A DNA stretch of 61,682 bases, taken from a bacterium (GTDB taxonomy: Bacteria; JAJVIF01; JAPKYR01). Both the position numbers and the translations under genes were made by a program. The notes beneath the pieces were generated by a model. The model was given only the letters and a program-made list of their open reading frames with translations. It was not told the origin of the DNA and ran no database searches. Positions 1 to 61,682 of the stretch are shown in pieces (within the stretch, counting starts at the first letter, position 1; each line of letters starts with the position of its first letter). The stretch spans positions 1 through 61,682 of the forward strand of contig JAPKYR010000193.1 of assembly GCA_026394215.1 (NCBI GenBank). The letters run 5' to 3'.

Positions 1-1390
1 CAACCGCGGCGTGCGACGTCATCCCGCCCTGGCTGGTCAGAATCCCGTCGGAGCCGTGCATTCCGGGGAAGTCGTCGGGATTGGTTTCGTCGCGCACAAG
101 GATCATCGCCGGTACCGGTTGCTTTTTCTTCGCAGCCTCGGCGATAAGTTCCAAAACTCGCGCCGTTGAAAATATGATTTGTCCCTGCGCCGCGCCCGGA
201 CTTGCGTTCAGGCCTTTACCGATTATTTTACTCTCATATTTCTCACCGGATTTTATCGCCGGGAGAAGGCATTGCACGAGGAGTTTCGGATCGACCTGCA
301 TAACCGCTTCTTCTTTGGTGATGAGGTTTTCTTTCACCATATCGCTCGCGATCCTCACCGCGGCGGGACCTGTGCGTTTGCCATTGCGGGTCTGAAGAAT
401 CCAAAGCTTATCGCCCTCGAATGTAAACTCCATATCCTGCATGTCTTTATAACGTTTTTCGAGTTTCTGAGTATATCCGGTAAGCTCCTCGTACATCGCA
501 GGTTTACGATGGGCAAGCTCATCGATATGCATGGGATTGCGCGTACCTGCGACAACTTCCTCGCCCTGCGCGTTGAAAAGAAGCTCGGCGAAAATTCTTT
601 TTTCGCCGGTCGACGGGTCGCGCGTAAACAGCACGCCGGAGCCGCACGTATCATCGATGTTTCCGAACACCATTGTCTGGGTATTTACCGCCGTGCCGAG
701 GTCGTGGGGAATCCCCTGGGCGTTCCTGTACGCATAGGCGCGCTCGGTGTTCCAGCTTTTGAATACAGACTCAATCCCGGTCATGAGCTGATCCATCGGA
801 CTTGTCGGGATTTTCTTTCCGGCTGTCTTGATATGGGTCTCAAACTCGGCGCCGAGTTCCTTAAGAGCTTTTGCCGGGAGTTCGGCGTCCGCTTTAACTT
901 TGAATTTCGCGCGTTTGGACGATAGGCTTTTTTCGAAAAGGTCTTTGTGTACCCCGAGCACGACCTCGCCGTACATCTGCAAAAGACGCCTGTAGCAGTC
1001 GCGGGCGTAGCGTTCGTTGCCCGTATTTTTTATAAGACCGCTGAGGATTTCCTTATTCAGACCGAGGTTCAGGACAGTATCCATCATGCCGGGCATGCTG
1101 AATTTGGCGCCTGAACGTACCGACAATAAAAGAGGATTTGAAGAATCCCCGAAGGTCTTCCCGAGTTTTCCAGTGATAAACTTAAGCCCTTCTTCAACCT
1201 GCTCCAAAAGTCCAGGGGGCATTTTTTTATTTTTCATGTAATAAATACAGCCCTCTGTTGTCGCGATAAAAAATGGAGGGATCGGGAGTCCCATGTTATA
1301 CATCTCACACAGGTTGGCGCCTTTGCCTCCGAGAAGTCCCTTCATTTCCGCGTTGCCCTCATGGGGTAAAAATATCCATTTTTCAGACAA
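1..1390 (-). CDS. ppdK: pyruvate, phosphate dikinase (N-terminal ~463 codons; 3' part lies beyond the window edge)
   Basis: Not in the ORF track because it is open at the window edge. My minus-strand translation reads (M)SEKWIFLPHEGNAEMKGLLGGKGANLCEMYNMGLPIPPFF...NAQGEEVVAGTRNP...ILTSQGGMTSHAAV. That covers the PPDK nucleotide-binding domain through the phospho-His motif GGMTSHAAV. The TTG at 1390 is preceded by AGAGGGAG. An in-frame ATG at 1417 is an alternative start. Confidence 0.85.
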   Translation of the reverse strand, partial: MSEKWIFLPHEGNAEMKGLLGGKGANLCEMYNMGLPIPPFFIATTEGCIYYMKNKKMPPGLLEQVEEGLKFITGKLGKTFGDSSNPLLLSVRSGAKFSMPGMMDTVLNLGLNKEILSGLIKNTGNERYARDCYRRLLQMYGEVVLGVHKDLFEKSLSSKRAKFKVKADAELPAKALKELGAEFETHIKTAGKKIPTSPMDQLMTGIESVFKSWNTERAYAYRNAQGIPHDLGTAVNTQTMVFGNIDDTCGSGVLFTRDPSTGEKRIFAELLFNAQGEEVVAGTRNPMHIDELAHRKPAMYEELTGYTQKLEKRYKDMQDMEFTFEGDKLWILQTRNGKRTGPAAVRIASDMVKENLITKEEAVMQVDPKLLVQCLLPAIKSGEKYESKIIGKGLNASPGAAQGQIIFSTARVLELIAEAAKKKQPVPAMILVRDETNPDDFPGMHGSDGILTSQGGMTSHAAV

Positions 1391-1450
1391 GGTATCGCTC
1401 CCTCTTTTCTTTACCATTTATTGATTAAGAAACTCTAACAAAAAGGAAAA

Positions 1451-1529
1451 CGGGGACAGGCACGAATTTTGCCTGCGAAGCACATCGAAGACTGGTAGTC
1501 AGTCTCAGGCAAAATTCGAGCCAGTCCCC
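1451..1529. repeat. REPIN-like long imperfect palindrome, copy 1 (arms GGGGACAGGCACGAATTTTGCCTG / CAGGCAAAATTCGAGCCAGTCCCC)
   Basis: The arms are complementary at 22 of 24 positions and are separated by about 30 nt. The same arm sequence recurs at 3363, 36563 and 55970, with variants at 43110 and 54867. It lies between ppdK and the upstream gene. Confidence 0.7.
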
Positions 1530-1546
1530 TATTTCCTTAAGATCGT

Positions 1547-2284
1547 TCATCTATGACACATTTTGTTAAAGCTTCTAAATAAGAAATTGTTGAATTTCCC
1601 CTCGAATTCCGGGTCGTTAAAAACCCAGTCGGCCGTAAAAATTTTATCAATGAGCCAGTTATAATACGCATCCTCGAAACCCTCGGAATCTACCGGAACT
1701 CCACTCGCGCCGGAAAATAACTCCTGGAGCTGCTTATCAACCGATTCCTTTGCCCAGTGTGCCCTGAGCTGGTCCATGGTCATACCCATCTGCAATGCTG
1801 TACTTTCAGCTTCCTCTCTTGTGGAGAAATTCGAGTAAAAATTGCTTTCATTCTCCGCCAATACATTAGGATCGGGTGAAATGCCATACTCGGCTTGAAG
1901 TTGTCCCGAAATAAGCGAGATAGTGCCTTCCTCAAGTGTGACAAGCTCTGCCATCACATTAAGGGATTCCGCATCCATTTTCCCATCATTTAGCTGGGCA
2001 GCCTGATTTTCAACGGATTCGATAAACCAGTCGCGTCCGATTTGATTATCACCCAGGCTTATCACCGGATCGCCGTCCGATATATCATTCTGGGCAAAGT
2101 TATGTTGTACCTGTTGCTGATCGGACGTCGCGTTGCCACCCTGGAGGCTCGCGGTCTGCTGCCCCTGGGAAAGCCTCGACGCAAGCTCGACAGGACCGGG
2201 TTTACGGGAACCGAATACTGTAAGCGCGAATACGATCACGATAACGACAAACAGGATGTCGCCAAGAATTTTTTTCAGATTCAT
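1547..2284 (-). CDS. membrane-anchored periplasmic protein, hypothetical (SurA N-terminal-domain-like helical region)
   Basis: 245-aa ORF with an N-terminal TM helix (ILGDILFVVIVIVFALTVFG) and an acidic helical remainder. I recognised no catalytic motif. The neighbouring gene has a similar character. Confidence 0.5.
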   Translation of the reverse strand: MNLKKILGDILFVVIVIVFALTVFGSRKPGPVELASRLSQGQQTASLQGGNATSDQQQVQHNFAQNDISDGDPVISLGDNQIGRDWFIESVENQAAQLNDGKMDAESLNVMAELVTLEEGTISLISGQLQAEYGISPDPNVLAENESNFYSNFSTREEAESTALQMGMTMDQLRAHWAKESVDKQLQELFSGASGVPVDSEGFEDAYYNWLIDKIFTADWVFNDPEFEGKFNNFLFRSFNKMCHR

Positions 2285-2308
2285 TTAAATGTTCCGATCC
2301 GAAATGAA

Positions 2309-3277
2309 TTATTGACCCGATCCGGCGCCGGGATTCGGTTCGGGCTCGGTTGGTTCATTGCCGGAATCCGTATTTTCCCCGGATCCAACTGCCTGGCCTT
2401 CTGTTTCACCGCCGCTGGTTTGCGTCTGTTCGTACGGAAATGAATTTTCATCTACCGGAGGCACTTCAACCGCGGATTCTTCAGTTTCGGAGCCAGCTAT
2501 GCTGGCCAGGATAGCATCCAGAAGAAAATTCTTGACTGTGTAGTTAGCTTCAAGATCGGCAGCCAAGGTAGCCCCATGCTCATTTATCCATTGAGCCTTG
2601 ATATCCTCGTCAATTAAGCTGCGAACCATGTCAAGAGTGACATCGGTCAATACAACACTCGGGTTCATCTCGACATACCTGCGCTGGTATCTGTCGGGAC
2701 TTTCATCCCATTTTGCGGTAATTTCGGCGTCGACCGACGCACCATGTTCTTTTTCGTACCGGTCCTGAACAATCAACTGCTGGAGTTCCTGGCTGATTAT
2801 AGTCTTTCGCACATCATCGGGCACAAGTTCCTGGGGTATGGTTGGCGGCACATTCGAATCGAGGAACTGCTGCATTCCGCCAGCCTGCTCATAGATTTGG
2901 TTGATCTGTGTGTCGATTTTCTGAGGATCGGCAGTCAATCCGCGGCTCAGAGCCTCCTGCTGAATTATTTCCGGAACAATCATTTGATCGTGAATGATCA
3001 TATATAATTGGGGCGATTTTAATAAGTCGGCAAGAGTGAAATTTTTATCCCCGACACTCGCGATTACTATATTTTCGTAATTTTCCAGACTGCCAGTGGT
3101 CGCTGCTCCCGAATCGGCATTTTGACCGGGAGTAGTATCTTTGCAGGCTATTCCCGCGAGGATTACAAATACCAGGGCGAGGGTTAATACCATGCCCATA
3201 ACGAAGAATTTTACTGAGTTGTTCATTGTTAATGACCTTCTTTTCGTTTTTCTATATTCGCTTGTCCTTTTGGACAA
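2309..3277 (-). CDS. periplasmic chaperone-like lipoprotein, hypothetical (SurA N-terminal-like, no PPIase domain seen)
   Basis: 322-aa ORF. The more likely start is the internal Met at 3226 (MNNSVKFFVMGMVLTLALVFVILAGIAC, a signal/anchor with a lipobox-like Cys). It has an acidic Gly/Glu-rich C-terminal tail. Confidence 0.5.
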   Translation of the reverse strand: MSKRTSEYRKTKRRSLTMNNSVKFFVMGMVLTLALVFVILAGIACKDTTPGQNADSGAATTGSLENYENIVIASVGDKNFTLADLLKSPQLYMIIHDQMIVPEIIQQEALSRGLTADPQKIDTQINQIYEQAGGMQQFLDSNVPPTIPQELVPDDVRKTIISQELQQLIVQDRYEKEHGASVDAEITAKWDESPDRYQRRYVEMNPSVVLTDVTLDMVRSLIDEDIKAQWINEHGATLAADLEANYTVKNFLLDAILASIAGSETEESAVEVPPVDENSFPYEQTQTSGGETEGQAVGSGENTDSGNEPTEPEPNPGAGSGQ

Positions 3278-3362
3278 TCAAAGTATCATACAGGTTTTAT
3301 TGGAAATTTAAAACTATTTACTGTAAGTCAAAGCGCAATCGCTAACTGATTTCAATCGGATC

Positions 3363-3444
3363 GGGGACTGGCAACTCGATTTTGTCCCGCCATGTAGTTT
3401 ACTTGCGTATCAAATAACCGGACAAAATCGAGGTGCCTGTACCC
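3363..3444. repeat. REPIN-like palindrome, copy 2 (flipped orientation)
   Basis: GGGGACTGGCAACTCGATTTTGTCC ... GGACAAAATCGAGGTGCCTGTACCC. The flanking CGGATC/GATCCG extends the pairing. Confidence 0.65.
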
Positions 3445-3515
3445 GATCCGGCTTTTATTTTCTACGTTCCGGGTGCATGCGCCCCTGTAAATTATAGTGC
3501 TATAATCTTTTTGAA

Positions 3516-3746
3516 ATGTTCTTATTGGGACTCGGACTTCTCGGCTCGATTTTCCTCTCCTTCGGATGCCTTATCGCGGCAATAAACTCGCTTCTGTCGC
3601 TCACGCGGGAATCCTTTAATTCAGAAGCGCGGATCATGGCTGTCGCCGGATTCATTGGCGGACTCGTCGCAAGCGCGTTTTTCGGATGGGCGACAATTGT
3701 CCTTGTGAATAAATTAAGCGAAATGAACGTGATACTGGCTCGGTAG
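3516..3746 (+). CDS. small two-TM membrane protein, hypothetical
   Basis: 76-aa ORF with two clear hydrophobic helices (LLGLGLLGSIFLSFGCLIAAI and VAGFIGGLVASAFFGWATIVLV). The competing antisense ORF 3500..3778 has no such features. Confidence 0.35.
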   Translation: MFLLGLGLLGSIFLSFGCLIAAINSLLSLTRESFNSEARIMAVAGFIGGLVASAFFGWATIVLVNKLSEMNVILAR

Positions 3747-3750
3747 ATCA

Positions 3751-5112
3751 TTATTCCCCCTCTGTGCTCCTTCCCCATCTCTCAAGTTTTCTCATGATTG
3801 TATGTCTTGAAATTCCAAGGGTTTTTGCCGTCTGGCTGATATTGCCTTCATTTGAATCAAGCGTCCGTAAAATATGGTCCTTTTCGAGTTCCTCCAGGGT
3901 AACCGGCCCTTCATGTCCGTCGCCTGTCTTGATATTGCCCTGGATATTCGGCGGCAGATTCTCAAGCTCGATTGTCGGTCCTTCTTCGAGAATCATCACG
4001 CGCTCGATAACATTTCTTAACTCCCTTATATTTCCGGGCCAGTGATATGCCCTCAACGCGGCGGCGGCATCCGGATTGATGGATTCGATATTTCGCCCGA
4101 TTTCCTGATTCAACTCGCCGATGAAATGTTTTGCGAGAAGGATCACATCGTCTTCCCGATCCCGTAATGGGGGCAAAATAATTGATATTACGTTCAGGCG
4201 GAAAAGGAGATCCTCGCGAAATCGGCCTTCCTTGACCATTACGGCAAGGTCCATATTACTCGCCGCGATAAATCTGGTGTCTACCGTTATCGTGTCTTCA
4301 CCGCCGAGACGCATAAACCGCTTTTCCTCAATAACTTTCAGCAGTTTTGCCTGCAGCGGAAGCGACATATCGCCGATTTCATCGAGAAAAAGCGATCCAA
4401 GGTTGGCTTTTTCGACCAGGCCGATTTTTCGCTTCTTTGCATCGGTGAATGCTCCGGGTTCGTATCCGAAAAGCTCCGATTCCAAAAGCGTCTCGGGAAT
4501 CGCCGCGCAGTTCAACTCGACAAAAGGTTGCTTGGACAAGGGCGACATGTAATGGATCGCCCTGACAAGTTTGCCCTTTCCGGTACCGCTCTCGCCAAGG
4601 ATGAGAAGCGTGGACGTCGGACGTGCGGCGACCTTCTGCGCAATATCAAATACCTTCTGCATCGCCGGACTTGTTCCGACGATTCCCTCGAAACTGTGCT
4701 CCTCCTTCTGCTTCTCCACATGATCCTCGATACGAATTCTGAGAGAGGAGAGCTCAAGCGCCTGCCTGACAAGGAGTTTTACTTCATCGATCTCGAACGG
4801 TTTCTGTAAATAATGAAAAGCCCCATACTTCATGCACTGAACGGCGCTCTCTACCCCGCCATGCGCGGTTATCATTAACACAAGCGCTTCCTTGTCCATT
4901 TCCCTGATTCTTCGAAGGACCTCATCCCCGTGGATACCGGGCAGTTTGATGTCGAGGATGACCAGGTCAAATTTTTTCTTCCCGAATTTCTCCAGGGCGA
5001 TCTCGCCTGTTTCCGCCAGTTCAACCCTGTAACCTTCATCCGAAAGTGTCTGATCGAGGGTCCATCGCACGAGTTCCTCATCGTCCACGACTAGTATTCG
5101 TTCGCTTGCCAT
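3751..5112 (-). CDS. sigma54-dependent response regulator (REC + AAA+ + Fis-type HTH, NtrC family)
   Basis: REC domain (ILVVDDEELVR...DLVILDIKLPG), Walker A GESGTGKGKL, GAFTGA-loop variant GAFTDA, WPGNIRELRN, and a C-terminal HTH (NISQTAKTLGISRHTIMRKL). Confidence 0.9.
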   Translation of the reverse strand: MASERILVVDDEELVRWTLDQTLSDEGYRVELAETGEIALEKFGKKKFDLVILDIKLPGIHGDEVLRRIREMDKEALVLMITAHGGVESAVQCMKYGAFHYLQKPFEIDEVKLLVRQALELSSLRIRIEDHVEKQKEEHSFEGIVGTSPAMQKVFDIAQKVAARPTSTLLILGESGTGKGKLVRAIHYMSPLSKQPFVELNCAAIPETLLESELFGYEPGAFTDAKKRKIGLVEKANLGSLFLDEIGDMSLPLQAKLLKVIEEKRFMRLGGEDTITVDTRFIAASNMDLAVMVKEGRFREDLLFRLNVISIILPPLRDREDDVILLAKHFIGELNQEIGRNIESINPDAAAALRAYHWPGNIRELRNVIERVMILEEGPTIELENLPPNIQGNIKTGDGHEGPVTLEELEKDHILRTLDSNEGNISQTAKTLGISRHTIMRKLERWGRSTEGE

Positions 5113-5124
5113 GTATATCTCCTG

Positions 5125-5646
5125 TTATTCCAGTGTAACCAATACCTGGTCGAGTTCAACCGCCTCGCCTTTCTTAACAAGTATTTCCTTTATGACCCCG
5201 TCTCTCGGGCATACGAGTTCATTCTCCATTTTCATGGCTTCAAGCATACCGAGTAACTGCCCGGCTTCGACATTATCCCCAACTCTTACTTTGATAGCGA
5301 CAATCCTTCCTGGAAGAGGGGCGCGAACCTGGTCGCCTTCCCCCCACATGCCGACCATATCCGGACGTTTCAGTTTCCCTTTTCCGGGGAAATCGACCGT
5401 CACATCGACCGACTGCCCGACCGCGGTCACCCTGTTCGGGATTCCCTGCCGATCGTACTCAAATTCCACCTGGTATGAATGATCGTCGATAATTAAATTT
5501 TTCGATAAATGCCTGAGCCAGTCTCGGGAATGGGCGATTTCCACGGTTCTGCCGTTGATAACCACATGATCGACACTCTCTTCATACGGAGCTTTCTGAA
5601 TGTCGACCTCAAAATCCTTGTTCTCCAGACTGACCTTGATTCTCAT
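5125..5646 (-). CDS. biotin carboxyl carrier protein-like (biotinyl domain)
   Basis: C-terminal biotin attachment motif LEAMKMENEL within a typical biotinyl/lipoyl hammerhead domain. 173 aa. Confidence 0.8.
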   Translation of the reverse strand: MRIKVSLENKDFEVDIQKAPYEESVDHVVINGRTVEIAHSRDWLRHLSKNLIIDDHSYQVEFEYDRQGIPNRVTAVGQSVDVTVDFPGKGKLKRPDMVGMWGEGDQVRAPLPGRIVAIKVRVGDNVEAGQLLGMLEAMKMENELVCPRDGVIKEILVKKGEAVELDQVLVTLE

Positions 5647-5694
5647 AAATCAGTTTCCCGATAATATTTTCCGGTAAGCCAAATTTCACATTTG

Positions 5695-6219
5695 TTAATC
5701 TTCGTACAAGTTCGCCGCAGGAACCACAGAACTAATTCCCCCCTCATCAGACCCGCCTGTATGCGACCGCTCAAGCATATTACGGCGCTCGTCGAGGTAC
5801 ATTACCCCGATACTTGCTTCCATCTCGAGTTCCTGCGCTATAGAATCTCTCCACGCAGCGAGTTCAATCCTTTTACCCAGCGATTTGACCGTACGAATCG
5901 GTTCAAGAAAATCACTGTCCCCGGTAACCAGCACCCCGGTATCGAACGCGCTGTTGTAGGCAAGAGAGACAAGAGTCGTCCCCATCCCGATCGCGGCGGC
6001 TTTTTCGGAGTAGCTCGACCACTCGTTTCCGCACGCGTTGCATCGCATCTGGCGTTTTCTCAATGGATAAAGGTAAACTTCGAAATGAAGTACCAGTTTT
6101 AGATATTTATACAGGTTGGTCTGGTCGGCGTTTGGCGGATCCTCTACGCTTGCGAAAAAATATGTCTGCCAGATCGGTCCGGGTCCGGATAGCAGTTCGA
6201 CCAGCTTTCTGAAATCCAC
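5695..6219 (-). CDS. NYN/LabA-like (PIN-fold) domain protein; the ORF as listed lacks its conserved N-terminus (see finding)
   Basis: VLVTGDSDFLEPIRTVKSLGKRIEL is the characteristic NYN C-terminal acidic motif. The reading frame continues upstream as LTICFIDNSYIFRGSYKHQWR to a TGA at 6283-6285. An RBS and ATG (6300) lie 5 codons further upstream in the same frame. Confidence 0.7.
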   Translation of the reverse strand: MDFRKLVELLSGPGPIWQTYFFASVEDPPNADQTNLYKYLKLVLHFEVYLYPLRKRQMRCNACGNEWSSYSEKAAAIGMGTTLVSLAYNSAFDTGVLVTGDSDFLEPIRTVKSLGKRIELAAWRDSIAQELEMEASIGVMYLDERRNMLERSHTGGSDEGGISSVVPAANLYED

Positions 6220-6378
6220 GCGCCACTGGTGTTTGTAAGAACCCCGAAAGATATAAGAGTTGTCGATAAAACAGATTGTGAGTCACCTTGTGTTTGTCAT
6301 TTTCTTGTCCTTCCCAATATATTGAGATTCTATTGTGTATCTATTATTCCGGTTTAGCCCGGATTGCATCCGAATCTG

Positions 6379-7902
6379 TCAATTATCCCATAACATCCTC
6401 GCCCGGCCCGATTTCTTCCATGCCCCTTCGGGTCTTACCGGTTTGAGCGCGGTGTCCGCGAGACGCGCCTGGGTTTTCAGATACGCTTCCAAAGCAGCCG
6501 CGATCGCCGCGACCTCAGGATTTTCAAATTCCCTATTGATTAAATTGTCGAAATTTTTATCGATATATCCGGTGTCATAGACCCCGACATCGAATTTTTT
6601 GTCGTTCATTATCGCGAAATGGAACTGGGTGGTCGACCTCACGCCTCTGACCTTGAGTTCAAGTAACGCGCGTTTCATGCGCGCGATGGCTTCTTTGCGC
6701 GTGTCGCCATGAACAATGATCTTCGCGATCAGGGAATCATATTCGCGCGGAATTTTCGATCCCGGAAATGCCGCCGAATCGACTCGCACGCCGGGTCCGA
6801 GCGGGAAAATTATCTCTTCTATCACGCCGGGCGTCGGGAGGAAATTTCGCGCAGGATCTTCGGCGTTGATGCGGCACTCGATTGCGTGACCATGGATTTT
6901 GATGTCCTCCTGCCTGAAATCGAGTTCTTCGCCCTGCGCGATTTTTATCTGCCGCTTGACAAGGGTCAGCCCTGTGACCATCTCGGTCACCGGATGCTCG
7001 ACCTGTATGCGGGTATTCATCTCCATGAAATAAAATCCGCTCTTGTCGACCAGGAATTCGATAGTCCCGGCGTTTCGGTAATTGGCTAGTCTGGCGATCC
7101 TGACAGCGCATTCGCCTATAATATTCCGGACCTCGGGACTGATAACCGGCGATGGAGCTTCCTCGATAAGTTTCTGATGCCTGCGCTGGATCGTGCAGTC
7201 GCGTTCGCCAAGGTGCACGACATTTCCATAGTCATCGGCCAGAATTTGAATTTCTATATGCCTTGCATTCTCTACTACGCGTTCGAGGAAAATTTCATCC
7301 GATCCGAACGACGCCATCGCCTCATTCGAACAGGCCTCGAATGCCTGGGGCAGGTCCTTTTCGTCCCTGACGATACGCATACCCCGTCCGCCGCCGCCTG
7401 CCGACGCTTTCAGGATCAGCGGGTACCCGGTCTCCTTCGCGATAGCCCTTGCGGTGCTCAGCGAATTTACAGGTTCGAGCGATCCCGGTATTACAGGCAC
7501 TCCCGCTTCCAATGCTATGCGTTTTGCGATGGTTTTATTTCCAAGGTCCCGGATATTCTGCGGGGTGGGACCGACAAAAATCAACCTTGCTCGATGACAC
7601 TTTTCCGCAAAATCGGGATTTTCGGCGAGAAATCCGTAACCCGGATGTATGGCATTGCACTTCATGCGCCGGGCAGCCTTGATTATCGCATCCTGGTTGA
7701 GATAACTTTCGATAGGGTTCGCAGGACCGACATACGCGACCTCCTCAGCCATTCGCACAGGGAGGCTTCCGACATCCGCACCCGAAAAAGCTGCAACAGT
7801 GCGGATTCCCATTTCGCGAGCGGTGCGGATTATCTGGCAGGCGATCTCGCCTCGATTTGCTACAAATAGTTTAGTGATATTCCGCCGGGGGAACCTCGGC
7901 AT
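6379..7902 (-). CDS. accC: biotin carboxylase (acetyl-CoA carboxylase / pyruvate carboxylase subunit A type)
   Basis: KLFVANRGEIACQIIRTAREMGI, HPGYGFLAEN, the ATP-grasp core and EMNTRIQVEHPVTE are all typical biotin carboxylase blocks. 507 aa. Confidence 0.9.
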   Translation of the reverse strand: MPRFPRRNITKLFVANRGEIACQIIRTAREMGIRTVAAFSGADVGSLPVRMAEEVAYVGPANPIESYLNQDAIIKAARRMKCNAIHPGYGFLAENPDFAEKCHRARLIFVGPTPQNIRDLGNKTIAKRIALEAGVPVIPGSLEPVNSLSTARAIAKETGYPLILKASAGGGGRGMRIVRDEKDLPQAFEACSNEAMASFGSDEIFLERVVENARHIEIQILADDYGNVVHLGERDCTIQRRHQKLIEEAPSPVISPEVRNIIGECAVRIARLANYRNAGTIEFLVDKSGFYFMEMNTRIQVEHPVTEMVTGLTLVKRQIKIAQGEELDFRQEDIKIHGHAIECRINAEDPARNFLPTPGVIEEIIFPLGPGVRVDSAAFPGSKIPREYDSLIAKIIVHGDTRKEAIARMKRALLELKVRGVRSTTQFHFAIMNDKKFDVGVYDTGYIDKNFDNLINREFENPEVAAIAAALEAYLKTQARLADTALKPVRPEGAWKKSGRARMLWDN

Positions 7903-8051
7903 AATTATCCGACCTCTATTAATCTGGGCGTCGCTGGTTGGCGTCCCGAAAATTATAAAATCAAATTACTAAGCGGTCCTAGTTATTTGTGATGCGGGTA
8001 TTATAGCAGATATTAAAGTAAAAATTTGGCTTGATGATCGAAATTACCGGA

Positions 8052-8735
8052 TCACTTTGAATCCGAATTTTTCGTATCCTTCAATCGATCGAGCATCCCC
8101 TGCAACTTTCGCTGGCGTGAACCAAAATCCTCTTCCACTGCCGGAACCTTATCATCCTCCCCCATAATGCTGTCGAGCCGCGATTTGAACGGGTTCAGAT
8201 CGAAATTCCCCTTAAATTCAAGCTCCCTCATTATCTGCGACACTTCCTCCGGATTGGTAATGTCGGCTAATGTCCGTAGTCCCCCCTCGCCGCCCCCGAT
8301 AAGAAGGATGCGATCCCCGAGTCGGACGAGATAAAGCACCCTTGATGGCGATAAACTCAGGGTGCTCAGGATTTTCAAACTTTCGGACGAACTCGCAAGC
8401 CCCCTTACAGTTACAAATTTTTTCAAAAGCAGGCTCAATCCCCATATCACGACTATCACAATTATCAACCCTGCGAAGACCCTTACATAATCACCAACCG
8501 TCGGACCGACCGCCGGGTTATTATCTGTTTCGGGCTCGAAAGATTCGCGCGTAGGGATATCTTCAGGGAGTACGATGCCGGACTGCGCGTCGGTAGCCGT
8601 TTCATCCGATACCGAGGTTTCTTCGGTAACGCCAGAATTGTCGGAAGGAGGTTGCGCGGATACCTGAAATACAACCATGAGTGAAATGATGGTTAAAGCA
8701 AGGAACAACATCGTCAAACGTACCGGAAGTCGCAT
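8052..8735 (-). CDS. FliO-like single-pass membrane protein, hypothetical
   Basis: Signal peptide, one TM helix (FAGLIIVIVVIWGLSLLL), then LKILSTLSLSPSRVLYLVRLGDRILLIGGGEGGLRTL, which resembles the FliO family core. The window contains no other flagellar genes. Confidence 0.4.
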   Translation of the reverse strand: MRLPVRLTMLFLALTIISLMVVFQVSAQPPSDNSGVTEETSVSDETATDAQSGIVLPEDIPTRESFEPETDNNPAVGPTVGDYVRVFAGLIIVIVVIWGLSLLLKKFVTVRGLASSSESLKILSTLSLSPSRVLYLVRLGDRILLIGGGEGGLRTLADITNPEEVSQIMRELEFKGNFDLNPFKSRLDSIMGEDDKVPAVEEDFGSRQRKLQGMLDRLKDTKNSDSK

Positions 8736-8944
8736 GGTTGAATTCTACAGGAACCGCACGATATCATCAATTAAAATCTCTTTATCGGGTTTAAATTTAT
8801 TGAACCGGTAAAATTTATCGAAGTATATGGAAATTTCAACCTTTACCACTGCCGTACAAATGCTAAATAGGCTATAATTATGGTAATTTGGTGGCCGGTT
8901 CTGGTCTTGTACCGGCCCCATATGCTGTATTGTCTGAGGTTGCC

Positions 8945-11242
8945 ATGGCTGTACGACACAATCGAACAGTAAATACGGTTGTTATTTGTCCTATTTTCTT
9001 ACTCCTTATGATCGTTTGCGTATCATGCGGCGGTAACGGCGGACCCACCGCGCCGGGTGCAGGTTTGCCAGATCCGGTATTGCTGGCGCCGAACGAGCGT
9101 AACGCCCGTACGCCCGACAATCTGGGGACACACTCCAGTATGGGTATATATCAGATGATGCTCAACCCGGAAAACGAGACGATCGATGTCATTGAAAATC
9201 GCGATCTCGCGATGCATTTCAACATCAAAAACCTGTTGCTGAATCCGAATTTCTGCCCGCCTCTGAACTGCCTCAAGCTCCAGTTCCTTGAGATCGATGA
9301 GGTGAATGACCTGTACACTATAAAAGTGACAGTGAATAATCCGACCTTTATTAACGTATTCGATCTGAGGCTGATCGTTTTCTACAGCGAGAAAGCTCAC
9401 AGGGTTCTGAATCCGGACGATTACACCAGCCTTTATTTGATGGGCTTTTATATCAGCCCGTTCAGAGCTTTCAATAAATCCGCCTACAGCCGCACATTCT
9501 TCGGCTACTCAAGCGCATCGGAAATAGTCGAGCTGTACGTACCTGACGCACCGAACAAATGGTGGATTTACTTCGCCATCGACTGCAGCCTTCCCCAGAA
9601 CTGCGGTGAACCTTATGACCTTGAGGAATTCGGCTACGAAGGCAACATATACGCCGATGATCCCGACCTCAGCGAAACCGATCAGGGTGAGGGATTGCTT
9701 TATTCGAAAGTCTATGACTGGCAGGAGAATATCTCCGAGGTCACGGTCGATACGACTCCGATCACCGGCGGAATTACTGAATTAACCTATAACCCGACAA
9801 CCGAAAGGTATGAAGCGTCGATTGCCGATACTATGGACGCTCCGCCGGGCGACTATATCTGCCTTCTCGCCGCGTATTCCAACGATGATCCATCCATAGG
9901 GACCTTTAATTACATCACTGTCACGGTCGATGAAACGCCGCCGCCAACAGTACAGTCAATCTATGGACATATCGGCGACTCTATGTTCCTGAACGGACTT
10001 GATGTATCCTCTATAAGCGTGGTGAACCAGGATCCTCTCGGATTCCCGCCGGGCTCGGTTTCAGTTTACAATGGCGATTATGTCGTCCCTGTCGCGACCG
10101 GCACTTACAGCATAAGCATAGTCCCGGAAGATATAAGCTACTCGGCGGTATTCTGCTATGACATCATGGTCACAGATAATGAGGATGTCCATGTTGACTT
10201 CGGTCTTCATAATCCATTACAGACTGACCCATACAACCCCTTTCCAATGGGTTATGTAAACTGGTGGGATGTTGTGTCGTTTAATGGGCGGGTTGTAAAC
10301 ACGATGGGCGAACCGATTCCCGACGCCACAGTGGAACTGACTTCCAGCGATTCATGGAATATTGGCCTGGAATGCATCCAGTCTGCTATCACTGATAAGG
10401 GCGGTTATTATAATCTTTTAAATGTGCCTCACACGACAGATCGGAATAATCCCGACTGGACAATCGATAATTTCAGGATGCAGATTCGGGCCCCCGGTTA
10501 TTATCCTGAGGAACTTATGATAAACCCGGCATTAAATCAGATGAAGTATGAATTGATATCATTGACTCCCATGCCTGCGGAGACGCCGGTTTATGAGGAA
10601 AGTTTCGAGCTGACTACCGCAATGGATGACTGGGAACTTTCAGGTTATTATCACAGGCAACTGTATGATCCCGCAATAATCAATAATGCATACGATCCTG
10701 CATTCCCTCTGAATGTAATTCCGCCCGACGAAAACGGACCGGGATCGATTCCACCGCCTGTCGACGGCAATTATTATCTATGGTACGGAGTCGAGCAGGA
10801 CGGAAATTTCCTCGGTGTATGGTCCCCCGGCAATCAGACCATGTACAATGGTGGACAGTCGGACGCGCCGAATTCCGGCTATGCGATGAGCCCGGAAATA
10901 GACCTGACCGGATATACATCTGCGCGGGTCGAATTCTATATGGCGTATTCAATCGAGAGCTATGACACGCCCGGTTACGAGTACATGAGATTCTATGTAC
11001 ATTCGGGCTACACTGATATCCAGATGTTTTTCTTCAACCCGTTCGTCGATCCCAGTATGAAGGAATACGCATTCAGCCAGAAGGGATTCAACCGGACATT
11101 GATCTGGGTATTTTATCAATTCGATATTAGCGGCTACTGTGGAGGTCCGGTACAACTGAAGTGGGATTTCAGCACCAACGACTACAGATACAATGGTTAC
11201 ATGGGGCAGTTTATAGATAATGTCAAGGTGTTCGCGGATTAA
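8945..11242 (+). CDS. large secreted (lipo)protein, paralog A of a three-member family; C-terminal CarboxypepD_reg-like and beta-sandwich-like regions
   Basis: The ATG at 8945 is preceded by GAGG (the ORF track starts at TTG 8888). Hydrophobic signal ending in CVSCGG. The N-terminal module (...AMHFNIKNLL...FDLRLIVF...) is shared with ORFs 56187 and 59517. GRVVNTMGEPIPDATVELTS...GGYYNLLNVP resembles a carboxypeptidase-regulatory fold. Confidence 0.6.
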   Translation: MAVRHNRTVNTVVICPIFLLLMIVCVSCGGNGGPTAPGAGLPDPVLLAPNERNARTPDNLGTHSSMGIYQMMLNPENETIDVIENRDLAMHFNIKNLLLNPNFCPPLNCLKLQFLEIDEVNDLYTIKVTVNNPTFINVFDLRLIVFYSEKAHRVLNPDDYTSLYLMGFYISPFRAFNKSAYSRTFFGYSSASEIVELYVPDAPNKWWIYFAIDCSLPQNCGEPYDLEEFGYEGNIYADDPDLSETDQGEGLLYSKVYDWQENISEVTVDTTPITGGITELTYNPTTERYEASIADTMDAPPGDYICLLAAYSNDDPSIGTFNYITVTVDETPPPTVQSIYGHIGDSMFLNGLDVSSISVVNQDPLGFPPGSVSVYNGDYVVPVATGTYSISIVPEDISYSAVFCYDIMVTDNEDVHVDFGLHNPLQTDPYNPFPMGYVNWWDVVSFNGRVVNTMGEPIPDATVELTSSDSWNIGLECIQSAITDKGGYYNLLNVPHTTDRNNPDWTIDNFRMQIRAPGYYPEELMINPALNQMKYELISLTPMPAETPVYEESFELTTAMDDWELSGYYHRQLYDPAIINNAYDPAFPLNVIPPDENGPGSIPPPVDGNYYLWYGVEQDGNFLGVWSPGNQTMYNGGQSDAPNSGYAMSPEIDLTGYTSARVEFYMAYSIESYDTPGYEYMRFYVHSGYTDIQMFFFNPFVDPSMKEYAFSQKGFNRTLIWVFYQFDISGYCGGPVQLKWDFSTNDYRYNGYMGQFIDNVKVFAD

Positions 11243-11270
11243 TTAAATTAAACAGATTTCAGATTCAATA

Positions 11271-11304
11271 CCGGGCTGCAAAATGGTAGCCCGGGGTTTT
11301 TTTT
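11271..11304 (+). terminator. Rho-independent terminator
   Basis: CCGGGCT-(10 nt loop)-AGCCCGG followed by GGTTTTTTTT, immediately after the stop of the 8945..11242 gene. Confidence 0.75.
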
Positions 11305-11324
11305 GTTATTTATGATTCACTCAC

Positions 11325-11443
11325 GTATCAGAACCACGAACGTCAGTGAGTGGTCTGCCAACGTCAATATACCCGGTAATACATTGTCAATGAGCATAAA
11401 GTGAACATTGTAGACCACTCACTCACGTTCGCGGTTCTGATAC
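11325..11443. repeat. 32-bp inverted repeat pair with a 55-nt spacer
   Basis: GTATCAGAACCACGAACGTCAGTGAGTGGTCT (11325-11356) matches the reverse complement of 11412-11443 at 30 of 32 positions. It lies in the leader of the MFS gene. Confidence 0.7.
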
Positions 11444-11527
11444 GCACCATCACTTGAAAAACCCCGGCATAGGTATATAATACCCCCCCGAGAAAAGGCG
11501 CGGTCCAACCCGCGCTGTGTTTATGAA

Positions 11528-12898
11528 ATGGTGAATTCAAGTCCGCTGAGGACTGCTCTTCAATTATCAATCATCGACGGCGCTCTTTTTTCGGTCTACT
11601 GGAGCGTGGTGGCAGGGGCCATCATCAACAGTCTCCTCCTGAGCCTGGGCGCCGAGCCGATGCACCTCGCGATCCTGAATGGCCTTCCATCGCTGGGGGC
11701 GGTGTTCGCGCTTCCCGCCGCAAGGCTCATCCAGAGCCGGGATATCCGCAAACGTTTTGTCCTGGTGACATTCGGGTTGAGCAGGCTTATCTGGCTTTTC
11801 GTTCCGCTCATCGTACTCTTCCCCCCCAATCCATCGCTGCAAATCTGGTTCGTCCTCCTGATTGCCGCGATATGCCACACAACCCATGGAGCGGGGGGAG
11901 TCGGGTGGATAAGCTGGGTGAGCGACCTTGTGCCCGAGGGAATCCGCGGAGTCTATTTCGGCACACGAAACGCCCTGACCAGCCTTATCGGTATGATCGG
12001 GGTAACAATCGCGAGTGTGTGGGCAGACAGGGTTCACTTCCAATTCGGGTACAGCAGAGAGTATCTTGACTGCCTCCTGACACTGATCGGCATCTCAGTA
12101 TTCTTCGCGCTTGCGAGCTGGGCATGCCTCTATCTGCAACCGGTCAGAAAAATGAGGAACCTTGTCACAAACGGCTGGACAGCGATATGGGATAGCCTGG
12201 GCAGTCCGAACGGAAGACGAATAGCGATCTCATGGATGACATTCGCGTTCTCGACCGGCCTCTCCGCCGGCCTTTATACGGTTGCCATGCTGGACAGGTT
12301 TAAGATCACGCTCACCGGGATGACATCGTACGGGTGGATCGCGCTGGTGTTGACCACCCTGACTACTCCTATATGGGGACGGATCGCGGACCGTTTCGGA
12401 AATAAAATCGTATTGCGCATGGCATGGGCCGGCGTATTCTGGCAGCCGCTCCTTTTCGTGTTCACCCCCTACGACATGCCGCACGTTCTGGGACTGCTTC
12501 CGATCACGATCATCGTCGATGCGATCGCGGGCGGGATTTTCTGGCCTGCTGTCGGACTCGCGCAGACCAATCTCGTCATAGCTGAAGCGCCAAGCCAGAC
12601 CCGCGCCGGGCTGTTCGCGTCGCTGGGCGCTCTGACCGGGCTGATAGCGTTCATATCGGTGACTCTCGGAGGCGTGATCACAAAGACCATCGGAACGCAC
12701 ACGTTCAACCTTGGCATTGTGACTCTCGACGACATCAGGACAGTCATGGTAGCAGGCATGATACTTCGACTGCTCTCCGGGATTCTGCTCTTCAGGGTTC
12801 AGGAGCCTCCGAGAAAGAGGGCTCCGATATCGACGTCGCAGGCATTCGCTACGATGGTGAGGTTGTTAACCGGAAGGAAATATAGGTCGATCGCATAA
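11528..12898 (+). CDS. MFS transporter
   Basis: 456 aa with about 12 predicted hydrophobic helices in two halves. Typical MFS loop with Arg/Lys between TM2 and TM3 (SRDIRKRF). Confidence 0.75.
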   Translation: MVNSSPLRTALQLSIIDGALFSVYWSVVAGAIINSLLLSLGAEPMHLAILNGLPSLGAVFALPAARLIQSRDIRKRFVLVTFGLSRLIWLFVPLIVLFPPNPSLQIWFVLLIAAICHTTHGAGGVGWISWVSDLVPEGIRGVYFGTRNALTSLIGMIGVTIASVWADRVHFQFGYSREYLDCLLTLIGISVFFALASWACLYLQPVRKMRNLVTNGWTAIWDSLGSPNGRRIAISWMTFAFSTGLSAGLYTVAMLDRFKITLTGMTSYGWIALVLTTLTTPIWGRIADRFGNKIVLRMAWAGVFWQPLLFVFTPYDMPHVLGLLPITIIVDAIAGGIFWPAVGLAQTNLVIAEAPSQTRAGLFASLGALTGLIAFISVTLGGVITKTIGTHTFNLGIVTLDDIRTVMVAGMILRLLSGILLFRVQEPPRKRAPISTSQAFATMVRLLTGRKYRSIA

Positions 12899-12933
12899 GA
12901 AAATGCATTTCAACTGGCGCCTTTACTTTTACT

Positions 12934-14703
12934 GTGTTCTATCATAACATGAATATCGCGATGTGCTCCCGGAAACCTGATCAAATACCGAAACGTGATC
13001 CTGACCGAAATTCAAGCGGAGTATTCTATTCTATTTCTTTGCGGATACTTACAATTGCCTCACAGGAGCATTCGGTTGATGATTTCCTGCAGGAAGTTAC
13101 CAGACTACTTCTGGATTTCACCAACTGCGATCTTATTGGAATTTATTCAACTACTGGGATCATCGATGGTAGCGGTGTGGAAATAGGAGCTCCAAAGTTT
13201 ATTTACTCGTATTTCGAAACAAAACGAGGAAGGAAGGAAACAATAAGCTCAAGAAGGCATGCCACGAAGGTCAAGCAATCTCTGGAGAGCATTATTACCG
13301 GGAAATTTGAATCATCCCAGGATTCCGTCTCGGGGAGAGGAAGTTTCTGGGTAAACGATATTCAGAGCGGCACCGTTGAAACGGACATCGCGAATTTCAC
13401 GCTTGTGGACGTGCAGAAAAAAAGTGCCGAAGAATTCAGGTCCATCGCACTTATACCGGTCCAAGTCTCGATGGAAAGGGTTGGAATTCTTCAGTTGACA
13501 AGCAAGCAGGCATCCTTCTTCTCGCCTTCCGACATAGAATTCTATGAGGAAATATGCGATATACTCGGAAAAGGCCTGATGACATGCCGCGCACAGAACG
13601 ACCTTCGCGAGCGCGTAAAGGAAATAACATGCTTGTACAATATCGCCCAGATTGCCGCAGAACCGGGTTTATCACTGGATGATATTCTTGTAAAAATTGT
13701 CAAATTGCTGCCGCGTGCCTGGCAGTATCCTGAGATCGCCGAATGCAGAATCATCCTGGATGGGCAGGAGTTTACTACCGATGGATTCATTGAAAGCCTT
13801 CAGCAACAGACTGCAGACTTAATTATCAATGGCGGCAGATGCGGTACGGTTGAAGTCGTCTACACGGAGAAAATGGCTGAACTTTACGAAGGGCCATTTC
13901 TGAAAGAGGAGCGAAACCTTATCGATACGGTTGCCAACCTGATTGTGCAGGTCATTGAGAGAAAACAGGCTGAAGATGAAAAAAGCAGGCTTCAGGATCA
14001 GCTCAGGCATGCGGACAGGCTTGCCACCATCGGACAACTCGCGGCTGGCGTCGCGCATGAGTTCAATGAACCCCTGGGGAACATCCTCGGTTTCGCCCAG
14101 TTGATACTTAAGGACAAAAATGTTCCCGAACAAATCCGCCAGGATATCAATAAGATAATTACCGCTTCTATGCATGCCCGGGAAGTTATTAAGAAGCTCA
14201 TGTTGTTCGCTCGTCAGGCGCCATCCAGGAAATTAAAGGTTAGCCTGAATAAAGTAATTGATGACGGTCTGTATTTTCTTGAGGCCCGTTGCTTAAAAGC
14301 CGGTATTGAGCTGAACCGTGAGCTTGATCCCGACCTGCCCGATATAACGGTGGACCAGTCCCAGATGCATCAGATCATTGTGAACCTTGTGGTTAACGCG
14401 GTCCAGGCGATGCCGGGTGGGGGAACCATCACTATCTCCACTTCAAGACTTGGTAAGGAGATCAGCCTTAAGGTTGCCGACACGGGGATCGGGATGGATG
14501 AGGAAGTCAAAAAGAAATTATTCATCCCATTTTTCACGACAAAAGATATTGACGAGGGAACGGGATTAGGCCTTCCTGTCGTTCATGGTATTGTGACTTC
14601 GCATGGAGGAAAAATATCTGTCGAAAGCCAGGTTGGAAAAGGCAGCACCTTTGAAATTATATTACCAGTGGATAATCCTTCAATAAGTGAGGTTTCCGAA
14701 TGA
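12934..14703 (+). CDS. sensor histidine kinase with GAF-type sensory region (cytoplasmic)
   Basis: HisKA H-box RLATIGQLAAGVAHEFNEPL, and HATPase N/G boxes (NLVVNAVQAM, DTGIGM, GTGLGL). No TM helices. GTG start at 12934, with an alternative ATG at 12949. Its stop overlaps the next start (ATGA). Confidence 0.85.
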   Translation: MFYHNMNIAMCSRKPDQIPKRDPDRNSSGVFYSISLRILTIASQEHSVDDFLQEVTRLLLDFTNCDLIGIYSTTGIIDGSGVEIGAPKFIYSYFETKRGRKETISSRRHATKVKQSLESIITGKFESSQDSVSGRGSFWVNDIQSGTVETDIANFTLVDVQKKSAEEFRSIALIPVQVSMERVGILQLTSKQASFFSPSDIEFYEEICDILGKGLMTCRAQNDLRERVKEITCLYNIAQIAAEPGLSLDDILVKIVKLLPRAWQYPEIAECRIILDGQEFTTDGFIESLQQQTADLIINGGRCGTVEVVYTEKMAELYEGPFLKEERNLIDTVANLIVQVIERKQAEDEKSRLQDQLRHADRLATIGQLAAGVAHEFNEPLGNILGFAQLILKDKNVPEQIRQDINKIITASMHAREVIKKLMLFARQAPSRKLKVSLNKVIDDGLYFLEARCLKAGIELNRELDPDLPDITVDQSQMHQIIVNLVVNAVQAMPGGGTITISTSRLGKEISLKVADTGIGMDEEVKKKLFIPFFTTKDIDEGTGLGLPVVHGIVTSHGGKISVESQVGKGSTFEIILPVDNPSISEVSE

Positions 14704-16061
14704 TGCCGGTGCGGTCCAGCAATGAAAGCATCCTTGTTGTCGATGATTCCGATGCAACCCTTGAAGTAATCCAGAGGAATCTATCCGCAGAGGGTTACAA
14801 GGTATACACTGCCGGGAATGTCGGGGATGCAATCGCGATACTGGAGCAAACCGTCCTGGACCTTGTAATCACCGACCTGAAAATGCCCAAGGTCAGCGGA
14901 CTGGACCTTATCAGGCACATGAGGGAAAATTATCCCGATTGCGAAGTTATGATGATAACGGGGTATGCAACAGTGGAGGGAGCGGTTGAGGCGGTTAAAG
15001 CCGGAGCGGAGGAATATCTTTCCAAGCCATTCACCGACGACGAATTGCTGAAGGCTGTCCGAACAGCGTTGGAAAAATTGTACATGCGCAGGATGACAAG
15101 GGATTCAAGCATACCGGCTTTGTTTGAATCGTACAGCATAATGGGGAAGTCGGCCTGTATGCTGAATATAATGAATGCCATAGGGAAAGCTACGTCCACC
15201 AATGCCACCGTGCTTATCTACGGTGAAAGCGGCACCGGTAAGGAGCTTGTCGCCAGGGCTATTCATTACAACAGCTCAAGGGCTTCTTCCGCTTTTGTGC
15301 CTGTGAACTGTGGAGGCATACCTGAAAGCCTCCTTGAGAGCGAGCTTTTCGGGCACTTAAAGGGATCGTTCACAAGCGCCAACGAAACACGCGCTGGTTT
15401 TTTCCAGACTGCCGATGGGGGGACAATCTTCCTTGACGAAGTTGGCGAGATGAGCCTTACTATGCAGGTCAAGCTGCTCAGGGTGCTTCAGGACAAGGAA
15501 TTCTGCATGGTGGGCTCCACTAAATCTTCGAAGGTGGATGTCAGGATTCTCGCTGCCACAAACAAGGACCTGCTTAAGCTTGTCGAAAAGGGGAATTTCA
15601 GGGAAGACCTGTATTATAGGTTAAATGTCATCAATATCGTTATCCCTCCCTTGAGAGAACGCGGCGATGATATTCTGCTTCTGACTAATCATTTTATCGA
15701 GGAATATTCAAGGAAAGCCGGAAAGGACCCGATATCCTTAAGCGATAATGCCCTTCGTGTTCTCATTAATTATTCATGGCCGGGGAATGTGCGCGAGCTT
15801 GAAAATCTGATACAGCGTCTTGTGGTAATGACGGACAGCGATTCGATTGACGTGAATGACCTGCCATCCTTAATGAGGTTCTCGGTCAGCAGGAATGCCA
15901 ACCTTAATAAGAGCCTTGCCGAAATGGAAGCCGAGCATATCCACAACGTTCTGATGAGTGTTGACGGTAACAAATCACAGGCGTCCAGGATCCTCGGAAT
16001 CGACCGAAAGACCCTGCGAGAGAAAATGAAACTATACGGGTTTGCAGAGAATAAATCCTGA
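14700..16061 (+). CDS. sigma54-dependent response regulator (NtrC family)
   Basis: REC domain (ILVVDDSDA...DLVITDLKMP), Walker A GESGTGKELV, GAFTGA-loop variant GSFTSA (15363-15380), WPGNVRELEN, and a C-terminal HTH (NKSQASRILGIDRKTLREKM). Confidence 0.9.
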   Translation: MMPVRSSNESILVVDDSDATLEVIQRNLSAEGYKVYTAGNVGDAIAILEQTVLDLVITDLKMPKVSGLDLIRHMRENYPDCEVMMITGYATVEGAVEAVKAGAEEYLSKPFTDDELLKAVRTALEKLYMRRMTRDSSIPALFESYSIMGKSACMLNIMNAIGKATSTNATVLIYGESGTGKELVARAIHYNSSRASSAFVPVNCGGIPESLLESELFGHLKGSFTSANETRAGFFQTADGGTIFLDEVGEMSLTMQVKLLRVLQDKEFCMVGSTKSSKVDVRILAATNKDLLKLVEKGNFREDLYYRLNVINIVIPPLRERGDDILLLTNHFIEEYSRKAGKDPISLSDNALRVLINYSWPGNVRELENLIQRLVVMTDSDSIDVNDLPSLMRFSVSRNANLNKSLAEMEAEHIHNVLMSVDGNKSQASRILGIDRKTLREKMKLYGFAENKS

Positions 16062-16066
16062 TTGCT

Positions 16067-16088
16067 GAGGAATTCCTCTCCACCGGTG
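16067..16088 (+). promoter_or_regulatory. candidate activator binding sites (palindromes GAGGAATTCCTC and CACCGGTG)
   Basis: Two perfect palindromes lie about 125-145 bp upstream of the -24/-12 promoter, at the distance expected for bacterial enhancer-binding sites. Confidence 0.3.
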
Positions 16089-16212
16089 CAAATATCCTCA
16101 CTTCTACACTTTGATCTTCACAGCCGGTCCCTTTACAGATTATACAAAACGATGCGGTTCATGGTTTATTGACTGGTCTGGAACCCTCATCAGCAGTGCT
16201 GTTAAGGGATAT

Positions 16213-16228
16213 TGGCCGATTAATTGCA
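16213..16228 (+). promoter_or_regulatory. sigma54 (-24/-12) promoter
   Basis: TGGCCGATTAATTGCA has exact GG-N10-GC spacing with TGGC and TTGCA blocks. It sits directly downstream of a sigma54 activator gene and upstream of the NuoE/NuoF-GltD operon. Confidence 0.6.
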
Positions 16229-16397
16229 TCATTACGATAATAAAAAAATGAGAAAAGGTCTGTTGGCACGGTATGTGAATGATATCAGGCGGCAACAGCA
16301 TTTCCGCTTTCCCGGCTATTTAATTTCATCTTGTTCGGGAGTGGAGAGCGGGACTGAAGGAAAATCTTACCATCGCTCCAGGAATAAGGAGAAATAT

Positions 16398-16838
16398 ATG
16401 CCTAAATCGTCCACGAGAGCCAAGAACGCTGTAAAAAAACTGGATAAGCCTGCAATAAAGGAAGGCTTCAGCGCGAACCGAAAAATTATTCAATCCAACG
16501 GCAAAAAAGCCAGGCAGACTTCTTCTGGTTCAGCGATTGAGTACAACGACCTTTGCACCACATGCAACAATCCCCCTGTCTGCGATAGCACAAGAGCTGG
16601 TCGCAGGCCGGTTTATTTTTGCGAGCAGTTCGATGACTATAAAAAACCGGGTGAAGCCCAACGACCCGGTTCGCCTGCAAAGAAATCGAAAGTAATTTCC
16701 GAGCCGGAACCGCCAATGGAACAGATCCAGGCTGCAGGTGAGAAGTATACCGGTATCTGCAAAAACTGCGACCTTCGTGAAACGTGCATGAATGCATGCG
16801 CCGAAGGCGGGATATGGCACTGTGAAGAATATTGCTGA
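16398..16838 (+). CDS. small Cys-rich protein with two CxxC-containing repeats, putative metal/FeS binding, hypothetical
   Basis: ATG at 16398 with RBS AAGGAGA; the ORF-track start at 16224 would overlap the promoter. Repeats CTTCNNPPVCDSTRAGRRPVYFCEQF and CKNCDLRETCMNACAEGGIWHCEEY are separated by a basic/Pro-rich linker. Confidence 0.6.
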   Translation: MPKSSTRAKNAVKKLDKPAIKEGFSANRKIIQSNGKKARQTSSGSAIEYNDLCTTCNNPPVCDSTRAGRRPVYFCEQFDDYKKPGEAQRPGSPAKKSKVISEPEPPMEQIQAAGEKYTGICKNCDLRETCMNACAEGGIWHCEEYC

Positions 16839-16883
16839 TTTGGTCCGTGTAATTTGTGCCGCACAGCGACAGGAATATTTGTC

Positions 16884-17720
16884 ATGAATATCGAAATTGT
16901 CGAGAAAATCCTCGAGAAACACAGAAAACAGGGCGACGGTCTTATATCCATACTCGAAGAGATCCAATCGAGGTTCACCTACCTTCCTGAAGAAGCATTG
17001 AGAATGGTAGCTTCAGAAAGGAATATACCCCTGGTTAATGTCTACGGGGTGGCGACCTTTTACAGGGCATTCAGCCTGAAGCCCAGGGGGAAACATCTGA
17101 TATGCGGCTGCCTGGGAACCGCTTGCCATGTTCGGGGAGGCCCGGTAATCGTTGAGGAATTAGAGAAAAACCTTGGCGTCAAACGTGGTGAGACTACCCC
17201 TGATAAGGAATTCACATTGGAGACAGTGGCATGTCTCGGCGCCTGCGCACTTGGCCCTGTAGTCGTAGCCGACGGAAAGTACTTTCCAAAGGTGCGGAAG
17301 ACCAAAGTAAAGAACATATTAGAGCAGGTTCGCAAGGGATTCGAGGATTCGAGCGTCGAACAGGACTACCACATATTTCCTGTCGAGGTCAGCTGCCCGA
17401 ATTGCAATCACAGCCTCATGAATCCCAATCATATAATCGATCATTACCCTTCAATTCGGTTTATCGCTTCGTTCGATCAAAAACACGGTTGGATCGAATT
17501 GTCTTCAATGTACGGAAGCTACAAGGTTTTTACCGAGCATGAAATTCCATCGGACACAATCGTCCATTTCTTCTGTACCCATTGCCATGCCGAACTGACA
17601 GGCTCATCGCCGTGTCCGGCATGTAACGCCCCGATGGCCTCGATGATCGTACGCGGGGGAGGGATCATTCAGATATGTTCCCGACAGGGATGCAGAAGCC
17701 ACATGCTTGATTTAGGTTAA
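16884..17720 (+). CDS. NuoE/HydC-type thioredoxin-like [2Fe-2S] protein with a ~110-aa C-terminal Cys-rich (zinc-ribbon-like) extension
   Basis: NuoE core (ISILEEIQSRFTYLPEEA..., CGCLGTACHVRGG, TVACLGACALGPVV). The extension carries CPNC...CTHC...CPAC...CSRQGC. The likely start is the ATG at 16884 (MNIEIVEKIL). Confidence 0.8.
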   Translation: MNIEIVEKILEKHRKQGDGLISILEEIQSRFTYLPEEALRMVASERNIPLVNVYGVATFYRAFSLKPRGKHLICGCLGTACHVRGGPVIVEELEKNLGVKRGETTPDKEFTLETVACLGACALGPVVVADGKYFPKVRKTKVKNILEQVRKGFEDSSVEQDYHIFPVEVSCPNCNHSLMNPNHIIDHYPSIRFIASFDQKHGWIELSSMYGSYKVFTEHEIPSDTIVHFFCTHCHAELTGSSPCPACNAPMASMIVRGGGIIQICSRQGCRSHMLDLG

Positions 17721-17773
17721 CTGGAGTTTGAAACCAGGGTGCAAAGTTTTGAAATGCAGCTTGGAGGATTTTA

Positions 17774-20700
17774 ATGTTGAAATTATTTTCAATTGACGAT
17801 CTCAGGAATTTACGCGAAATTATCACCAGCGATATTGATATAAAAAAACCCTGCATAAATATCTGCGGTGAAACAGCTTGTCTTGCCAGCGAGGCGAATC
17901 TGATTGTCCGGGCTGCCAAAGGGCATATCCTCGGAAAGCGTTTGCACGATAAGATTTCACTGCGCATTACAGGTTGCCATGGATTCTGCGAGATGGGTCC
18001 AACCATCGTTACCGAACCGCAGAACGCATTTTACGTTAAGGTCAAGTCTGAAGATGTTCCACGGATTATCGATGCGACATTGAAGAATAAATATGTTGAT
18101 GAACTGCTGTACACAGACCCAAAATCCGGAACGAAATATTATTCGCAGAATGAAATCCCATTCTTCAAGAATCAGAAACGAACGGTATTCAGTAGAAACC
18201 AGAAAATTGATCCAATAAGAATTTATGATTATATCGCCAGCGGAGGCTACCTGGCTATCGAGAAAGTCCTCAGTGGCATGACAAGGGAACAGGTCGTCAA
18301 CGAAATAAAGAATTCAGGTCTACGAGGTCGCGGCGGAGCCGGTTTCCCGACCGGATTGAAATGGGAAATGCTGGCAAAACAGCCATCCGATGAGGGTAAA
18401 TACATAGTTTGTAACGCTGATGAGGGGGATCCCGGTGCCTATATGGACAGGAGCCTTCTTGAGGGCAACCCGCATGGAGTCATCGAGGGTATGTTAATAG
18501 GCGCATTCGCCACCGGCGCCACAAAAGCGATTGTTTATGTCCGAAATGAATACCCTATGGCGATCAAGCATCTGATTATCGCTTTAAGCCAGGCTCGGGA
18601 TCTTGGGCTCATTGGAGAAAATATTCTCGGAACCGATTTCAGCCTTGATTTTGAAGTTGTAAAGGGCGCGGGCGCGTTTGTATGCGGCGAGGAAACCGCC
18701 CTGATGAGGTCAGTCGAGGGAAAAGTGGGAGAACCGCGTCAGCGTCCTCCCTTCCCGGTTGAAAAGGGAATCTACGGCAAACCCACAGCGATTAATAACG
18801 TGGAAACATGGGCCAACATTCCCATTATTATTGAGAAAGGGGCGTCGGAGTACGCAAAGATCGGTACTAAGGGAAATTCGGGAACAAAGATTTTCAGCCT
18901 TGTGGGAAAAATCAAAAATACCGGGCTTGTCGAAGTCCCGATGGGCATTACAATCAAAAAGATTGTATATGACATCGGCGGCGGATCCATTGGGAATGCC
19001 AGGATAAAAGCAGTTCAAACTGGTGGGCCATCGGGAGGATGCATCCCGGCTGATAAGTTCGATCTACATATCGATTATGACAGTCTGGCTCAGGCGGGTT
19101 CGATCATGGGCTCAGGCGGCATGATCGTAATGGACGAAAAGACATGCATGGTCGATGTCGCCAAATATTTCATGAATTTCCTCAAGAGCGAATCCTGCGG
19201 GAAGTGTTTCACCTGTCGTAAGGGTACGCAGCGGATGTATGAGCTGCTGGATGAGATCACCAGGGGGCAGGGAACCATGGAGAAACTGGATCTCCTTGAG
19301 GAACTCGCCCTGGCCGTTAAAGATACGACAATGTGCGGGCTGGGACAGACAGCATCCAATCCAGTCTTATCAACACTTAAATATTTCCACGACGAATATG
19401 TACAGCATATTATTTACAAGAGATGTCCGGCGGGTGTCTGCACGGAACTTGTCGGGGCACCATGCCAGAACGCATGTCCGGTCGGAACAGAGGCATGGCG
19501 CTATGTCGCTCTGATTGAAAAGGGTGAATACGAGGAAGCCTATAAAGTCATCAGGGCTCCAAACCCATTCCCATCGGTATGCGCCAGAGTCTGCGATCAT
19601 AAGTGCGAAGCGAATTGCCGCCTTGGCACAACCGGCGGGCAACCGATCGCGGTAAGGGCTTTGAAGCGTTTTATCACCGATACGGTCGATCCATCCGTTT
19701 ACAATTCGGAAAAATTCATTCCCGCCGGCGAAGATTCGCGAAGGATTGCGGTTATCGGAGCGGGGCCTTCAGGGCTTACCGCAGCATATTACCTCTCTCT
19801 CGACGGATACAGGGTGTCTGTATTTGAATCCGAGGACAGGCCTGGCGGTATGCTTGCCTGCGGCATCCCGGAATACCGGCTTCCCAGAAATATTCTTGAG
19901 AAGGAAATAGACGCCCTTCTTAACGAAAATATCAAACTTGAATGCAATAAAGCCCTCGGCCGTGATTTCACGGTTGACGGTCTCTTTAAGGACGGATTCG
20001 ACGCGGTGTTCCTGTCGATGGGTGCCCATAAATCAAGGACGCTTGAATTCGGAGCAGATAGCGCACCCCATGTTTTCTCATCGATCAATTTCCTGAAAGC
20101 ATATAATCTAAGAGGCGAATTCCTTGCAAAGGGCAGGGTTGGTGTTATTGGAGGAGGCAATTCGGCGGTCGATGCGGCCAGAGCCGCCTTCCGCCAGCCG
20201 GACGTCCAGAATGTCGTCATCCTTTATCGCAGAACGATAAATGAGATGCCTGCGTATGAGGAAGAGATAAAAGCCGCTCTCGAAGAGGGCGTTGAGATCA
20301 GGGAACTTGTCACTCCGGGATCGATCTTCACACAAAACGGTAAACTTACCGGGATCGAGTGTTTCCAGAATGTCCTTGGCGATATCGACGCAAGCGGCAG
20401 ACGTCAGCCAGTTTTGAATAAAAGCAAGAAGACCCTCGTTTCTTTTGACACTCTGATTGTCGGCATTGGCGAGCATCCTGACACCGGATTCCTTAAAGAA
20501 ATGGAAATTGCGATCGATTCCGATGGCAAACCGATTATCGATCCCGATACCCTTGCCACATCCAGGGAAGGCGTGTTCGCGGGAGGCGACCTGGTCACAG
20601 GTTCCAGCACCGTTATCGGAGCTATCGCGATGGGGAAAAAGGCGGCGTTGGTAATTGGCCGGTATCTCAGAAATGAGGAACTCTGGCAGACGCCCGAAAT

Positions 20701-20944
20701 CAGGCTTCCTGATTTCTTCCTGGAACCATCCCCGGAAAGCGATGTAGAGACGGATATGGAATTACCGAGGATTGAGATACCGGAAATCCCGGTGGAATCT
20801 CGCGCCGATAATTTCAGCGAAGTTGAAAGGACGATTTCACGGGAAGCTGCCAAAGTGGAGTGCGGAAGATGTTTGCGCTGCGATCTGGCATTTACGCAGA
20901 AGCGGGAAGACGAAATAGCTGCTGTTGGTGATAAAGCGAAATGA
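17774..20944 (+). CDS. fusion protein: NuoF/HydB-type NADH-FMN-FeS subunit + GltD/NfnB-type FAD/NAD(P)H oxidoreductase
   Basis: N-terminal Trx-like 2Fe-2S domain (ITGCHGFCEMGP). NuoF core (GLRGRGGAGFPTGLKW, CNADEGDPGAYMDR, ESCGKCFTCRKG). GltD-type FeS region (CQNACPVGTEAWRY, CARVCDHKCEANCR) and Rossmann folds (RIAVIGAGPSGLTAAYYL, VGVIGGGNSAVDAA). RBS GGAGGA. 1056 aa. Confidence 0.85.
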   Translation: MLKLFSIDDLRNLREIITSDIDIKKPCINICGETACLASEANLIVRAAKGHILGKRLHDKISLRITGCHGFCEMGPTIVTEPQNAFYVKVKSEDVPRIIDATLKNKYVDELLYTDPKSGTKYYSQNEIPFFKNQKRTVFSRNQKIDPIRIYDYIASGGYLAIEKVLSGMTREQVVNEIKNSGLRGRGGAGFPTGLKWEMLAKQPSDEGKYIVCNADEGDPGAYMDRSLLEGNPHGVIEGMLIGAFATGATKAIVYVRNEYPMAIKHLIIALSQARDLGLIGENILGTDFSLDFEVVKGAGAFVCGEETALMRSVEGKVGEPRQRPPFPVEKGIYGKPTAINNVETWANIPIIIEKGASEYAKIGTKGNSGTKIFSLVGKIKNTGLVEVPMGITIKKIVYDIGGGSIGNARIKAVQTGGPSGGCIPADKFDLHIDYDSLAQAGSIMGSGGMIVMDEKTCMVDVAKYFMNFLKSESCGKCFTCRKGTQRMYELLDEITRGQGTMEKLDLLEELALAVKDTTMCGLGQTASNPVLSTLKYFHDEYVQHIIYKRCPAGVCTELVGAPCQNACPVGTEAWRYVALIEKGEYEEAYKVIRAPNPFPSVCARVCDHKCEANCRLGTTGGQPIAVRALKRFITDTVDPSVYNSEKFIPAGEDSRRIAVIGAGPSGLTAAYYLSLDGYRVSVFESEDRPGGMLACGIPEYRLPRNILEKEIDALLNENIKLECNKALGRDFTVDGLFKDGFDAVFLSMGAHKSRTLEFGADSAPHVFSSINFLKAYNLRGEFLAKGRVGVIGGGNSAVDAARAAFRQPDVQNVVILYRRTINEMPAYEEEIKAALEEGVEIRELVTPGSIFTQNGKLTGIECFQNVLGDIDASGRRQPVLNKSKKTLVSFDTLIVGIGEHPDTGFLKEMEIAIDSDGKPIIDPDTLATSREGVFAGGDLVTGSSTVIGAIAMGKKAALVIGRYLRNEELWQTPEIRLPDFFLEPSPESDVETDMELPRIEIPEIPVESRADNFSEVERTISREAAKVECGRCLRCDLAFTQKREDEIAAVGDKAK

Positions 20945-21618
20945 TTAACCTGATAATAAACGGCCTTGATGTCCACGTACCTGAAGGCTCGACTGTTCTT
21001 GAAGCCGCCAGATTTCTTGGATTTCCTATCCCCACGCTTTGCTATCTGGAGAGTCTGTCGCCATACGGCGCATGCAGGCTTTGTGTGGTGGAAATTGGAG
21101 AAGGCGCCAGGGCCAAACTCGTATCGTCCTGCACCTATCCTGCGACTGAGGGCCTTAAAGTCAGGACCTCGTCAGAGAGGGTAGTAAAAGCGAGACGAAT
21201 GGTAATAGAGCTGCTTCTTGCCACATGTCCGCAATCGAAGACCATTCAGGATCTTGCATCGGCTCATAATGTCCGCCGGCAAAGGTTCAGGCAGGAGCAC
21301 GAGGACTGCATCTTGTGCGGCCTTTGCACCCGAATGTGCGAGGAACAGATGATGGCAAAGGCAATAGGATTCAGAGGACGCGGCGAAAGTCGAAGCATCG
21401 GGACGCCGTTCGATATCGAATCCGAAGTGTGCCGTCGCTGCGGCGGATGCATGTATGTCTGCCCGGCATGCCAGTTAAGGTGCACCTTTACTAACCCCGA
21501 AAAGGCGATTTGCGGAGGGTGCGCGAATCTCGCGCCCCCCTGCGTTGAGAAAGACCAGTTTAAAGACCTTATGTGCTACATGGATCCCTGTGTGGCATGC
21601 GAAATAAAAAAGGATTGA
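20941..21618 (+). CDS. 2Fe-2S + 4Fe-4S ferredoxin-like protein (NuoG/HydA N-terminal-type)
   Basis: MINLIINGLDVHVPEGSTVLEAAR...CRLCVVEI is the plant-type 2Fe-2S N-domain of NuoG/HydA. It is followed by CILCGLCTRMC and CRRCGGCMYVCP cluster motifs. The start overlaps the upstream stop (ATGA). Confidence 0.75.
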   Translation: MINLIINGLDVHVPEGSTVLEAARFLGFPIPTLCYLESLSPYGACRLCVVEIGEGARAKLVSSCTYPATEGLKVRTSSERVVKARRMVIELLLATCPQSKTIQDLASAHNVRRQRFRQEHEDCILCGLCTRMCEEQMMAKAIGFRGRGESRSIGTPFDIESEVCRRCGGCMYVCPACQLRCTFTNPEKAICGGCANLAPPCVEKDQFKDLMCYMDPCVACEIKKD

Positions 21619-21638
21619 CAAGAATCAAGGAGATAAAG

Positions 21639-23249
21639 ATGTCGTATTCTAGAGTTAATTCCTCTGCCGCTACCCTGACTAAAAATCGTACCGAAGAATC
21701 CATTACCCCGTCGTCAGGGATGTGCGTAACCTGCGTTGACGGGTGTATAGGGATGTGTGAAATCGGTAAGTCCGCGTATCGCGGGCATGAGGTAATTTAC
21801 CCGCAGCCATTCGGGGTCATAACGACCGCAGCGGAAAAAACCTACCCTGTCGACTATTCGCATTTCAATATTATGGGCACTGCGGTTGGCGCCCATGGTA
21901 TTGAAGCCGATAGTGACAAAGCCATATTCCCGGCGGTGAACCTCGAAGTTGCCTTTGGCCACGACAAGGATATCAAATTCCGCATGCCGTTCATGATCCC
22001 GGGGATTGGCTCCACAAATATCGCCAAGAACAACTGGGAAGGTTTAGCCATCGGTACTGCACTTGCAGGAACCGGACTTACCATCGGCGAGAACGTCGTC
22101 GGGATGGACCCCCAGACGGTCATGAAAAACGGCCATGTTATAGATACTGTAGACATGAAACGCAGGGTTAAGCTGTTTATGGATCACCAGCGCGATGGTT
22201 ATGGGGCTATCATTGTCCAGGCTAACGTTGAAGATACCCGCCTGGGTGCTCAGGAATACGCAATTCAACAACTTGGTGTCAAGTGCGTCGAGCTTAAATG
22301 GGGTCAGGGCGCGAAGGACATCGGGGGCGAAGTTAAAATCGCCGACCTGAAGAAAGCGCAGCTTCTCCATGAGCGAGGCTATATCGTCCTCCCGAATCCC
22401 ACCGATCCTTACGTTATCCAGGCTTTTGAAAAGGGAGCTTTTACCGAGTTCGAACGCCATTCCAGAGTCGGCATGGTCACAGAGGAATCATTCGCTAAAA
22501 GAGTCGAGGAACTTCGAGCCGCCGGTGCTAAATACGTTTTCCTTAAGACTGGCGCTTATCGCCCCGCAGACCTTGCCCGGGCTATCAAGTTTGCCTCCAA
22601 ATATAAATTAGACCTTCTGACCGTTGACGCAGCGGGCGGCGGCACTGGCATGAGCCCCTGGCGCATGATGAATGAATGGGGTATCCCACCGGTCGAAATA
22701 CATTCGCTTTTGTATCAATACGCCAAACGTCTTCACGATGCCGGTGAATATCTTCCCGCGATCGCTGTCGCAGGCGGATTCACATTTGAGGACCTGATTT
22801 TCAAAGGGCTTGCCATGGGCGCTCCATTTGTCAAGCTTGTCGGTATGGCGCGCGGTCCTATCGCCGCTGCGATGGTCGGTAAAACCATCGGAAAAACCAT
22901 CGATGAGCATCAGGTTCCCGTGTATGTCGAGCGTTTCGGCACCACGAAGGACAAGATATTCGTCACCGCTGCGCACCTTCGAAAGGAGCTTGGCGATGCA
23001 GAATTTGAAAAACTCCCGACCGGCGCTATCGGTCTCTATACATATTATGAACGGTTGGCACAGGGCCTTCGCCAGATGATGGCCGGTAGCAGAAGATTTG
23101 CCTTAGAATATATGTCGCGGGATGATCTGGCTGCACTCACTCCACAGGCTGCCCAGATCAGCGGTATCAGGTATATCATGGATGTCGATAAGGAAGAAGT
23201 GGATAAAATACTTAATGTTGCAGCTGCACCCGTTAAAGCCAGACACTGA
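21639..23249 (+). CDS. FMN-binding glutamate synthase family protein (GltB central-domain-like, no amidotransferase domain)
   Basis: ATG at 21639 with RBS AAGGAGA. The TIM-barrel FMN signature DAAGGGTGMSPW plus IAVAGGF are as in the GltB FMN domain. N-terminal Cys cluster CVTCVDGCIGMC. Confidence 0.8.
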   Translation: MSYSRVNSSAATLTKNRTEESITPSSGMCVTCVDGCIGMCEIGKSAYRGHEVIYPQPFGVITTAAEKTYPVDYSHFNIMGTAVGAHGIEADSDKAIFPAVNLEVAFGHDKDIKFRMPFMIPGIGSTNIAKNNWEGLAIGTALAGTGLTIGENVVGMDPQTVMKNGHVIDTVDMKRRVKLFMDHQRDGYGAIIVQANVEDTRLGAQEYAIQQLGVKCVELKWGQGAKDIGGEVKIADLKKAQLLHERGYIVLPNPTDPYVIQAFEKGAFTEFERHSRVGMVTEESFAKRVEELRAAGAKYVFLKTGAYRPADLARAIKFASKYKLDLLTVDAAGGGTGMSPWRMMNEWGIPPVEIHSLLYQYAKRLHDAGEYLPAIAVAGGFTFEDLIFKGLAMGAPFVKLVGMARGPIAAAMVGKTIGKTIDEHQVPVYVERFGTTKDKIFVTAAHLRKELGDAEFEKLPTGAIGLYTYYERLAQGLRQMMAGSRRFALEYMSRDDLAALTPQAAQISGIRYIMDVDKEEVDKILNVAAAPVKARH

Positions 23250-23268
23250 CATGCTACTTTCTCTATAG

Positions 23269-23309
23269 GGCTGGGAAAATAATTGCATTTCCCCAGCCTT
23301 TCTTTTTTT
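23269..23309 (+). terminator. Rho-independent terminator
   Basis: GGCTGGG-loop-CCCAGCC followed by TTTCTTTTTTT, 20 nt after the operon's last stop codon. Confidence 0.75.
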
Positions 23310-23340
23310 AGTTCAATATACCTGAAAATGGATTTGTAAA

Positions 23341-23431
23341 CCGTGGCATGCGACTCCGGCGCATGGATTCACGTATCATGCGACTCCGGCGAATGAGATG
23401 GGAATTCATGCACCGGAGTCGCATGCCACGG
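23341..23431. repeat. complex palindrome with an internal direct repeat (possible alternative hairpins)
   Basis: CCGTGGCATGCGACTCCGGCGCATG (23341-23365) pairs with CATGCACCGGAGTCGCATGCCACGG (23407-23431). A second copy of CATGCGACTCCGGCGAATG lies at 23377-23395. Confidence 0.6.
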
Positions 23432-23530
23432 CATAGATTTACTGTACTATTCGACACCTGCTGTTGCCTATCTCTTTACTCATTGCTATATTGACCGTGT
23501 TGTGAAGTTGGACGGTGGATGTAAATATCA

Positions 23531-24367
23531 ATGAAAATTTTAATCACAAACGATGATGGAGTCCGCGCGCCGGGAATTATCGCGCTCGCCAGTGCGTTGA
23601 AGGAAATCGCAGATGTGATCCTTGTCGCGCCGGAATCGCAGCAGTCTGCTGTCGGGCATTCGATCACGCTTCATAAACCCCTTCGATGTGTGGAGCTTGA
23701 CAATTTCCCGATCGACGGGATCAAAGCGTTCAGCACGAACGGAACCCCGACCGATTCTATCCTCCTTGGAATTCACGCCGTTATCGGCGAAAAACCAGAC
23801 CTGGTGATTTCCGGAATTAACGGCGGCCCGAACCTTGGCGCCGATGTCACGTACTCCGGAACTGTCGCGGGGGCTCTTGAAGGCGTGGTCGCAGGGATTC
23901 CGTCCATTTCCTGCAGCATGGGCGGATTCGAAAATCTGGACTATAAAGGCTGCGCGGAATTCGTAAAAATCCTCGCACGGATAGTACATGAGGAATCTCT
24001 CCCCGACGGAATTCTCCTGAATATAAACTACCCGAACATACCGGAGGAAGAAATCAAGGGGATTAAAATCACAAGGCTCGGGCAGCGATGGTACGACGAT
24101 GTTGTCCATGAGAGGGTCGATCCGAGGGGGCGGAAATATTACTGGATCACAGGCAAGAAAGTGCTGTACGGCAGGCAGGAAGGGACGGATTCGCATGAAA
24201 TTGAAAATGGTTTCATATCGATTACTCCCCTTGGTCTCGATATTACCAGCATCGAATATCTGGTGAATGTCGCGGATATGTTATCCTGCTACACTGGCGT
24301 AAAAAGCGCAAATAAGAGCGGCTTGAAAATACCGTACGAGGTTTTTGGACCAACGGCATGTAAATGA
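23531..24367 (+). CDS. surE: 5'/3'-nucleotidase SurE
   Basis: MKILITNDDGVRAPGI...VAPESQQSAVGHSIT...SGINGGPNLG are canonical SurE motifs. Confidence 0.9.
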   Translation: MKILITNDDGVRAPGIIALASALKEIADVILVAPESQQSAVGHSITLHKPLRCVELDNFPIDGIKAFSTNGTPTDSILLGIHAVIGEKPDLVISGINGGPNLGADVTYSGTVAGALEGVVAGIPSISCSMGGFENLDYKGCAEFVKILARIVHEESLPDGILLNINYPNIPEEEIKGIKITRLGQRWYDDVVHERVDPRGRKYYWITGKKVLYGRQEGTDSHEIENGFISITPLGLDITSIEYLVNVADMLSCYTGVKSANKSGLKIPYEVFGPTACK

Positions 24368-24531
24368 AACTTTACTGTCCAAGGTGCGCTGTTGAGTTTG
24401 CGAAGGATCTCGCGCGATGTCCGGGATGCGGGTGGGATTTTCGCGCTCACAGAATCCCTGCTCGGGCGCGTAAATCTCGACGTCGAATAAACAACCCCCT
24501 CTACATTTTGGGTGACATCCTATGCCTTTAG
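24364..24531 (+). CDS. small zinc-ribbon protein (55 aa), hypothetical
   Basis: Below the ORF-track size cut-off. The ATG overlaps the surE stop (ATGA). The translation MKLYCPRCAVEFAKDLARCPGCGWDFRAH... has a CxxC...CxxC pattern followed by a basic tail. Confidence 0.4.
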   Translation: MKLYCPRCAVEFAKDLARCPGCGWDFRAHRIPARARKSRRRINNPLYILGDILCL

Positions 24532-24600
24532 GGGTATACTAACTTCCCCCAATTGTAGTGATTAAAAGGGGATGTTTTTTAATATGAGAGGAAATCCACC

Positions 24601-27201
24601 ATGGCGAGAATGAAAAAAATCAGGAAATCTCCGGAAGCTGTACTGGAAATCGATCTTACAAACTACCCGCTGCCTTCGGCTATACCGCCAGCCAGTCTGA
24701 AAGCAGACCAGTGCAGGTGGCGTATTGACCATAAGACCCTTGGTTTCAAAACAACAAATGATGTCAAACCGTTGACTACGCTGATCGGGCAACCCAGGGC
24801 GATCAAAGCACTCCAGCTCGGCGCCCAGATCAGGGGCAAGGGCTATAACGTTTTCGTCACCGGATTATCCGCCACAGGCCGATCCACAGCAGTGCAGAAT
24901 ATTTTCGGCAGCCTCGAAGTCAAAAATGTACTCCGCCATGATTACTGCTATGTAAATAATTTCAAAAATCCCGATGAGCCAAGGCTTCTGACACTTCCAG
25001 CGAATAAAGGGCATGTTTTTAAGACGGAAGTTACCGCGCTGATCGATAATCTGAAAAATATGATCCCGCACGCCCTTGACGATGATTCTATCCTGAATCG
25101 TAAAAGAATACTTGCTGAGGAGTATGCAAATAAGGAAGCTAAAATTTTCAAAACTCTGGAAGATAAAGTAGCCAAGGATGGATTCGCGCTGGTTCAGGTC
25201 CAGATGGGACCCTATACGCGTCCGGATGTCTTTCCGGTAATCGACGGCGAACCTGTCCCGCCAAACCAGGTCGGGAAAAAGGTCGAGGAAGGGAAGTATC
25301 CGGGCGATAAGCTGGACAGCCTTTACGAAAGGTACCAGGGTTTCAAGCTGGAGCTCCGGGCTGTGATGAAGCAGGTCAGGACCTTGAACAGGGAATTAGC
25401 CGACAAGACCACCGCTATCGACAAACAGGTTCTTGAGGAACTGTTGAAGGATTACTGCCAGGACCTTACTGAAAAATTCCAGCAGGAGTCGGTGGGAGAA
25501 TATCTTGGTGAAGTGCAGGATTTTATTATCGATCACACGGATATTTTCTCCACCGACGAATCCGAGCAGCCAAATTCACCTGTTCCGGCTCAACTGCAGA
25601 TTCCCAATCCGTTCGAAGAGATGACAAAATTGGATCCCTACAAGGTTTTCGAAGTGAATGTCATCCACGACAACGCGAAAGCCAAAAAAGCTCCTGTGGT
25701 GGTCGAGCACCATCCGAATTACCATAATCTTTTTGGGACAATCGAACGCGAGATGCGCTATGGGGGCTTATGGGCGACCGATTTTACCCAGATAAAGGGC
25801 GGAAGCCTTCTTAAGGCGGACGGTGGCTACCTGATTCTGAACGCGATGGATGTACTTCAGGAGCCTATGTCGTGGCGGACCCTGATGCGAACCCTGAAAA
25901 CCGGAAAGCTCCAGATTCAGGGGATGGATACGCTCCTTTCGATTGCTCCCGCGACAATTAAACCCGAGCCGATCGATATCAACGTAACGGTCATTCTCAT
26001 CGGGGACAGTTATCTTTACCATATGCTCAGTTACTATGAGGAGGATTTTCATCGGGTATTTAAGGTTCGAGCCGATTTCGACAGCCTTATGCCGCGCGGG
26101 AAAAAGGAAATCAGATATTATGCGGCTCTCGCGAGGAAGATGACGAACAATGAAAAAACGCTTCCGATGACAGCGAAGGCTATCGCGCGGCTATCCGAGC
26201 GCGGAGCGCGGCTTAGCGGTAGCGGCGACAAGATGAGCGCGCGGCTTGGACGGATCGCGGATATTATCAGGGAAGCAAACCAGCATGCGCTCAATAAGAA
26301 TTCAAAAGTAATAAATGATTCTCATGTAGAGGAGGCGATCTCTGAATCCGAATATCGCCAGGACCTTGTGCGCGAAAGGATCGATGAGGCGTTCGGCGAC
26401 GAAATATACATGATCGACACCGAGGGATACAGCGTCGGCCAGATTAACGGCCTGGCTGTTCATGACCTTGGAAATTTTGCGTTCGGACGTCCACAGCGAA
26501 TCACATGCGAAATTTCGATGGGCGACGCGGGGGTCGTTAATATCGAGAGGGAAGCAAAACTCTCCGGTTCAATTCACAACAAAGGGACAATGATTCTGGA
26601 AGGCTACCTCCGCCACCAGTACGGGATGGACGGCCCGATCAGCCTTTCAGCCAGCATCGCGTTTGAACAGTCTTATTCGAAAATCGACGGCGATTCCGCT
26701 TCGATCGCCGAAATCGCCGTTCTCTTAAGCGCATTGTCCGATTTGCCGCTTCGTCAGGACCTTGCCGTAACAGGCTCCATGAACCAGAAAGGCGAGGTGC
26801 AGCCTATCGGCGGCATAAATGAAAAAGTCGAAGGTTTCTTCAGAATATGCAAGATTAAAGGCCTCACTGGAACCCAGGGAGTAGTGATGCCGAAGTCGAA
26901 TGTCAAGGAGCTGATGTTGTCGGATGAGGTGCTCGCCGCAATCGCTGCCGGGACTTTCTCGATCTATCCTGTTACCACTGCGGATCAGGCGATTGAAATA
27001 TTTACGGGTGTTAAAGCGGGACGAAAACTTAAATCCGGTGGCTGGACAAAGGGCGGTATGCACGACCGCGTCGATATTACCCTTTCCGATATTTACTGGC
27101 GTTTGAAATCGGGCGCCGAAGAGCCTGAAGATCATGAACATGAAGAGGAAGAGAAAGAAAAGCCAAAAAAGAAACTTGCCGAGAAACGTAGAAAGAAATA
27201 A
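24601..27201 (+). CDS. Lon-like protease (LonB/LonC type: AAA-like domain with long helical insertion + S16 protease domain)
   Basis: S16 catalytic Ser context DGDSASIAE and Lys context IGGINEKVEG. Degenerate P-loop GLSATGRS (Arg in place of the Walker Lys). Long charged insertion. Highly charged tail EEPEDHEHEEEEKEKPKKKLAEKRRKK. Confidence 0.8.
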   Translation: MARMKKIRKSPEAVLEIDLTNYPLPSAIPPASLKADQCRWRIDHKTLGFKTTNDVKPLTTLIGQPRAIKALQLGAQIRGKGYNVFVTGLSATGRSTAVQNIFGSLEVKNVLRHDYCYVNNFKNPDEPRLLTLPANKGHVFKTEVTALIDNLKNMIPHALDDDSILNRKRILAEEYANKEAKIFKTLEDKVAKDGFALVQVQMGPYTRPDVFPVIDGEPVPPNQVGKKVEEGKYPGDKLDSLYERYQGFKLELRAVMKQVRTLNRELADKTTAIDKQVLEELLKDYCQDLTEKFQQESVGEYLGEVQDFIIDHTDIFSTDESEQPNSPVPAQLQIPNPFEEMTKLDPYKVFEVNVIHDNAKAKKAPVVVEHHPNYHNLFGTIEREMRYGGLWATDFTQIKGGSLLKADGGYLILNAMDVLQEPMSWRTLMRTLKTGKLQIQGMDTLLSIAPATIKPEPIDINVTVILIGDSYLYHMLSYYEEDFHRVFKVRADFDSLMPRGKKEIRYYAALARKMTNNEKTLPMTAKAIARLSERGARLSGSGDKMSARLGRIADIIREANQHALNKNSKVINDSHVEEAISESEYRQDLVRERIDEAFGDEIYMIDTEGYSVGQINGLAVHDLGNFAFGRPQRITCEISMGDAGVVNIEREAKLSGSIHNKGTMILEGYLRHQYGMDGPISLSASIAFEQSYSKIDGDSASIAEIAVLLSALSDLPLRQDLAVTGSMNQKGEVQPIGGINEKVEGFFRICKIKGLTGTQGVVMPKSNVKELMLSDEVLAAIAAGTFSIYPVTTADQAIEIFTGVKAGRKLKSGGWTKGGMHDRVDITLSDIYWRLKSGAEEPEDHEHEEEEKEKPKKKLAEKRRKK

Positions 27202-27346
27202 GGTTAATTTCAGTATAATTGTTATGTGATTCTATTAATGTGCTGGAAGCACATAACACTTTTGAACATCCGCTGGAAGAGACTGTCTCACAATTCGCAA
27301 ATATGTGATATAATATATACTATCAACTAAATTACCATAAAAGCCA

Positions 27347-28771
27347 ATGAACAACGAGATCAGAGCGAAGTATAACGAAGTTTATCTGTTACCTCCAGCA
27401 GTAGAGGAGTGGGTACCCGCAGACCATCCCGCGAGATTCATACGGCAGATTGTAGAGAGCCTGGACCTTGATGAAATGGGCTTCAAATGCCGGAAATCGG
27501 AAGTCGGGAATCCAAGTTTCTCGGCGGATCTAATGCTGAAAGCATGGCTGTACGGGTTAATGAAGGGGATTAAGAGCAGCCGGAAGATGGAGGCGGCCTG
27601 CCTTGATTCAATAGCATTGGTGTGGCTGACGGGCAACAAAGCGCCGGATCATAATACGTTCTGGCGCTTTTACCAGGACAACAAGGGCACATTCAAAACT
27701 CTGTTCAGGAAGACGGCCAGGATTGCAGTTGACAGCGGGCTGGTCGGAATGGTTCTGCACGCGGTGGACGGCACGAAAATACAGGCGCTGCCGTCGCCGG
27801 TGAGGGGACAGAGACGCGATAAACTTACGAAACTTTTAAAAGAGCTGGATGAATCGATCGACAAAATGTTTGAGGAGATGGAATCGAACGAGGCGCAGGA
27901 ATCAGGCGAGATGCGGCTTCCCGAGGAACTGCGCGATGCCGCCGTTCTGAAGCAGAGGATTGAAGAGGCGTTGCACGAGATGGACGAGGCCGGTGTGAAC
28001 CACCTTCATCCCGACGATCCCGATGCGAGAATGATAAAGCTGAAGGGGAGAGACGAATTTTGCTACAACGCGCAGGCTGTTGTCGACTCGGAAAGCGGCA
28101 TAATTGTCGCGGAGGATGTTGTGAGCGAGTGCAACGACAACGGTCTTATGAATCGCATGCTTGACGAAGTGGAGGAGAATCTGGGAGATTTGGCGATGGA
28201 ATCGGTGGCGGACGCGGGTTACTTTTCGGCGCGTGATCTTGAAGAGGCCGAGAAACGCGATCGAAATGTGCTGGTGAATATGGAGAATCTGCGCAGCGGG
28301 GACGGGGAAGGCGAGTTTCGCGCGGCAAAATTCAACTTCGATGAAGAGCGCGATTGTGTGGTCTGCCCGCTCGGACAGGACCTTCCGTTTGTCGGGACTT
28401 CGCCTGGCAACAAGGGAAGCAGGGAAGACAGATACCGGGTTTACCGCTGCAAAAAGCGCGACTGTCCCTCCCGATTGCAATGCACAAAAAACAAGCAGGG
28501 CCGTTCAATAAAAATCGGTAAACATCACGCGGCGATGGTGCGTCAAAGAGAAAAACAACGCGATTCTGAAATGCGGCGTCTTCTCGCGGCACGTAAAACT
28601 ATAGTCGAGCCGGTCTTTGGAATAATCAAAGAAGTGTTTGGCTTGAGACGATGGAGCGTGATTGGGATCGAAAAGGTCAGAGCGGTATGGTCGCTCATCT
28701 GCACCGCGTTCAATCTGAAGAAGATGTACAGGTTCTGGATCAGAGGAAAACTCAACCTCTCCGCTGGTTGA
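27347..28771 (+). CDS. IS1182-family (IS5-like DDE) transposase
   Basis: The N-terminus LLPPAVEEWVPADHPARFI and the C-terminus VEPVFGIIKEVFGLRRWSVIGIEKVRAVWSLICTAFNLKK are the hallmark IS1182/IS5 blocks. I could not define the element ends. Confidence 0.85.
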   Translation: MNNEIRAKYNEVYLLPPAVEEWVPADHPARFIRQIVESLDLDEMGFKCRKSEVGNPSFSADLMLKAWLYGLMKGIKSSRKMEAACLDSIALVWLTGNKAPDHNTFWRFYQDNKGTFKTLFRKTARIAVDSGLVGMVLHAVDGTKIQALPSPVRGQRRDKLTKLLKELDESIDKMFEEMESNEAQESGEMRLPEELRDAAVLKQRIEEALHEMDEAGVNHLHPDDPDARMIKLKGRDEFCYNAQAVVDSESGIIVAEDVVSECNDNGLMNRMLDEVEENLGDLAMESVADAGYFSARDLEEAEKRDRNVLVNMENLRSGDGEGEFRAAKFNFDEERDCVVCPLGQDLPFVGTSPGNKGSREDRYRVYRCKKRDCPSRLQCTKNKQGRSIKIGKHHAAMVRQREKQRDSEMRRLLAARKTIVEPVFGIIKEVFGLRRWSVIGIEKVRAVWSLICTAFNLKKMYRFWIRGKLNLSAG

Positions 28772-28869
28772 TTACTTTTTTTTAATAACCTTTCAAATTT
28801 TGTGCTTTATGCCTTTTGAAACGCAATTACAGAATATTTCAGAGACGGGCTCTGGAAGCATATGGCACG

Positions 28870-30375
28870 TCATTCCGAACCAACATCCGGGCCGAGGTCG
28901 CCTACAACCGGCTCAGCGGTACCGGCGCTTGCACTACCAACGTCAACAGGCTGCTCCTCAACAAGCTGCGTCCAGCCTACCTCTCCCGGCACCCATGTAA
29001 ATTGATATCCCCGTTCTTCCAGGATAATTTTGTCTTCCGACGATTCGATCACCTTGACCTCGACATTTGTCACCGGCATTACGACCGTCTCGCCCTCGCG
29101 GAATCCGACACTTCCAGCCTGATATATATTCGCGACCCGGACTGTGTGTACCCATTCGTTGGTCTCATCGATATGGATATCGTTCGTAATCGGTTTAACG
29201 GTAGGCTGCGGGACAAGATCCTCGGGGGTGACCTGTGTCTCTATCTGAGGGGGATACGCATTTTCGGCAATGAAGTTCGGGTCGATTGGCCTTGATCCGA
29301 ATTGGCCCGGATCGGTTTCCGATGATGTAAACGAACCGGGATCGAATTCTGCCCCGCTCCCGAATCCAGGTAACGGCTGCAACTCGCTCGATAGACCGGA
29401 TTGCTGCGACATATCGACGGGGGACGGGATCAGACCATCAGCCGGGTTTACAAGCGGCTCAGTCAGACCCGCGCTGAGATTCGGAATGTCGGGATTTTGC
29501 GCGAGCCATGTTTCGAATTGCTCCTCGCTGTTGATATCCCCGATAAGGTCCTGAGCGACAAGAATCGCTCCTTCGTCCTGCGATCCCGCAAGCAACTTTG
29601 AGAGCCTCTGCCGCGCCGCATCCAGACCGTAATTCGCGATCTGGTTCAGGGCAAGGCCGATTTCAGGGGTCGGGTCGTCAGGGAGACGTTCCAGCGCAAA
29701 CTGAAAATTATAAACCGCAGCCGATAAGGAATCGGTACCAGGATCGGGTGTATATTGAAGATCCGCTGGCCAGTTATAGGGAAGAACGCTCGCAAAATTC
29801 TGGTTTATATATGCCCTCAACTCATGCGGATCGTCCGCGGAGATACATCCCAGCGTGTACAGGCATCCGAGCGCGAGATGGCTTTCGCGATCATCGGGAT
29901 TAACGGCAAGTTCTTCCTGGAATTTCCTGACAGCTTCGGCGGCCTGCCCGTTTTCAATCGCGATCCGTCCCAAAGCCGCGTGCGCACCGGGAAGCCGGGG
30001 ATTGAGTTCTATCGCGCGGGTAAACTGATACAAAGCCCCGAATGAATCGCCATCGAGAAGCAAATCCTGTCCCGAAGCAAGCCGCGCGCGCGCATCATTC
30101 GCCCTTTCCTGCAAGTTTATGACACCTATGATGCCACCAATAATTCCTGCGAATACTACAACGACAAGAATCCAGAGAAGGGGAGAGATACCAGTCGGAA
30201 TTTTTATCCTGAAAGTTCTTGTTTCGGGAATTTCGCTTTCGGTTACTGGGATGGGGATTGGTTGAGTATCCTCCGCCTTCTCCTCAATCGTTTCCGTATC
30301 GGGATTCAGCGGATCATCAACGATAACCGGTTCGAAAACACCCTCGCCATTATTCTGGTCGTTTTTAAACATCAT
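28870..30375 (-). CDS. TPR-repeat membrane-anchored protein, hypothetical
   Basis: One TM helix (LLWILVVVVFAGIIGGIIGVI) followed by TPR-like repeats (GALYQFTRAIELNPRLPGAHAALGRIAIENGQAAEAVRKFQEELAVNPDD). Pro/Gly-rich linker and a C-terminal beta-rich domain. Confidence 0.6.
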   Translation of the reverse strand: MMFKNDQNNGEGVFEPVIVDDPLNPDTETIEEKAEDTQPIPIPVTESEIPETRTFRIKIPTGISPLLWILVVVVFAGIIGGIIGVINLQERANDARARLASGQDLLLDGDSFGALYQFTRAIELNPRLPGAHAALGRIAIENGQAAEAVRKFQEELAVNPDDRESHLALGCLYTLGCISADDPHELRAYINQNFASVLPYNWPADLQYTPDPGTDSLSAAVYNFQFALERLPDDPTPEIGLALNQIANYGLDAARQRLSKLLAGSQDEGAILVAQDLIGDINSEEQFETWLAQNPDIPNLSAGLTEPLVNPADGLIPSPVDMSQQSGLSSELQPLPGFGSGAEFDPGSFTSSETDPGQFGSRPIDPNFIAENAYPPQIETQVTPEDLVPQPTVKPITNDIHIDETNEWVHTVRVANIYQAGSVGFREGETVVMPVTNVEVKVIESSEDKIILEERGYQFTWVPGEVGWTQLVEEQPVDVGSASAGTAEPVVGDLGPDVGSE

Positions 30376-30466
30376 CTCGTAACGTCAGCTAATAATCTCC
30401 CCTGGCCGATCTGAGCAGGGAATTATACATCCCATATATGATACCGCAAATCTGCATTGGGTTCGA

Positions 30467-31689
30467 TCAATTACCGTTGCGTTTTGAGGGATCGATCCCC
30501 AGCGCGCGCATTTTTTTGTAGAGGTGGCTTCGTTCCAGGCCAAGTTCCTCGGCGGTCCGTTTTACGTTACCGCCGCATGCATCCAGGCGGCGTTCGATAA
30601 TTTCCTTTTCGCATGCGGCAATCGCATCCTTCAACGGGGACCTGTCAAATCGGCCCATGGATGTTTCAATCGGATCGCCGTGATCCGTATGAGGAATCGG
30701 ATATGGACGCTCGACCCCGGGAATTACACCCGCAAGGTCGGCGGGAGTTATTTCATCGCCCGGAGTCAGAATCGCGAGCCGCTCCATAATATTTCTAAGC
30801 TCGCGTACATTCCCCGGCCATTTATATGATTTTAAAATCGCAAGCGCGTCGTTCGTGACTCTCTTCGGACGTTTATTGTGTTCCAGCGAATATTTTGCGA
30901 GGAAATATTCCGCGATCATCGGCACATCTTCCGAGTGCTCTCTCAGCGACGGTACATGAATCGGGATTACATTCAGCCTGAAATATAAATCCTGACGGAA
31001 TTCTCCTTTCCCGATTCGCGCTTCCAAATCCTGATTTGTCGCCGCGATAACGCGCACATCGACCTTGATCGGTTTTTTCCCACCGACACGTTCAAGCTCA
31101 TGCTCTTCAAGGACTCTCAATACTAAATCTCCCTCGCGACAATTTCCTTGCCCGTGCCGTTTTCGCCTGTGATCAGGACGCGTGAATTGGTCGGCGCAAC
31201 CCGCTTTACGAGCGACCTGACGCGGTCCAGCGCGGTCGAAGTCCCCACCATGACCGGGACATCCTCCGCCCCCTCTTTCAGCATGATATTCTCGCGCTCA
31301 AGTTCATGAAGTCTGAGAGCGTTGCGGAGTGTGAGAAGAAGGCGTTCGAGGTCGAGGGGTTTTTCAAGGAACGTATACGCGCCAAGCTTGGTGGCATCGA
31401 CAGCGGTGGCGATTGTCGAATGCCCGCTCATCATGATGACTGGGGTTACAGGATTATTCCGCTTGAGTTCACGGAGGACAACCAGCCCGTCGATATCGGG
31501 AAGCCACACGTCGAGAAGTATGCAGTCGACCGGAATTTCGGATGCGCGCGCGAGCCCGTCGGATCCGGTCGCGGCTTTCAAAGGTTCGTAGCCTTCGCTT
31601 GCGAGAATCCCGGAGAGCGTTTTGAGGATATTCTCCTCATCATCGATGATAAGAACTCGTGTCATGGTACAGAAGGGAAAGGATAGCAT
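30467..31689 (-). pseudogene. sigma54-dependent response regulator with an internal deletion (two ORF fragments)
   Basis: Fragment 31123..31689 contains REC plus Walker A (ITGENGTGKEIVAREI) and then stops. Fragment 30467..31120 resumes in another frame at RVLEEHELERVGG...VRVIAATN...WPGNVRELRN...HTH. About 90 aa, including Walker B and the GAFTGA loop, are missing. Confidence 0.75.
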
Positions 31690-31897
31690 AAATTTCCAGT
31701 AGTTAGGTGATTGGAGCTTACTAAATTAACAAAGGAATATTAGGTTGGTTAAGAGGAAAATTTTCAGGAATTCTCTACTTTCCATGTCAGGTTTTCCCAT
31801 CCTCAACCGTTATTAAGATGTTAAAACCTAGACAAGGCTTTTCTCATGGTAAAAGCATTAGGAACAATCCTTTGAAGCATAGAGGAAAAGTGATATC

Positions 31898-32845
31898 ATG
31901 TTTGATATGGTTCAGAAAAAGCAAATCTCCCCGGTTTTCAATCCAAGGAAATCGATTGTAGTCTACCATGGCGATTGTCTGGAGTTGTTAAATACAGTCC
32001 CGGAAGGATTGGTTCAGTTAATTATTACTTCACCGCCATATAATCTAGGAAAAGAATACGAAAAGAAACTGAAATTATCCCAGTATTTGGAGCAACAGGA
32101 AGCGGTGATAACTGAGTGCGTGAGGGTTTTATCGGATAACGGAAGTATCTGCTGGCAGGTTGGAAACTATGTAGACAAAGGAACCATTATCCCATTAGAC
32201 ACAGTCCTCTATCCTATATTCATAAAACTCGGTTTACAGTTACGTAACCGAATTATCTGGCATTTTGAGCATGGCCTTCATTGTTCGAAAAGGTTTTCGG
32301 GACGATATGAAACCATTATATGGTTCACAAAAAGCAATGATTATGTTTTTAACCTAGATCCGATACGGGTTCCGCAAAAGTATCCAGGCAAGAAGCATTT
32401 CAAAGGTCCGAACGCAGGGCAATTTTCATGTAACCCATTGGGGAAGAACCCAGGTGACTTATGGGTAATCCCTAATGTAAAGAGTAATCACGTCGAAAAG
32501 ACCATCCATCCCTGCCAATTCCCGGTTGAGTTAATCGAACGTTTTGTTCTCTCAATGAGTAAAGAGGCCGATTGGGTATTTGACCCGTTCCTAGGTACTG
32601 GTACTACGGCAATCGCGGCTGTAAGGCATAAACGTAAAAGTATGGGAGCTGAAATACACCAGAAATATATCGAAATTATCCATGCCAGAATCGAAAAGGA
32701 ACTTGACGGTACATTACGTACTCGCCCTATGTTTAAACCGGTTTTCAAACCGGAGGATGCAGGTTCGAGTTTAACGACAGCCCCGTGGAAAAATGCCGAT
32801 CTGGAACAGCAAGTGTCTTTGTATAAAGATAGGAAGGAAGTATAA
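31898..32845 (+). CDS. DNA methyltransferase, beta-class N4-cytosine/N6-adenine type (SPPY motif)
   Basis: Catalytic motif IV ITSPPYNLGKEY precedes the SAM motif I DPFLGTGTTAIAA, which is the beta-class order. SPPY is typical of N4-cytosine enzymes such as the BamHI and BglII methylases. Confidence 0.85.
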   Translation: MFDMVQKKQISPVFNPRKSIVVYHGDCLELLNTVPEGLVQLIITSPPYNLGKEYEKKLKLSQYLEQQEAVITECVRVLSDNGSICWQVGNYVDKGTIIPLDTVLYPIFIKLGLQLRNRIIWHFEHGLHCSKRFSGRYETIIWFTKSNDYVFNLDPIRVPQKYPGKKHFKGPNAGQFSCNPLGKNPGDLWVIPNVKSNHVEKTIHPCQFPVELIERFVLSMSKEADWVFDPFLGTGTTAIAAVRHKRKSMGAEIHQKYIEIIHARIEKELDGTLRTRPMFKPVFKPEDAGSSLTTAPWKNADLEQQVSLYKDRKEV

Positions 32846-32851
32846 AGAAAA

Positions 32852-33463
32852 TTGAAAATCATTGAGACATATTCACATCTTAATGGTCTAGAGTTCCTAC
32901 TGGTGCATAAGCCAGCATTATGGACTGAGATTCAAAACGTAATTGAAAGGGTTGATGCGAATAAATACAAAACAAAAGTATCTAAAGAAAAAACAATGCC
33001 GGGGAAGCTCCTTTACAGCCCTATAGACATGAATGCCAAGTTTAAGACCTTCCTTACAAAAGCTGAGTGGGAAGAAAGCAGGGTAGATTATTGGGTAACA
33101 AAAGATGAAAGATTAATTCGAAAAACACTTACGATGGATCCAGCTCTACAAAAGGAGGAGATTATCAAGAGCGGAAATATGCCCATTTATAGTTACAACC
33201 AGACAGATTATGTGAAAGATCGAGTAGCTATTGAAGTCCAATTTGGCAAGTATGCATTTGTAGCTTATGATCTGTTTGTCAAACACCTTGCTTTTTACAT
33301 TGGAGACAAAATAGACCTTGGAATCGAGATTTTACCGATGAAGGAACTTCAAATGAAAATGAGTTCCGGTGTGCCTTATTATGAAGGTGAATTATATAAT
33401 GTTATTCGGCAGGGTCGGGATGTGCCAGCCGTACCGTTGATCATCATAGGAATAATTCCATAG
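32852..33463 (+). CDS. type II restriction endonuclease, BglII/BamHI fold (BglII-like)
   Basis: KDRVAIEVQFGKYAFVAYDLF matches, from memory, the BglII active-site block (D...EVQF, Glu-x-Gln) rather than the BamHI E-x-E. IEILPMKEL resembles the following strand. TTG start 7 nt after the methylase stop. Confidence 0.7.
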   Translation: MKIIETYSHLNGLEFLLVHKPALWTEIQNVIERVDANKYKTKVSKEKTMPGKLLYSPIDMNAKFKTFLTKAEWEESRVDYWVTKDERLIRKTLTMDPALQKEEIIKSGNMPIYSYNQTDYVKDRVAIEVQFGKYAFVAYDLFVKHLAFYIGDKIDLGIEILPMKELQMKMSSGVPYYEGELYNVIRQGRDVPAVPLIIIGIIP

Positions 33464-33478
33464 AGAATTTATTTTGCT

Positions 33479-33503
33479 CAAAAAACCCGACTTTATGTCG
33501 GGT
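33479..33503 (-). terminator. Rho-independent terminator (minus strand)
   Basis: The minus strand reads ACCCGAC-ATAAA-GTCGGGT followed by TTTTTTG, downstream of the 33572..34423 gene. Confidence 0.7.
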
Positions 33504-33571
33504 CAATGGAGGATGGGATATTTATAGGTCGATAAACTTTTTAGTCGATAGAATTTTAATTCAGTAATCGA

Positions 33572-34423
33572 TCAATGAGCCGCGAGCCATGCGTCCATTG
33601 CCTCGACGGCATCCGGTGACAGCAACATCATCATCAGTTTCATCTTCGCGGCATCTTGCTGCATATCGCCCATATGTGCGCGAATCTGCTCTTCAACACC
33701 GGCGCGGGTTTCATCATCCAGCATATTGAGCCATTCCATTCCCGGACGATCCGGGCTGAACATATCCTGTTGATCCGGACCGGGACCCATCATATTTTGC
33801 TGATTCTGATCGGGACCCATATTTTCCGGGGGATTCTGGTTATCCGGATTCATCATATCCTGCTGATTCTGACTGTCAGGACCCATCATGCCATGGCGAT
33901 CCTGCATACGTTCCCGCATGCGATCCATAAATGGCCGCCCGCCCTCGCCGCCATCGCCCCAGTCGCTCATTAACATCTGCTTTTGATCTTCATCGAGAAG
34001 CGCAAACGCACGGTCGAGTACGCCCTGAAGCTGCTCTTTGATTGCTCCGGGATCGACCTGCCCGCGTGTTTCTTCCATGATTGCCCGGAACTCGTCGCGG
34101 TTAATTTCCTCACCCGCGATTACGGAATTCAACTGATCCTCAAGAGCCTGGTGAATCCGGTCCCTTGTATCGCCGCATTGCGCATCAACAACACCTTGTG
34201 CCTCGGTAGCAAGACCCTTCAACGCTTGTACCTGATCGGCTGTCAGTTTTAATCTGTTTATTCCTTCGACCAGACGAATTTCGTTCATGATAAGCTTGAT
34301 ATTTTCATCCTGCATAAGGAATTCCATGCCGAGCATCGCCTGAGGACCCCGATCCATACCGGGTCCCATTCCCATGCCGGGTCCCATATCCGGACCGGGA
34401 CCCATACCCATGCCGGGTCCCAT
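33572..34423 (-). CDS. periplasmic Gly/Met/Pro-rich helical protein (CpxP/Spy/ZraP-like), hypothetical; the signal peptide is encoded upstream of an in-frame TGA (see finding)
   Basis: MGPGMGMGPGPDMGPGMGMGPG repeats, a helical core and a Met/Gln/Asn/Pro-rich region. The frame continues upstream through TGA 34448-34450 to ATG 34582, which has RBS GGAG and a signal peptide MKIKEKRNVSRWGLLAAAAIFIVLLVGGAIYA. Confidence 0.65.
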   Translation of the reverse strand: MGPGMGMGPGPDMGPGMGMGPGMDRGPQAMLGMEFLMQDENIKLIMNEIRLVEGINRLKLTADQVQALKGLATEAQGVVDAQCGDTRDRIHQALEDQLNSVIAGEEINRDEFRAIMEETRGQVDPGAIKEQLQGVLDRAFALLDEDQKQMLMSDWGDGGEGGRPFMDRMRERMQDRHGMMGPDSQNQQDMMNPDNQNPPENMGPDQNQQNMMGPGPDQQDMFSPDRPGMEWLNMLDDETRAGVEEQIRAHMGDMQQDAAKMKLMMMLLSPDAVEAMDAWLAAH

Positions 34424-34760
34424 TTCATGCCCGAAGCCCCGATGATTTCAATCGCCGCGACCCGGTCCCTGCCGGAATCCGCCCTGAGCATAAATAGCTC
34501 CACCGACCAGCAAAACTATAAATATCGCGGCTGCAGCGAGAAGCCCCCATCGCGATACATTCCTTTTTTCCTTTATTTTCATTGTCTCTTACTCCTTTAC
34601 CGAAACTGTCCATGATCAATGCTTTTGACGACAGGTTTGTTCTTTTGTTCCCGAATCGCTATATATTATTCTACCATTTAGCCCAATCATAAAGATTACT
34701 GGTTTTGAATACCGACCGCCATTCATCTTGTGAACCATTGAACAAGCTTTCGACAGCCGA

Positions 34761-34789
34761 TTGACTTTACCTTAAAGGTTCACTATTCT
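34761..34789 (+). promoter_or_regulatory. candidate sigma70-type promoter
   Basis: TTGACT-N17-TATTCT lies about 90 nt upstream of the REC-RAM gene start. Confidence 0.35.
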
Positions 34790-34880
34790 TTCTGTGCATT
34801 TTTTTATCGACGGCTTTGAGAGAAATCCCAAAGCGGGTTGTTGGTTTGACTATAAATAAATACATAAAGGGAGCATCACA

Positions 34881-35876
34881 TTGAAGAGTCGAGTTCTTAT
34901 CATTGATGATGAACCTGAGATTCGAAGAAACCTTACTTTCGGACTAACTCAGGAAGGTTACAGCGCTGTGGCCTGTCCGGATGGAATTTCCGCAATACAT
35001 GAACTGAACAGCGCTCACAGCGCTGGGATTGAATATGATTACCTTGTCACCGATATTTTCATGCCGGATATCGACGGGCTGAAAATTCTGAAAGTTATCA
35101 AGACCATGTATCCCGATCTTCCTGTCCTCGTGATTACCGGGTTCGGCGACGACAACCTTAGATTTACCGCACTTGCCGAATACAATACCGGCTATCTCGA
35201 TAAGCCTTTCGAGATTTCCGACCTGGTTGCCGCTCTCGATGATCTATCGCCGGGATCGACCGGCAATAAACCGGGCTCCGAAACTCAGGTAAGTGTCGAA
35301 CCGGGTATGAGGGAATCGGTAAGCGCCTACATTACTGTCAGGATAACAAAGCCTGAACAAAGCATGCAGATTTTTGAAAAGCTGTACAAGATGGACGGCG
35401 TTCACTCATGCGAAGCGGTCCGCGGCGGAGGAGATTTCGATATTATCATTCTGGCACAGGGGGAATCCGAAGGGGTTATCGATGCGTTGCGCGATAGAAT
35501 TTCCGAGATGGACGGCCTTGAAATAGCGTCGATGTCGGGAGTCGAAAGGCCGAAGCTCGATCGCGACGTAAACGAATTTATCGATATCTATACAAAAGTG
35601 GTCAAACAGCAGGCGCCGTCGGAAAAGGGACTCGGTACAACAAGCTACATTATTGTAGACATCGATAAAAACGCGATACAGCAGATATTCACAACAGTGT
35701 TTTTTATTAACGAGGTTGTATTCTGCGACGTTATCGATGATGGAACCAAACTGGTCGGGATGATTACCGGACGCGGTATTGTCGGGCGCACACCGAAAAT
35801 AATCGAGAAACTCAACCAGATCGACGGCGTCCTTCGCGTTCGCGAAGCGACAGTTATAAAACTCGTAGAGGATTAG
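34881..35876 (+). CDS. response regulator: REC domain + two Lrp/AsnC-type RAM (ligand-binding) domains, no recognisable DNA-binding domain
   Basis: REC domain (VLIIDDEPEIRR...YLVTDIFMPDIDG...LDKPF). Then two ACT-like beta-alpha-beta-beta-alpha-beta units (SAYITVRITKPEQSMQIFEKLYKMDGVHSCEAVRGGGDFDIIILAQ and TSYIIVDIDKNAIQQIFTTVFFINEVVFCDVIDDGTKLVGMITG). TTG start with RBS AAGGGAG. Confidence 0.65.
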   Translation: MKSRVLIIDDEPEIRRNLTFGLTQEGYSAVACPDGISAIHELNSAHSAGIEYDYLVTDIFMPDIDGLKILKVIKTMYPDLPVLVITGFGDDNLRFTALAEYNTGYLDKPFEISDLVAALDDLSPGSTGNKPGSETQVSVEPGMRESVSAYITVRITKPEQSMQIFEKLYKMDGVHSCEAVRGGGDFDIIILAQGESEGVIDALRDRISEMDGLEIASMSGVERPKLDRDVNEFIDIYTKVVKQQAPSEKGLGTTSYIIVDIDKNAIQQIFTTVFFINEVVFCDVIDDGTKLVGMITGRGIVGRTPKIIEKLNQIDGVLRVREATVIKLVED

Positions 35877-36019
35877 CCGTCCCGCACAAAAAGTTTACAT
35901 AAAGCACAAACACCACAAAGCGAAATATTATAACCGGGCATCCATAATATTCAGGCGTGCCGCGATTTTTCATCCTTGCTTATTCACCGGCTTTTTTATT
36001 TATTAAGGAGATTATCAAC

Positions 36020-36526
36020 ATGGCCGACAGAGAAGATAATTTCAGCTATCGCTTATGGCGGTACGACGGGGCTCCCGGAGAATTAATCCCGCTCCTTCAG
36101 TCCGCCCAGATTCATTTCGGCTATATCCCTCGAAGGGCGATCAGCTATATCTCAAGCGTTACGGGAATTCCCGAGTCCGAGGTCTACGGCGTTACGACAT
36201 TTTACAGCCAGTTCCGCCTGCAGCCGACGGGAAAATATGTCATACGAGCCTGTGCAGGAACGGCATGCCATGTGTCCGGCTCCAAACAGATAATCGAAAC
36301 AATCGAGGACGAGCTGGGGGTCGAAGTCGGCGACACGACCAAGGACGGGCTGTTCACTCTGAATACGGTCGCATGTATCGGGTGCTGCTCTCTCTCGCCG
36401 GTAGTGGTGATAAATGACGACACTTTCGGACGCCTGACCCCCTCGAACTTACGAAAACTACTTCGCGGTTACAAGCGTCGCGAAAAATCGGCAAGTACTG
36501 CTGCACCGGTCGGGGAGAATGTTTAA
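36020..36526 (+). CDS. NuoE/HydC-type thioredoxin-like [2Fe-2S] protein
   Basis: ATG at 36020 with RBS AAGGAG. LIPLLQSAQIHFGYIP, CAGTACHVSG and TVACIGCCSLSPVV are the NuoE/24-kDa subunit motifs. Confidence 0.85.
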   Translation: MADREDNFSYRLWRYDGAPGELIPLLQSAQIHFGYIPRRAISYISSVTGIPESEVYGVTTFYSQFRLQPTGKYVIRACAGTACHVSGSKQIIETIEDELGVEVGDTTKDGLFTLNTVACIGCCSLSPVVVINDDTFGRLTPSNLRKLLRGYKRREKSASTAAPVGENV

Positions 36527-36562
36527 TTGAATCGGGTCATCAAAATACAATTGCGAAATATC

Positions 36563-36640
36563 GGGGACAGGCACGGATTTCGCCCGCGAAGAGCATTACA
36601 AGCGGGAAGTATATCACTGGCGAAATCCGAGCCAGTCCCC
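36563..36640. repeat. REPIN-like palindrome, copy 3 (between the NuoE-like and NuoF-like genes)
   Basis: GGGGACAGGCACGGATTTCGCC ... GGCGAAATCCGAGCCAGTCCCC. Pairing extends outward through GCGAAATAT/ATATTTCGC (36551-36650). Confidence 0.7.
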
Positions 36641-36678
36641 ATATTTCGCAGATAATATCATTCAGCTGGAGTTTTTCG

Positions 36679-38457
36679 ATGATAAAAGCAATTGTTGGAA
36701 TGAGCACATGCGGAATATCGGCTGGCGCGCAACAGGTTTATGACAAGCTGGACGAGCTTCATAAAAATAATCCCGAATCGTTCGAGCTTTGCCGCACCGG
36801 CTGTATCAGCATGTGCTATCGCGAACCGCTTGTCGAGGTTCGCAATAACGGCGACAGAATAATCTACGGCGACGTGACTCCTGAACTTGCAGATGAAATT
36901 TTCGCAAAGCATATCGTGGGCGGTACTGTCCTTGATGAACATGTCGCGTGCAGCATCCTTCCTGACGGGACCTTCGTTGGAGCTGAAAAAGCCTTCCACG
37001 GTCCGCAGAAAAGAATCGTCCTTCGAAACTGCGGCACGATCGATCCGGAATCCCTTGAGGAATACGAAGCGTCCGGTGGATATGTTGCGCTCCGAAAAGC
37101 CCTCCTTGAAATGAACTCCGGTGAAATAATCCAGGAAGTTAAAAATTCAGGGCTTCGTGGACGAGGCGGCGCGGGATTCCCTACAGGATTGAAATGGTCG
37201 TTCGCAGCAGGATACAAGAGCGATATTAAATACATAGTCTGCAACGCCGATGAAGGCGACCCGGGCGCGTTTATGGATCGGTCGGTTCTCGAAGGCGATC
37301 CGCATTCCGTTCTCGAAGGTATGATAATCGCCGGTAAGGCAATCGGATCTTCTTTTGGATATATCTACTGCCGAGCTGAATATCCGATGGCGATCCGGCG
37401 TCTGAATATCGCCATCGATGATGCGCGGGAAAAAGGCTACCTCGGAAAAAATATTCTAGGGTCGAGTTTCGATTTCGACGTAAAAATAAAACAGGGAGCG
37501 GGTGCGTTTGTCTGCGGCGAGGAGACCGCGCTGTTCCAATCGATCGAAGGACATCGCGGAATGCCAAGAATCAGGCCTCCATTCCCCGCTGAGAAAGGCC
37601 TGTGGCAGAAACCGACGAACAATAACAATGTCGAGACCTACGCGAACGTGCCATGGATAATCGTCAACGGCGCAGCGGCGTACTCGGCATACGGCACCGA
37701 AAAAAGCAGGGGCACCAAGGTTTTCGCGCTCGCCGGAAAAGTCCTGCATGGAGGGCTTGCCGAAGTCCCGATGGGCACCACAATCAACGACCTTGTTTTC
37801 AAAGTCGGCGGGGGAATAAAGAACGGCAAGAAATTCAAGGCGGTGCAGATGGGAGGACCGTCCGGAGGCTGCATCCCGTCCGAACTTGGCAATACGCCAG
37901 TCGATTTCGAGTCGATCCCCGCTACCGGCGCGATCATGGGTTCCGGCGGAATGGTCGTGATGGATGAAACGACCTGCATGGTGGAGATCGCGCGGTTTTT
38001 CCTCAATTTCACACAGGACGAATCGTGCGGCAAATGTACTTTCTGCAGAGTCGGCACATTGCGTATGCTTGAAATCCTGACACGCATTACCCATGGAGAG
38101 GGCGAGCCGGAGGACCTGGATAAACTTCTGGAACTTGGAAAACATATCAAGGACGCAAGCCTTTGCGGACTTGGCCAGACCGCTCCGAATCCGGTATTGA
38201 CGACGATCCGTTACTACCGCGACGAGTATCTTGCTCACATTATCGATAAAAAATGCCCGGCCGGAAGCTGCTCGGCTCTCGTCGATTTCTTTATCAATCC
38301 CGACAAATGCACCGGATGCACGATCTGTGCGAAAAATTGTCCGGTTGATGCAATCGCGGGTGAAGCGAAAAAAGTCCATGTTATAAACAACGAAATCTGC
38401 GCGAAGTGCGGGAAATGCGTGACAGTCTGCAATTTCGACGCAGTTTATAAGAAGTGA
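36679..38457 (+). CDS. NuoF/HydB-type NADH-FMN-FeS subunit (bifurcating-enzyme type, with N-terminal 2Fe-2S and C-terminal 2x[4Fe-4S] domains)
   Basis: GLRGRGGAGFPTGLKW, CNADEGDPGAFMDR and ESCGKCTFCRVG form the NuoF core. C-terminal CTGCTICAKNCP...CAKCGKCVTVCN ferredoxin domain. N-terminal Trx-like CISMCYREP. Confidence 0.9.
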   Translation: MIKAIVGMSTCGISAGAQQVYDKLDELHKNNPESFELCRTGCISMCYREPLVEVRNNGDRIIYGDVTPELADEIFAKHIVGGTVLDEHVACSILPDGTFVGAEKAFHGPQKRIVLRNCGTIDPESLEEYEASGGYVALRKALLEMNSGEIIQEVKNSGLRGRGGAGFPTGLKWSFAAGYKSDIKYIVCNADEGDPGAFMDRSVLEGDPHSVLEGMIIAGKAIGSSFGYIYCRAEYPMAIRRLNIAIDDAREKGYLGKNILGSSFDFDVKIKQGAGAFVCGEETALFQSIEGHRGMPRIRPPFPAEKGLWQKPTNNNNVETYANVPWIIVNGAAAYSAYGTEKSRGTKVFALAGKVLHGGLAEVPMGTTINDLVFKVGGGIKNGKKFKAVQMGGPSGGCIPSELGNTPVDFESIPATGAIMGSGGMVVMDETTCMVEIARFFLNFTQDESCGKCTFCRVGTLRMLEILTRITHGEGEPEDLDKLLELGKHIKDASLCGLGQTAPNPVLTTIRYYRDEYLAHIIDKKCPAGSCSALVDFFINPDKCTGCTICAKNCPVDAIAGEAKKVHVINNEICAKCGKCVTVCNFDAVYKK

Positions 38458-41400
38458 GAATCAAATCAATGGATAACTTAACCGATAAAATAAAATTAAA
38501 AATAAACGGACAGGAAATCGAATGCGCTCCGGGGAAAACAATCCTGGAAGTCGTACGCGAAAATAACCTGGACGATATTCCCACACTCTGCAATTCGGTA
38601 GAGCTTGACCCATACGCTTCATGTTTTGTTTGCGTAGTTGAAGTAAAGGGACGCCCGATTCTCGTCCCGTCATGCGCGACAAGGGTCGCGAACGGTATGG
38701 AGGTCGAGACACGAAATGAGCGGATTATCGCGTCCAGAAAAACCGCATTCGAGCTTCTGATCTCAAACCACTACGCCGACTGCGTGTCGCCATGCCTCGA
38801 AGGATGCCCGGCACACACGGACATTCAGGGCTATATCGCGCTCTCCGCAATGGGGCAGTACGAAAAAGCGGTCAATCTGATCCGTGAATATAATCCGCTT
38901 CCGGCAATATGCGGACGTGTCTGCGTTCGAAAATGCGAGCTGAACTGCCGTCGATGCGATATTGACGCGCCTGTCGGGATCAATTGGATAAAGAGATTCG
39001 TGATCGACATCCCCGGCATGTACGATCAGACGCCTGTATGCGACCCACCCACCGGAAAAACGGTTGGAATCGTGGGTGCCGGCCCAGCGGGATTGACCGC
39101 GGCATGGTTCCTTGCGAGAAAAGGCCACAAGCCGATTTTATACGAAGCCAATGAAAAAGCCGGGGGCATGCTGCGATACGGAATTCCAACGTACAGGCTT
39201 CCCGACGATGTTCTCGATCAGGAAGTGGACTTCATTTGCAGAGTCGGAGCAGAAATTAAATATGATGTGAAAGTCGGGAAAGATATTTCGGTTGACGAAC
39301 TCATGAAAAAGCACGACGCGGTTTTCCTCGCGACGGGCGCATGGGCCGGAAAGCCGATGAAGATCAAGGGCGAGTTCGATACCGAAGGGATAGTCACGGG
39401 AGTGGATTTCCTTCCGAAAATGGCCGCCAATCCTGAAAAATTAACTGGAACAGTTGTCGTTGTCGGAGGCGGGAACACGGCGATGGATGTCGCGCGCACC
39501 GCATGGCGACTGGGCGCAGACAAGGTTATTATCCTTTATCGCCGCACCAAAGATGAAATGCCCGCGGACGCGATGGAAATCCGGGATTTCCTTGAGGAGG
39601 GCATCGAGTTAATCGAATTGGCCGCACCGGTCGGGATCATTTCCGAAAATGGAAAAATCAAGGCCTTGCGATGCCAGCGGATGAAACTTGGCGAACCGGA
39701 CAGTTCCGGACGTCGCCGCCCGGTTCCGCTCGAAGGCTCTGAGTTCGACCTTCCATGCCAGCTTGCGGTCTCCGCTATCGGACAGGATCCCATTCTCGAA
39801 GGGTTAACCGAAAATATCAAAGGCCAGACCCTTCAACTGACAAAATGGAACACTATTGTCGTCGATAAAAATTCCCTTGCCACAAATATCACGGGGTTGT
39901 TCGCAGGTGGAGACGCCGCCGACGACGGCCCGACTGTGGCGATCGACGCAATCGCCGATGGAAAGCAGGCTGCGGCGGCTATCGACGCATATCTGAATGG
40001 TAAAGAAATTCCGAAACGGCCGTTTATTGTGCATAAGGATTTCTGGAGCAGGCCGGAAGCGGCACTGAGCGACGTCAAGGAAAGCCCCCGTCACGAAATC
40101 CACATGATGGATGTTGAGGACAGGCGGGGAAATTTCCGCGAAGTGGCTGTCGGTTTCGAATACGAGGATAACATCCACGAATGCGACCGATGCCTCTCGT
40201 GCGGGTGCATCAGGTTCGATGACTGCGCCTTAAGGCTCGGTGCCGAAAAATACGGCGTCGATATGAATAAGTACAAGGGTTACATTCGCCGCCACAAAGT
40301 CGATGATCGCCACCCTTATATTATTTACGATCCGAACAAGTGCATTCTATGCGCCCGATGTATAAGGACCTGCGCGAGGGTGCTTCCGATTTCCGCTCTC
40401 GGGCTTGTCGGCAGGGGTTTCAAAACTGAGATGCGCCCCGCTATGAACGACCCACTTGTCGAGACCAGTTGCGTAGCCTGTGGTAACTGCGTCGATACAT
40501 GCCCGACAGCCGCGTTGACAATAAAATATCCGTTCCCCGGCCGCGCGTGCCTTGAGACTGAAGACATCCACACATACTGCGGATTCTGCTCGCTCGCATG
40601 CCCGATCACAGTGAAGAAATTCGGCGACAACCGCTATTTTATCGGGCCGTCGGGCGTTCCAGGAGAATATCTGTGCAGATATGGACGATTCGGTACCGAA
40701 CTATTTATCAAGAAAAGGCGGATTACCGCTCCGATTCTCCGCGAAGGCAATGCAAGGCAGACTGTCGAGCTTCCAATCGCGTTAATCGAAACTGCATCCG
40801 GATTGAAGAGGATCGCGCATAAATATGGCGCGGATCATGTCGGCGTTTTCGTTTCCCCGGAACTCACAAACGAGGAATTATATCTTGCCGGAAAAATCGC
40901 GCGAGAAGGCCTCGGCACAAACAACATCGCGTCTCTATCCGTGCTTGGAACCGGCAACCGCGCAGGGGCGCTTGACAAATCGTTTGGATTTACCGCCTCG
41001 ACATCGGATAGATCATTCATCGATGGCGCGGATTTAATTATCTGCAACAACACGTCGATGGAGTCCGATCACCTGATACTCGCGGTCGATATCATCCAGG
41101 CTGTCAAGGCTGGGGCGAAAATGATCGTCTCCAATTCGACTCTTGATAAAGCCGACCAGCTTTTATCGACGCTCGCTATGGACCCCATGCGCGGTCGCGC
41201 CGCGATTTTATGGAACGGCATCATGCAGGTACTCCTTGACGATGGTTTCATCAGTCAGGACATTCTCAAATCCATTCCCGGAGCTTCGGAATTTCTAGCA
41301 GGCAGGGATTTTGGACTTAAAAATGTGTCCGCACTTTCAGGAATCGATGCTGCTGAAATAAGTGCTGCCGCTGACATTATCAGAAATGCGAAGAAGATCG

Positions 41401-42179
41401 TATTTATTCACAGCACCGACCGCACTCAGGATCATGCTCCCGGTGATATCGAGACGCTTGCCAATTTCGTTGTCCTGCTAAGGGCTGCGGGAATCGAAGC
41501 TGATCTCCTTATGCCAAGGTTGATTTCCAACAGCGCCGGACTTGAGATCATGGGCGCCGACCCCGCATTCGCGGCGGGAAAAACACCGGTCCCGGAAAAG
41601 CTTCAAGGCGCAAGATCGCACGAAGAGCTGATCAAATTGCTTAATGACGGCGAAATCCGCTCGGCATTGATAATCGGCGAAGACCCTATGGCGTGGGGAA
41701 ACACCGGAACATGGTTCAGGAACATCGAATTCCTTGCGGCCATGGACTGGACGTCGAGCGAAACCACACAATTCGCGGATGTTGTCCTGCCCGGCTCTAC
41801 GTACCTTGAAACAAAGGGCACGCGATGCAATTTCGAGGGCAGGGTCATCGAATTCGAGCAGGCTGTCGAACCTCCCGCCGAAATTTCAGGAAGAGAAATT
41901 CTTCAAAGACTTGCCAATGAATTCGGGATAAAAGTCAAGGACGATATCACTTCCGAAATCAGTGGAATAGTAAATATTAATATGGGAGATTTACTCGGTT
42001 TCTACTGGAATACGGGTCAGAAGCGGAAGTCCCCGTCTGTCGCGGGGCTTGTATCGACCAGCACTGATGTAAAGACCACATCTATCCAGCTTCCACTCAC
42101 TCATGGCGAGCAGTATAAGAGAGAGATACGCGAAGTCGGCACAGACCATTATCGTGTCCAGGCGGGTTTGGCACGGTAA
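38454..42179 (+). CDS. multidomain FeS flavoprotein: NuoG/HydA-type 2Fe-2S N-domain + GltD/NfnB-type FAD/NAD(P)H reductase + 4Fe-4S domains + non-catalytic molybdopterin-oxidoreductase-like domain
   Basis: KLKINGQEIECAPGKTILEV...CFVCVVEV (2Fe-2S). CLEGCPAHTDIQGY...CGRVCVRKCELNCR and VGIVGAGPAGLTAAWFL, VVVGGGNTAMD (GltD-like). CILCARCIRTC, CVACGNCVDTCP. The MGD-type cluster CGFCSLACP...LCRYGRF. The segment aligned to the Fdh active site reads GTNNIASLSVLGTGNRAG, with no Cys or Sec. GTG at 38454 overlaps the upstream stop; ATG at 38469 is an alternative start. Confidence 0.8.
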   Translation: MRIKSMDNLTDKIKLKINGQEIECAPGKTILEVVRENNLDDIPTLCNSVELDPYASCFVCVVEVKGRPILVPSCATRVANGMEVETRNERIIASRKTAFELLISNHYADCVSPCLEGCPAHTDIQGYIALSAMGQYEKAVNLIREYNPLPAICGRVCVRKCELNCRRCDIDAPVGINWIKRFVIDIPGMYDQTPVCDPPTGKTVGIVGAGPAGLTAAWFLARKGHKPILYEANEKAGGMLRYGIPTYRLPDDVLDQEVDFICRVGAEIKYDVKVGKDISVDELMKKHDAVFLATGAWAGKPMKIKGEFDTEGIVTGVDFLPKMAANPEKLTGTVVVVGGGNTAMDVARTAWRLGADKVIILYRRTKDEMPADAMEIRDFLEEGIELIELAAPVGIISENGKIKALRCQRMKLGEPDSSGRRRPVPLEGSEFDLPCQLAVSAIGQDPILEGLTENIKGQTLQLTKWNTIVVDKNSLATNITGLFAGGDAADDGPTVAIDAIADGKQAAAAIDAYLNGKEIPKRPFIVHKDFWSRPEAALSDVKESPRHEIHMMDVEDRRGNFREVAVGFEYEDNIHECDRCLSCGCIRFDDCALRLGAEKYGVDMNKYKGYIRRHKVDDRHPYIIYDPNKCILCARCIRTCARVLPISALGLVGRGFKTEMRPAMNDPLVETSCVACGNCVDTCPTAALTIKYPFPGRACLETEDIHTYCGFCSLACPITVKKFGDNRYFIGPSGVPGEYLCRYGRFGTELFIKKRRITAPILREGNARQTVELPIALIETASGLKRIAHKYGADHVGVFVSPELTNEELYLAGKIAREGLGTNNIASLSVLGTGNRAGALDKSFGFTASTSDRSFIDGADLIICNNTSMESDHLILAVDIIQAVKAGAKMIVSNSTLDKADQLLSTLAMDPMRGRAAILWNGIMQVLLDDGFISQDILKSIPGASEFLAGRDFGLKNVSALSGIDAAEISAAADIIRNAKKIVFIHSTDRTQDHAPGDIETLANFVVLLRAAGIEADLLMPRLISNSAGLEIMGADPAFAAGKTPVPEKLQGARSHEELIKLLNDGEIRSALIIGEDPMAWGNTGTWFRNIEFLAAMDWTSSETTQFADVVLPGSTYLETKGTRCNFEGRVIEFEQAVEPPAEISGREILQRLANEFGIKVKDDITSEISGIVNINMGDLLGFYWNTGQKRKSPSVAGLVSTSTDVKTTSIQLPLTHGEQYKREIREVGTDHYRVQAGLAR

Positions 42180-42398
42180 TTCCAATTGTACGTTACCTCA
42201 ACATCGCCGACAAGGAATGAACGCAGCAGAAATCGTACATGGAAGATTCCTGGGACAATCCGAACACGACGTATTAAGGAGTTAAGGTAACTATCCCCGA
42301 ATTAGTACTCTCCTTACAATACCTCGAAATGCCGCAAGGATAGAGGCTTTCAATGCTAAAAAACGCGTCATTCGTCACTGGCCCATTTTTTCGATAGG

Positions 42399-42878
42399 TC
42401 ACTGTCCGAATTTGCCAAAGGTCACGCCTACACCAATTAACAATAATGCAATTACCGCAGCCAATAAACTTAGGAGCAATCTTGTGTTTTGATCATGAAT
42501 CGCTGATTTTTTTGCCTCAAGCAGGTTTTTGCAAGTACTAGATTCCAAGTATTTCTTCATTTCTTCTCGAATAAATATTGACCTTTGAGATGGAGTACGT
42601 CTCAGAATTGAGCCGCTATTTTTAATTCCCCTTCTGTCTAAATAAATTGCAAATTCATACTGGATTTCTTCTAAATATTGATATATACATCCTTCAGTCT
42701 TGAAGTTAGCTTTTGCGTCATTATGAGCTTTAATTTGTGCATCTATCCAGCCATCATTATGGGCTTTGACTTCGGGCAATGGTCCTTGTCGCATAACTTC
42801 AGGTATCCAAATCCCAAAGAAGACAGCAGCTAACATTATGCATCCCATAAAAGCCAAAAAACCAAAAAATATTTGCAT
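42399..42878 (-). CDS. hypothetical protein with N- and C-terminal TM helices (AT-rich gene)
   Basis: 159-aa ORF with hydrophobic ends (FFGFLAFMGCIMLAAVFFGIWI and LLLSLLAAVIALLLIGVGV). It is visibly more AT-rich than its flanks. I recognised no family. Confidence 0.45.
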   Translation of the reverse strand: MQIFFGFLAFMGCIMLAAVFFGIWIPEVMRQGPLPEVKAHNDGWIDAQIKAHNDAKANFKTEGCIYQYLEEIQYEFAIYLDRRGIKNSGSILRRTPSQRSIFIREEMKKYLESSTCKNLLEAKKSAIHDQNTRLLLSLLAAVIALLLIGVGVTFGKFGQ

Positions 42879-42960
42879 TATCTGAATACCTCAAATAAGT
42901 GACGTAGCCGGGGTCCGTTCCTGATCATCTCTTTTTCCGCTTACTTCCGGGCTGGCACCA

Positions 42961-43107
42961 TCAATCGTATTCATAATCCATCCCCTTTACACTGAATATT
43001 ATACCATCTCCCGCCCCCCAATCCAATGGGAGCATACCTTTCTTTACATACGCATGAAAACTCGACCACTGCCAGTCTTTCGGCGATGAAACAAGCCCAT
43101 GCTTAAT
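42961..43107 (-). pseudogene. 3' remnant of a REP-associated tyrosine transposase (RAYT, IS200-like Y1 transposase)
   Basis: My minus-strand translation reads IKHGLVSSPKDWQWSSFHAYVKKGMLPLDWGAGDG...*. It matches the conserved RAYT C-terminus (NPVKHGLV..P.DWPYSSFHRYV..G.YP.DWG). The frame is closed by a stop just upstream, abutting a GGGACAGC palindrome arm. Confidence 0.6.
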
Positions 43108-43109
43108 TC

Positions 43110-43186
43110 AGGGACAGCAACCTTTTTATCGGCCACCTCAATTAAGACAGTTTTATCCAAATTACGGAATTAAAGTAGCTGTCCCC
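43110..43186. repeat. degenerate palindrome related to the GGGGAC family
   Basis: AGGGACAGCAACCTTTTTA ... TAAAGTAGCTGTCCCC, directly flanking the RAYT remnant. Confidence 0.35.
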
Positions 43187-43220
43187 GAAATAGGACAGGT
43201 GTCCTTGTATATTCGCGAAT

Positions 43221-44495
43221 CTACCTATTCTCCACCGGAAGCTCTCCGCCAGGTCCCCATACAAATCCGATCTTTGTATCGCCGCCGACAGTGTAATTCA
43301 CCATATGCTGCGTCTGCTCCGGTTGCAGCATGTTGAAATTGGCCGTGGTAAATACCTCGGGATCCCATGGCACATATGAAATCCGCCACGTTTCCAGACC
43401 GCTGTTCTCACCGGTTACTTCTACCGCCCTTCCTGTACGAGCCATTGCACCCGGCGTCGACGAATACAGGAAAAAGTCGCCAAGAGGTGAGAAATCGACC
43501 CAGAGTTTCATATTGTCGAAAACCGCAAGGCGGCGGCTCATATCCGAATCCAGACTATAAAGAAAAAGCTGCATTCCGGATAACGGGGCAGCACCCTCAA
43601 TAAATTCCTCCGCATAATCTACCGTGTACAATATATATCTGCCATTCGGATGCCATGCGGGATTTCCCGCGCTGTTGCCGATCGCCATCCTTGTTATCAT
43701 TTCAGGTTCGAGGGTATCCATCGCAATCAAAAATAACTCTGTTCCATAATTCATATCGAATGTCGCGGCATATTTACTCCCGTCAGGTGAAAATCCCCCA
43801 AGGTCAATGACTGAATTTTCAGATATCCTGTCCGACCTGACCCCGGCGCTATCAATAAAATATAAACCTTTATCGCCGGTGCTCTCATCCTGAAGAATTG
43901 AAATTGCCAGTAAAGTGCCGTCGTCGGATATTGTCAGATCAACTATTTTATCAGGTGTTGAATACCATACCGATTCTACACACGTAATCTCAGGTTCCCG
44001 TTTCTCTTCCGTGCCAAATGCCTCTTCCGGTTCCTTCCTTGTGAATTCCAGTTTCAAAATCGCATTCTCTCCGGTTTCAGTTTTACCCAGGACCGCGATC
44101 ACATCGTTCCGCGACGCGTCCCACTGGGGAGCCTCGGTAACGGTTAGCGAGGTTTCAAAATTAGCCTCGGTCACAAGTTCGCGATCGCTCTCCCGACGCG
44201 TGAGACCCAGAAGCCCACGGTCATTTTCGCGAAGCATGTATGTCGAAGTCCCGGTGGTTTTTATATCCTGAATTCCATCAAGATCGTACTCGATACAGGC
44301 GATATCGTTTGTGGTTTTTGAAATCCGGTAAAGCGCCGTTTTCCCATCGCGCGTTTCCCAGTACATGACCGGATGGGCGAATTCCATGTAAGGCTCAATT
44401 AAGCTTTTAATTACCCCTTCAGGCGCTCTGTGAACGCAGCCCGGGAAGATAATTCCAATTATGATAACAGCATATATCAATATTACGCGTCTCAA
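43221..44495 (-). CDS. TolB-like beta-propeller (PD40 repeat) periplasmic protein
   Basis: Signal/anchor MRRVILIYAVIIIGIIFPGC and repeated PD40-like units (FSPDGSKYAATF, WHPNGRYILYTV, FSPLGDFFLYSS). Confidence 0.6.
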   Translation of the reverse strand: MRRVILIYAVIIIGIIFPGCVHRAPEGVIKSLIEPYMEFAHPVMYWETRDGKTALYRISKTTNDIACIEYDLDGIQDIKTTGTSTYMLRENDRGLLGLTRRESDRELVTEANFETSLTVTEAPQWDASRNDVIAVLGKTETGENAILKLEFTRKEPEEAFGTEEKREPEITCVESVWYSTPDKIVDLTISDDGTLLAISILQDESTGDKGLYFIDSAGVRSDRISENSVIDLGGFSPDGSKYAATFDMNYGTELFLIAMDTLEPEMITRMAIGNSAGNPAWHPNGRYILYTVDYAEEFIEGAAPLSGMQLFLYSLDSDMSRRLAVFDNMKLWVDFSPLGDFFLYSSTPGAMARTGRAVEVTGENSGLETWRISYVPWDPEVFTTANFNMLQPEQTQHMVNYTVGGDTKIGFVWGPGGELPVENR

Positions 44496-44540
44496 TTTTT
44501 GCTCCTTATATCTATTAGTAATTATATTGACAATTTAAAA

Positions 44541-45206
44541 TTAATGCGATCCGTTGCTCATCGCGATAAGCCTTAGAAATTCCATGCGGGTCTTTGAGTA
44601 ACTCTTGAATCCGCCGCGCATCGCGCTCGTGATCGCCTTCGAATTCTGCTTCTGCACACCGCGCATCATCATGCATAAATGAAACGCCTCGATAACAACC
44701 CCTACACCCTTCGGTTTCAATACCGCCTCGATAGTGTCCGCGATCTGGTTCGTCAGGCGTTCCTGTACCTGAAGCCGCCGCGCGAAAACATCGACAATCT
44801 CAGGAATTTTGGATAGCCCGATAATCCTCCCGTTCGGTATATACGCGACATGAGCCTTCCCGTAAAACGGCAGAAGATGATGTTCACAAAGCGAATAAAG
44901 CTCGATATCGCTGACAAGGATCATCTCGTCGCACTTGTCCTCGAAAATTCCTTCGCCGATTACTTCGTCAAGGTTTCGATAGTACCCGGCGGTCAGAAAC
45001 CTTAAACTTTCCGCGACACGTTCCGGAGTTTTCTTCAGATTGTCGCGATCCGGATCCTCCCCTAACAGTTTGATAATTTCGCGGTAGTGGCTGGCGATTT
45101 TCCCCGACGTTTCGCCATTCATCGGTGGGAAAAAAAGTCCCTCAAGGTCGATTCCGGATTTCGACGAATTATCAACTGAATGTTTCGAAGCTTTTTTAGA
45201 CGCCAT
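44541..45206 (-). CDS. folE: GTP cyclohydrolase I
   Basis: [32 protein letters not shown]...[10 protein letters not shown]...HLCMMMRGV are canonical FolE motifs. Confidence 0.9.
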
Positions 45207-45212
45207 AAATAA

Positions 45213-45268
45213 ATCCTTGCGATAAAATCAAGGATATAATTATACCGCCTGATTAACAGGGCTGTCTA
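45213..45268 (-). promoter_or_regulatory. candidate folE promoter (TAGACA-N18-TATAAT) and leader hairpin covering the RBS
   Basis: The minus strand reads TAGACA...TATAAT, then ATCCTTG-ATTTTATCG-CAAGGAT, then TTATTT-ATG. The AAGGA Shine-Dalgarno lies in the 3' arm of the hairpin. Confidence 0.3.
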
Positions 45269-45323
45269 TTTATGGTACCTGTGAAGTTTACTGCTGCACG
45301 TTGATATTGGTACAAAAGCAAAA

Positions 45324-48300
45324 TCAACTCGCCGCGCCGATAAGCTCATCCACTTCGTCCTGCTTCAAATTCTTGAAATCGACGCTGACGACCTGCGACA
45401 CGCCACCGCCACCGCGCATGGTTACGCCATACAGCCTGTCCGCGCGTTCCATCGTGATTTTATTGTGCGTTATCAGAATGAATTGTCGATCAGAGAATTC
45501 TTTACCGAGATAATCGAGAAACTTCTGGGTATTGACATCGTCCAGAGCAGCCTCGACCTCGTCCAGAACCGTAAAACTCGACGGTTTGACTTTCAGTATC
45601 GCGAACAGCAGCGCGAGTGCGATCAGCGAACGTTCGCCGCCGGAAAATTGCAGGAGATCAAGCTCCCCTTTTCCGGGAAACCTGACCCGGACATCGATTC
45701 CGCTGTCGAGAGGATTCTCAGGTTCAGTCAGACCCAACTCGCCTGAACCGCCCGGAAACAACGCCCCGAAAGTCGCGGCGAATTTCTCTTTCGCGACATT
45801 GAACGTCGACACAAACGCCTTCTCGCTTTTTTCCTCGACCTCTTCAAGCGCTTTCCGAAGTTCCACCTCGGCAAGAATAAGGTCGTCGCGCTCTCTCTGA
45901 AGCTCATCCACTCTGGCTCTCGCGTGTTTTTCCTCTTCAATCGCGAGAGGATTCACGCTTCCCAGCGCTTCGAGTTCCTCATTCAGAATCTGCAGCTTCT
46001 CCATCAACTCTTTTTTGCTCGGGATATCCTTCCCGCTCATCTCGCCCGACCGAATCCTCCCGGCGAATTCCGGAAATTCATCGAGTCCCGTCTCAAGAGC
46101 CTGCAATCCGCCCTTCAATTCCGCCAGACGGATTTCCTGGTTATGGACCGCATTCTCCGCATTATCTACAGCCTCCCTCGAGACATCCAGATTCAGTTCG
46201 GCTTCGGACACCAGTTCGACAAGCTTGTCGATTTTTTCCTTCGCTTCATTTTCACGACGTTCGAGTTCGGGTAATTTCACTTCGAGTTCATTGCGAAGTT
46301 TAATCGCGTTATCAAGTTCATCGGACGTTCCCAGCGCCTGATGTCGGACCTCATCGAGATGACGCTTCTTCGCCCCGGTCTGGTCGATGATATTCTTTAT
46401 TTCTCCATCGATCCTTCGGGCTTCCTTCGAAGCGCGTTCCGACTCTTCCCTGTATCTTGCCTCCAGCACAATCGCGCGCTGAAGACGTGAGCGAAGGTCC
46501 TCCACCATTGTCTGAAGGAAGGGAATTTTATTTTCGACGGCCTCAAGCGAATTTTCCGAATCGATCCGCGCGCGCCTCACAGCCTCTATCCCATGCGACG
46601 CCAGCCTCGCACTCTCGACACATCCGTCCCTGTCCCTTCTTATTTCCGCCAGACGTTCGTCAATCTCAAATAAATCAACTTCTATCTGTTCTATTTTCAA
46701 ATTCAACTGCTCGCCGTTGAAAATCGCTGCCCGGATTCTATCTTCGATATCCGCAAGTTCCGATTCCAGTTCTTTCAGATTCGCCTTCAAAGTATCGATT
46801 GTCCCATGAAGGTTTCCGATCCCGGCCTTAATTTCCGCATCCAGATATTTTAATTTATGTATCTCGTGCCCGATCTCCTGTATCCGTGCCCTGCGGGTTA
46901 AAATCCCGCTCGCGGGAGATCCTTCCGATCCCCCTGCAATAATCGCCGGAGGCCGGAAAATCAAACCATCGGACGTTACCAGTACCTTGTTTAAACCGGA
47001 ATCCCTGAATTGGCCTGCATTCTCAACCTTCGATGCTCCGGACAATAAAATCGCAAGCACCGGCTTTAGGTCGTCATCGATTTTTACAAAATTGATCAGA
47101 TCCGATTGTCCATAATCTTTTGCGGTATCCCGAACCATCTCCAAAACAATACACGCTACCGATCCGAACTGACCCGACCGCGTCTCTGCAATAATTTCAA
47201 GAGCATGATCCATCGTGTCCGTAACAAGATATTCAATCGATTCACCAAGGACTTTTTCGAAAATCCTCTCATAGCCCGTATCGACATTTATCAATTCGCC
47301 AAGAGTTCCGCGAAGCCCCGGAAATTTCGCGCGTTTCCCGAGAATCGCGCGAGTCCCTTCTCCGTATCCTTCTCGCGATGCTTCCAACTCCTTGAGAATT
47401 TTAAACTCATTTTCGAGAGCTTTGATTTCCGACTCCGTTTCACGCTGCCTGCCCGTTGCTTTCGATAATTCCCCTTCCTCATCATGAATTTTCTGTACCG
47501 CGACACCTATCGCTTCTTTGCGTTCGGATTTTGCGGTTTTTAAAAGCTCAAGCTCGTCATGCAAGCCCGTCCTCTTTATTTCAAAGCCCGACTTATCATT
47601 TTCCAGTTGCCCTTTTTTACCCGTCAACTCCCTGAACTCCTTATCGAACGCTTCCGCGCGGCGGTTATGAAACTCCGCATCCCGCGCGAACAGCGACCCT
47701 TCGCCCTGAAGACGTTCCACACGTCCGGCGAGACGCTCCCGTTCCCGCTCGTAACACCGCATCTGCCCCCATTTCCGCGACAGATAATTATCGAGGTCCA
47801 GCCGCAGCCTTGCGTTGTCCCTGAATTCATCGCCCGATGTCAGCGCGATATTTTCATGTTCCGACTGGCGTTTCTTAAGTTCCTCGATTCTCCCGTCCCT
47901 TTCATTAAGTTCATTTTCAAGCGTCCCGATCAGTGTCGATAAGTGCTTGTTCGCATCGGTGAGCCTTCGCTCTTCCGCCACCGCGTGATCAAGCTCCCTT
48001 CGACCCTTTTCACTCTCGCGCAATGTTTCCGAATTTTCCGTCCGGGCATTTTCGAGTTCGATCTTCGCCTGCCGGAGATCGACCGACGCCTTCTCCAGCG
48101 CTTTCTTTATGTCCTCAAGTTCTTTTTTCAATTCCTCCAGACGGGATTCGTTCCTGGCGTAATTTCTCTGTGCGAGAAGGTACTCCTGTGCTGCGGACTG
48201 TGCTTCCGCCTCGGTCTTCGCGTCGGTTAATTCGGCGTGTTTTTTCGCGGCTTCAGCCTGGACAGCGAGATTATCGACACGCACAAGCATCTCCCCGATA

Positions 48301-48887
48301 AGGTCGCGAAGCCGCTCCTGATTCCGCGCGGTCTCCTCAAGCTGGCTCAGAATTTTTCTTTTGTTTGCCTTGAAATCGGAAATTCTCGCGAGGTCTTCGA
48401 ATACAAGCCTCCGGTCGCCCGGCACAAGAGACAGAAATCCGTCGATTTCCCCCTGCCCGACGACCGACAGGCTTCCAAGCCCGAATCCCTTCCGCGCCAT
48501 TATCGCCCTGATATCCTTCAGACGCGCGGTTTTTCCATTGAGCGTATAGACGCTCTCCCCCGATTTATAGTACCGCCTTTCGATTTCCCATTCCGTGGGT
48601 TCGCCCTCGATTTCGGTTTCCGTATTGTCTATTTTTATCGCTACCGACGCGAATCCGGCCGAGTCGCCGTTCCCGTTTGCCGGGCGATATATCGCTTCAA
48701 GCCCGGTCTGCGCGCGGATCGACCGTGGCGACGGGTCGCCGAGAATCCACTTGATGGCGTCGACAACATTCGATTTCCCGCTCCCGTTCGGACCTACAAC
48801 ACCGGTCAGCAGTCCATCGAATTTGAAGACCGTTTTATCCCTGAATGACTTGAACCCTTCAAGAGCTATTTCTTTGAGGACTTCCAC
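45324..48887 (-). CDS. smc: chromosome segregation protein SMC
   Basis: N-terminal LEGFKSFRDKT...GPNGSGKSNVVDAIKWILG, long coiled coils, a hinge, and C-terminal LSGGERSLIALALLFAI...VLDEVEAALD. Confidence 0.9.
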   Translation of the reverse strand: MEVLKEIALEGFKSFRDKTVFKFDGLLTGVVGPNGSGKSNVVDAIKWILGDPSPRSIRAQTGLEAIYRPANGNGDSAGFASVAIKIDNTETEIEGEPTEWEIERRYYKSGESVYTLNGKTARLKDIRAIMARKGFGLGSLSVVGQGEIDGFLSLVPGDRRLVFEDLARISDFKANKRKILSQLEETARNQERLRDLIGEMLVRVDNLAVQAEAAKKHAELTDAKTEAEAQSAAQEYLLAQRNYARNESRLEELKKELEDIKKALEKASVDLRQAKIELENARTENSETLRESEKGRRELDHAVAEERRLTDANKHLSTLIGTLENELNERDGRIEELKKRQSEHENIALTSGDEFRDNARLRLDLDNYLSRKWGQMRCYERERERLAGRVERLQGEGSLFARDAEFHNRRAEAFDKEFRELTGKKGQLENDKSGFEIKRTGLHDELELLKTAKSERKEAIGVAVQKIHDEEGELSKATGRQRETESEIKALENEFKILKELEASREGYGEGTRAILGKRAKFPGLRGTLGELINVDTGYERIFEKVLGESIEYLVTDTMDHALEIIAETRSGQFGSVACIVLEMVRDTAKDYGQSDLINFVKIDDDLKPVLAILLSGASKVENAGQFRDSGLNKVLVTSDGLIFRPPAIIAGGSEGSPASGILTRRARIQEIGHEIHKLKYLDAEIKAGIGNLHGTIDTLKANLKELESELADIEDRIRAAIFNGEQLNLKIEQIEVDLFEIDERLAEIRRDRDGCVESARLASHGIEAVRRARIDSENSLEAVENKIPFLQTMVEDLRSRLQRAIVLEARYREESERASKEARRIDGEIKNIIDQTGAKKRHLDEVRHQALGTSDELDNAIKLRNELEVKLPELERRENEAKEKIDKLVELVSEAELNLDVSREAVDNAENAVHNQEIRLAELKGGLQALETGLDEFPEFAGRIRSGEMSGKDIPSKKELMEKLQILNEELEALGSVNPLAIEEEKHARARVDELQRERDDLILAEVELRKALEEVEEKSEKAFVSTFNVAKEKFAATFGALFPGGSGELGLTEPENPLDSGIDVRVRFPGKGELDLLQFSGGERSLIALALLFAILKVKPSSFTVLDEVEAALDDVNTQKFLDYLGKEFSDRQFILITHNKITMERADRLYGVTMRGGGGVSQVVSVDFKNLKQDEVDELIGAAS

Positions 48888-48994
48888 AGATCACCCTTTT
48901 TCCTTAATAAAAAATAATTTCAGGACTACATGTCAGGACTATTTTACGAATTATATATTGTAGCCATACCCGGCATGGTTTCAAGGAATTTGCA

Positions 48995-49705
48995 CTACCT
49001 CTTCCTTTTTACCGGCTTTTTCTTCTGTTTGATGATTTCGGCCTCGTACGCCGCTTTCGCGGCTTCCTGCTCGGCTCGTTTTTTGCTGCTTCCCGACCCT
49101 TCGCCAAGCTTCCGACGATTGTACCGGACTTCAACAGTGAACGTTTTCAAATGGTCGGGACCTTCTTCGCTGACAATCCTGTACTCCGGAATATCCTTGC
49201 ACATTTCCTGCCAGAGTTCCTGCAGACGCGATTTGTAATCCGACGGTCCTTTCATATCCGACAGATTCAGGCAAGAATCCTTCAACGTACTCATAATAAA
49301 TTTGCGCGCCTGAATATATCCACGGTCGGCGAAAATCGCCCCCACCAGCGCTTCAAAACAATCGGCAAGTATCGAAAATTCCGCGCTCTCGCCCTCGCGG
49401 ATTCGTACGGTGTCCGCCCTCAGAAATTTATCAAGCCCAAGATCGACGGCTTTTGAGCCGAGAGATTCCTGGCTGACAACCATCGCCTTGATTCTCGACA
49501 TGCCCCCTTCTTCCTTGTCCTTGAAATGCTGATACAGGAAATCGCTTATCACCATCCCGATCACACTGTCGCCGAGGAATTCAAGGCGTTCGTACGATTC
49601 GGACGGTCTCTCCGCGGCGGATAAATGGGTCAGCGCTTTTCGGTAAATCGAAAGGTCTTTCGGCTCGATGCCGATTTTTTTCAGGAATGTTTCTAATCGC
49701 GGCAT
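48995..49705 (-). CDS. rnc: ribonuclease III
   Basis: RNase III signature ERLEFLGDSV, plus a C-terminal dsRBD and a basic tail. Confidence 0.9.
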   Translation of the reverse strand: MPRLETFLKKIGIEPKDLSIYRKALTHLSAAERPSESYERLEFLGDSVIGMVISDFLYQHFKDKEEGGMSRIKAMVVSQESLGSKAVDLGLDKFLRADTVRIREGESAEFSILADCFEALVGAIFADRGYIQARKFIMSTLKDSCLNLSDMKGPSDYKSRLQELWQEMCKDIPEYRIVSEEGPDHLKTFTVEVRYNRRKLGEGSGSSKKRAEQEAAKAAYEAEIIKQKKKPVKRKR

Positions 49706-49762
49706 AACTATGGGGGATTATAATAAAAAAATCGTGACTTAGCATTTTGATTTCGAATATTT

Positions 49763-51568
49763 CTACCCCCCCTCCTCCACACCCCTGTCGAGCGGATGCC
49801 TCGCGTACCGATCGAACAGACGCCAACTCCAGACCTGAAACAGCATCCCGATCAGTACAAGCGCCGGGATCGAAATATATAGCGCAATCACATTCGGGTT
49901 ACTGATTTGTGCCGCAACCTGAAAGCCCTGTTTCAGAAAATACCAGGAAAAATATCCTGCCGTGAAAATCCAGACAGATAATAGCGATCCCGTAATGCCC
50001 CTCCTCGCAATCAGCCATGATATCCCAGACGCAAGACTCAATCCTGTAAAGTGAAGTATGTGAATCAAAATCACGTAGTAAATATTCAGAAAGAAATCCT
50101 CTGGATAAAAAAGGCTGATAATTACTACATAAATCGAAAATGGCAGCATCGGGATCATCCTGTGCGTTAATAGTACGCCGAATGTCCCTGAAATAAGGCT
50201 CCTGCCCTCAATCGGGGTTATAATCACGGATTCCCACGCCATCGACTCCCTGTGATACCTTGCCAGACGAATGTACGCATCGAACGGGGATACGATCGAG
50301 ATTACAAAACCTGTCACAAGCAACGCATATAAAATTCCGCCCTTTATTCCCATCAATAACAAAGTAATTGCCGCAAGGATCGGGTTAAACATCCCAAAAA
50401 TCACAAATAGGATAAACCCCGCGACAATCCTCGATTTCAGCGTGCTCGACGGTTCATAGTACCCCTCCAGAAATCCTCTGAATCGCGCGGTGTGGCGAGT
50501 GTATATCGGACTTTCTTTTATAAACTCCGGAAGGCAATCGATGAAAAACAACATCGTCCGCTTTCCGAAAAAAATTATCGCGATGATAAAATTGAACAAC
50601 TTGTCAGTTGAGCTTGGTTTATAGTCCTTACTTCCGACCGGGATATAGATTTCGATAGAGGTTTTCGGGACACGATCCGCGCGGACAAATTCCGGCGTGT
50701 ACCATGGCTCTTTTTCCTTCCTGTATTCGCGTAACGTTTTTTCCGTCAGACGTCCAAGTGGGATCAACCCCGTGCGCATTTTCTGGATTTCGGTTGTACC
50801 TTTTCTGACTATCAACACCGCCGTGATAACCACCGCAACGAACGACATCACCCATGTCGGAACCTGGGGAAACGTGATCGACGTCGGCAAAAAGGCAGAA
50901 AACCATGTCGACGCATAGGCGGTGTGCATCCAAATGACAAGGCGATTTATAACCCATATCAAGAAATAGAAAATCCCGTTAAAAATACCGCCGATCGGGT
51001 ATACGAACATCCAGAACAACAGCGCTTCCCATCGCCGTGTAAATCCGGCAAGGAAAAATACGCTGACCGAATAGATAAAAAATCCCATCAGGACATTCTG
51101 GATAAACCCGATATAGCCGCCCAGAGTCCCGACTATCACCACAACAAGCGGAATTAAAAGTAATGCGAATGGCGTAAGCCCGATCGTGAAAAGTATCGCG
51201 AATTTTCCGAAGAACATATCCCTTGACGATAGCGGGGAGACAAGAATTATCGAGTTCGCGCGCCAGTCGTTGCGGAAATACATATCGCTTGCGGTCGCTG
51301 TGACGAACGGGATCATGAAACACGCGACATAAAACCAGGTAATAAATGAATAAATAATCGTATATGGAGATGAAAAATAATCCGGAAGCTCCGCGAGCAT
51401 CGACAATCCGGACGATTTCCATACCGGAGGCAGCCCGCATAAAATCAGCGGAATTGAAAGCGCTATTACCGAAACGAAAAATGTCGCAAGACTCAGAAGC
51501 CCGGCTTTTTCTGTCGTGCGCCTTAGCCCCAGAAGGAAAAATGGATATAGCCCCGCCAGTAATCCCAT
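49763..51568 (-). CDS. polytopic membrane protein, hypothetical
   Basis: 601 aa with more than 12 hydrophobic segments. The start overlaps the sirtuin stop by 1 nt (TGATG). I recognised no family. Confidence 0.55.
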   Translation of the reverse strand: MGLLAGLYPFFLLGLRRTTEKAGLLSLATFFVSVIALSIPLILCGLPPVWKSSGLSMLAELPDYFSSPYTIIYSFITWFYVACFMIPFVTATASDMYFRNDWRANSIILVSPLSSRDMFFGKFAILFTIGLTPFALLLIPLVVVIVGTLGGYIGFIQNVLMGFFIYSVSVFFLAGFTRRWEALLFWMFVYPIGGIFNGIFYFLIWVINRLVIWMHTAYASTWFSAFLPTSITFPQVPTWVMSFVAVVITAVLIVRKGTTEIQKMRTGLIPLGRLTEKTLREYRKEKEPWYTPEFVRADRVPKTSIEIYIPVGSKDYKPSSTDKLFNFIIAIIFFGKRTMLFFIDCLPEFIKESPIYTRHTARFRGFLEGYYEPSSTLKSRIVAGFILFVIFGMFNPILAAITLLLMGIKGGILYALLVTGFVISIVSPFDAYIRLARYHRESMAWESVIITPIEGRSLISGTFGVLLTHRMIPMLPFSIYVVIISLFYPEDFFLNIYYVILIHILHFTGLSLASGISWLIARRGITGSLLSVWIFTAGYFSWYFLKQGFQVAAQISNPNVIALYISIPALVLIGMLFQVWSWRLFDRYARHPLDRGVEEGG

Positions 51569-52368
51569 CAGAACTTGAATTCCCCGCCGGTGTGTTTTTC
51601 GAGAAATTTCGGAAGCGTCTCCCCCGACGGTCCGAGTACAGTCTCATCGTTAAAATCGCTCAACAGAGTCTCCTCGATATTGAATTCGATAACCGGCACT
51701 CCAAGCGCCTTCGCTATTTGCGCGAATCCCGCCGCCGGATACACTGTCCCGCTTGTCCCGATCACAAAAAACAGGTCGGACTCCCTTGTGCGCGTTTCAG
51801 CTTCAATCATAAGTGACGGATTAAGCATTTCCTGAAAGAAGACGACATCGGGGCGCATCCACGATCCGCAGATGTCGCATTTCAGATTTTCTTTCGCGAT
51901 CGGTACGTCGGTGTTACGCTGCGATTCCTTTTTACATCTGGCGTTAGAGCATTTGATTTTCCAGAGCGAGCCATGAATCTCGATCAACTTTGTACTTCCG
52001 GCGCGCTGCTGAAGCCCGTCGATATTCTGCGTGACGATAAAAATATCGTACCCGTCTTGCTCAAGTTTCGCGAGCGCTTCATGTCCGGGATTCGGTTTGC
52101 ACATGCCCATATTTTTCCGACGCTCGTGGTAAAATTCCCAGCCGCGTTCCGGGTTGGATAGAAAACCGGTCGAGGTCGCGATTTCCTGCACCTCGATCTC
52201 GTTCCACAGTCCGCCCGACCCACGGTATGTCGGAACACCGCTTTCCGCCGATATTCCCGCCCCGCATAGTGCGGTAATTCTCGTATTTTTCGTGATCTTG
52301 AACGGCCAGTCATTCATAGGTTCGGTGTTGTAGAAATGCGCAAGGCCATCCGTACCCCAGACATTCAT
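51568..52368 (-). CDS. cobB: NAD-dependent protein deacylase (Sir2/CobB family)
   Basis: GAGISAESGVPTYRG, TQNIDGL, catalytic IEIHGS, and the Zn ribbon CSNARC...CDICG. Confidence 0.85.
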   Translation of the reverse strand: MNVWGTDGLAHFYNTEPMNDWPFKITKNTRITALCGAGISAESGVPTYRGSGGLWNEIEVQEIATSTGFLSNPERGWEFYHERRKNMGMCKPNPGHEALAKLEQDGYDIFIVTQNIDGLQQRAGSTKLIEIHGSLWKIKCSNARCKKESQRNTDVPIAKENLKCDICGSWMRPDVVFFQEMLNPSLMIEAETRTRESDLFFVIGTSGTVYPAAGFAQIAKALGVPVIEFNIEETLLSDFNDETVLGPSGETLPKFLEKHTGGEFKF

Positions 52369-53486
52369 ATTGTTAACCTCTCAACTTTCAGTACCGTCCC
52401 CGCGCCGAGGACTTCATCGCCATTATAAAATACCGACGCCTGCCCGGGAGTGATCGACCGCACGGGCATTTCCAATTCGACATTGCCCGTTCCGTCGCCG
52501 GTCAATTTTATAGTTCCCCTGACCGGCTTTGTCCTGTATCTCACCTGGATTCCGATAGTGCTATCCAGCCTGTGAATATCGCGATCATATTTTACGAGCG
52601 ACACATCATCCACATTGAATCGCGACGCGTAGCATTCCTTTTCTGTCCCAATAATAACCCGATTCCGAGCTGCATCGATATCTACAACGAACATTTTTTC
52701 AATCATTCCGCCCGGAATTCCTTTCCTCTGCCCGATTGTGAAATTCCCGATCCCGCCGTGAGTCCCGACAATTTCGCCGTCGGTCGTTACAATCTCCCCA
52801 TTCTCGCCAGTTCTCAATTTTTCAAGCGAATTTTCCCCTGTCGCGAAGAAGCATAAATCCTGGCTTTCCGTACGATTATGCACCTTCAGCCCGATTTCCC
52901 TTGCCTCGATTCTGATCGCTTCCTTCGTATCATTTCCGTTGGGAAAAATAATCCTCGCAAGTTCCTTCTCAGTCAGAAACGCGAGGAAATACGACTGGTC
53001 CTTGCCCGGATCGATTCCACGGAGCAGATGAAATCCGGTCTCATCGTTCGAAATCCGTGCATAATGCCCGGTCGCGATATATTTACATTCTAACTGATCC
53101 GCGCGATTGAGGAGGACATCGAATTTCATATAGCGGTTGCAGAGGATGCACGGATTCGGCGTCCGTCCCCGCGAATATTCGAGCCTCGACGGTTCGATCA
53201 CTTTTTCGTTGAACACTTCCGCAAGGTTCGTCATGTAGTGCGGAATCCCCAGATGCGCGGCGACACGTCTCGCATCCTCCGACGCTTGTAACGAGCAGCA
53301 CGCTTTGTCATCGGTGGCCTGTGCGCCGGAAACTGGCCGATTCCCATCCGACACAAGGTGCATCGTCACCCCGACAACGTCGAATCCGGCTCTAACAAGC
53401 CTGTACGCGGCGACGGACGAATCGACCCCGCCGCTCATCGCGACGAGGATTCTGGAGCCGGAAGGGATATTATTGTAAGGAACCAT
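52365..53486 (-). CDS. mnmA: tRNA 2-thiouridine(34) synthase
   Basis: PP-loop VAMSGGVDSSVAA, the CC...D catalytic region (DDKACCSLQASEDA), and conserved DQSYFL. Confidence 0.9.
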   Translation of the reverse strand: MVPYNNIPSGSRILVAMSGGVDSSVAAYRLVRAGFDVVGVTMHLVSDGNRPVSGAQATDDKACCSLQASEDARRVAAHLGIPHYMTNLAEVFNEKVIEPSRLEYSRGRTPNPCILCNRYMKFDVLLNRADQLECKYIATGHYARISNDETGFHLLRGIDPGKDQSYFLAFLTEKELARIIFPNGNDTKEAIRIEAREIGLKVHNRTESQDLCFFATGENSLEKLRTGENGEIVTTDGEIVGTHGGIGNFTIGQRKGIPGGMIEKMFVVDIDAARNRVIIGTEKECYASRFNVDDVSLVKYDRDIHRLDSTIGIQVRYRTKPVRGTIKLTGDGTGNVELEMPVRSITPGQASVFYNGDEVLGAGTVLKVERLTI

Positions 53487-53487
53487 A

Positions 53488-54822
53488 TCAATATCGCTGG
53501 ATGTCCGCTCCTTCCTTCAAATCCTGCATATAAAACCACACCGCGCCATCGGGCTCCAGACCGTGATTCGTCTGATATACCTTATACTCGCCGTACGCAA
53601 CCCGAAGTCTTCCATCTCCCTCCCTAATGATACTCGTCGTGAGCATCGTCGACGCCCCCAGCGCCAGAAGCAGCATGAACACAATTCTCATCGGGATGTT
53701 GTATTTCACAAGTTGCGCAAGCCATCCATACAATGCGATAATGCTGAACGCCGCGAGCCATGAGACCACCGGATAGTATGAGATAAAATACCGTCCCGAA
53801 TAAACATGCCCCGTGTAAAACGTATTGAATGCCACAATCCAGAAAAAGATAAATGGAATCGGTCTCCGATCAATAATAAACCGATAAACAAATCCTGCGA
53901 ACGCGAATACGAACAGGAACGGTCCCATCCCCCACCAATTCAGTGTCAGAGATCGCGGATAATCCGGCAGATGCGGACCCACATGCGCAATCTCAAAAAT
54001 CGACAACCTCAAAATCCCGAACCAGACGATAATCAGAACCAGAGCGGTGATCCCGTACAGAATCAACGCCCGTCGAAGGCCCCTTTTATCGACAAACAAC
54101 GCATAACATATCGGAACCAGCATCCCCAGCACCATATCGACCCGAACCATAATCGCCCACGCGAACATCACCCCCGACGCGATAAGCCACCATCGCCCGC
54201 CCTTCACACGATAGCTCATCACCATGAGAAAAACAGCAAGCATGAAAAAAAACAACGCGGGAACAACGGGATTCGAGTATTCCCCCGTGATCCACATCAT
54301 CGGACTGATCGAGAGCAATGTCGAACTGACCAGCGCGACCCGTCCACCCCAGATCATGTACGCAATCGCGACGTTCAGGATCAATATCCCGATCATGAAC
54401 CACGCATTCGATGACGCCATAAAATGCTGAATCCCCGCAACCTCCACATTGAATATTTTCGCCAGCAGCTCCATCAGCCAGTAATACCCGACATGTTTTG
54501 AAAACTGGTAGAAAAGTCCTTCCGAATACGGCACTCCGCGAAGCCTCTCAGCGATCCCGAACGCGAATTTCGCGGCGTCGGGATCGTTGAAATTCGGGCA
54601 GATATAAAAAAGCCTTGAATAAACCACCCAGGCCGCAAGAATTACGCCCCACATCCACATCAACCCTTTCCCAATCAACCTTTTACCGCCGTGATCTTTC
54701 GGCTCCGGCCACGACGGGCCCCTGACCGGCTCGCGAACGTCCTTTCCGATCGATGGATGATTCTCAGGAATCCCCCTGGGTAGAGATTTTTTCGATGTCC
54801 CTTCCGGATTATTCACAACCAC
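53488..54822 (-). CDS. polytopic membrane protein, possibly a GT-C-type glycosyltransferase (ArnT/PMT-like), hypothetical
   Basis: 444 aa with about 11 TM segments. The first extracytoplasmic loop carries the acidic motif NFNDPDAAKF, as in GT-C enzymes. This is a weak call. Confidence 0.4.
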   Translation of the reverse strand: MVVNNPEGTSKKSLPRGIPENHPSIGKDVREPVRGPSWPEPKDHGGKRLIGKGLMWMWGVILAAWVVYSRLFYICPNFNDPDAAKFAFGIAERLRGVPYSEGLFYQFSKHVGYYWLMELLAKIFNVEVAGIQHFMASSNAWFMIGILILNVAIAYMIWGGRVALVSSTLLSISPMMWITGEYSNPVVPALFFFMLAVFLMVMSYRVKGGRWWLIASGVMFAWAIMVRVDMVLGMLVPICYALFVDKRGLRRALILYGITALVLIIVWFGILRLSIFEIAHVGPHLPDYPRSLTLNWWGMGPFLFVFAFAGFVYRFIIDRRPIPFIFFWIVAFNTFYTGHVYSGRYFISYYPVVSWLAAFSIIALYGWLAQLVKYNIPMRIVFMLLLALGASTMLTTSIIREGDGRLRVAYGEYKVYQTNHGLEPDGAVWFYMQDLKEGADIQRY

Positions 54823-54866
54823 AGGATTATAGCAGGATTAGATACTTCGTAACATTCGCTATTTCC

Positions 54867-54939
54867 GGGGACACCTTTTTTTGCCTGGCGAGATGTGAGA
54901 ATTTGTCATGTATATATCAGGCAAAAATAAGGTGTCCCC
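54867..54939. repeat. palindrome, variant of the GGGGAC family
   Basis: GGGGACACCTTTTTTTGCCTG ... CAGGCAAAAATAAGGTGTCCCC. It shares the GGGGAC and TTTTGCCTG ends with copy 1. Confidence 0.55.
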
Positions 54940-54972
54940 TTCCCCGGTCGCTAAAAATGGGGTACATCTAGC

Positions 54973-55842
54973 TTATGGCTCGTCCTCGATTCTATTCGCC
55001 ACGACGACCATCATATCCGGTTCCTTAAGCTCGGTCTCGCCGGTCAGCGAGTCACATTCCGCGATTATTTTCAACCCGCACTCATCGAGGAGTACGCCGA
55101 TATTCTGCGACGTATAGCCCTGGTAGCACAGGCTGTATTCTCTGATTCGGGTGTTTTCGAGATCGATTACAAAATGGAATTCCACCGCGGAATTATTCGG
55201 TTCATCGAAAATGAATTCCCGCAATGCAAGATACGGATGTTCGCCGAAAAGGCCTTTGTCCGACACCGTATGCCAGGTACGGCCTGCATTTTTCCTGTAG
55301 TAACCGATCGAGTTAAGTTCGAGAATAATCACGCCTCCCTGATTAAGCGATTCCCTGACATAAGTCATGATTTTCACCAGGTCATCCCTTATGAAGCTGT
55401 TCGGGATCCCGTAATTGAAAATCACTGCATCGTATCCCGCGCCATATCCGGTAGTCCTCAGATCGCGCTGGCTGTAAGTCGCCGGGAGCGCTTCATTGCT
55501 TGCTGTATGGCGCGCGTACTCGATCGCCGCCGGCGCGACATCGAAACCTTTCGCCGTGTATCCCCTTCTCGCAAGTTCATTCGCGATCAGCCCCGGTCCG
55601 CACGCGAGATCGAGCACCACCTTCGCCTTGCCCGGTTTAAGCCATGTCTCATCGATCCAGTCGATCTGTGCCCTCAAAACTTCGGGCGATCTGCTCGCGA
55701 GATTATGTGTCGGATCGAGATGCTCCGAAAGCATCCGTTTCGAAAATTCCGTATCGTGCCACGGGAAGTTGTACTTGACATCCACCCACGGGACAGGAGA
55801 CAGATTTCGATTCGCGAGTTCAGGGAGGTTTATAATCGGCAT
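54973..55842 (-). CDS. class I SAM-dependent methyltransferase
   Basis: Motif I VLDLACGPGLIANELARRG and an acidic post-I residue (GFDVAPAAI). 289 aa. Confidence 0.75.
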   Translation of the reverse strand: MPIINLPELANRNLSPVPWVDVKYNFPWHDTEFSKRMLSEHLDPTHNLASRSPEVLRAQIDWIDETWLKPGKAKVVLDLACGPGLIANELARRGYTAKGFDVAPAAIEYARHTASNEALPATYSQRDLRTTGYGAGYDAVIFNYGIPNSFIRDDLVKIMTYVRESLNQGGVIILELNSIGYYRKNAGRTWHTVSDKGLFGEHPYLALREFIFDEPNNSAVEFHFVIDLENTRIREYSLCYQGYTSQNIGVLLDECGLKIIAECDSLTGETELKEPDMMVVVANRIEDEP

Positions 55843-55969
55843 CGAGGTCGGTGTCCTTATAAAGTTCTATGTAAGAGTGTTCTACTGTAATTGTAACAGC
55901 CCTGAAAAAATAATCAACGTGTCGGATGCGTCGTGTGCATCCGCGATTTGATACTGATGTGTAAAGTGC

Positions 55970-56052
55970 GGAGACTGGCACACTGATTTTACCGTTAAAC
56001 AAAACTCCACTCTCCTCATAATTTCGCACGGCAAAATCGAGTGCCTGTTCCC
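55970..56052. repeat. REPIN-like palindrome, copy 4 (flipped orientation)
   Basis: GGAGACTGGCACACTGATTTTACCG ... CGGCAAAATCGAGTGCCTGTTCCC. Confidence 0.6.
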
Positions 56053-56186
56053 GTTACTTCAGAATTCATTGCCCAAATTACCCCTGGGAACAAGCCCTTC
56101 CTTTGCAGGTAAGCCAATAACATTGTATTATTAGTAATGAAATTAAAAGGCGGGGATAGTTTGGGTATTCTGGAAGGTAACTGAAT

Positions 56187-58124
56187 ATGGCGAAAAATCG
56201 TTTTTTACATTTTACATGCTTTATTTTTCTTCTCATGGTTTTACTCGGCTGCTCGGAGAACCCGGGCGCTCCGACCGATCCTGGGAAAACCGATTCGAAA
56301 GAAATCGACGCCTCGTCGCACATCCTTCTCGGCTTCTGGGATGCGAATGTAATTCCCGACAATCATGGTTCGGCGGAAATATCTTTTGCCCCCGTACGAA
56401 CATCGCAGGTGCATCTCAATGTCCTGGGCATTCTCCAGGATACCCCCGGCAAACTGACGATTGAGGGACCGATCTCATTCACAGACAATATCCTCGAATT
56501 CACGCTTCGATTTCATCACCCGCTCGATATCCCGAATTACACGGTTTTCGATATGCGCGGGATTTTTATCGGGCACGGCTCGAAATCCGGATTCAGCGAG
56601 GGACTAATCTATGCCGACGATACCGATTTCCAACTCCTCAACGCCGATGGGCTTACCCGACTCTGGAATCCAGCCGAATATTCAGGGCTTGGCTATGTCG
56701 ACGGTCACCTTGGCACGCCGAATTCCGTCGCAAATTACACAGCGACACTCAATGGTTACAAATATTTCGCTACCGACCTCGATCCCGATCAGGATGTCAC
56801 AACGATGGATACATCCAACCGCGGCGCGTTTTTGGTGAGTCAAAGCGCTGCACGGCATATTGTCATGAAATTCGCGGACTACGGATTCCAGTTTCAGTAT
56901 GCAGTCGATGTAAACTGGTGGACGCCGACTCTACCGGTGGTTGTTCCCGACAGTTTCGATGTTACTCGCGCGAACTGCCCGGAACCGTATCAACTCAGCG
57001 TATGGGTCGGACCCGGAATTACTGGCGATGGCGGATCGACTCAGATGATGGTCGATGTTTACGACTGGCAGGATGATGTATCCAATATGTATGTGGAAGC
57101 GCCATTACTTTTCGATGGCCCGATCACACTCTCCGATCCAGTCGATATGGGCGGATTTTCAAGGTTTCAAGGAATTATGGAGAATCTGAACTTACCGCCT
57201 GACAATTCCGCCGATCTGCTTTTCTATGCTGAAGGTACCGACCCTGTATCCATGAAAGTTTTCAGGACTTACAGATTATTCAGCCTGCCGCTGCCCCGAA
57301 CTCCTTCCGAAGGAGTAATAATCACGCTCCAGGACGATATGGCGTATAAAACTATCGGTGTGAACTACGGTTACGGCGGCTCCACATACGATTATGCGGG
57401 CGGAAATCCGGCTCCCCTCGACCCGTCTGATTCGAACGGCCCGTGGGATTTCACACAGATTCCCGCAGATGGAAGCTCCGTACGGTCTGCTCTCGCGAAG
57501 ACAGATCCGGCAGTATCGGGTTTTGCCGGGAGTTTCAGCGGTTATACCCAATACTTCTTCCAGACTCAAATGTCCCTTGGGTCCACCCCAGAGGATGTAT
57601 ACCAAGCCGAAGAACATTACGAAGGTGGAAATTTGCTTCGCATGTGGGGAATTTACTATAACGGGACAGCTCTTCCCGAAGGCGTCAATCCCGCAATACC
57701 TCTCGACCCGCCGATCGATTTCCCCTATCCGATGGACATCAACACACATTACGTCATCGACAAGGAATATATCATCGTGAAAGTCGGCCCAGTTGTTTTA
57801 CTGAGCCTTCAGGTCCATTTCGAAACATGGGGAATCGGAGAAGGTCCTGCGTTTGTTCCCGAAACGCCCGGTGTCAACGGCTGGGGATGGAATACGCAGC
57901 CGGTCCTGGTTACCCGTACGGTTGCGAGCCTCGCGACCGGAGGCACACTCGGTCAGGGCTCGATGGGTAACGGGCTGATTTACCAGTGGATCGCAGATGA
58001 CGGCACGCTTTACGGCTCTATCATGGCCGGTAACGGCACCAGCGGCGACCCGAATTATAATGAAGTGACCTACGAAATCATCGGCTCCGCCAGCGCCAAC
58101 GCCCTGAGGTCGATAACTGAATAA
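56187..58124 (+). CDS. large lipoprotein, paralog B of the three-member family
   Basis: Perfect lipobox LLGC. The shared module reads EISFAPVRTSQVHLNVLGIL...FDMRGIFIG...LLNADGLTRLWNP...ATLNGYKYF. Confidence 0.6.
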   Translation: MAKNRFLHFTCFIFLLMVLLGCSENPGAPTDPGKTDSKEIDASSHILLGFWDANVIPDNHGSAEISFAPVRTSQVHLNVLGILQDTPGKLTIEGPISFTDNILEFTLRFHHPLDIPNYTVFDMRGIFIGHGSKSGFSEGLIYADDTDFQLLNADGLTRLWNPAEYSGLGYVDGHLGTPNSVANYTATLNGYKYFATDLDPDQDVTTMDTSNRGAFLVSQSAARHIVMKFADYGFQFQYAVDVNWWTPTLPVVVPDSFDVTRANCPEPYQLSVWVGPGITGDGGSTQMMVDVYDWQDDVSNMYVEAPLLFDGPITLSDPVDMGGFSRFQGIMENLNLPPDNSADLLFYAEGTDPVSMKVFRTYRLFSLPLPRTPSEGVIITLQDDMAYKTIGVNYGYGGSTYDYAGGNPAPLDPSDSNGPWDFTQIPADGSSVRSALAKTDPAVSGFAGSFSGYTQYFFQTQMSLGSTPEDVYQAEEHYEGGNLLRMWGIYYNGTALPEGVNPAIPLDPPIDFPYPMDINTHYVIDKEYIIVKVGPVVLLSLQVHFETWGIGEGPAFVPETPGVNGWGWNTQPVLVTRTVASLATGGTLGQGSMGNGLIYQWIADDGTLYGSIMAGNGTSGDPNYNEVTYEIIGSASANALRSITE

Positions 58125-58220
58125 TTTTTCGTAACGCAGGACGCTGTCCCGCACTCTCCCCCTTGAACGCACTCTATATATCTGCTAACTTTCTCCCGAT
58201 TAAACTCAGGGAGGATTTCT

Positions 58221-59381
58221 ATGCGTTCAATCACAATCTTTTTATCGATCATGGCGTTAATCTTTATCGGGATTTCATCTCCCCTGCTTGCAGACGATGT
58301 CGAAGGTATAGACTGGACCAATCCCGACTCGATCAATCCCTTACAGGAGGGAGTAGGGGATTTTCTGGACATAAACCTCGATGAAGCCCGACAACTCGCG
58401 TACGATAAGTACATGGCCGGCGATTATGAAACCGCCGCGAAATATTACCTCGCGATTCTACGGTTCAATATCACCGACGGGAGCAGCATTTATAATCTCG
58501 CTTGCTGCTACGGTCTTATGGGGGAAGCGGAACTGGCCGCGAAATTTGTCGAGAGGGCTTATAATGCGGGTTACACGGATGTGGGTTGGATAAACAGCGA
58601 TCCGGATTTTGATTCCGTAAGGGATAATCCGGTCTTTACGCTCACTCTCGCTGCTCTTATCGAACGTGCAAGCGAAGAGGAATCCAAACTCGGCGACTTG
58701 ATCTACCTCGACGCCGAAGGTTTTTTCGAGTGCCGGATAATGCTCCCGGATAACTACGATCCCGCAAAACAATATCCGCTAATCGTCGGCCTGCATGGAT
58801 ACGGCAGCAATATCGACCAGTTTATCGGGCTATACGCTAAATTCCAGAACCACGATTTTATCTACGCGACGCCTCGCGCGCCGTTCCCATTTTTCAACGG
58901 CAGTAACCTCGGTTATAGCTGGAACGAGGGTGATCCGAACGATGACAGTTTCCAGGCGAGAAGCACCGAACTTGCGATCGAATATGTCGCGGGCGCGGTC
59001 GGGCAATTGAAAGAACGGTACAATGTGGGTGATGTATACCTCCTCGGATTTTCACAGGGATGCGGGCTTACATATATGGCGGGGATCACGCACCATGAGA
59101 TATTCGATGGGTTGATCTGTTTCGGGGGATGGGTCGATACGGATTACCTTGATGAGGAAACTTTACGAGCTGGAAACGACTTGAGAGTTTTTATCGGGCA
59201 TGCGACCGATGACAGGGTTGTCGAGTATCAAAATGGAGTAGATGCGCGAGACCTGCTCATGGGGTATGGGTACGATGTGACCTTTTTCGATTTCGAGGGC
59301 GGCCACAGCGTGCCGGAGATTGCCATCGGCAGTGTCGAGCAGTGGTTGAAGGGAACGGATGGAAATTTCATTTATTTCTGA
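58221..59381 (+). CDS. secreted TPR + alpha/beta-hydrolase (phospholipase/carboxylesterase family) protein
   Basis: Signal peptide, TPR-like segment (GDYETAAKYYLAILRFN...YNLACCYGLMGE), then LIVGLHGYGSN and the nucleophile elbow GFSQG, with a late Asp/His. RBS GGGAGGA. Confidence 0.7.
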   Translation: MRSITIFLSIMALIFIGISSPLLADDVEGIDWTNPDSINPLQEGVGDFLDINLDEARQLAYDKYMAGDYETAAKYYLAILRFNITDGSSIYNLACCYGLMGEAELAAKFVERAYNAGYTDVGWINSDPDFDSVRDNPVFTLTLAALIERASEEESKLGDLIYLDAEGFFECRIMLPDNYDPAKQYPLIVGLHGYGSNIDQFIGLYAKFQNHDFIYATPRAPFPFFNGSNLGYSWNEGDPNDDSFQARSTELAIEYVAGAVGQLKERYNVGDVYLLGFSQGCGLTYMAGITHHEIFDGLICFGGWVDTDYLDEETLRAGNDLRVFIGHATDDRVVEYQNGVDARDLLMGYGYDVTFFDFEGGHSVPEIAIGSVEQWLKGTDGNFIYF

Positions 59382-59439
59382 AATATACGAAATATTAATC
59401 ATTTTTACATATTAAAGAGAACATTACGCGCTATAAAAA

Positions 59440-59472
59440 ATCCCGCGCTAATCTGAAGATCATGCGCGGGAT
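59440..59472. terminator. hairpin between convergent genes (bidirectional terminator candidate)
   Basis: ATCCCGCGC-(15 nt)-GCGCGGGAT has a 9-bp GC-rich stem, with an A-run on the 5' side and an A/T-rich 3' side. Confidence 0.5.
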
Positions 59473-59516
59473 ACAAATTACATAGGATGAGTAAGACGCA
59501 CTGCCGTGCGGTTCCA

Positions 59517-61622
59517 CTAATTGACTATTTTATAAATATCAACTAACCCGGCAGGGTCAGGGACATATAATATCTCATTGACTGTATCCAACCCCATATA
59601 GCATGGATTGAGCGCAGATGATTCCACTGAATACACAAGCTCATTTAAGGCTGGATTAATTACGTAAATTGAGCCCTTGCCCGCGAATACCTGTCCGGTT
59701 GCGAACAGGTAGCCGCTCACAGGGTCGTATTTCAGCGCCATGATTAATTTGGTGTTGGGTTCGTTCACTATTACGGAACCGCTGTAGGCATTGTTGTTCA
59801 TATCGTAAAAATCAACCATTCCGGAGAAGTGCCCCGCGACATAGAGCGAGTCATTGTCCGGGATATACGCCATTCCGACAACAGCCTGACCCGCCTCTTC
59901 AACATTGGAGCTCATGGCGAAAAGTTCCTGTGCGTTATGAGAAATCGTGTCGACACCCCAGATGGTGTTGCTTAGCTCGCAAACGACATAGAGCATATGC
60001 TTGCTATCAGCCAAATAAATCGAAGTGGGGCCGTCGCCGACATCGAAACGCATAATAGCCGGCTCAAGAGTCCCGGCCGAAACAACCCCGACTTGATCCT
60101 CAGCATACATGGAGAACCAGACATTTCCAGAAGCCTCGTCGCACTTGAAATCAAGCGGAATAGTGTCGTTAAACCCATGTTCCGATGGGAGATCGAAATT
60201 ATGGGCCAGCGCCTTGGTCGTTATATTAAGCACCGATACGTCATAGACCCATCCAGGGTCATCAAGGCTGGTCGCGCAATAGAACTCCTGGGTGCTTTCG
60301 CAGAATCCGGTTCCACCTGTCTCCATCATCAGCGGGAATCCGCTTTCAACAAAGAATGAGCTGTCGATCCCGATGAATTTCTGAGCGTTTTTCCATGGGA
60401 ACGGGCTGAACCAGCATGTAAGATCGTCCGTATTGTAAAACCCCTCAAATACGCTAAAACCGCCGGTATCGACCGTTTCCTGGAGAGCCAATGGCGGGAC
60501 TACATCAAGGTAAAAAATATTATATGCCACCGTGTATCCGACAACGGCCGTGAATATCTGATCCTCCGCTGAGATAAGAATGGGATATCTCCCGATAGGG
60601 GCATTCAACTCGTTAGGCACTGTCGCATGGTAAAGGCCATAAAGCCCATCGTCGCTGACAAATGACGCCTCGATAACCCCTATGAAAAGCTCCGGGGCTT
60701 CAAGAAGAACTACGCCGATCGTACCGGCCCCCTGCCAGTCGTAGATTCGAATATCGAGGTTAAATTCACCGCCTAAAGGGGTTACATTTCCCGTTGTATC
60801 TTCCTCGATTTTATACGCTTCCAAAGCGTTGGCGGTCTCCGGAAAATCTCCCGGCACATCCGGGTCCTGGAGAGGAACGGGAAGGTTATAACCGCAGTCG
60901 AAAGCATAGCCAATGTTTAAAACCTCAGTGTCGGGATCCGGCGGAATCCTTAAATAGTAGTGCTGTGTGACAACCTGGCCGCATTCAAATGCGTGGCGTT
61001 CGGGAAGCGTATAAAATTCCTTGTACGGATTCAGGGTAGCTGTGGTGTTGTATCCCGTAACTGCATATTGGGCCTCAAAATATTCAAACAACGGCTGGTT
61101 GAACTGATCCATCGGCCATTTATCTGGACACCATAAAGTGGAATACCCGTCGGCATTGACAATTGAGTAATTGTTGCTTCCATAATAACTCCAGACAAGA
61201 CCATGTTCCGAGAAATTGTAACCGCCGTTCACAATGAAAATCCCGTGAACATCGAATGCAGTCATGTTGGAACTATTAACAGGATGAGTCAGGGTAAAGG
61301 TAATGTCGAAGTCGCCTTCCGGGGTCATCCCGGGAATATCGGCCACAAAACAGGGGCCGCTCACGCATTCCTGTATTATCTTTGTGATGTTGAAATGAAA
61401 CTGGGCATTATGACTGGGCACCGCCTCGATCGTCATATTGGCGGGGTCAATATAGAGGCGCCCGTATGAAAGAAGGTAGCGGTCATTGACCCCTGTAGCG
61501 GTATCGCCTGTTATATCCTGGCTGGCGGGATCGGATGTGACAGGATTTGATCCAGCTCCGGAACATCCGGCAATCGCTATCAGGCAGAATAAAAATGCTG
61601 AAATAAATAAACTCTTAGACAT
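59517..61622 (-). CDS. large lipoprotein, paralog C of the three-member family; C-terminal beta-propeller-like region
   Basis: Perfect lipobox IAGC. The shared module reads TIEAVPSHNAQFHFNITKII...FDVHGIFIV...IVNADGYSTLWCP...ATLNPYKEF. The C-terminal repeats (LYVAGHFSGMVDFYD, YLFATGQVFAGKGSIYVINP, ILYVPDPAGLVDIYK) suggest a propeller. Confidence 0.6.
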   Translation of the reverse strand: MSKSLFISAFLFCLIAIAGCSGAGSNPVTSDPASQDITGDTATGVNDRYLLSYGRLYIDPANMTIEAVPSHNAQFHFNITKIIQECVSGPCFVADIPGMTPEGDFDITFTLTHPVNSSNMTAFDVHGIFIVNGGYNFSEHGLVWSYYGSNNYSIVNADGYSTLWCPDKWPMDQFNQPLFEYFEAQYAVTGYNTTATLNPYKEFYTLPERHAFECGQVVTQHYYLRIPPDPDTEVLNIGYAFDCGYNLPVPLQDPDVPGDFPETANALEAYKIEEDTTGNVTPLGGEFNLDIRIYDWQGAGTIGVVLLEAPELFIGVIEASFVSDDGLYGLYHATVPNELNAPIGRYPILISAEDQIFTAVVGYTVAYNIFYLDVVPPLALQETVDTGGFSVFEGFYNTDDLTCWFSPFPWKNAQKFIGIDSSFFVESGFPLMMETGGTGFCESTQEFYCATSLDDPGWVYDVSVLNITTKALAHNFDLPSEHGFNDTIPLDFKCDEASGNVWFSMYAEDQVGVVSAGTLEPAIMRFDVGDGPTSIYLADSKHMLYVVCELSNTIWGVDTISHNAQELFAMSSNVEEAGQAVVGMAYIPDNDSLYVAGHFSGMVDFYDMNNNAYSGSVIVNEPNTKLIMALKYDPVSGYLFATGQVFAGKGSIYVINPALNELVYSVESSALNPCYMGLDTVNEILYVPDPAGLVDIYKIVN

Positions 61623-61682
61623 AATCTGAACCTCCAGGGTTGGACTATCCCCAACTGGTTTTTCCCTTTCCTACATTATATC

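Follow-up and report, generated by a model that had tools for sequence, protein, structure and literature searches.

A conserved sigma-54-associated operon for a BfuABC-family iron-sulfur flavoenzyme with an FMN TIM-barrel protein as its catalytic candidate

The stretch of DNA analysed here, the 61,682-nucleotide contig JAPKYR010000193.1 of assembly GCA_026394215.1 (hereafter the window), carries an operon (Table 1) that is real and conserved beyond chance and that, judging from its sequence, encodes a member of the BfuABC (HydABC-type) family of iron-sulfur flavoenzymes. At about 80% identity, its FMN protein recurs across more than 12 phyla and at least 572 species genomes, and the bacterial hosts of the operon belong to many uncultured anaerobic phyla. 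Our preferred reading, which we hold tentatively and consider a little short of probable, is that of a Bfu complex in which a glutamine-independent 2-oxoglutarate + NH4+/glutamate reaction would be coupled both to NAD(H) and to either NADP(H) or ferredoxin; complex formation, substrate, energy coupling by bifurcation and direction are all inferred. The operon may link amino-acid and nitrogen metabolism to cellular redox balancing. An earlier note on this DNA had proposed an undescribed system, and the literature yielded no published description of the operon or of its enzyme; a Bfu system with such an FMN subunit indeed appears undescribed in print.

Table 1. Features of the operon and of its control region (positions in the window)
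Feature	Position	Strand	Basis
Sensor histidine kinase, cytoplasmic	12934..14703	+	Pfam/NCBIfam: GAF, second GAF-like sensor segment, HisKA, HATPase_c
NtrC-family sigma-54 activator	14700..16061	+	Pfam: Response_reg receiver, Sigma54_activat (AAA+) E 4e-70, HTH_8 (Fis-type HTH)
Presumed activator binding site (UAS)	16065..16102	.	Dyad GAGGA-N2-TCCTC and extra TCCTC half-site
Sigma-54 (-24/-12) promoter TGGCCGATTAATTGCA	16213..16228	+	Read from sequence
Small Cys-rich protein, 146 aa, first gene of the operon	16398..16838	+	ORF; no family match
BfuC (NuoE/HydC-like)	16884..17720	+	Pfam 2Fe-2S_thioredx E 3e-47; weak DZR/Zn_ribbon_6 in tail
BfuB::GltD fusion (NuoF::GltD), 1056 aa	17774..20944	+	Pfam, NCBIfam: Complex1_51K, NADH_4Fe-4S, Fer4_20, Pyr_redox_2
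Minimal BfuA, 225 aa, Type 2-like	20941..21618	+	Pfam Fer2_4, Fer4_7; 2x[4Fe-4S]
FMN TIM-barrel protein, 536 aa, catalytic candidate	21639..23249	+	Partial Glu_synthase PF01645 match
Intrinsic-terminator-like hairpin and T-run	23267..23309 (hairpin 23267-23300)	+	RNA fold and sequence read

Gene order, integrity and sigma-54 control

ORF calls and Pfam and NCBIfam profile annotation confirm the gene order and domain calls of the earlier note, and its positions are right for all seven genes, for the two ATGA overlaps, for the -24/-12 box and for the terminator hairpin. The two overlaps and the promoter are present on direct reading of the sequence, as are good Shine-Dalgarno sites in the operon. 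The downstream hairpin with its T-run, described beforehand as a strong terminator, folds at -17.3 kcal/mol (z = -2.8; 0 of 200 shuffles fold as well), and a simple terminator scan did not pick it up. Pfam and NCBIfam detect no amidotransferase, GXGXG, H-cluster or molybdopterin domain in the operon, in agreement with the claim that it lacks the first three and a catalytic Fdh.

The source is a MAG contig and a transposase lies 4 kb downstream of the operon, which would fit a fusion or a gene juxtaposition produced by mis-assembly or by chance adjacency. We give such an artefact a negligible probability and reject it, errors of annotation included: the NuoF::GltD fusion, for which a chimera check had been advised, is seen in 50 independent assemblies, the gene order is identical in every related locus with enough flank (closed MAG chromosomes included), and base composition is even across the region. 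Synteny outside this genome had been named beforehand as a test that could refute the proposal, and the same order was found across more than 12 phyla.

The histidine kinase has no hydrophobic segment, hence its assignment to the cytoplasm, and in about 41 to 45 related loci its gene precedes the operon; the NtrC-type activator is about 64% identical to its orthologues in some 45 loci. Between the regulator gene and the operon, a TGG[CT]-N8-TGC box is present in 29 of 43 loci; moreover, for a conserved upstream element, GGGGA-N5-TCCCC...TCCCC, 29 of 42 related intergenic regions outscore every shuffled control. This element invariably lies 10 to 100 nt past the stop codon of the regulator; the site of the window scores 25 out of 38, the maximum of the shuffled controls being 24. 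Of the two palindromes pointed out in the earlier note, the first (GAGGAATTCCTC, within 16065-16102) belongs to this site, conserved across phyla, whereas the second (CAGCAGTGCTG, beside the -24 box) is not conserved; a repeat finder reported neither. The kinase/regulator pair, the upstream site and the sigma-54 box travel together with the operon, and the conserved box and site back the dedicated sigma-54 control that had been suggested. The upstream dyad is presumably the binding site of the activator, through which the GAF kinase and the NtrC-type activator would fire the sigma-54 promoter ahead of the operon.

The small Cys-rich protein that opens the operon has two C-x2-C-x5/6-C...C repeats and a C-terminal end reading GGIWHCEEYC. 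It has no match in Pfam, NCBIfam or the PDB, but orthologues with the signature GLCxNCxxRxxCxxPKPEGGVWHCEEY occur in about 40 loci, one of them giving a faint, sub-threshold match to WhiB (E 0.03). We regard it as a candidate Fe-S or Zn protein.

The BfuABC core and the GltD fusion

The HydABC/Bfu-type input module proposed earlier is borne out by PDB matches to three kinds of subunits or modules of proven bifurcating enzymes. The NuoF part of the fusion is closest in sequence to BfuB subunits (7t2r_B, E 2e-206; 7q4v_B, 9mqx_B, 9n5u_B), the counterpart of its GltD part is the NfnL-like module of NfnABC/Stn (9bov_A, E 7e-96; 8oh5_C), and BfuA best matches 9mqx_A, the 247-aa WorA of WorABCSL (E 2e-36). 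BfuC has the [2Fe-2S] C1 cluster, with invariant C76, C81, C117 and C121, plus eight Cys in a double zinc-ribbon tail. The first part of the fusion combines an N-terminal thioredoxin-like domain with the FMN/NADH site, B1 (a [4Fe-4S] cluster) and B2 (a His/Cys site); the Cys/His ligands of B1 and B2 are conserved. Comparison with 616-aa short-form orthologues sets the junction after RCPAGVC, where Fer4_20 (2x[4Fe-4S]) and FAD and NAD(P)H domains replace the B3/B4 ferredoxin-like domain. BfuA, about 79% identical across phyla, carries a [2Fe-2S] and two [4Fe-4S] clusters, all with invariant ligands, and a C-terminal tail with eight further invariant Cys; a comparison of invariant residues found no His-ligated cluster motif in it. 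The tail presumably docks onto the FMN subunit and wires BfuA to it.

In the model that we favour, BfuC and BfuB would form the NADH/FMN "flavobicluster" core of a soluble multi-subunit enzyme, minimal BfuA would relay electrons between this core and the FMN TIM-barrel subunit, and the latter, with its [4Fe-4S] cluster, would handle the third substrate. In known Bfu enzymes, electrons run from the third substrate through BfuA, B1-FMN-C1 and B3/B4 to ferredoxin (PMC11829005), which docks at the ferredoxin-like domain of BfuB (PMC12018979). This domain is missing from BfuB in the window and in 50 of 65 loci, those with the GltD fusion, so that bifurcation may be absent altogether from the long form. 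In the window and in most relatives, the low-potential branch would end in the fused GltD/NfnL-type FAD/NAD(P)H module, with NAD(H), NADP(H) and the glutamate couple as partners. The other 15 loci, about a fifth, lack the GltD module and have a canonical BfuB that keeps the B3/B4 domain; there, ferredoxin would take the place of NADP(H) among the three partners. Since these loci retain the FMN gene, the FMN subunit appears to be the constant third module, and its identity to its partners does not differ between short and long forms. The GltD module had been described as a second NAD(P)H/FAD input: the site is present, but the module is optional and occupies, in the window, the place of the ferredoxin-binding domain, and so is not just another input.

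In both GOGAT and dihydropyrimidine dehydrogenase, GltD-type modules normally serve to deliver the electrons of NAD(P)H to an FMN TIM barrel. The long form might likewise be a non-bifurcating NAD(P)H reductase, an electron funnel of the GOGAT/DPD style with dual cofactor specificity, in which both nucleotide sites feed the FMN subunit without energetic coupling. The loss of B3/B4 fits this reading, and HydABC homologues that do not bifurcate are known (PMC9304861). We nevertheless judge it unlikely: C1, B1 and the B2 site persist, as does the N-terminal domain of BfuB, short forms with a full ferredoxin branch share the FMN, BfuA and BfuC subunits, and GltD replaces exactly the low-potential output domain instead of being placed by BfuA as in Nfn/Stn.

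A rearranged Nfn/Stn-type NADH/NADPH(/ferredoxin) transhydrogenase, with the FMN protein as an accessory or unrelated neighbour and not a catalytic third module, seems very improbable. NuoE, NuoF, GltD and BfuA do make up the domain inventory of StnABC/NfnABC minus the Fdh-like remnant; however, the window already has a canonical Stn/NfnABC set at 35957-42179, and the FMN gene persists in the loci devoid of the GltD module. Moreover, it adjoins the others in all loci, starting 20 nt after the BfuA gene in the window, and its product is, together with BfuA, the most conserved of the set (mean pairwise identity 0.80 over 73 species, against 0.79 for BfuA).

The FMN subunit and its possible substrate

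The earlier note had called the FMN protein a glutamate-synthase core, of which the homology stands and the closeness does not. The PF01645 match (E 5.6e-13) is confined to profile positions 185-303 of 369, there is no direct PDB sequence match and no NCBIfam model matches, but the profile aligns with E. coli GltB in hhalign (E 4e-5), collinearly with its FMN domain, and gives no signal with the alpha-hydroxyacid enzyme LldD (E 0.13). The protein is a homologue of the GltB FMN domain, if a distant one. In its AF2 model (pLDDT 86.5), Foldseek recognizes FMN TIM barrels, with alpha-hydroxyacid oxidases, GOGAT and IDI-2 equidistant (E about 1e-9 to 1e-8, TM 0.40-0.47, 10-16% identity). The CX5CX4C motif of the GltB 3Fe-4S cluster is absent, an N-terminal CX2CX3CX3C ([4Fe-4S]) standing in its place, while K-W-G-QGAK226-DIGGE231...R246 corresponds to K-V-A-QGAK-PGEGGQ...R at +20 in E. 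coli GltB. K226, E231 and R246 are invariant within the clade, and we take K226 and R246 to have the functional role of their GltS counterparts, with which the numbering is consistent. It had been asked whether the protein falls in a clade of known but unrelated function, and no clade of known function was found. Relatives stand alone in Thermoleophilia and Asgard archaea, and one (P0269) is fused to 2x[4Fe-4S] and an FrhB F420-binding domain, so the protein would be a self-contained reductase module.

Independent support for the nitrogen link suggested beforehand comes from glutamate dehydrogenase (GDH) genes of two subfamilies, which at 9 of 75 loci (12%), from different phyla, lie next to the operon or within it; in one locus (L012), a GDH gene is preceded by a second copy of the upstream site, of the promoter and of the Cys-rich gene's 5' half. 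Neither an amidotransferase nor a GXGXG domain is a recurrent neighbour across the 75 loci and, as the operon itself has none, any glutamate synthesis would have to use free ammonia. The third reaction would be 2-oxoglutarate + NH4+ <-> glutamate without glutamine, via 2-iminoglutarate at the FMN. Two points weigh against it: GDH already makes glutamate from free ammonia and, by textbook values, the glutamate couple lies near -0.13 V. The third substrates that are well characterised for Bfu enzymes lie elsewhere, in the -400 mV range (Table 1 of PMC9304861).

The same complex might act on another 2-oxo, 2-hydroxy or imino acid, such as 2-oxoglutarate/2-hydroxyglutarate, another amino acid/oxo-acid pair or a cyclic imine, with the GDH neighbours working one step upstream or downstream. 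We consider this possible, if rather doubtful. Lactate monooxygenase, lactate oxidase, glycolate oxidase and flavocytochrome b2 are among the top Foldseek matches, at the same level as GOGAT; PF01645 is covered over one third of its length; the family stands apart in sequence space (1084 representatives at E<=1e-3 among 1.8 billion); and 2-oxoglutarate, as the GDH product, could itself be used. The alignment with GltB and not LldD and the retained QGAK...R motif argue instead for the glutamate couple, and genes of the hydroxyglutarate pathway are not recurrent nearby (75 loci).

Relation to known systems

Within the BfuABC/HydABC family, the closest relatives are Type 2 members with extra catalytic subunits, such as WorABCSL (9mqx) and NiFe-HydABCSL (7t2r). 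The operon shares with the family a NuoE-like BfuC with C1, a BfuB with FMN, B1, the B2 site and an N-terminal thioredoxin-like domain and, in its short-form orthologues, the full B3/B4 ferredoxin domain; it shares with Type 2 a small BfuA devoid of the His-ligated cluster and of the large C-terminal domain, relaying to a separate catalytic subunit. It differs in its [4Fe-4S]/FMN TIM barrel, which is not among the listed third modules of the family, in the GltD/NfnL module that takes the place of the ferredoxin-binding domain in the BfuB of the window, in the double zinc-ribbon tail of BfuC and the 8-Cys tail of BfuA, and in its dedicated sigma-54 two-component regulator.

NfnABC/StnABC (9bov, 8oh5, 9n5u) likewise join a GltD/NfnL-like FAD-NAD(P)H module with two [4Fe-4S] clusters to a BfuBC core, but their module lies within BfuA, on the mid-potential input path and ahead of a dead Fdh-like domain, whereas in the operon it sits on the C-terminus of BfuB, at the low-potential output, and a fourth, FMN subunit is added. 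With GltBD and ferredoxin-GOGAT, the operon has in common a GltD-type module alongside a protein that aligns collinearly with the FMN domain of GltB, keeping QGAK...R and GGGTG(M/A)SP; yet the homology is very remote, the amidotransferase, GXGXG and CX5CX4C 3Fe-4S elements are missing (CX2CX3CX3C being found instead), and GltD does not form a subunit of its own and can be done without, as in the short form. The putative enzyme FGltS would also pair a glutamate-synthase-type FMN subunit with an alternative electron-input module, as echoed by the FrhB-fused relative P0269, but its input is an F420-dependent FrhB/Fsr-N and not Bfu, and glutamine use has been proposed for it. Finally, lactate dehydrogenase-EtfAB and butyryl-CoA dehydrogenase-EtfAB belong to unrelated families (Etf/FAD versus the Bfu/FMN flavobicluster) and are mechanistic analogues only: if NADH were the mid-potential donor, the operon enzyme would, like them, serve a relatively high-potential organic couple and a low-potential carrier through a bifurcating flavin.

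Architecture, distribution and control of the operon

ORF calling recovered all seven co-directional genes of the earlier note exactly where it had placed them, and both ATGA overlaps and the -24/-12 box that it had claimed are legible in the sequence, as are the Shine-Dalgarno sites. Its terminator corresponds to a hairpin (23267-23300) followed by a T-run, with a fold of -17.3 kcal/mol that beats 200 of 200 shuffles; the short palindromes and the terminator were overlooked by our repeat finder and terminator scan, and were established by sequence reading and folding. Amidotransferase, GXGXG and H-cluster domains, which it had reported as missing, and pterin domains are found in none of the operon proteins by Pfam and NCBIfam. 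These proteins were also searched for hydrophobic segments and have none, which implies a cytoplasmic system. Finally, the operon and its leader give only chance-level matches in Rfam.

The Cys-rich product of the first gene has no NCBIfam model and no match in Pfam (at permissive E-values) or in the PDB, save for one sub-threshold WhiB match obtained from a single orthologue (E 0.03). Both this protein and its orthologues (e.g., L020 4829-5179, at a related locus) carry two C-x2-C-x5/6-C...C repeats; these are similar to the core of WhiB-like [4Fe-4S] proteins (C-x2-C-x5-C), except that the fourth Cys lies on the opposite side. The protein may act as a redox sensor of the Fe-S type, or it may be an additional subunit.

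Thousands of database sequences are close relatives of the FMN protein, and the protein turned up in at least 572 species when contigs of one genome per species were scanned once; its carriers include the closed MAG chromosomes CP070766.1, CP070813.1, CP070756.1, CP070677.1 and CP070718.1. The best 80 loci of these, all from MAGs, belong to Planctomycetota/Phycisphaerae, Zixibacteria, Acidobacteriota, Ignavibacteria, Bacteroidota, Latescibacterota, Verrucomicrobiota, Syntrophales, Syntrophorhabdus, Ca. Scalindua rubra, Krumholzi-, Eisen-, Coates- and Riflebacteria, Spirochaetales, Fibrobacterota, Myxococcales and Marinimicrobia. Overall, the FMN module is carried by more than 12 phyla, mostly uncultured. 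When these loci were searched with the seven proteins of the window (tblastn), the synteny on which the earlier note depended was observed: the order NuoE-NuoF-ferredoxin-FMN recurs at every locus with enough upstream DNA, about 45 loci have the kinase/regulator pair upstream, and about 40 have the Cys-rich gene. The fusion (1056-1063 aa) occurs in 50 independent assemblies, which excludes an assembly chimera, and the probability that the system is an artefact is practically negligible. In one carrier (L002/L003 14178-21584, - strand), the operon adjoins the maturase genes hydE/hydF/hydG and an [FeFe]-hydrogenase gene with its own kinase and regulator, which could be a coincidence or a common redox neighbourhood.

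In 29 of 43 loci, the spacer that separates the regulator gene from the operon holds a TGG[CT]-N8-TGC box. In addition, a GGGGA-N5-TCCCC dyad beats every shuffled control in 29 of 42 loci; it lies 10-100 nt past the regulator stop codon and is followed after another ~17 nt by a third TCCCC half-site. Two palindromes had been reported ahead of the promoter, the first of which is this conserved upstream site, while the second is not conserved. The features of a sigma-54 two-component regulon are present, i.e., an activator gene (Sigma54_activat), a GG-N10-GC promoter and a presumed upstream activator site, and this putative cassette of regulator, operator, promoter and operon is kept as one unit across phyla.

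Regarding the surroundings of the operon, the stretch between its terminator and surE holds a long imperfect hairpin (23341-23431; 42-nt arms, 86% complementary, 7-nt gap) made of two direct CATGCGACTCCGGCG copies and one inverted copy; its sole Rfam match is MIR821, at chance level. The hairpin might represent a REP/MITE-like element or have a regulatory role as a structure. Further downstream are surE (23531-24367), a LonB/LonC-like AAA+ protease (24601-27201) and a DDE transposase (27347-28771). Upstream of the kinase (8888-12898), a 784-aa InhA-like/MAM-domain protein with CarboxypepD_reg, probably a secreted peptidase, is found with an MFS transporter, a pair that is consistent with a peptide-degrading lifestyle and is not conserved beside the operon at other loci.

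Features of the window and of related loci in other genomes (L0xx); GDH, glutamate dehydrogenase
Feature	Position or locus	Strand	Details
Histidine kinase	12934-14703	+	GAF, HisKA, HATPase_c (Pfam/NCBIfam)
Response regulator	14700-16061	+	Response_reg, Sigma54_activat E 4e-70, HTH_8 (Pfam/NCBIfam)
Upstream site	16065-16102		CTGAGGAATTCCTCTCCACCGGTGCAAATATCCTCACT
-24/-12 box	16213-16228	+	TGGCCGATTAATTGCA
146-aa Cys-rich protein	16398-16838	+	without family match (Pfam/NCBIfam)
NuoE-like protein (BfuC)	16884-17720	+	2Fe-2S_thioredx E 3e-47; zinc-ribbon-like tail
1056-aa fusion (BfuB::GltD)	17774-20944	+	Complex1_51K, NADH_4Fe-4S, Fer4_20, Pyr_redox_2
Ferredoxin-like protein (BfuA)	20941-21618	+	Fer2_4 and 2 [4Fe-4S] motifs
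FMN protein	21639-23249	+	Glu_synthase PF01645
Response-regulator-like gene ahead of Stn/NfnABC set	34881-35876
Canonical Stn/NfnABC-type transhydrogenase set	35957-42179	+	~13 kb downstream of operon; second Bfu-type set
NuoE-like gene of Stn/NfnABC set	~35957-36526	+
592-aa BfuB of Stn/NfnABC set	36679-38457	+	C-terminal 2x[4Fe-4S] domain
1241-aa StnC/NfnA-type BfuA	38454-42179	+	Fer2_4, Fer4_20, Pyr_redox_2, Fer4_Nqo3, Molybdopterin
GDH inside operon, between Cys-rich gene and nuoE	L048; L057 (Scalindua)
GDH directly downstream of FMN gene	L023, L035
GDH upstream of kinase	L016, L044, L053
GDH between regulator and operon	L012
PPDK_N protein	L011 6602-9802; L040 11657-13435; L051, L058, L064, L080, L082, L083

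The Bfu core and the two architectures of BfuB

The genes preceding the FMN gene encode a Bfu-type subunit set. In BfuC, which matches PF01257, C76, C81, C117 and C121 are conserved at 98-100% (49 orthologues) and correspond to the ligands of the [2Fe-2S] cluster C1, while the C-terminal tail has eight invariant Cys (double zinc ribbon). In BfuB, the FMN/NADH site and the B1 cluster are recognizable from Complex1_51K (E 2e-45), NADH_4Fe-4S (E 4e-32) and the invariant C475, C478, C481 and C521, and, among solved structures, this NuoF part is nearest to BfuB subunits from enzymes with proven bifurcation: NiFe-HydABCSL (7t2r_B, E 2e-206), FeFe-HydB, WorB (9mqx_B) and NfnB (9n5u_B). Its N-terminal thioredoxin-like domain (B5) gives a partial PF01257 match (residues 25-101), with C68 and C72 conserved at 92% and the remaining two ligands below our 85% conservation threshold; it may bind either a cluster or Zn. 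The His/Cys B2 site (H545, C551, C556) is invariant across orthologues. Non-bifurcating Bfu homologues lack the B5 domain and the B2 site, whereas the BfuB of the window has both. We consider it unlikely that the complex is a non-bifurcating reductase with two nucleotide specificities.

The 225-aa BfuA (Fer2_4 and Fer4_7 domains) finds its best structural match in WorA (9mqx_A, E 2e-36). WorA is the minimal BfuA in a tungsten aldehyde oxidoreductase-Bfu complex and docks WorS through its C-terminus (PMC12318220). The invariant Cys of the 225-aa protein comprise a [2Fe-2S] set and two [4Fe-4S] sets (4+4+4), plus eight more at the C-terminus, and a His-ligated cluster motif sought among its conserved residues is absent. 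The same cluster pattern, also devoid of the His-ligated motif, characterizes Type 2 BfuA, from which an additional catalytic subunit receives electrons (PMC9304861). We regard a Bfu-type complex having the FMN barrel as its third module as highly probable.

BfuB exists in two forms, which are collinear as far as RCPAGVC. In the window and in 50 of 65 loci, the protein then runs on as Fer4_20 and GltD, without the B3/B4 domain; in the window, this GltD module spans fusion residues 555-1040 (Fer4_20 E 1e-22, Pyr_redox_2 E 1e-24, NF009410 E 1e-127). A canonical 616-aa BfuB takes the place of the fusion in the other 15 loci, which include Ca. Scalindua rubra and members of Zixibacteria, Phycisphaerales, Verrucomicrobiota, Riflebacteria and Terriglobia; the C-terminal domain of this short BfuB shows the two CxxCxxCxxxC motifs of B3/B4. 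The low-potential branch of Bfu enzymes ends at B3/B4 (PMC11829005), and the binding site of ferredoxin lies between the BfuB B3/B4 domain and the C-terminal domain of BfuC (PMC12018979), which indicates that, in the window, the ferredoxin-reducing domain has been swapped for an FAD/NAD(P)H module that contains two [4Fe-4S] clusters. Since the identity of FMN protein, BfuA and BfuC is equal for short-short, long-long and short-long pairs, either output domain appears to serve one catalytic core, and the system is defined by the FMN subunit, not by the GltD module.

The structures nearest to fusion residues 562-1037 are NfnL-like modules (Csac NfnA 9bov_A, StnC 8oh5_C, Tsi NfnA 9n5u_A), and the operon could be read as a rearranged Nfn/Stn transhydrogenase, with the FMN gene as an irrelevant neighbour. 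However, in Nfn-Bfu (NfnABC/StnABC), the NfnL/GltD-like module lies inside BfuA and is followed by an Fdh-like remnant, whereas it occupies the BfuB C-terminus in the window, where BfuA has just 225 aa. Given that the window already holds a canonical Stn/NfnABC-type set (35957-42179) and that the short forms are devoid of GltD, such a rearrangement is very improbable; the same two observations rule out that the operon is the ordinary Nfn of the organism.

The FMN subunit and its relation to glutamate synthase

The FMN subunit is the constant part of the system. In the 73 species with the loci nearest to the query (more than a dozen phyla), pairs of its sequences share an identity of 0.80 on average and of 0.73 at the lowest, compared with averages of 0.63 in BfuB and 0.58 in BfuC, and 275 of its 527 columns are at least 95% identical. 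Such a level (~80% across phyla) points to a strongly constrained, and probably important, activity of this candidate catalytic subunit. The family nevertheless stands apart in sequence space: when 1.8 billion cluster representatives were scanned exhaustively with HMMER, only 1084 matched at E<=1e-3, and full-length relatives drop to 30-54% identity. Divergent relatives are stand-alone genes of Thermoleophilia and Asgard (Jordarchaeia/Freyarchaeota; among L084-L092), with no Bfu neighbours on those contigs, while one metagenomic relative of 800 aa (P0269) is fused to 2x[4Fe-4S] and an FrhB/FdhB F420-binding domain. From these sequences, the stand-alone and FrhB-fused relatives suggest that the barrel acts as a self-contained, portable Fe-S/FMN reductase module fitting various electron-input modules.

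Direct sequence searches of the FMN protein against the PDB returned no true match, NCBIfam has no model for it, and its family profile retrieved from the PDB only GltB (E 0.15) and spurious designed TIM barrels. Its AlphaFold model is a confident TIM barrel (pLDDT 86.5, up from 52 with 30 close homologues once divergent relatives were added to the alignment), apart from the first ~70 residues, which are of low confidence. For Foldseek, FMN-dependent barrels are equidistant (E ~1e-9 to 1e-8, TM 0.40-0.47, identity 10-16%): lactate monooxygenase/oxidase, glycolate oxidase, flavocytochrome b2, GOGAT (7mfm_G, 1ofd_A) and IDI-2 all appear, and no single neighbour family is distinguished. The same complex might accordingly act on another substrate, i.e., a 2-oxo, 2-hydroxy or imino acid, which we consider rather unlikely. 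At the sequence level, the family profile aligns with the FMN domain of E. coli GltB (hhalign E 4e-5; DLLTVDAAGGGTGMSP aligned with DLITIAGYDGGTGASP), and there is no signal to E. coli LldD (E 0.13), so that membership in the alpha-hydroxyacid dehydrogenase family is rejected.

The PF01645 match of the FMN protein reaches 49 bits (cut-off 20.4 bits), yet covers one third of the profile; by eye, the barrel is collinear with GltB throughout. In particular, VELKWGQGAK226-DIGGE231...R246 matches IQIKVAQGAK-PGEGGQ...AKLR of GltB, with Arg at +20 in both. We take the aligned GltB residues to be K972, Q978 and R992 of Azospirillum GltS, which bind 2-oxoglutarate, a numbering that is self-consistent on E. 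coli GltB. The CX5CX4C motif of the GltB 3Fe-4S cluster (CKYLRICHLNNC in E. coli) aligns to a Cys-free stretch of the FMN protein, which has four invariant N-terminal Cys (C29/C32/C36/C40, CX2CX3CX3C). Further differences from GOGAT concern its other domains: the N-terminal class II glutamine amidotransferase domain is absent from all operon proteins (Pfam, NCBIfam), and no amidotransferase recurs as a neighbour among 75 loci; the C-terminal GXGXG beta-helix has no Pfam match in the FMN protein, the C-terminus of which is helical in the AF2 model; and the counterpart of the GltD small subunit is a part of the fusion that is missing from short-form orthologues.

Genomic neighbours and proposed reaction

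Clustering of all ORFs that reach 100 aa in 75 loci brought out, beyond the operon genes, only two recurrent neighbour families: glutamate dehydrogenase and a PPDK_N-domain protein. Glutamate dehydrogenases (Pfam ELFV_dehydrog) are found in 9 of 75 loci, at various positions (see the table), and belong to two subfamilies (NCBIfam), namely the NADP-GdhA type (L023, L053) and the archaeal type (L012, L035, L057). By a rough estimate with no computed control, assuming 1-2 such genes per genome and ~18 genes per 20-kb locus, fewer than one of the 75 loci would be expected to have one by chance. In L012, the control region (GGGGA-N5-TCCCC site and identical -24/-12 box TGGCACACTCATTGCT) is duplicated (2620-3160 and 4560-4780), together with the 5' half of the Cys-rich gene, which ends in a premature stop, and the glutamate dehydrogenase gene (3179-4477) sits between the two copies; this duplication places the gene under the same control elements.

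The PPDK_N (PEP/ATP-utilising) protein, of ~600-1070 aa and often also with a nucleotidyltransferase domain, is encoded by the gene that follows the FMN gene in about 10 loci of several phyla. In seven of these, its N-terminus carries a sensor segment with homology to the second one in the kinase of the operon (the kinase segment being without any Pfam family), and the protein may be a second regulatory layer.

We propose that the four (or five) operon proteins would assemble into one complex, in which electrons would travel between barrel FMN, barrel [4Fe-4S], BfuA clusters and the B1-FMN-C1 site. BfuB would be the site of the NAD(H) reaction, the C1 branch would lead to ferredoxin (short form) or FAD/NADP(H) (long form), and the barrel would interconvert 2-oxoglutarate + NH4+ and glutamate, without glutamine. 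The standard potential of the glutamate couple (~ -0.13 V) is well above that of NADH. This couple would then be a high-potential partner, unlike H2 or formate (textbook potentials and Table 1 of PMC9304861), with NADH as a donor split between iminoglutarate and ferredoxin or NADP+; in the reverse direction, glutamate oxidation would be assisted by ferredoxin or NADPH. The autotrophic anammox carrier (Scalindua) and the NADP-type glutamate dehydrogenase neighbours hint at the assimilatory direction, and the accessory, regulator-linked, peptide-degrader distribution at the catabolic one. The glutamate couple as substrate is a serious candidate that falls slightly short of even chances, the occurrence of energy coupling is possible if somewhat doubtful, and the mechanism as a whole statement is put forward with similar reserve. 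It is rather unlikely that this is the first Bfu-type enzyme with an amino acid/oxo-acid third couple (glutamate / 2-oxoglutarate + NH4+), splitting the electrons of NADH, as the mid-potential donor, between the comparatively high-potential iminoglutarate and a low-potential acceptor, ferredoxin (short form) or NADP+ (long form). Such an enzyme would give many uncultured anaerobic phyla a new means of coupling either the assimilation of ammonium or the catabolism of glutamate to their NADH, NADPH and ferredoxin pools and, as a natural experiment, would show what the low-potential branch of the Bfu flavobicluster can be wired to.

Bfu/HydABC enzymes are central to the energy conservation of anaerobes; the list of their third substrates is still growing and the bifurcation mechanism is unresolved. 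If the link to glutamate is true, nitrogen/amino-acid metabolism would be tied to redox-carrier balance in sediments, digesters and anammox systems, and genes of these MAGs annotated as "glutamate synthase family protein" would need rereading. Full-text literature searches (most subscription journals being outside reach) did not turn up any account of a Bfu/NuoEF module combined with an FMN protein of the GltB-like kind. The review of the Bfu family never mentions glutamate synthase, its third reactions being those of H2O2, menaquinone, NADP, F420, H2, formate, pyruvate, CO, aldehydes and benzoyl-CoA only (PMC9304861). To this published catalogue, the operon adds a [4Fe-4S]/FMN GltB-like barrel, and the natural swap between a ferredoxin-binding domain and an NADP(H)/FAD module in an otherwise identical complex offers a direct handle on the working of the low-potential branch. 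Compared with known systems, what appears to be new here is the catalytic module of a Bfu-family enzyme, the BfuB::GltD domain swap and a sigma-54 regulon of its own.

Follow-up and report, generated by a model that had tools for sequence, protein, structure and literature searches.

Members of the Stn/NfnABC (Nfn-Bfu) family, which keep NADH, NADPH and ferredoxin in balance in anaerobes, have been purified and structurally solved, among them Sporomusa ovata StnABC (PDB 8OH5/8OH9; Kremp 2020, Kumar 2023) and NfnABC of Caldicellulosiruptor saccharolyticus (Nfn-Bfu; PDB 9BOV/9BP5; Li 2025). The family also has archaeal members, the Thermococcus sibiricus enzyme Nfn-BfuABC (PDB 9N5U) and T. litoralis NsoABC, for which another in vitro activity was initially described. 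In S. ovata, where the stn genes adjoin Wood-Ljungdahl genes, the large subunit StnC (1172 aa, 128 kDa) consists of a [2Fe-2S] N-domain, a GltD-like FAD/NADPH domain, NuoG-type clusters and an FdhF-like domain. In StnC and in NfnA of C. saccharolyticus (1178 aa) the FdhF-like domain is catalytically inactive, carries two dead-end [4Fe-4S] clusters and is required for tetramer assembly (PMC10482914, PMC11829005), and its missing beta-barrel has been remarked on (PMC12018979). With 963 aa the large subunit of the archaeal enzymes is shorter; it is monomeric and has one cluster fewer in this domain. Classical NfnAB/NfnSL enzymes catalyze the same overall reaction; in Stn/NfnABC, however, bifurcation does not take place at the FAD, whose proximal cluster has a lysine ligand where the classical enzymes have a glutamate.

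The window (the whole 61,682-nt stretch analysed here) belongs to an uncultivated metagenome-assembled genome, a different phylum-level lineage from S. ovata with a non-acetogen genomic context. It has the full set of three genes, arranged as in S. ovata (Table 1), and the operon is an ordinary member of the solved family with canonical architecture. Judged from its sequence, the locus very probably encodes a StnABC/NfnABC complex, which within the BfuABC family counts as Nfn-type, type 1. All three subunits have their best PDB matches among the chains of S. ovata StnABC (8OH5), Caldicellulosiruptor NfnABC (9BOV) and the archaeal 9N5U. The original prediction of a Stn-like system is supported. 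Chance resemblance is excluded by the E values to solved homologs (1e-244 for the large subunit, 1.6e-256 for the NuoF-like and 4.5e-51 for the NuoE-like subunit). The NuoF-like subunit is 60-63% identical to its solved counterparts and the large subunit 40-43%, the latter within the range of 37-49% used by Kremp et al. for calling Stn clusters.

An ORF check verified the three reading frames at the coordinates noted earlier. For stnA, the ATG start is preferred over a GTG at 35957 because an AAGGAG ribosome binding site lies 8 nt upstream of it. The GTG start of stnC overlaps the stop of the NuoF-like gene; this overlap is possible but not certain, since the NCBI model for the same contig begins at an ATG at 38469 and yields 1236 aa. 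The domain content of StnC is the same under either start.

Table 1. Features of the stn/nfn locus and the domains of its large subunit.
Feature	Position	Strand	Evidence
Response regulator; receiver domain and two RAM/ACT-like beta-alpha-beta-beta-alpha-beta units	34881..35876	+	Pfam Response_reg, residues 5-119
stnA / nfnC (BfuC), NuoE/HydC-like, 168 aa, 18.4 kDa	36020..36526	+	PF01257, E 4.8e-50
Palindromic repeat, ~100 nt, long hairpin, stnA-stnB intergenic gap	36551..36651	.	Inverted repeat search
stnB / nfnB (BfuB), HydB-type NuoF, 592 aa, 63.8 kDa	36679..38457	+	Pfam, NCBIfam
stnC / nfnA (BfuA), large fusion subunit, 1241 aa, 135.5 kDa	38454..42179	+	PDB matches
StnC HydA/NuoG-type [2Fe-2S] N-domain, residues 11-88	38484..38717	+	Fer2_4
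StnC GltD/NfnL-like FAD/NADPH domain, residues ~110-518	38781..40007	+	Fer4_20, Pyr_redox_2
StnC NuoG-type FeS region, residues 575-700	40176..40553	+	Fer4_Nqo3, residues 621-689
StnC Fdh-like (Mo-bisPGD fold) domain without catalytic site	40554..42179	+	PF00384 present, PF01568 absent

The two smaller subunits form the BfuBC core shared with the archaeal enzymes. StnA has one thioredoxin-like [2Fe-2S] cluster (Cys78, 83, 119 and 123) and is matched best by 9N5U_C of T. sibiricus, followed by 9BOV_C and 8OH5_A. StnB combines an N-terminal thioredoxin-like domain (Cys11, 42 and 46), an FMN/NADH site, the B1 [4Fe-4S] cluster (Cys450, 453, 456 and 496), a Zn-type H..CP..SC linker at 519-531 and a C-terminal 2x[4Fe-4S] ferredoxin-like domain (Cys544-584). 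Its NADH loop, GLRGRGGAGFP at 158, is identical to that of C. saccharolyticus NfnB. The B5 site of the C. saccharolyticus enzyme holds Zn (three Cys and one Glu). StnB is 62.5% identical to S. ovata StnB and 60.3% to C. saccharolyticus NfnB, and its bit scores against StnB/NfnB proteins (856/820/814) exceed those against hydrogenase HydB (751-626). A NuoE/NuoF-type core with NuoG/HydA-type FeS domains is also common to bifurcating HydABC hydrogenases and NAD+-dependent FdsABG formate dehydrogenases, the latter sharing in addition the Fdh fold of the StnC C-terminal domain; in contrast to these, the window complex has no H-cluster domain, Mo/W ligand or barrel domain, and a GltD-like domain is inserted instead.

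The best full-length match of StnC is C. saccharolyticus NfnA (9BOV_A; E 9.5e-245, query residues 13-1161; 40% identity over 1134 aa), and S. ovata StnC (8OH5_C; E 1.3e-224) is 43% identical over 860 aa. In the N-domain, Cys46, 57, 60 and 74 align with C36, C47, C50 and C64 of both solved enzymes. The GltD-like domain (Fer4_20, residues 110-186; Pyr_redox_2, residues 204-503) aligns to 9BOV_A, 8OH5_C and the homologous NfnB of T. maritima (4YLF_B; E 1e-90); no NfnA/NfnS partner was found in the window. It has ligands for two [4Fe-4S] clusters (Cys110, 114, 118, 157, 161, 165 and Lys180), the FAD motif GAGPAGL at 208 and an NADPH-type GxGxxA motif (GGGNTAMD at 338) with YRRT at 362. Lys180 corresponds to K170 of both solved enzymes, a ligand of the FAD-proximal cluster that is specific to this family. 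The NuoG-type region contributes Cys580, 583, 585 and 591, His620, Cys630, 633, 636 and 640, and Cys673, 676, 679 and 683. With the four cysteines of the Fdh-like domain (Cys709, 712, 716 and 741), which serve the cluster missing from the archaeal large subunit and belong to a full bacterial-type domain, StnC has 28 ligands (26 Cys, Lys180 and one His) that match one [2Fe-2S] and six [4Fe-4S] clusters. All are common to both solved enzymes and invariant in 119 homologs (N-domain cysteines, 99%). The NuoE/HydB-type NuoF core and the 1241-aa HydA-N/GltD/Fdh-like fusion of the original prediction are real, in the proposed domain order. The window protein differs from S. ovata StnC at Cys114, which is Ile124 here and Ile, Ala or Val across the window clade; in the solved enzymes Cys114 has been implicated as an alternate contact of the cluster nearest the FAD, and the C114A exchange cut activity by 50%. 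The clade has invariant cysteines of its own (Cys153, 435, 864 and 1125). These cysteine differences speak against the StnABC/NfnABC reading, as do the low identity of the Fdh-like part, its fold similarity to genuine formate dehydrogenases and the activity initially described for Nso.

The Fdh-like domain invites the reading that the complex is a functional NAD(P)+-linked or bifurcating Mo/W formate dehydrogenase, similar to FdsABG or Fdh-Bfu, with a catalytic C-terminal domain. Molybdopterin PF00384 matches residues 756-1143, the TIGR01591 Fdh-alpha model matches partially, and JGI labels many homologs 'formate dehydrogenase major subunit'. By fold alone the domain resembles genuine formate dehydrogenases, the top Foldseek matches (TM ~0.8), at least as well as NfnA/StnC (TM 0.72-0.80 across Fdh enzymes, 9BOV_A and 8OH5_C). 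However, at 187 the TIGR01591 score falls well short of the cut-off of 666, and the Cys/Sec-His pair is gone. Beyond the cluster motif CGFCSLACP (709-717), the segment SVLGTGNR (829-836) places Gly832-Thr833 (nt 40947-40952) opposite Cys386-His387 of R. capsulatus FdsA, so the predicted absence of a Mo ligand is borne out. So is that of the C-terminal barrel: PF01568 was not detected, the FdhH alignment ends at FdhH residue 501/715 with 72 query residues remaining against 214 in FdhH, and the AF2 model (pLDDT 83, pTM 0.86) has helices and a disordered tail at its end, without a domain IV beta-barrel by Pfam, FdhH alignment, AF2 or Foldseek. The homologous StnC had no formate activity when assayed in 2020 (PMC7483475), and C. 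saccharolyticus NfnA, whose pterin site is likewise incomplete and whose A4/A5 cluster branch is a dead end, shows no pterin density. A catalytic formate dehydrogenase is therefore highly improbable. Equally implausible is the proposal that the locus is a new, extended Stn that gained a Mo-less domain. The window protein is indeed ~65 aa longer than both StnC and NfnA, the extra residues lying in the Fdh-like part, and this part has diverged (only 29% identity). The claim nevertheless fails, because the Mo-less domain is standard in StnC (residues 683-1172) and in the C-terminal part of NfnA; the 9BOV_A alignment reaches query residue 1161, and StnC homologs as long as 1241 aa appear in Kremp 2020. 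The structures 8OH5 and 9BOV, from characterised homologs built in exactly this way, already refute the proposal.

Unlikely, though less so, is a physiologically non-bifurcating role within the same family, as an NADPH:acceptor oxidoreductase for sulfur/polysulfide or metal reduction with NuoEF as a mere NADH entry. The initial assays of NsoABC, a close member, were of NADPH-dependent sulfur oxidoreductase activity, StnC is weakly similar to the GltD and Fdh-like proteins SfrA/SfrB of Geobacter, and the clade-specific cysteine changes by the FAD-proximal cluster could alter its behaviour. Yet all members tested for bifurcation (S. ovata, C. saccharolyticus, T. sibiricus) bifurcate, and by the authors' own proposal Nso is in reality an Nfn.

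What is modestly new is the lineage spread of the cassette, its upstream response regulator and a differently built second module. Uncultivated lineages with the cassette include those labelled Krumholzibacteriota and Fermentibacterota, and the E-F-G gene order of the cassette is kept in all related loci with sufficient sequence. The response regulator, dedicated to the cassette here but not reported for characterised Stn/NfnABC operons, is a conserved partner gene in the window clade: in 69/69 loci whose upstream DNA is long enough, it is the gene immediately before the cassette, in the same orientation (median gap 100 nt), and D9, D10, D58, T86 and K108 are invariant. It has no DNA-binding domain; its C-terminal part matches AsnC_trans_reg weakly, homologs have PF00072+PF01037, and its secondary structure was read from a low-confidence AF2 model. 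The intergenic palindromic repeat (MFE -56.8 kcal/mol, z = -6.3) has a second copy at 1452-1529, was not found in 80 related loci and had no match in Rfam; it is a genome-specific REP/MITE-like element outside the conserved part of the system. The second NuoEF-GltD module, also predicted originally, was found at 16.9-23.2 kb. Two such modules may provide specialised NADH/NADPH/ferredoxin wiring, a plausible idea; both lie close together in only two of 43 related loci with >7 kb downstream (L056 and L059).

When the scheme of the solved homologs (PMC10482914, PMC11829005, PMC12018979, PMC7483475) is mapped onto the conserved residues, the StnABC/NfnABC complex of the window would bind NADP(H) at the FAD of the GltD/NfnL-like domain. 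Single electrons would pass from the Lys180-ligated [4Fe-4S] cluster by the FAD through the NuoG-type clusters to the FMN-adjacent [4Fe-4S] cluster of the NuoF-like subunit. There the FMN and neighbouring NuoF-like and NuoE-like clusters would split electron pairs between NAD+ (hydride at FMN) and ferredoxin; the route to ferredoxin would lead over the mobile [2Fe-2S] cluster of NuoE and the pair of [4Fe-4S] clusters in the C-terminal NuoF domain. The Mo-less Fdh-like domain would be a dead-end cluster branch with a role in folding and oligomer assembly rather than catalysis. The in vivo direction is most likely the reverse one, NADH + reduced ferredoxin + 2 NADP+ -> 2 NADPH, with the NADPH feeding biosynthesis in a fermentative anaerobe.

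The NuoE-like (stnA/nfnC), HydB-type NuoF-like (stnB/nfnB) and large-subunit (stnC/nfnA) genes of the window, a complete MAG contig of 61,682 bp, constitute an uncharacterised ortholog of the known and structurally solved Stn/NfnABC enzyme family. Major features are summarized in the table. All three ORFs were re-found as originally predicted, co-oriented and adjacent as StnABC/NfnABC requires. AAGGAG lies 8 nt 5' of the NuoE-like ATG at 36020. Two starts are possible for the large subunit: GTG at 38454 gives 1241 aa (the numbering used here) versus 1236 aa from ATG at 38469 in the NCBI model, and the overlap with the NuoF stop noted in the original prediction holds for the GTG but disappears with the ATG. 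Scans around the operon for promoters (11 sites versus 10.5 in shuffled sequence) and terminators (8 versus 11.2) showed no excess, and an Rfam scan of the entire window gave no match.

Pfam annotation of the large subunit agrees with the predicted layout and with that of StnABC/NfnABC: an N-terminal [2Fe-2S] domain, a GltD/NfnL-like FAD-NADPH domain, NuoG-type clusters and a formate dehydrogenase (Fdh)-like domain, with no match to the Molydop_binding barrel PF01568. The motifs CGFCSLACP and SVLGTGNR are present at residues 709-717 and 829-836. The NuoF-like subunit comprises an N-terminal thioredoxin-like segment, Complex1_51K, NADH_4Fe-4S and a C-terminal 4Fe-4S dicluster domain, and the NuoE-like subunit is a PF01257 protein whose four Cys fit the [2Fe-2S] BfuC.

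Features of the stn locus and of other elements in the window
Feature	Position	Strand	Remarks
Palindromic element, second copy	1452-1529		intergenic
Second NuoEF-GltD module	16854-23249	+	built differently from stn cassette
Low-complexity protein	33572-34423	-	283 aa; rich in Met, Gly, Pro, Asp, Gln; repeated MGPG motifs
Response regulator	34881-35876	+	331 aa; receiver and two RAM/ACT-like units, no DNA-binding domain
NuoE-like (NuoE/HydC-like) ORF	36020-36526	+	168 aa
Palindromic element, ~100 nt	36551-36651		stnA-stnB gap; very stable hairpin, z = -6.3
NuoF-like (NuoF/HydB-like) ORF	36679-38457	+	592 aa
Large GltD-NuoG fusion ORF	38454-42179	+	1241 aa from GTG overlapping NuoF stop
Large subunit, Pfam Fer2_4	residues 11-88
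Large subunit, Pfam Fer4_20	residues 110-186
Large subunit, Pfam Pyr_redox_2	residues 204-503
Large subunit, Pfam Fer4_Nqo3	residues 621-689
Large subunit, Pfam Molybdopterin PF00384	residues 756-1143
Large subunit, Cys group	C46, 57, 60, 74
Large subunit, Cys group	C110, 114, 118, 157, 161, 165
Large subunit, Cys group	C580, 583, 585, 591
Large subunit, Cys group	C630, 633, 636, 640
Large subunit, Cys group	C673, 676, 679, 683
Large subunit, Cys group	C709, 712, 716, 741

The "Stn-like" reading of the cassette is borne out by a search of all PDB chains, in which the top matches of all three subunits are Sporomusa ovata StnABC (8OH5), Caldicellulosiruptor saccharolyticus NfnABC (9BOV/9BP5) and the archaeal Nfn-Bfu (9N5U). 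The large subunit matches C. saccharolyticus NfnA (1178 aa, 9BOV_A) in a single alignment spanning residues 13-1161 (E 9.5e-245) and S. ovata StnC (1172 aa) with E 1.3e-224. Identity to NfnA is 40% over 1134 aa, falling from 48% in the N-terminal 560 residues to 29% in the Fdh-like part, and to StnC 43% over 860 aa, and that of the NuoF-like subunit to S. ovata StnB and C. saccharolyticus NfnB is 62.5% and 60.3%; the PDB-chain sequences were rebuilt from printed alignments, and these values refer to the aligned parts only. The NuoF-like subunit scores 856, 820 and 814 bits to StnB/NfnB versus 751-626 to HydB of bifurcating hydrogenases, a ranking of scores and not a phylogeny. Homologs in the Stn clusters of Kremp et al. 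are 955-1241 aa long with 37-49% identity (PMC7483475), ranges that contain our protein and thus place it squarely inside the Stn family.

The residues that hold the cofactors are retained. In an alignment of the large subunit with 119 homologs and the rebuilt C. saccharolyticus and S. ovata sequences, every Cys common to NfnA and StnC is present (26 Cys) and is invariant or 99% conserved. K180 aligns with K170 of the solved enzymes, an unusual ligand of the FAD-proximal cluster that is strictly conserved among StnC and essential by mutagenesis (PMC10482914). K180 and one His are, like the Cys, common to both solved enzymes and invariant among the 119 homologs. Together these residues make 28 putative ligands, the number for one [2Fe-2S] and six [4Fe-4S] clusters as in the solved structures; which residue serves which cluster is inferred. 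The large subunit also carries the FAD motif GAGPAGL, an NADPH-type GxGxxA motif (GGGNTAMD) and YRRT. Residue-level alignment of the NuoF-like subunit to 8OH5_B, 9BOV_B and 9N5U_B shows that it conserves the B1 cluster, the H..CP..SC Zn-type linker (Cys3His), the eight Cys of the ferredoxin-like domain and an NADH loop, GLRGRGGAGFP, identical to loop 1 of C. saccharolyticus NfnB. The clade of the window has Ile, Ala or Val (large-subunit residue 124) at the position of Cys114 of the S. ovata and C. saccharolyticus enzymes, an alternate contact to the FAD-proximal cluster whose replacement in C114A halves activity (PMC10482914). Cys153, 435, 864 and 1125 are invariant in the clade and absent from the solved enzymes.

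Whether the large subunit might be a true Mo/W-bisPGD formate dehydrogenase deserves consideration, as Foldseek places its C-terminal part in the Mo-bisPGD fold. The TM scores lie in one range, 0.72-0.80, for formate dehydrogenases, 9BOV_A and 8OH5_C, so the fold search does not tell a true Fdh from the degenerate NfnA/StnC domain; it confirms, for the predicted model, that the domain is Fdh-like by fold. In the AF2 model of residues 700-1241 (pLDDT 83, pTM 0.86) the chain finishes with helices and a disordered tail and forms no barrel there, and the alignment to E. coli FdhH ends at residue 501 of 715 with 72 query residues remaining. C386-H387 of Rhodobacter capsulatus FdsA align with G832-T833, and the C. 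saccharolyticus and S. ovata proteins likewise lack Cys/Sec-His at the Fdh active-site position. The score with TIGR01591, the formate dehydrogenase alpha model, is 187 bits, where the cut-off is 666. We therefore reject a formate dehydrogenase: the predicted verdict of a non-catalytic domain stands because Gly-Thr occupies the ligand position and the barrel domain PF01568 is missing.

The same cannot be said of the proposal that the cassette is a Stn "extended" by an added Mo-less domain. The 128-kDa StnC was annotated as GltD/NuoG-like and formate dehydrogenase in the 2020 discovery paper, where an assay for formate oxidation found no activity (PMC7483475). The 2023 cryo-EM study divided StnC into a hydrogenase-like [2Fe-2S] domain (1-101), a GltD fold (102-565) and an FdhF-like domain (683-1172); the last is catalytically inactive, has two [4Fe-4S] clusters outside the main electron path and mediates tetramer formation, and its deletion or the mutation of its cluster Cys ligands prevents correct assembly (PMC10482914). 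In C. saccharolyticus NfnABC (2025) the pterin site is incomplete, density for a pterin is absent and the A2-A4-A5 branch is a dead end (PMC11829005), and non-bifurcating Nqo3 and FdsA carry an extra C-terminal beta-barrel that NfnA lacks (PMC12018979, the archaeal Nfn-Bfu paper). Since solved homologs share this exact architecture, which the original prediction itself named as a ground for refutation, the domain is no addition; the architecture, cofactors, mechanism and inactive Fdh-like domain of StnABC/NfnABC have all been published with structures.

Other enzymes built from related parts fit less well. The large subunit shares a GltD/NfnL-like domain with classical NfnAB/NfnSL, but Lys replaces the Glu ligand of NfnB, and no NfnA-like gene (an FNR-like, [2Fe-2S] small subunit) occurs anywhere in the window. 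Unlike the A subunit of an [FeFe] hydrogenase HydABC, the protein shows no H-cluster domain: Pfam detects no hydrogenase large domain, and the match to FeFe_hydrog_A6 is confined to the FeS part (residues 579-691). As for glutamate synthase GltBD, all GltD-family models score under their cut-offs and the cassette has no GltB gene; the weak GltB-like gene at 21573-23249 belongs to the second NuoEF-GltD module.

We infer the activity, direction and oligomeric state of the Stn/NfnABC complex in the window from the solved homologs. By homology, NADP(H) would react at the FAD of the large subunit. Single electrons would then pass first to the Lys-ligated cluster, then along the NuoG-type clusters, and so reach the cluster next to FMN in the NuoF-like subunit. 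FMN and the neighbouring B- and C-subunit clusters would share electrons between NAD+ and ferredoxin, the latter reached through the mobile NuoE [2Fe-2S] and the C-terminal NuoF clusters. The physiological direction is likely NADH + reduced ferredoxin + 2 NADP+ -> 2 NADPH.

The second NuoEF-GltD system predicted for the window is indeed present. Its NuoE is extended at the C-terminus by a Cys-rich segment, and its NuoF (1056 aa) carries, instead of the ferredoxin-like domain, a fused GltD/NfnL-like one. The other two members are a HydA-N/HoxU-like FeS protein of 225 aa and a weakly GltB-like (Glu_synthase-like) protein of 558 aa, for which neither PDB nor NCBIfam gave a match. Identities of the module to the Stn parts are 44%, 57% and 38%. 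No fused NuoF-GltD arrangement was found in solved structures or the literature searched, and this module is possibly more unusual than the stn cassette. In two related loci it lies ~6.7 kb 3' of stnC. Between the two redox modules of the window are a DDE transposase and a type II restriction-modification pair of N6/N4 methylase and BglII-like endonuclease (27347-28771, 31898-33463), which suggests an insertion or rearrangement relative to genomes with closer modules. We reject the possibility that the hairpin between stnA and stnB is a regulatory RNA specific to the operon, given its second copy in an unrelated intergenic region and its absence from all 80 related loci compared; in view of that absence the element is REP/MITE-like. 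The MGPG-repeat protein has no Pfam match and no homolog among the related loci.

A genome scan returned 121 related stretches, 80 of which were compared. The order NuoE-NuoF-large subunit is constant in all 69 with enough upstream sequence, and in 69 of 69 loci with enough sequence the response regulator lies directly 5' of the stn genes on the same strand (median gap 100 nt; identity 35-76%). The regulator belongs to a family of 845 proteins of ~328-331 aa with a receiver and Lrp/AsnC-type RAM domains, and its phospho-acceptor pocket is invariant. Its low-confidence AF2 model (pLDDT 61), too poor for a fold search and used for secondary structure only, predicts two beta-alpha-beta-beta-alpha-beta units after the receiver and shows no DNA-binding fold. 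The stn genes of S. ovata lie between metVF and pabAB in a description that mentions no regulator (PMC7483475), and accounts of the characterised Stn/NfnABC operons do not mention this one. Two further sets of neighbours recur in the related loci (e.g. L003:11733-15076 and L019:2146-4478). A histidine kinase and sigma-54 response regulator follow the large subunit in ~48 of 55 loci. In 29 loci a classical NfnA-like gene lies 5' of the regulator, and wherever its surroundings were examined an NfnB-like gene accompanies it, so that both transhydrogenase types stand side by side. The window has neither the kinase/sigma-54 pair 3' of stnC nor the NfnA-like gene 5' of the regulator. Its second module is preceded by another such pair, a histidine kinase with a sigma-54 regulator (12934-16061); their ~34% identity to the post-stnC pair is family-level similarity, too little to call them orthologs.

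It is conceivable, though we think it improbable, that the regulator is dedicated and hard-wired to the transhydrogenase in this clade and could act directly on the enzyme complex, under phosphorylation and metabolite control, or even as a fourth subunit; if true, no signal-controlled switch on an electron-bifurcating enzyme would have been described before it. In a weaker version of this idea, Stn and the fused NuoEF-GltD module would form a coordinated pair. Only the regulator and the second module offer some novelty here, and the conserved regulator gene offers a testable lead on the control of bifurcating enzymes.

Homologs of the large subunit at E<=1e-50 number at least 7996, a count that may include part-of-query matches and hence gives no family size; the best 120 are 1156-1246 aa long, 63-81% identical and of the same Pfam layout. 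Published surveys, PMC7483475 among them, list Stn/NfnABC in Firmicutes, Proteobacteria, Synergistetes, Bacteroidetes and Euryarchaeota. The MAG labels among the 80 loci include Krumholzibacteriota, Fermentibacterota (Aegiribacteria, Sabulitectum), Eisenbacteria, Planctomycetota, Elusimicrobia, Acidobacteria and Verrucomicrobiota. The known range of the family now reaches MAGs so labelled; as the surveys list other phyla, these lineages widen its range, not its kind. The window protein is named 'FAD-dependent oxidoreductase [bacterium]' in NCBI and many homologs 'formate dehydrogenase major subunit' in JGI. With such names, metabolic reconstructions of these candidate phyla could wrongly infer formate metabolism or could miss the link from ferredoxin and NADH to NADPH.
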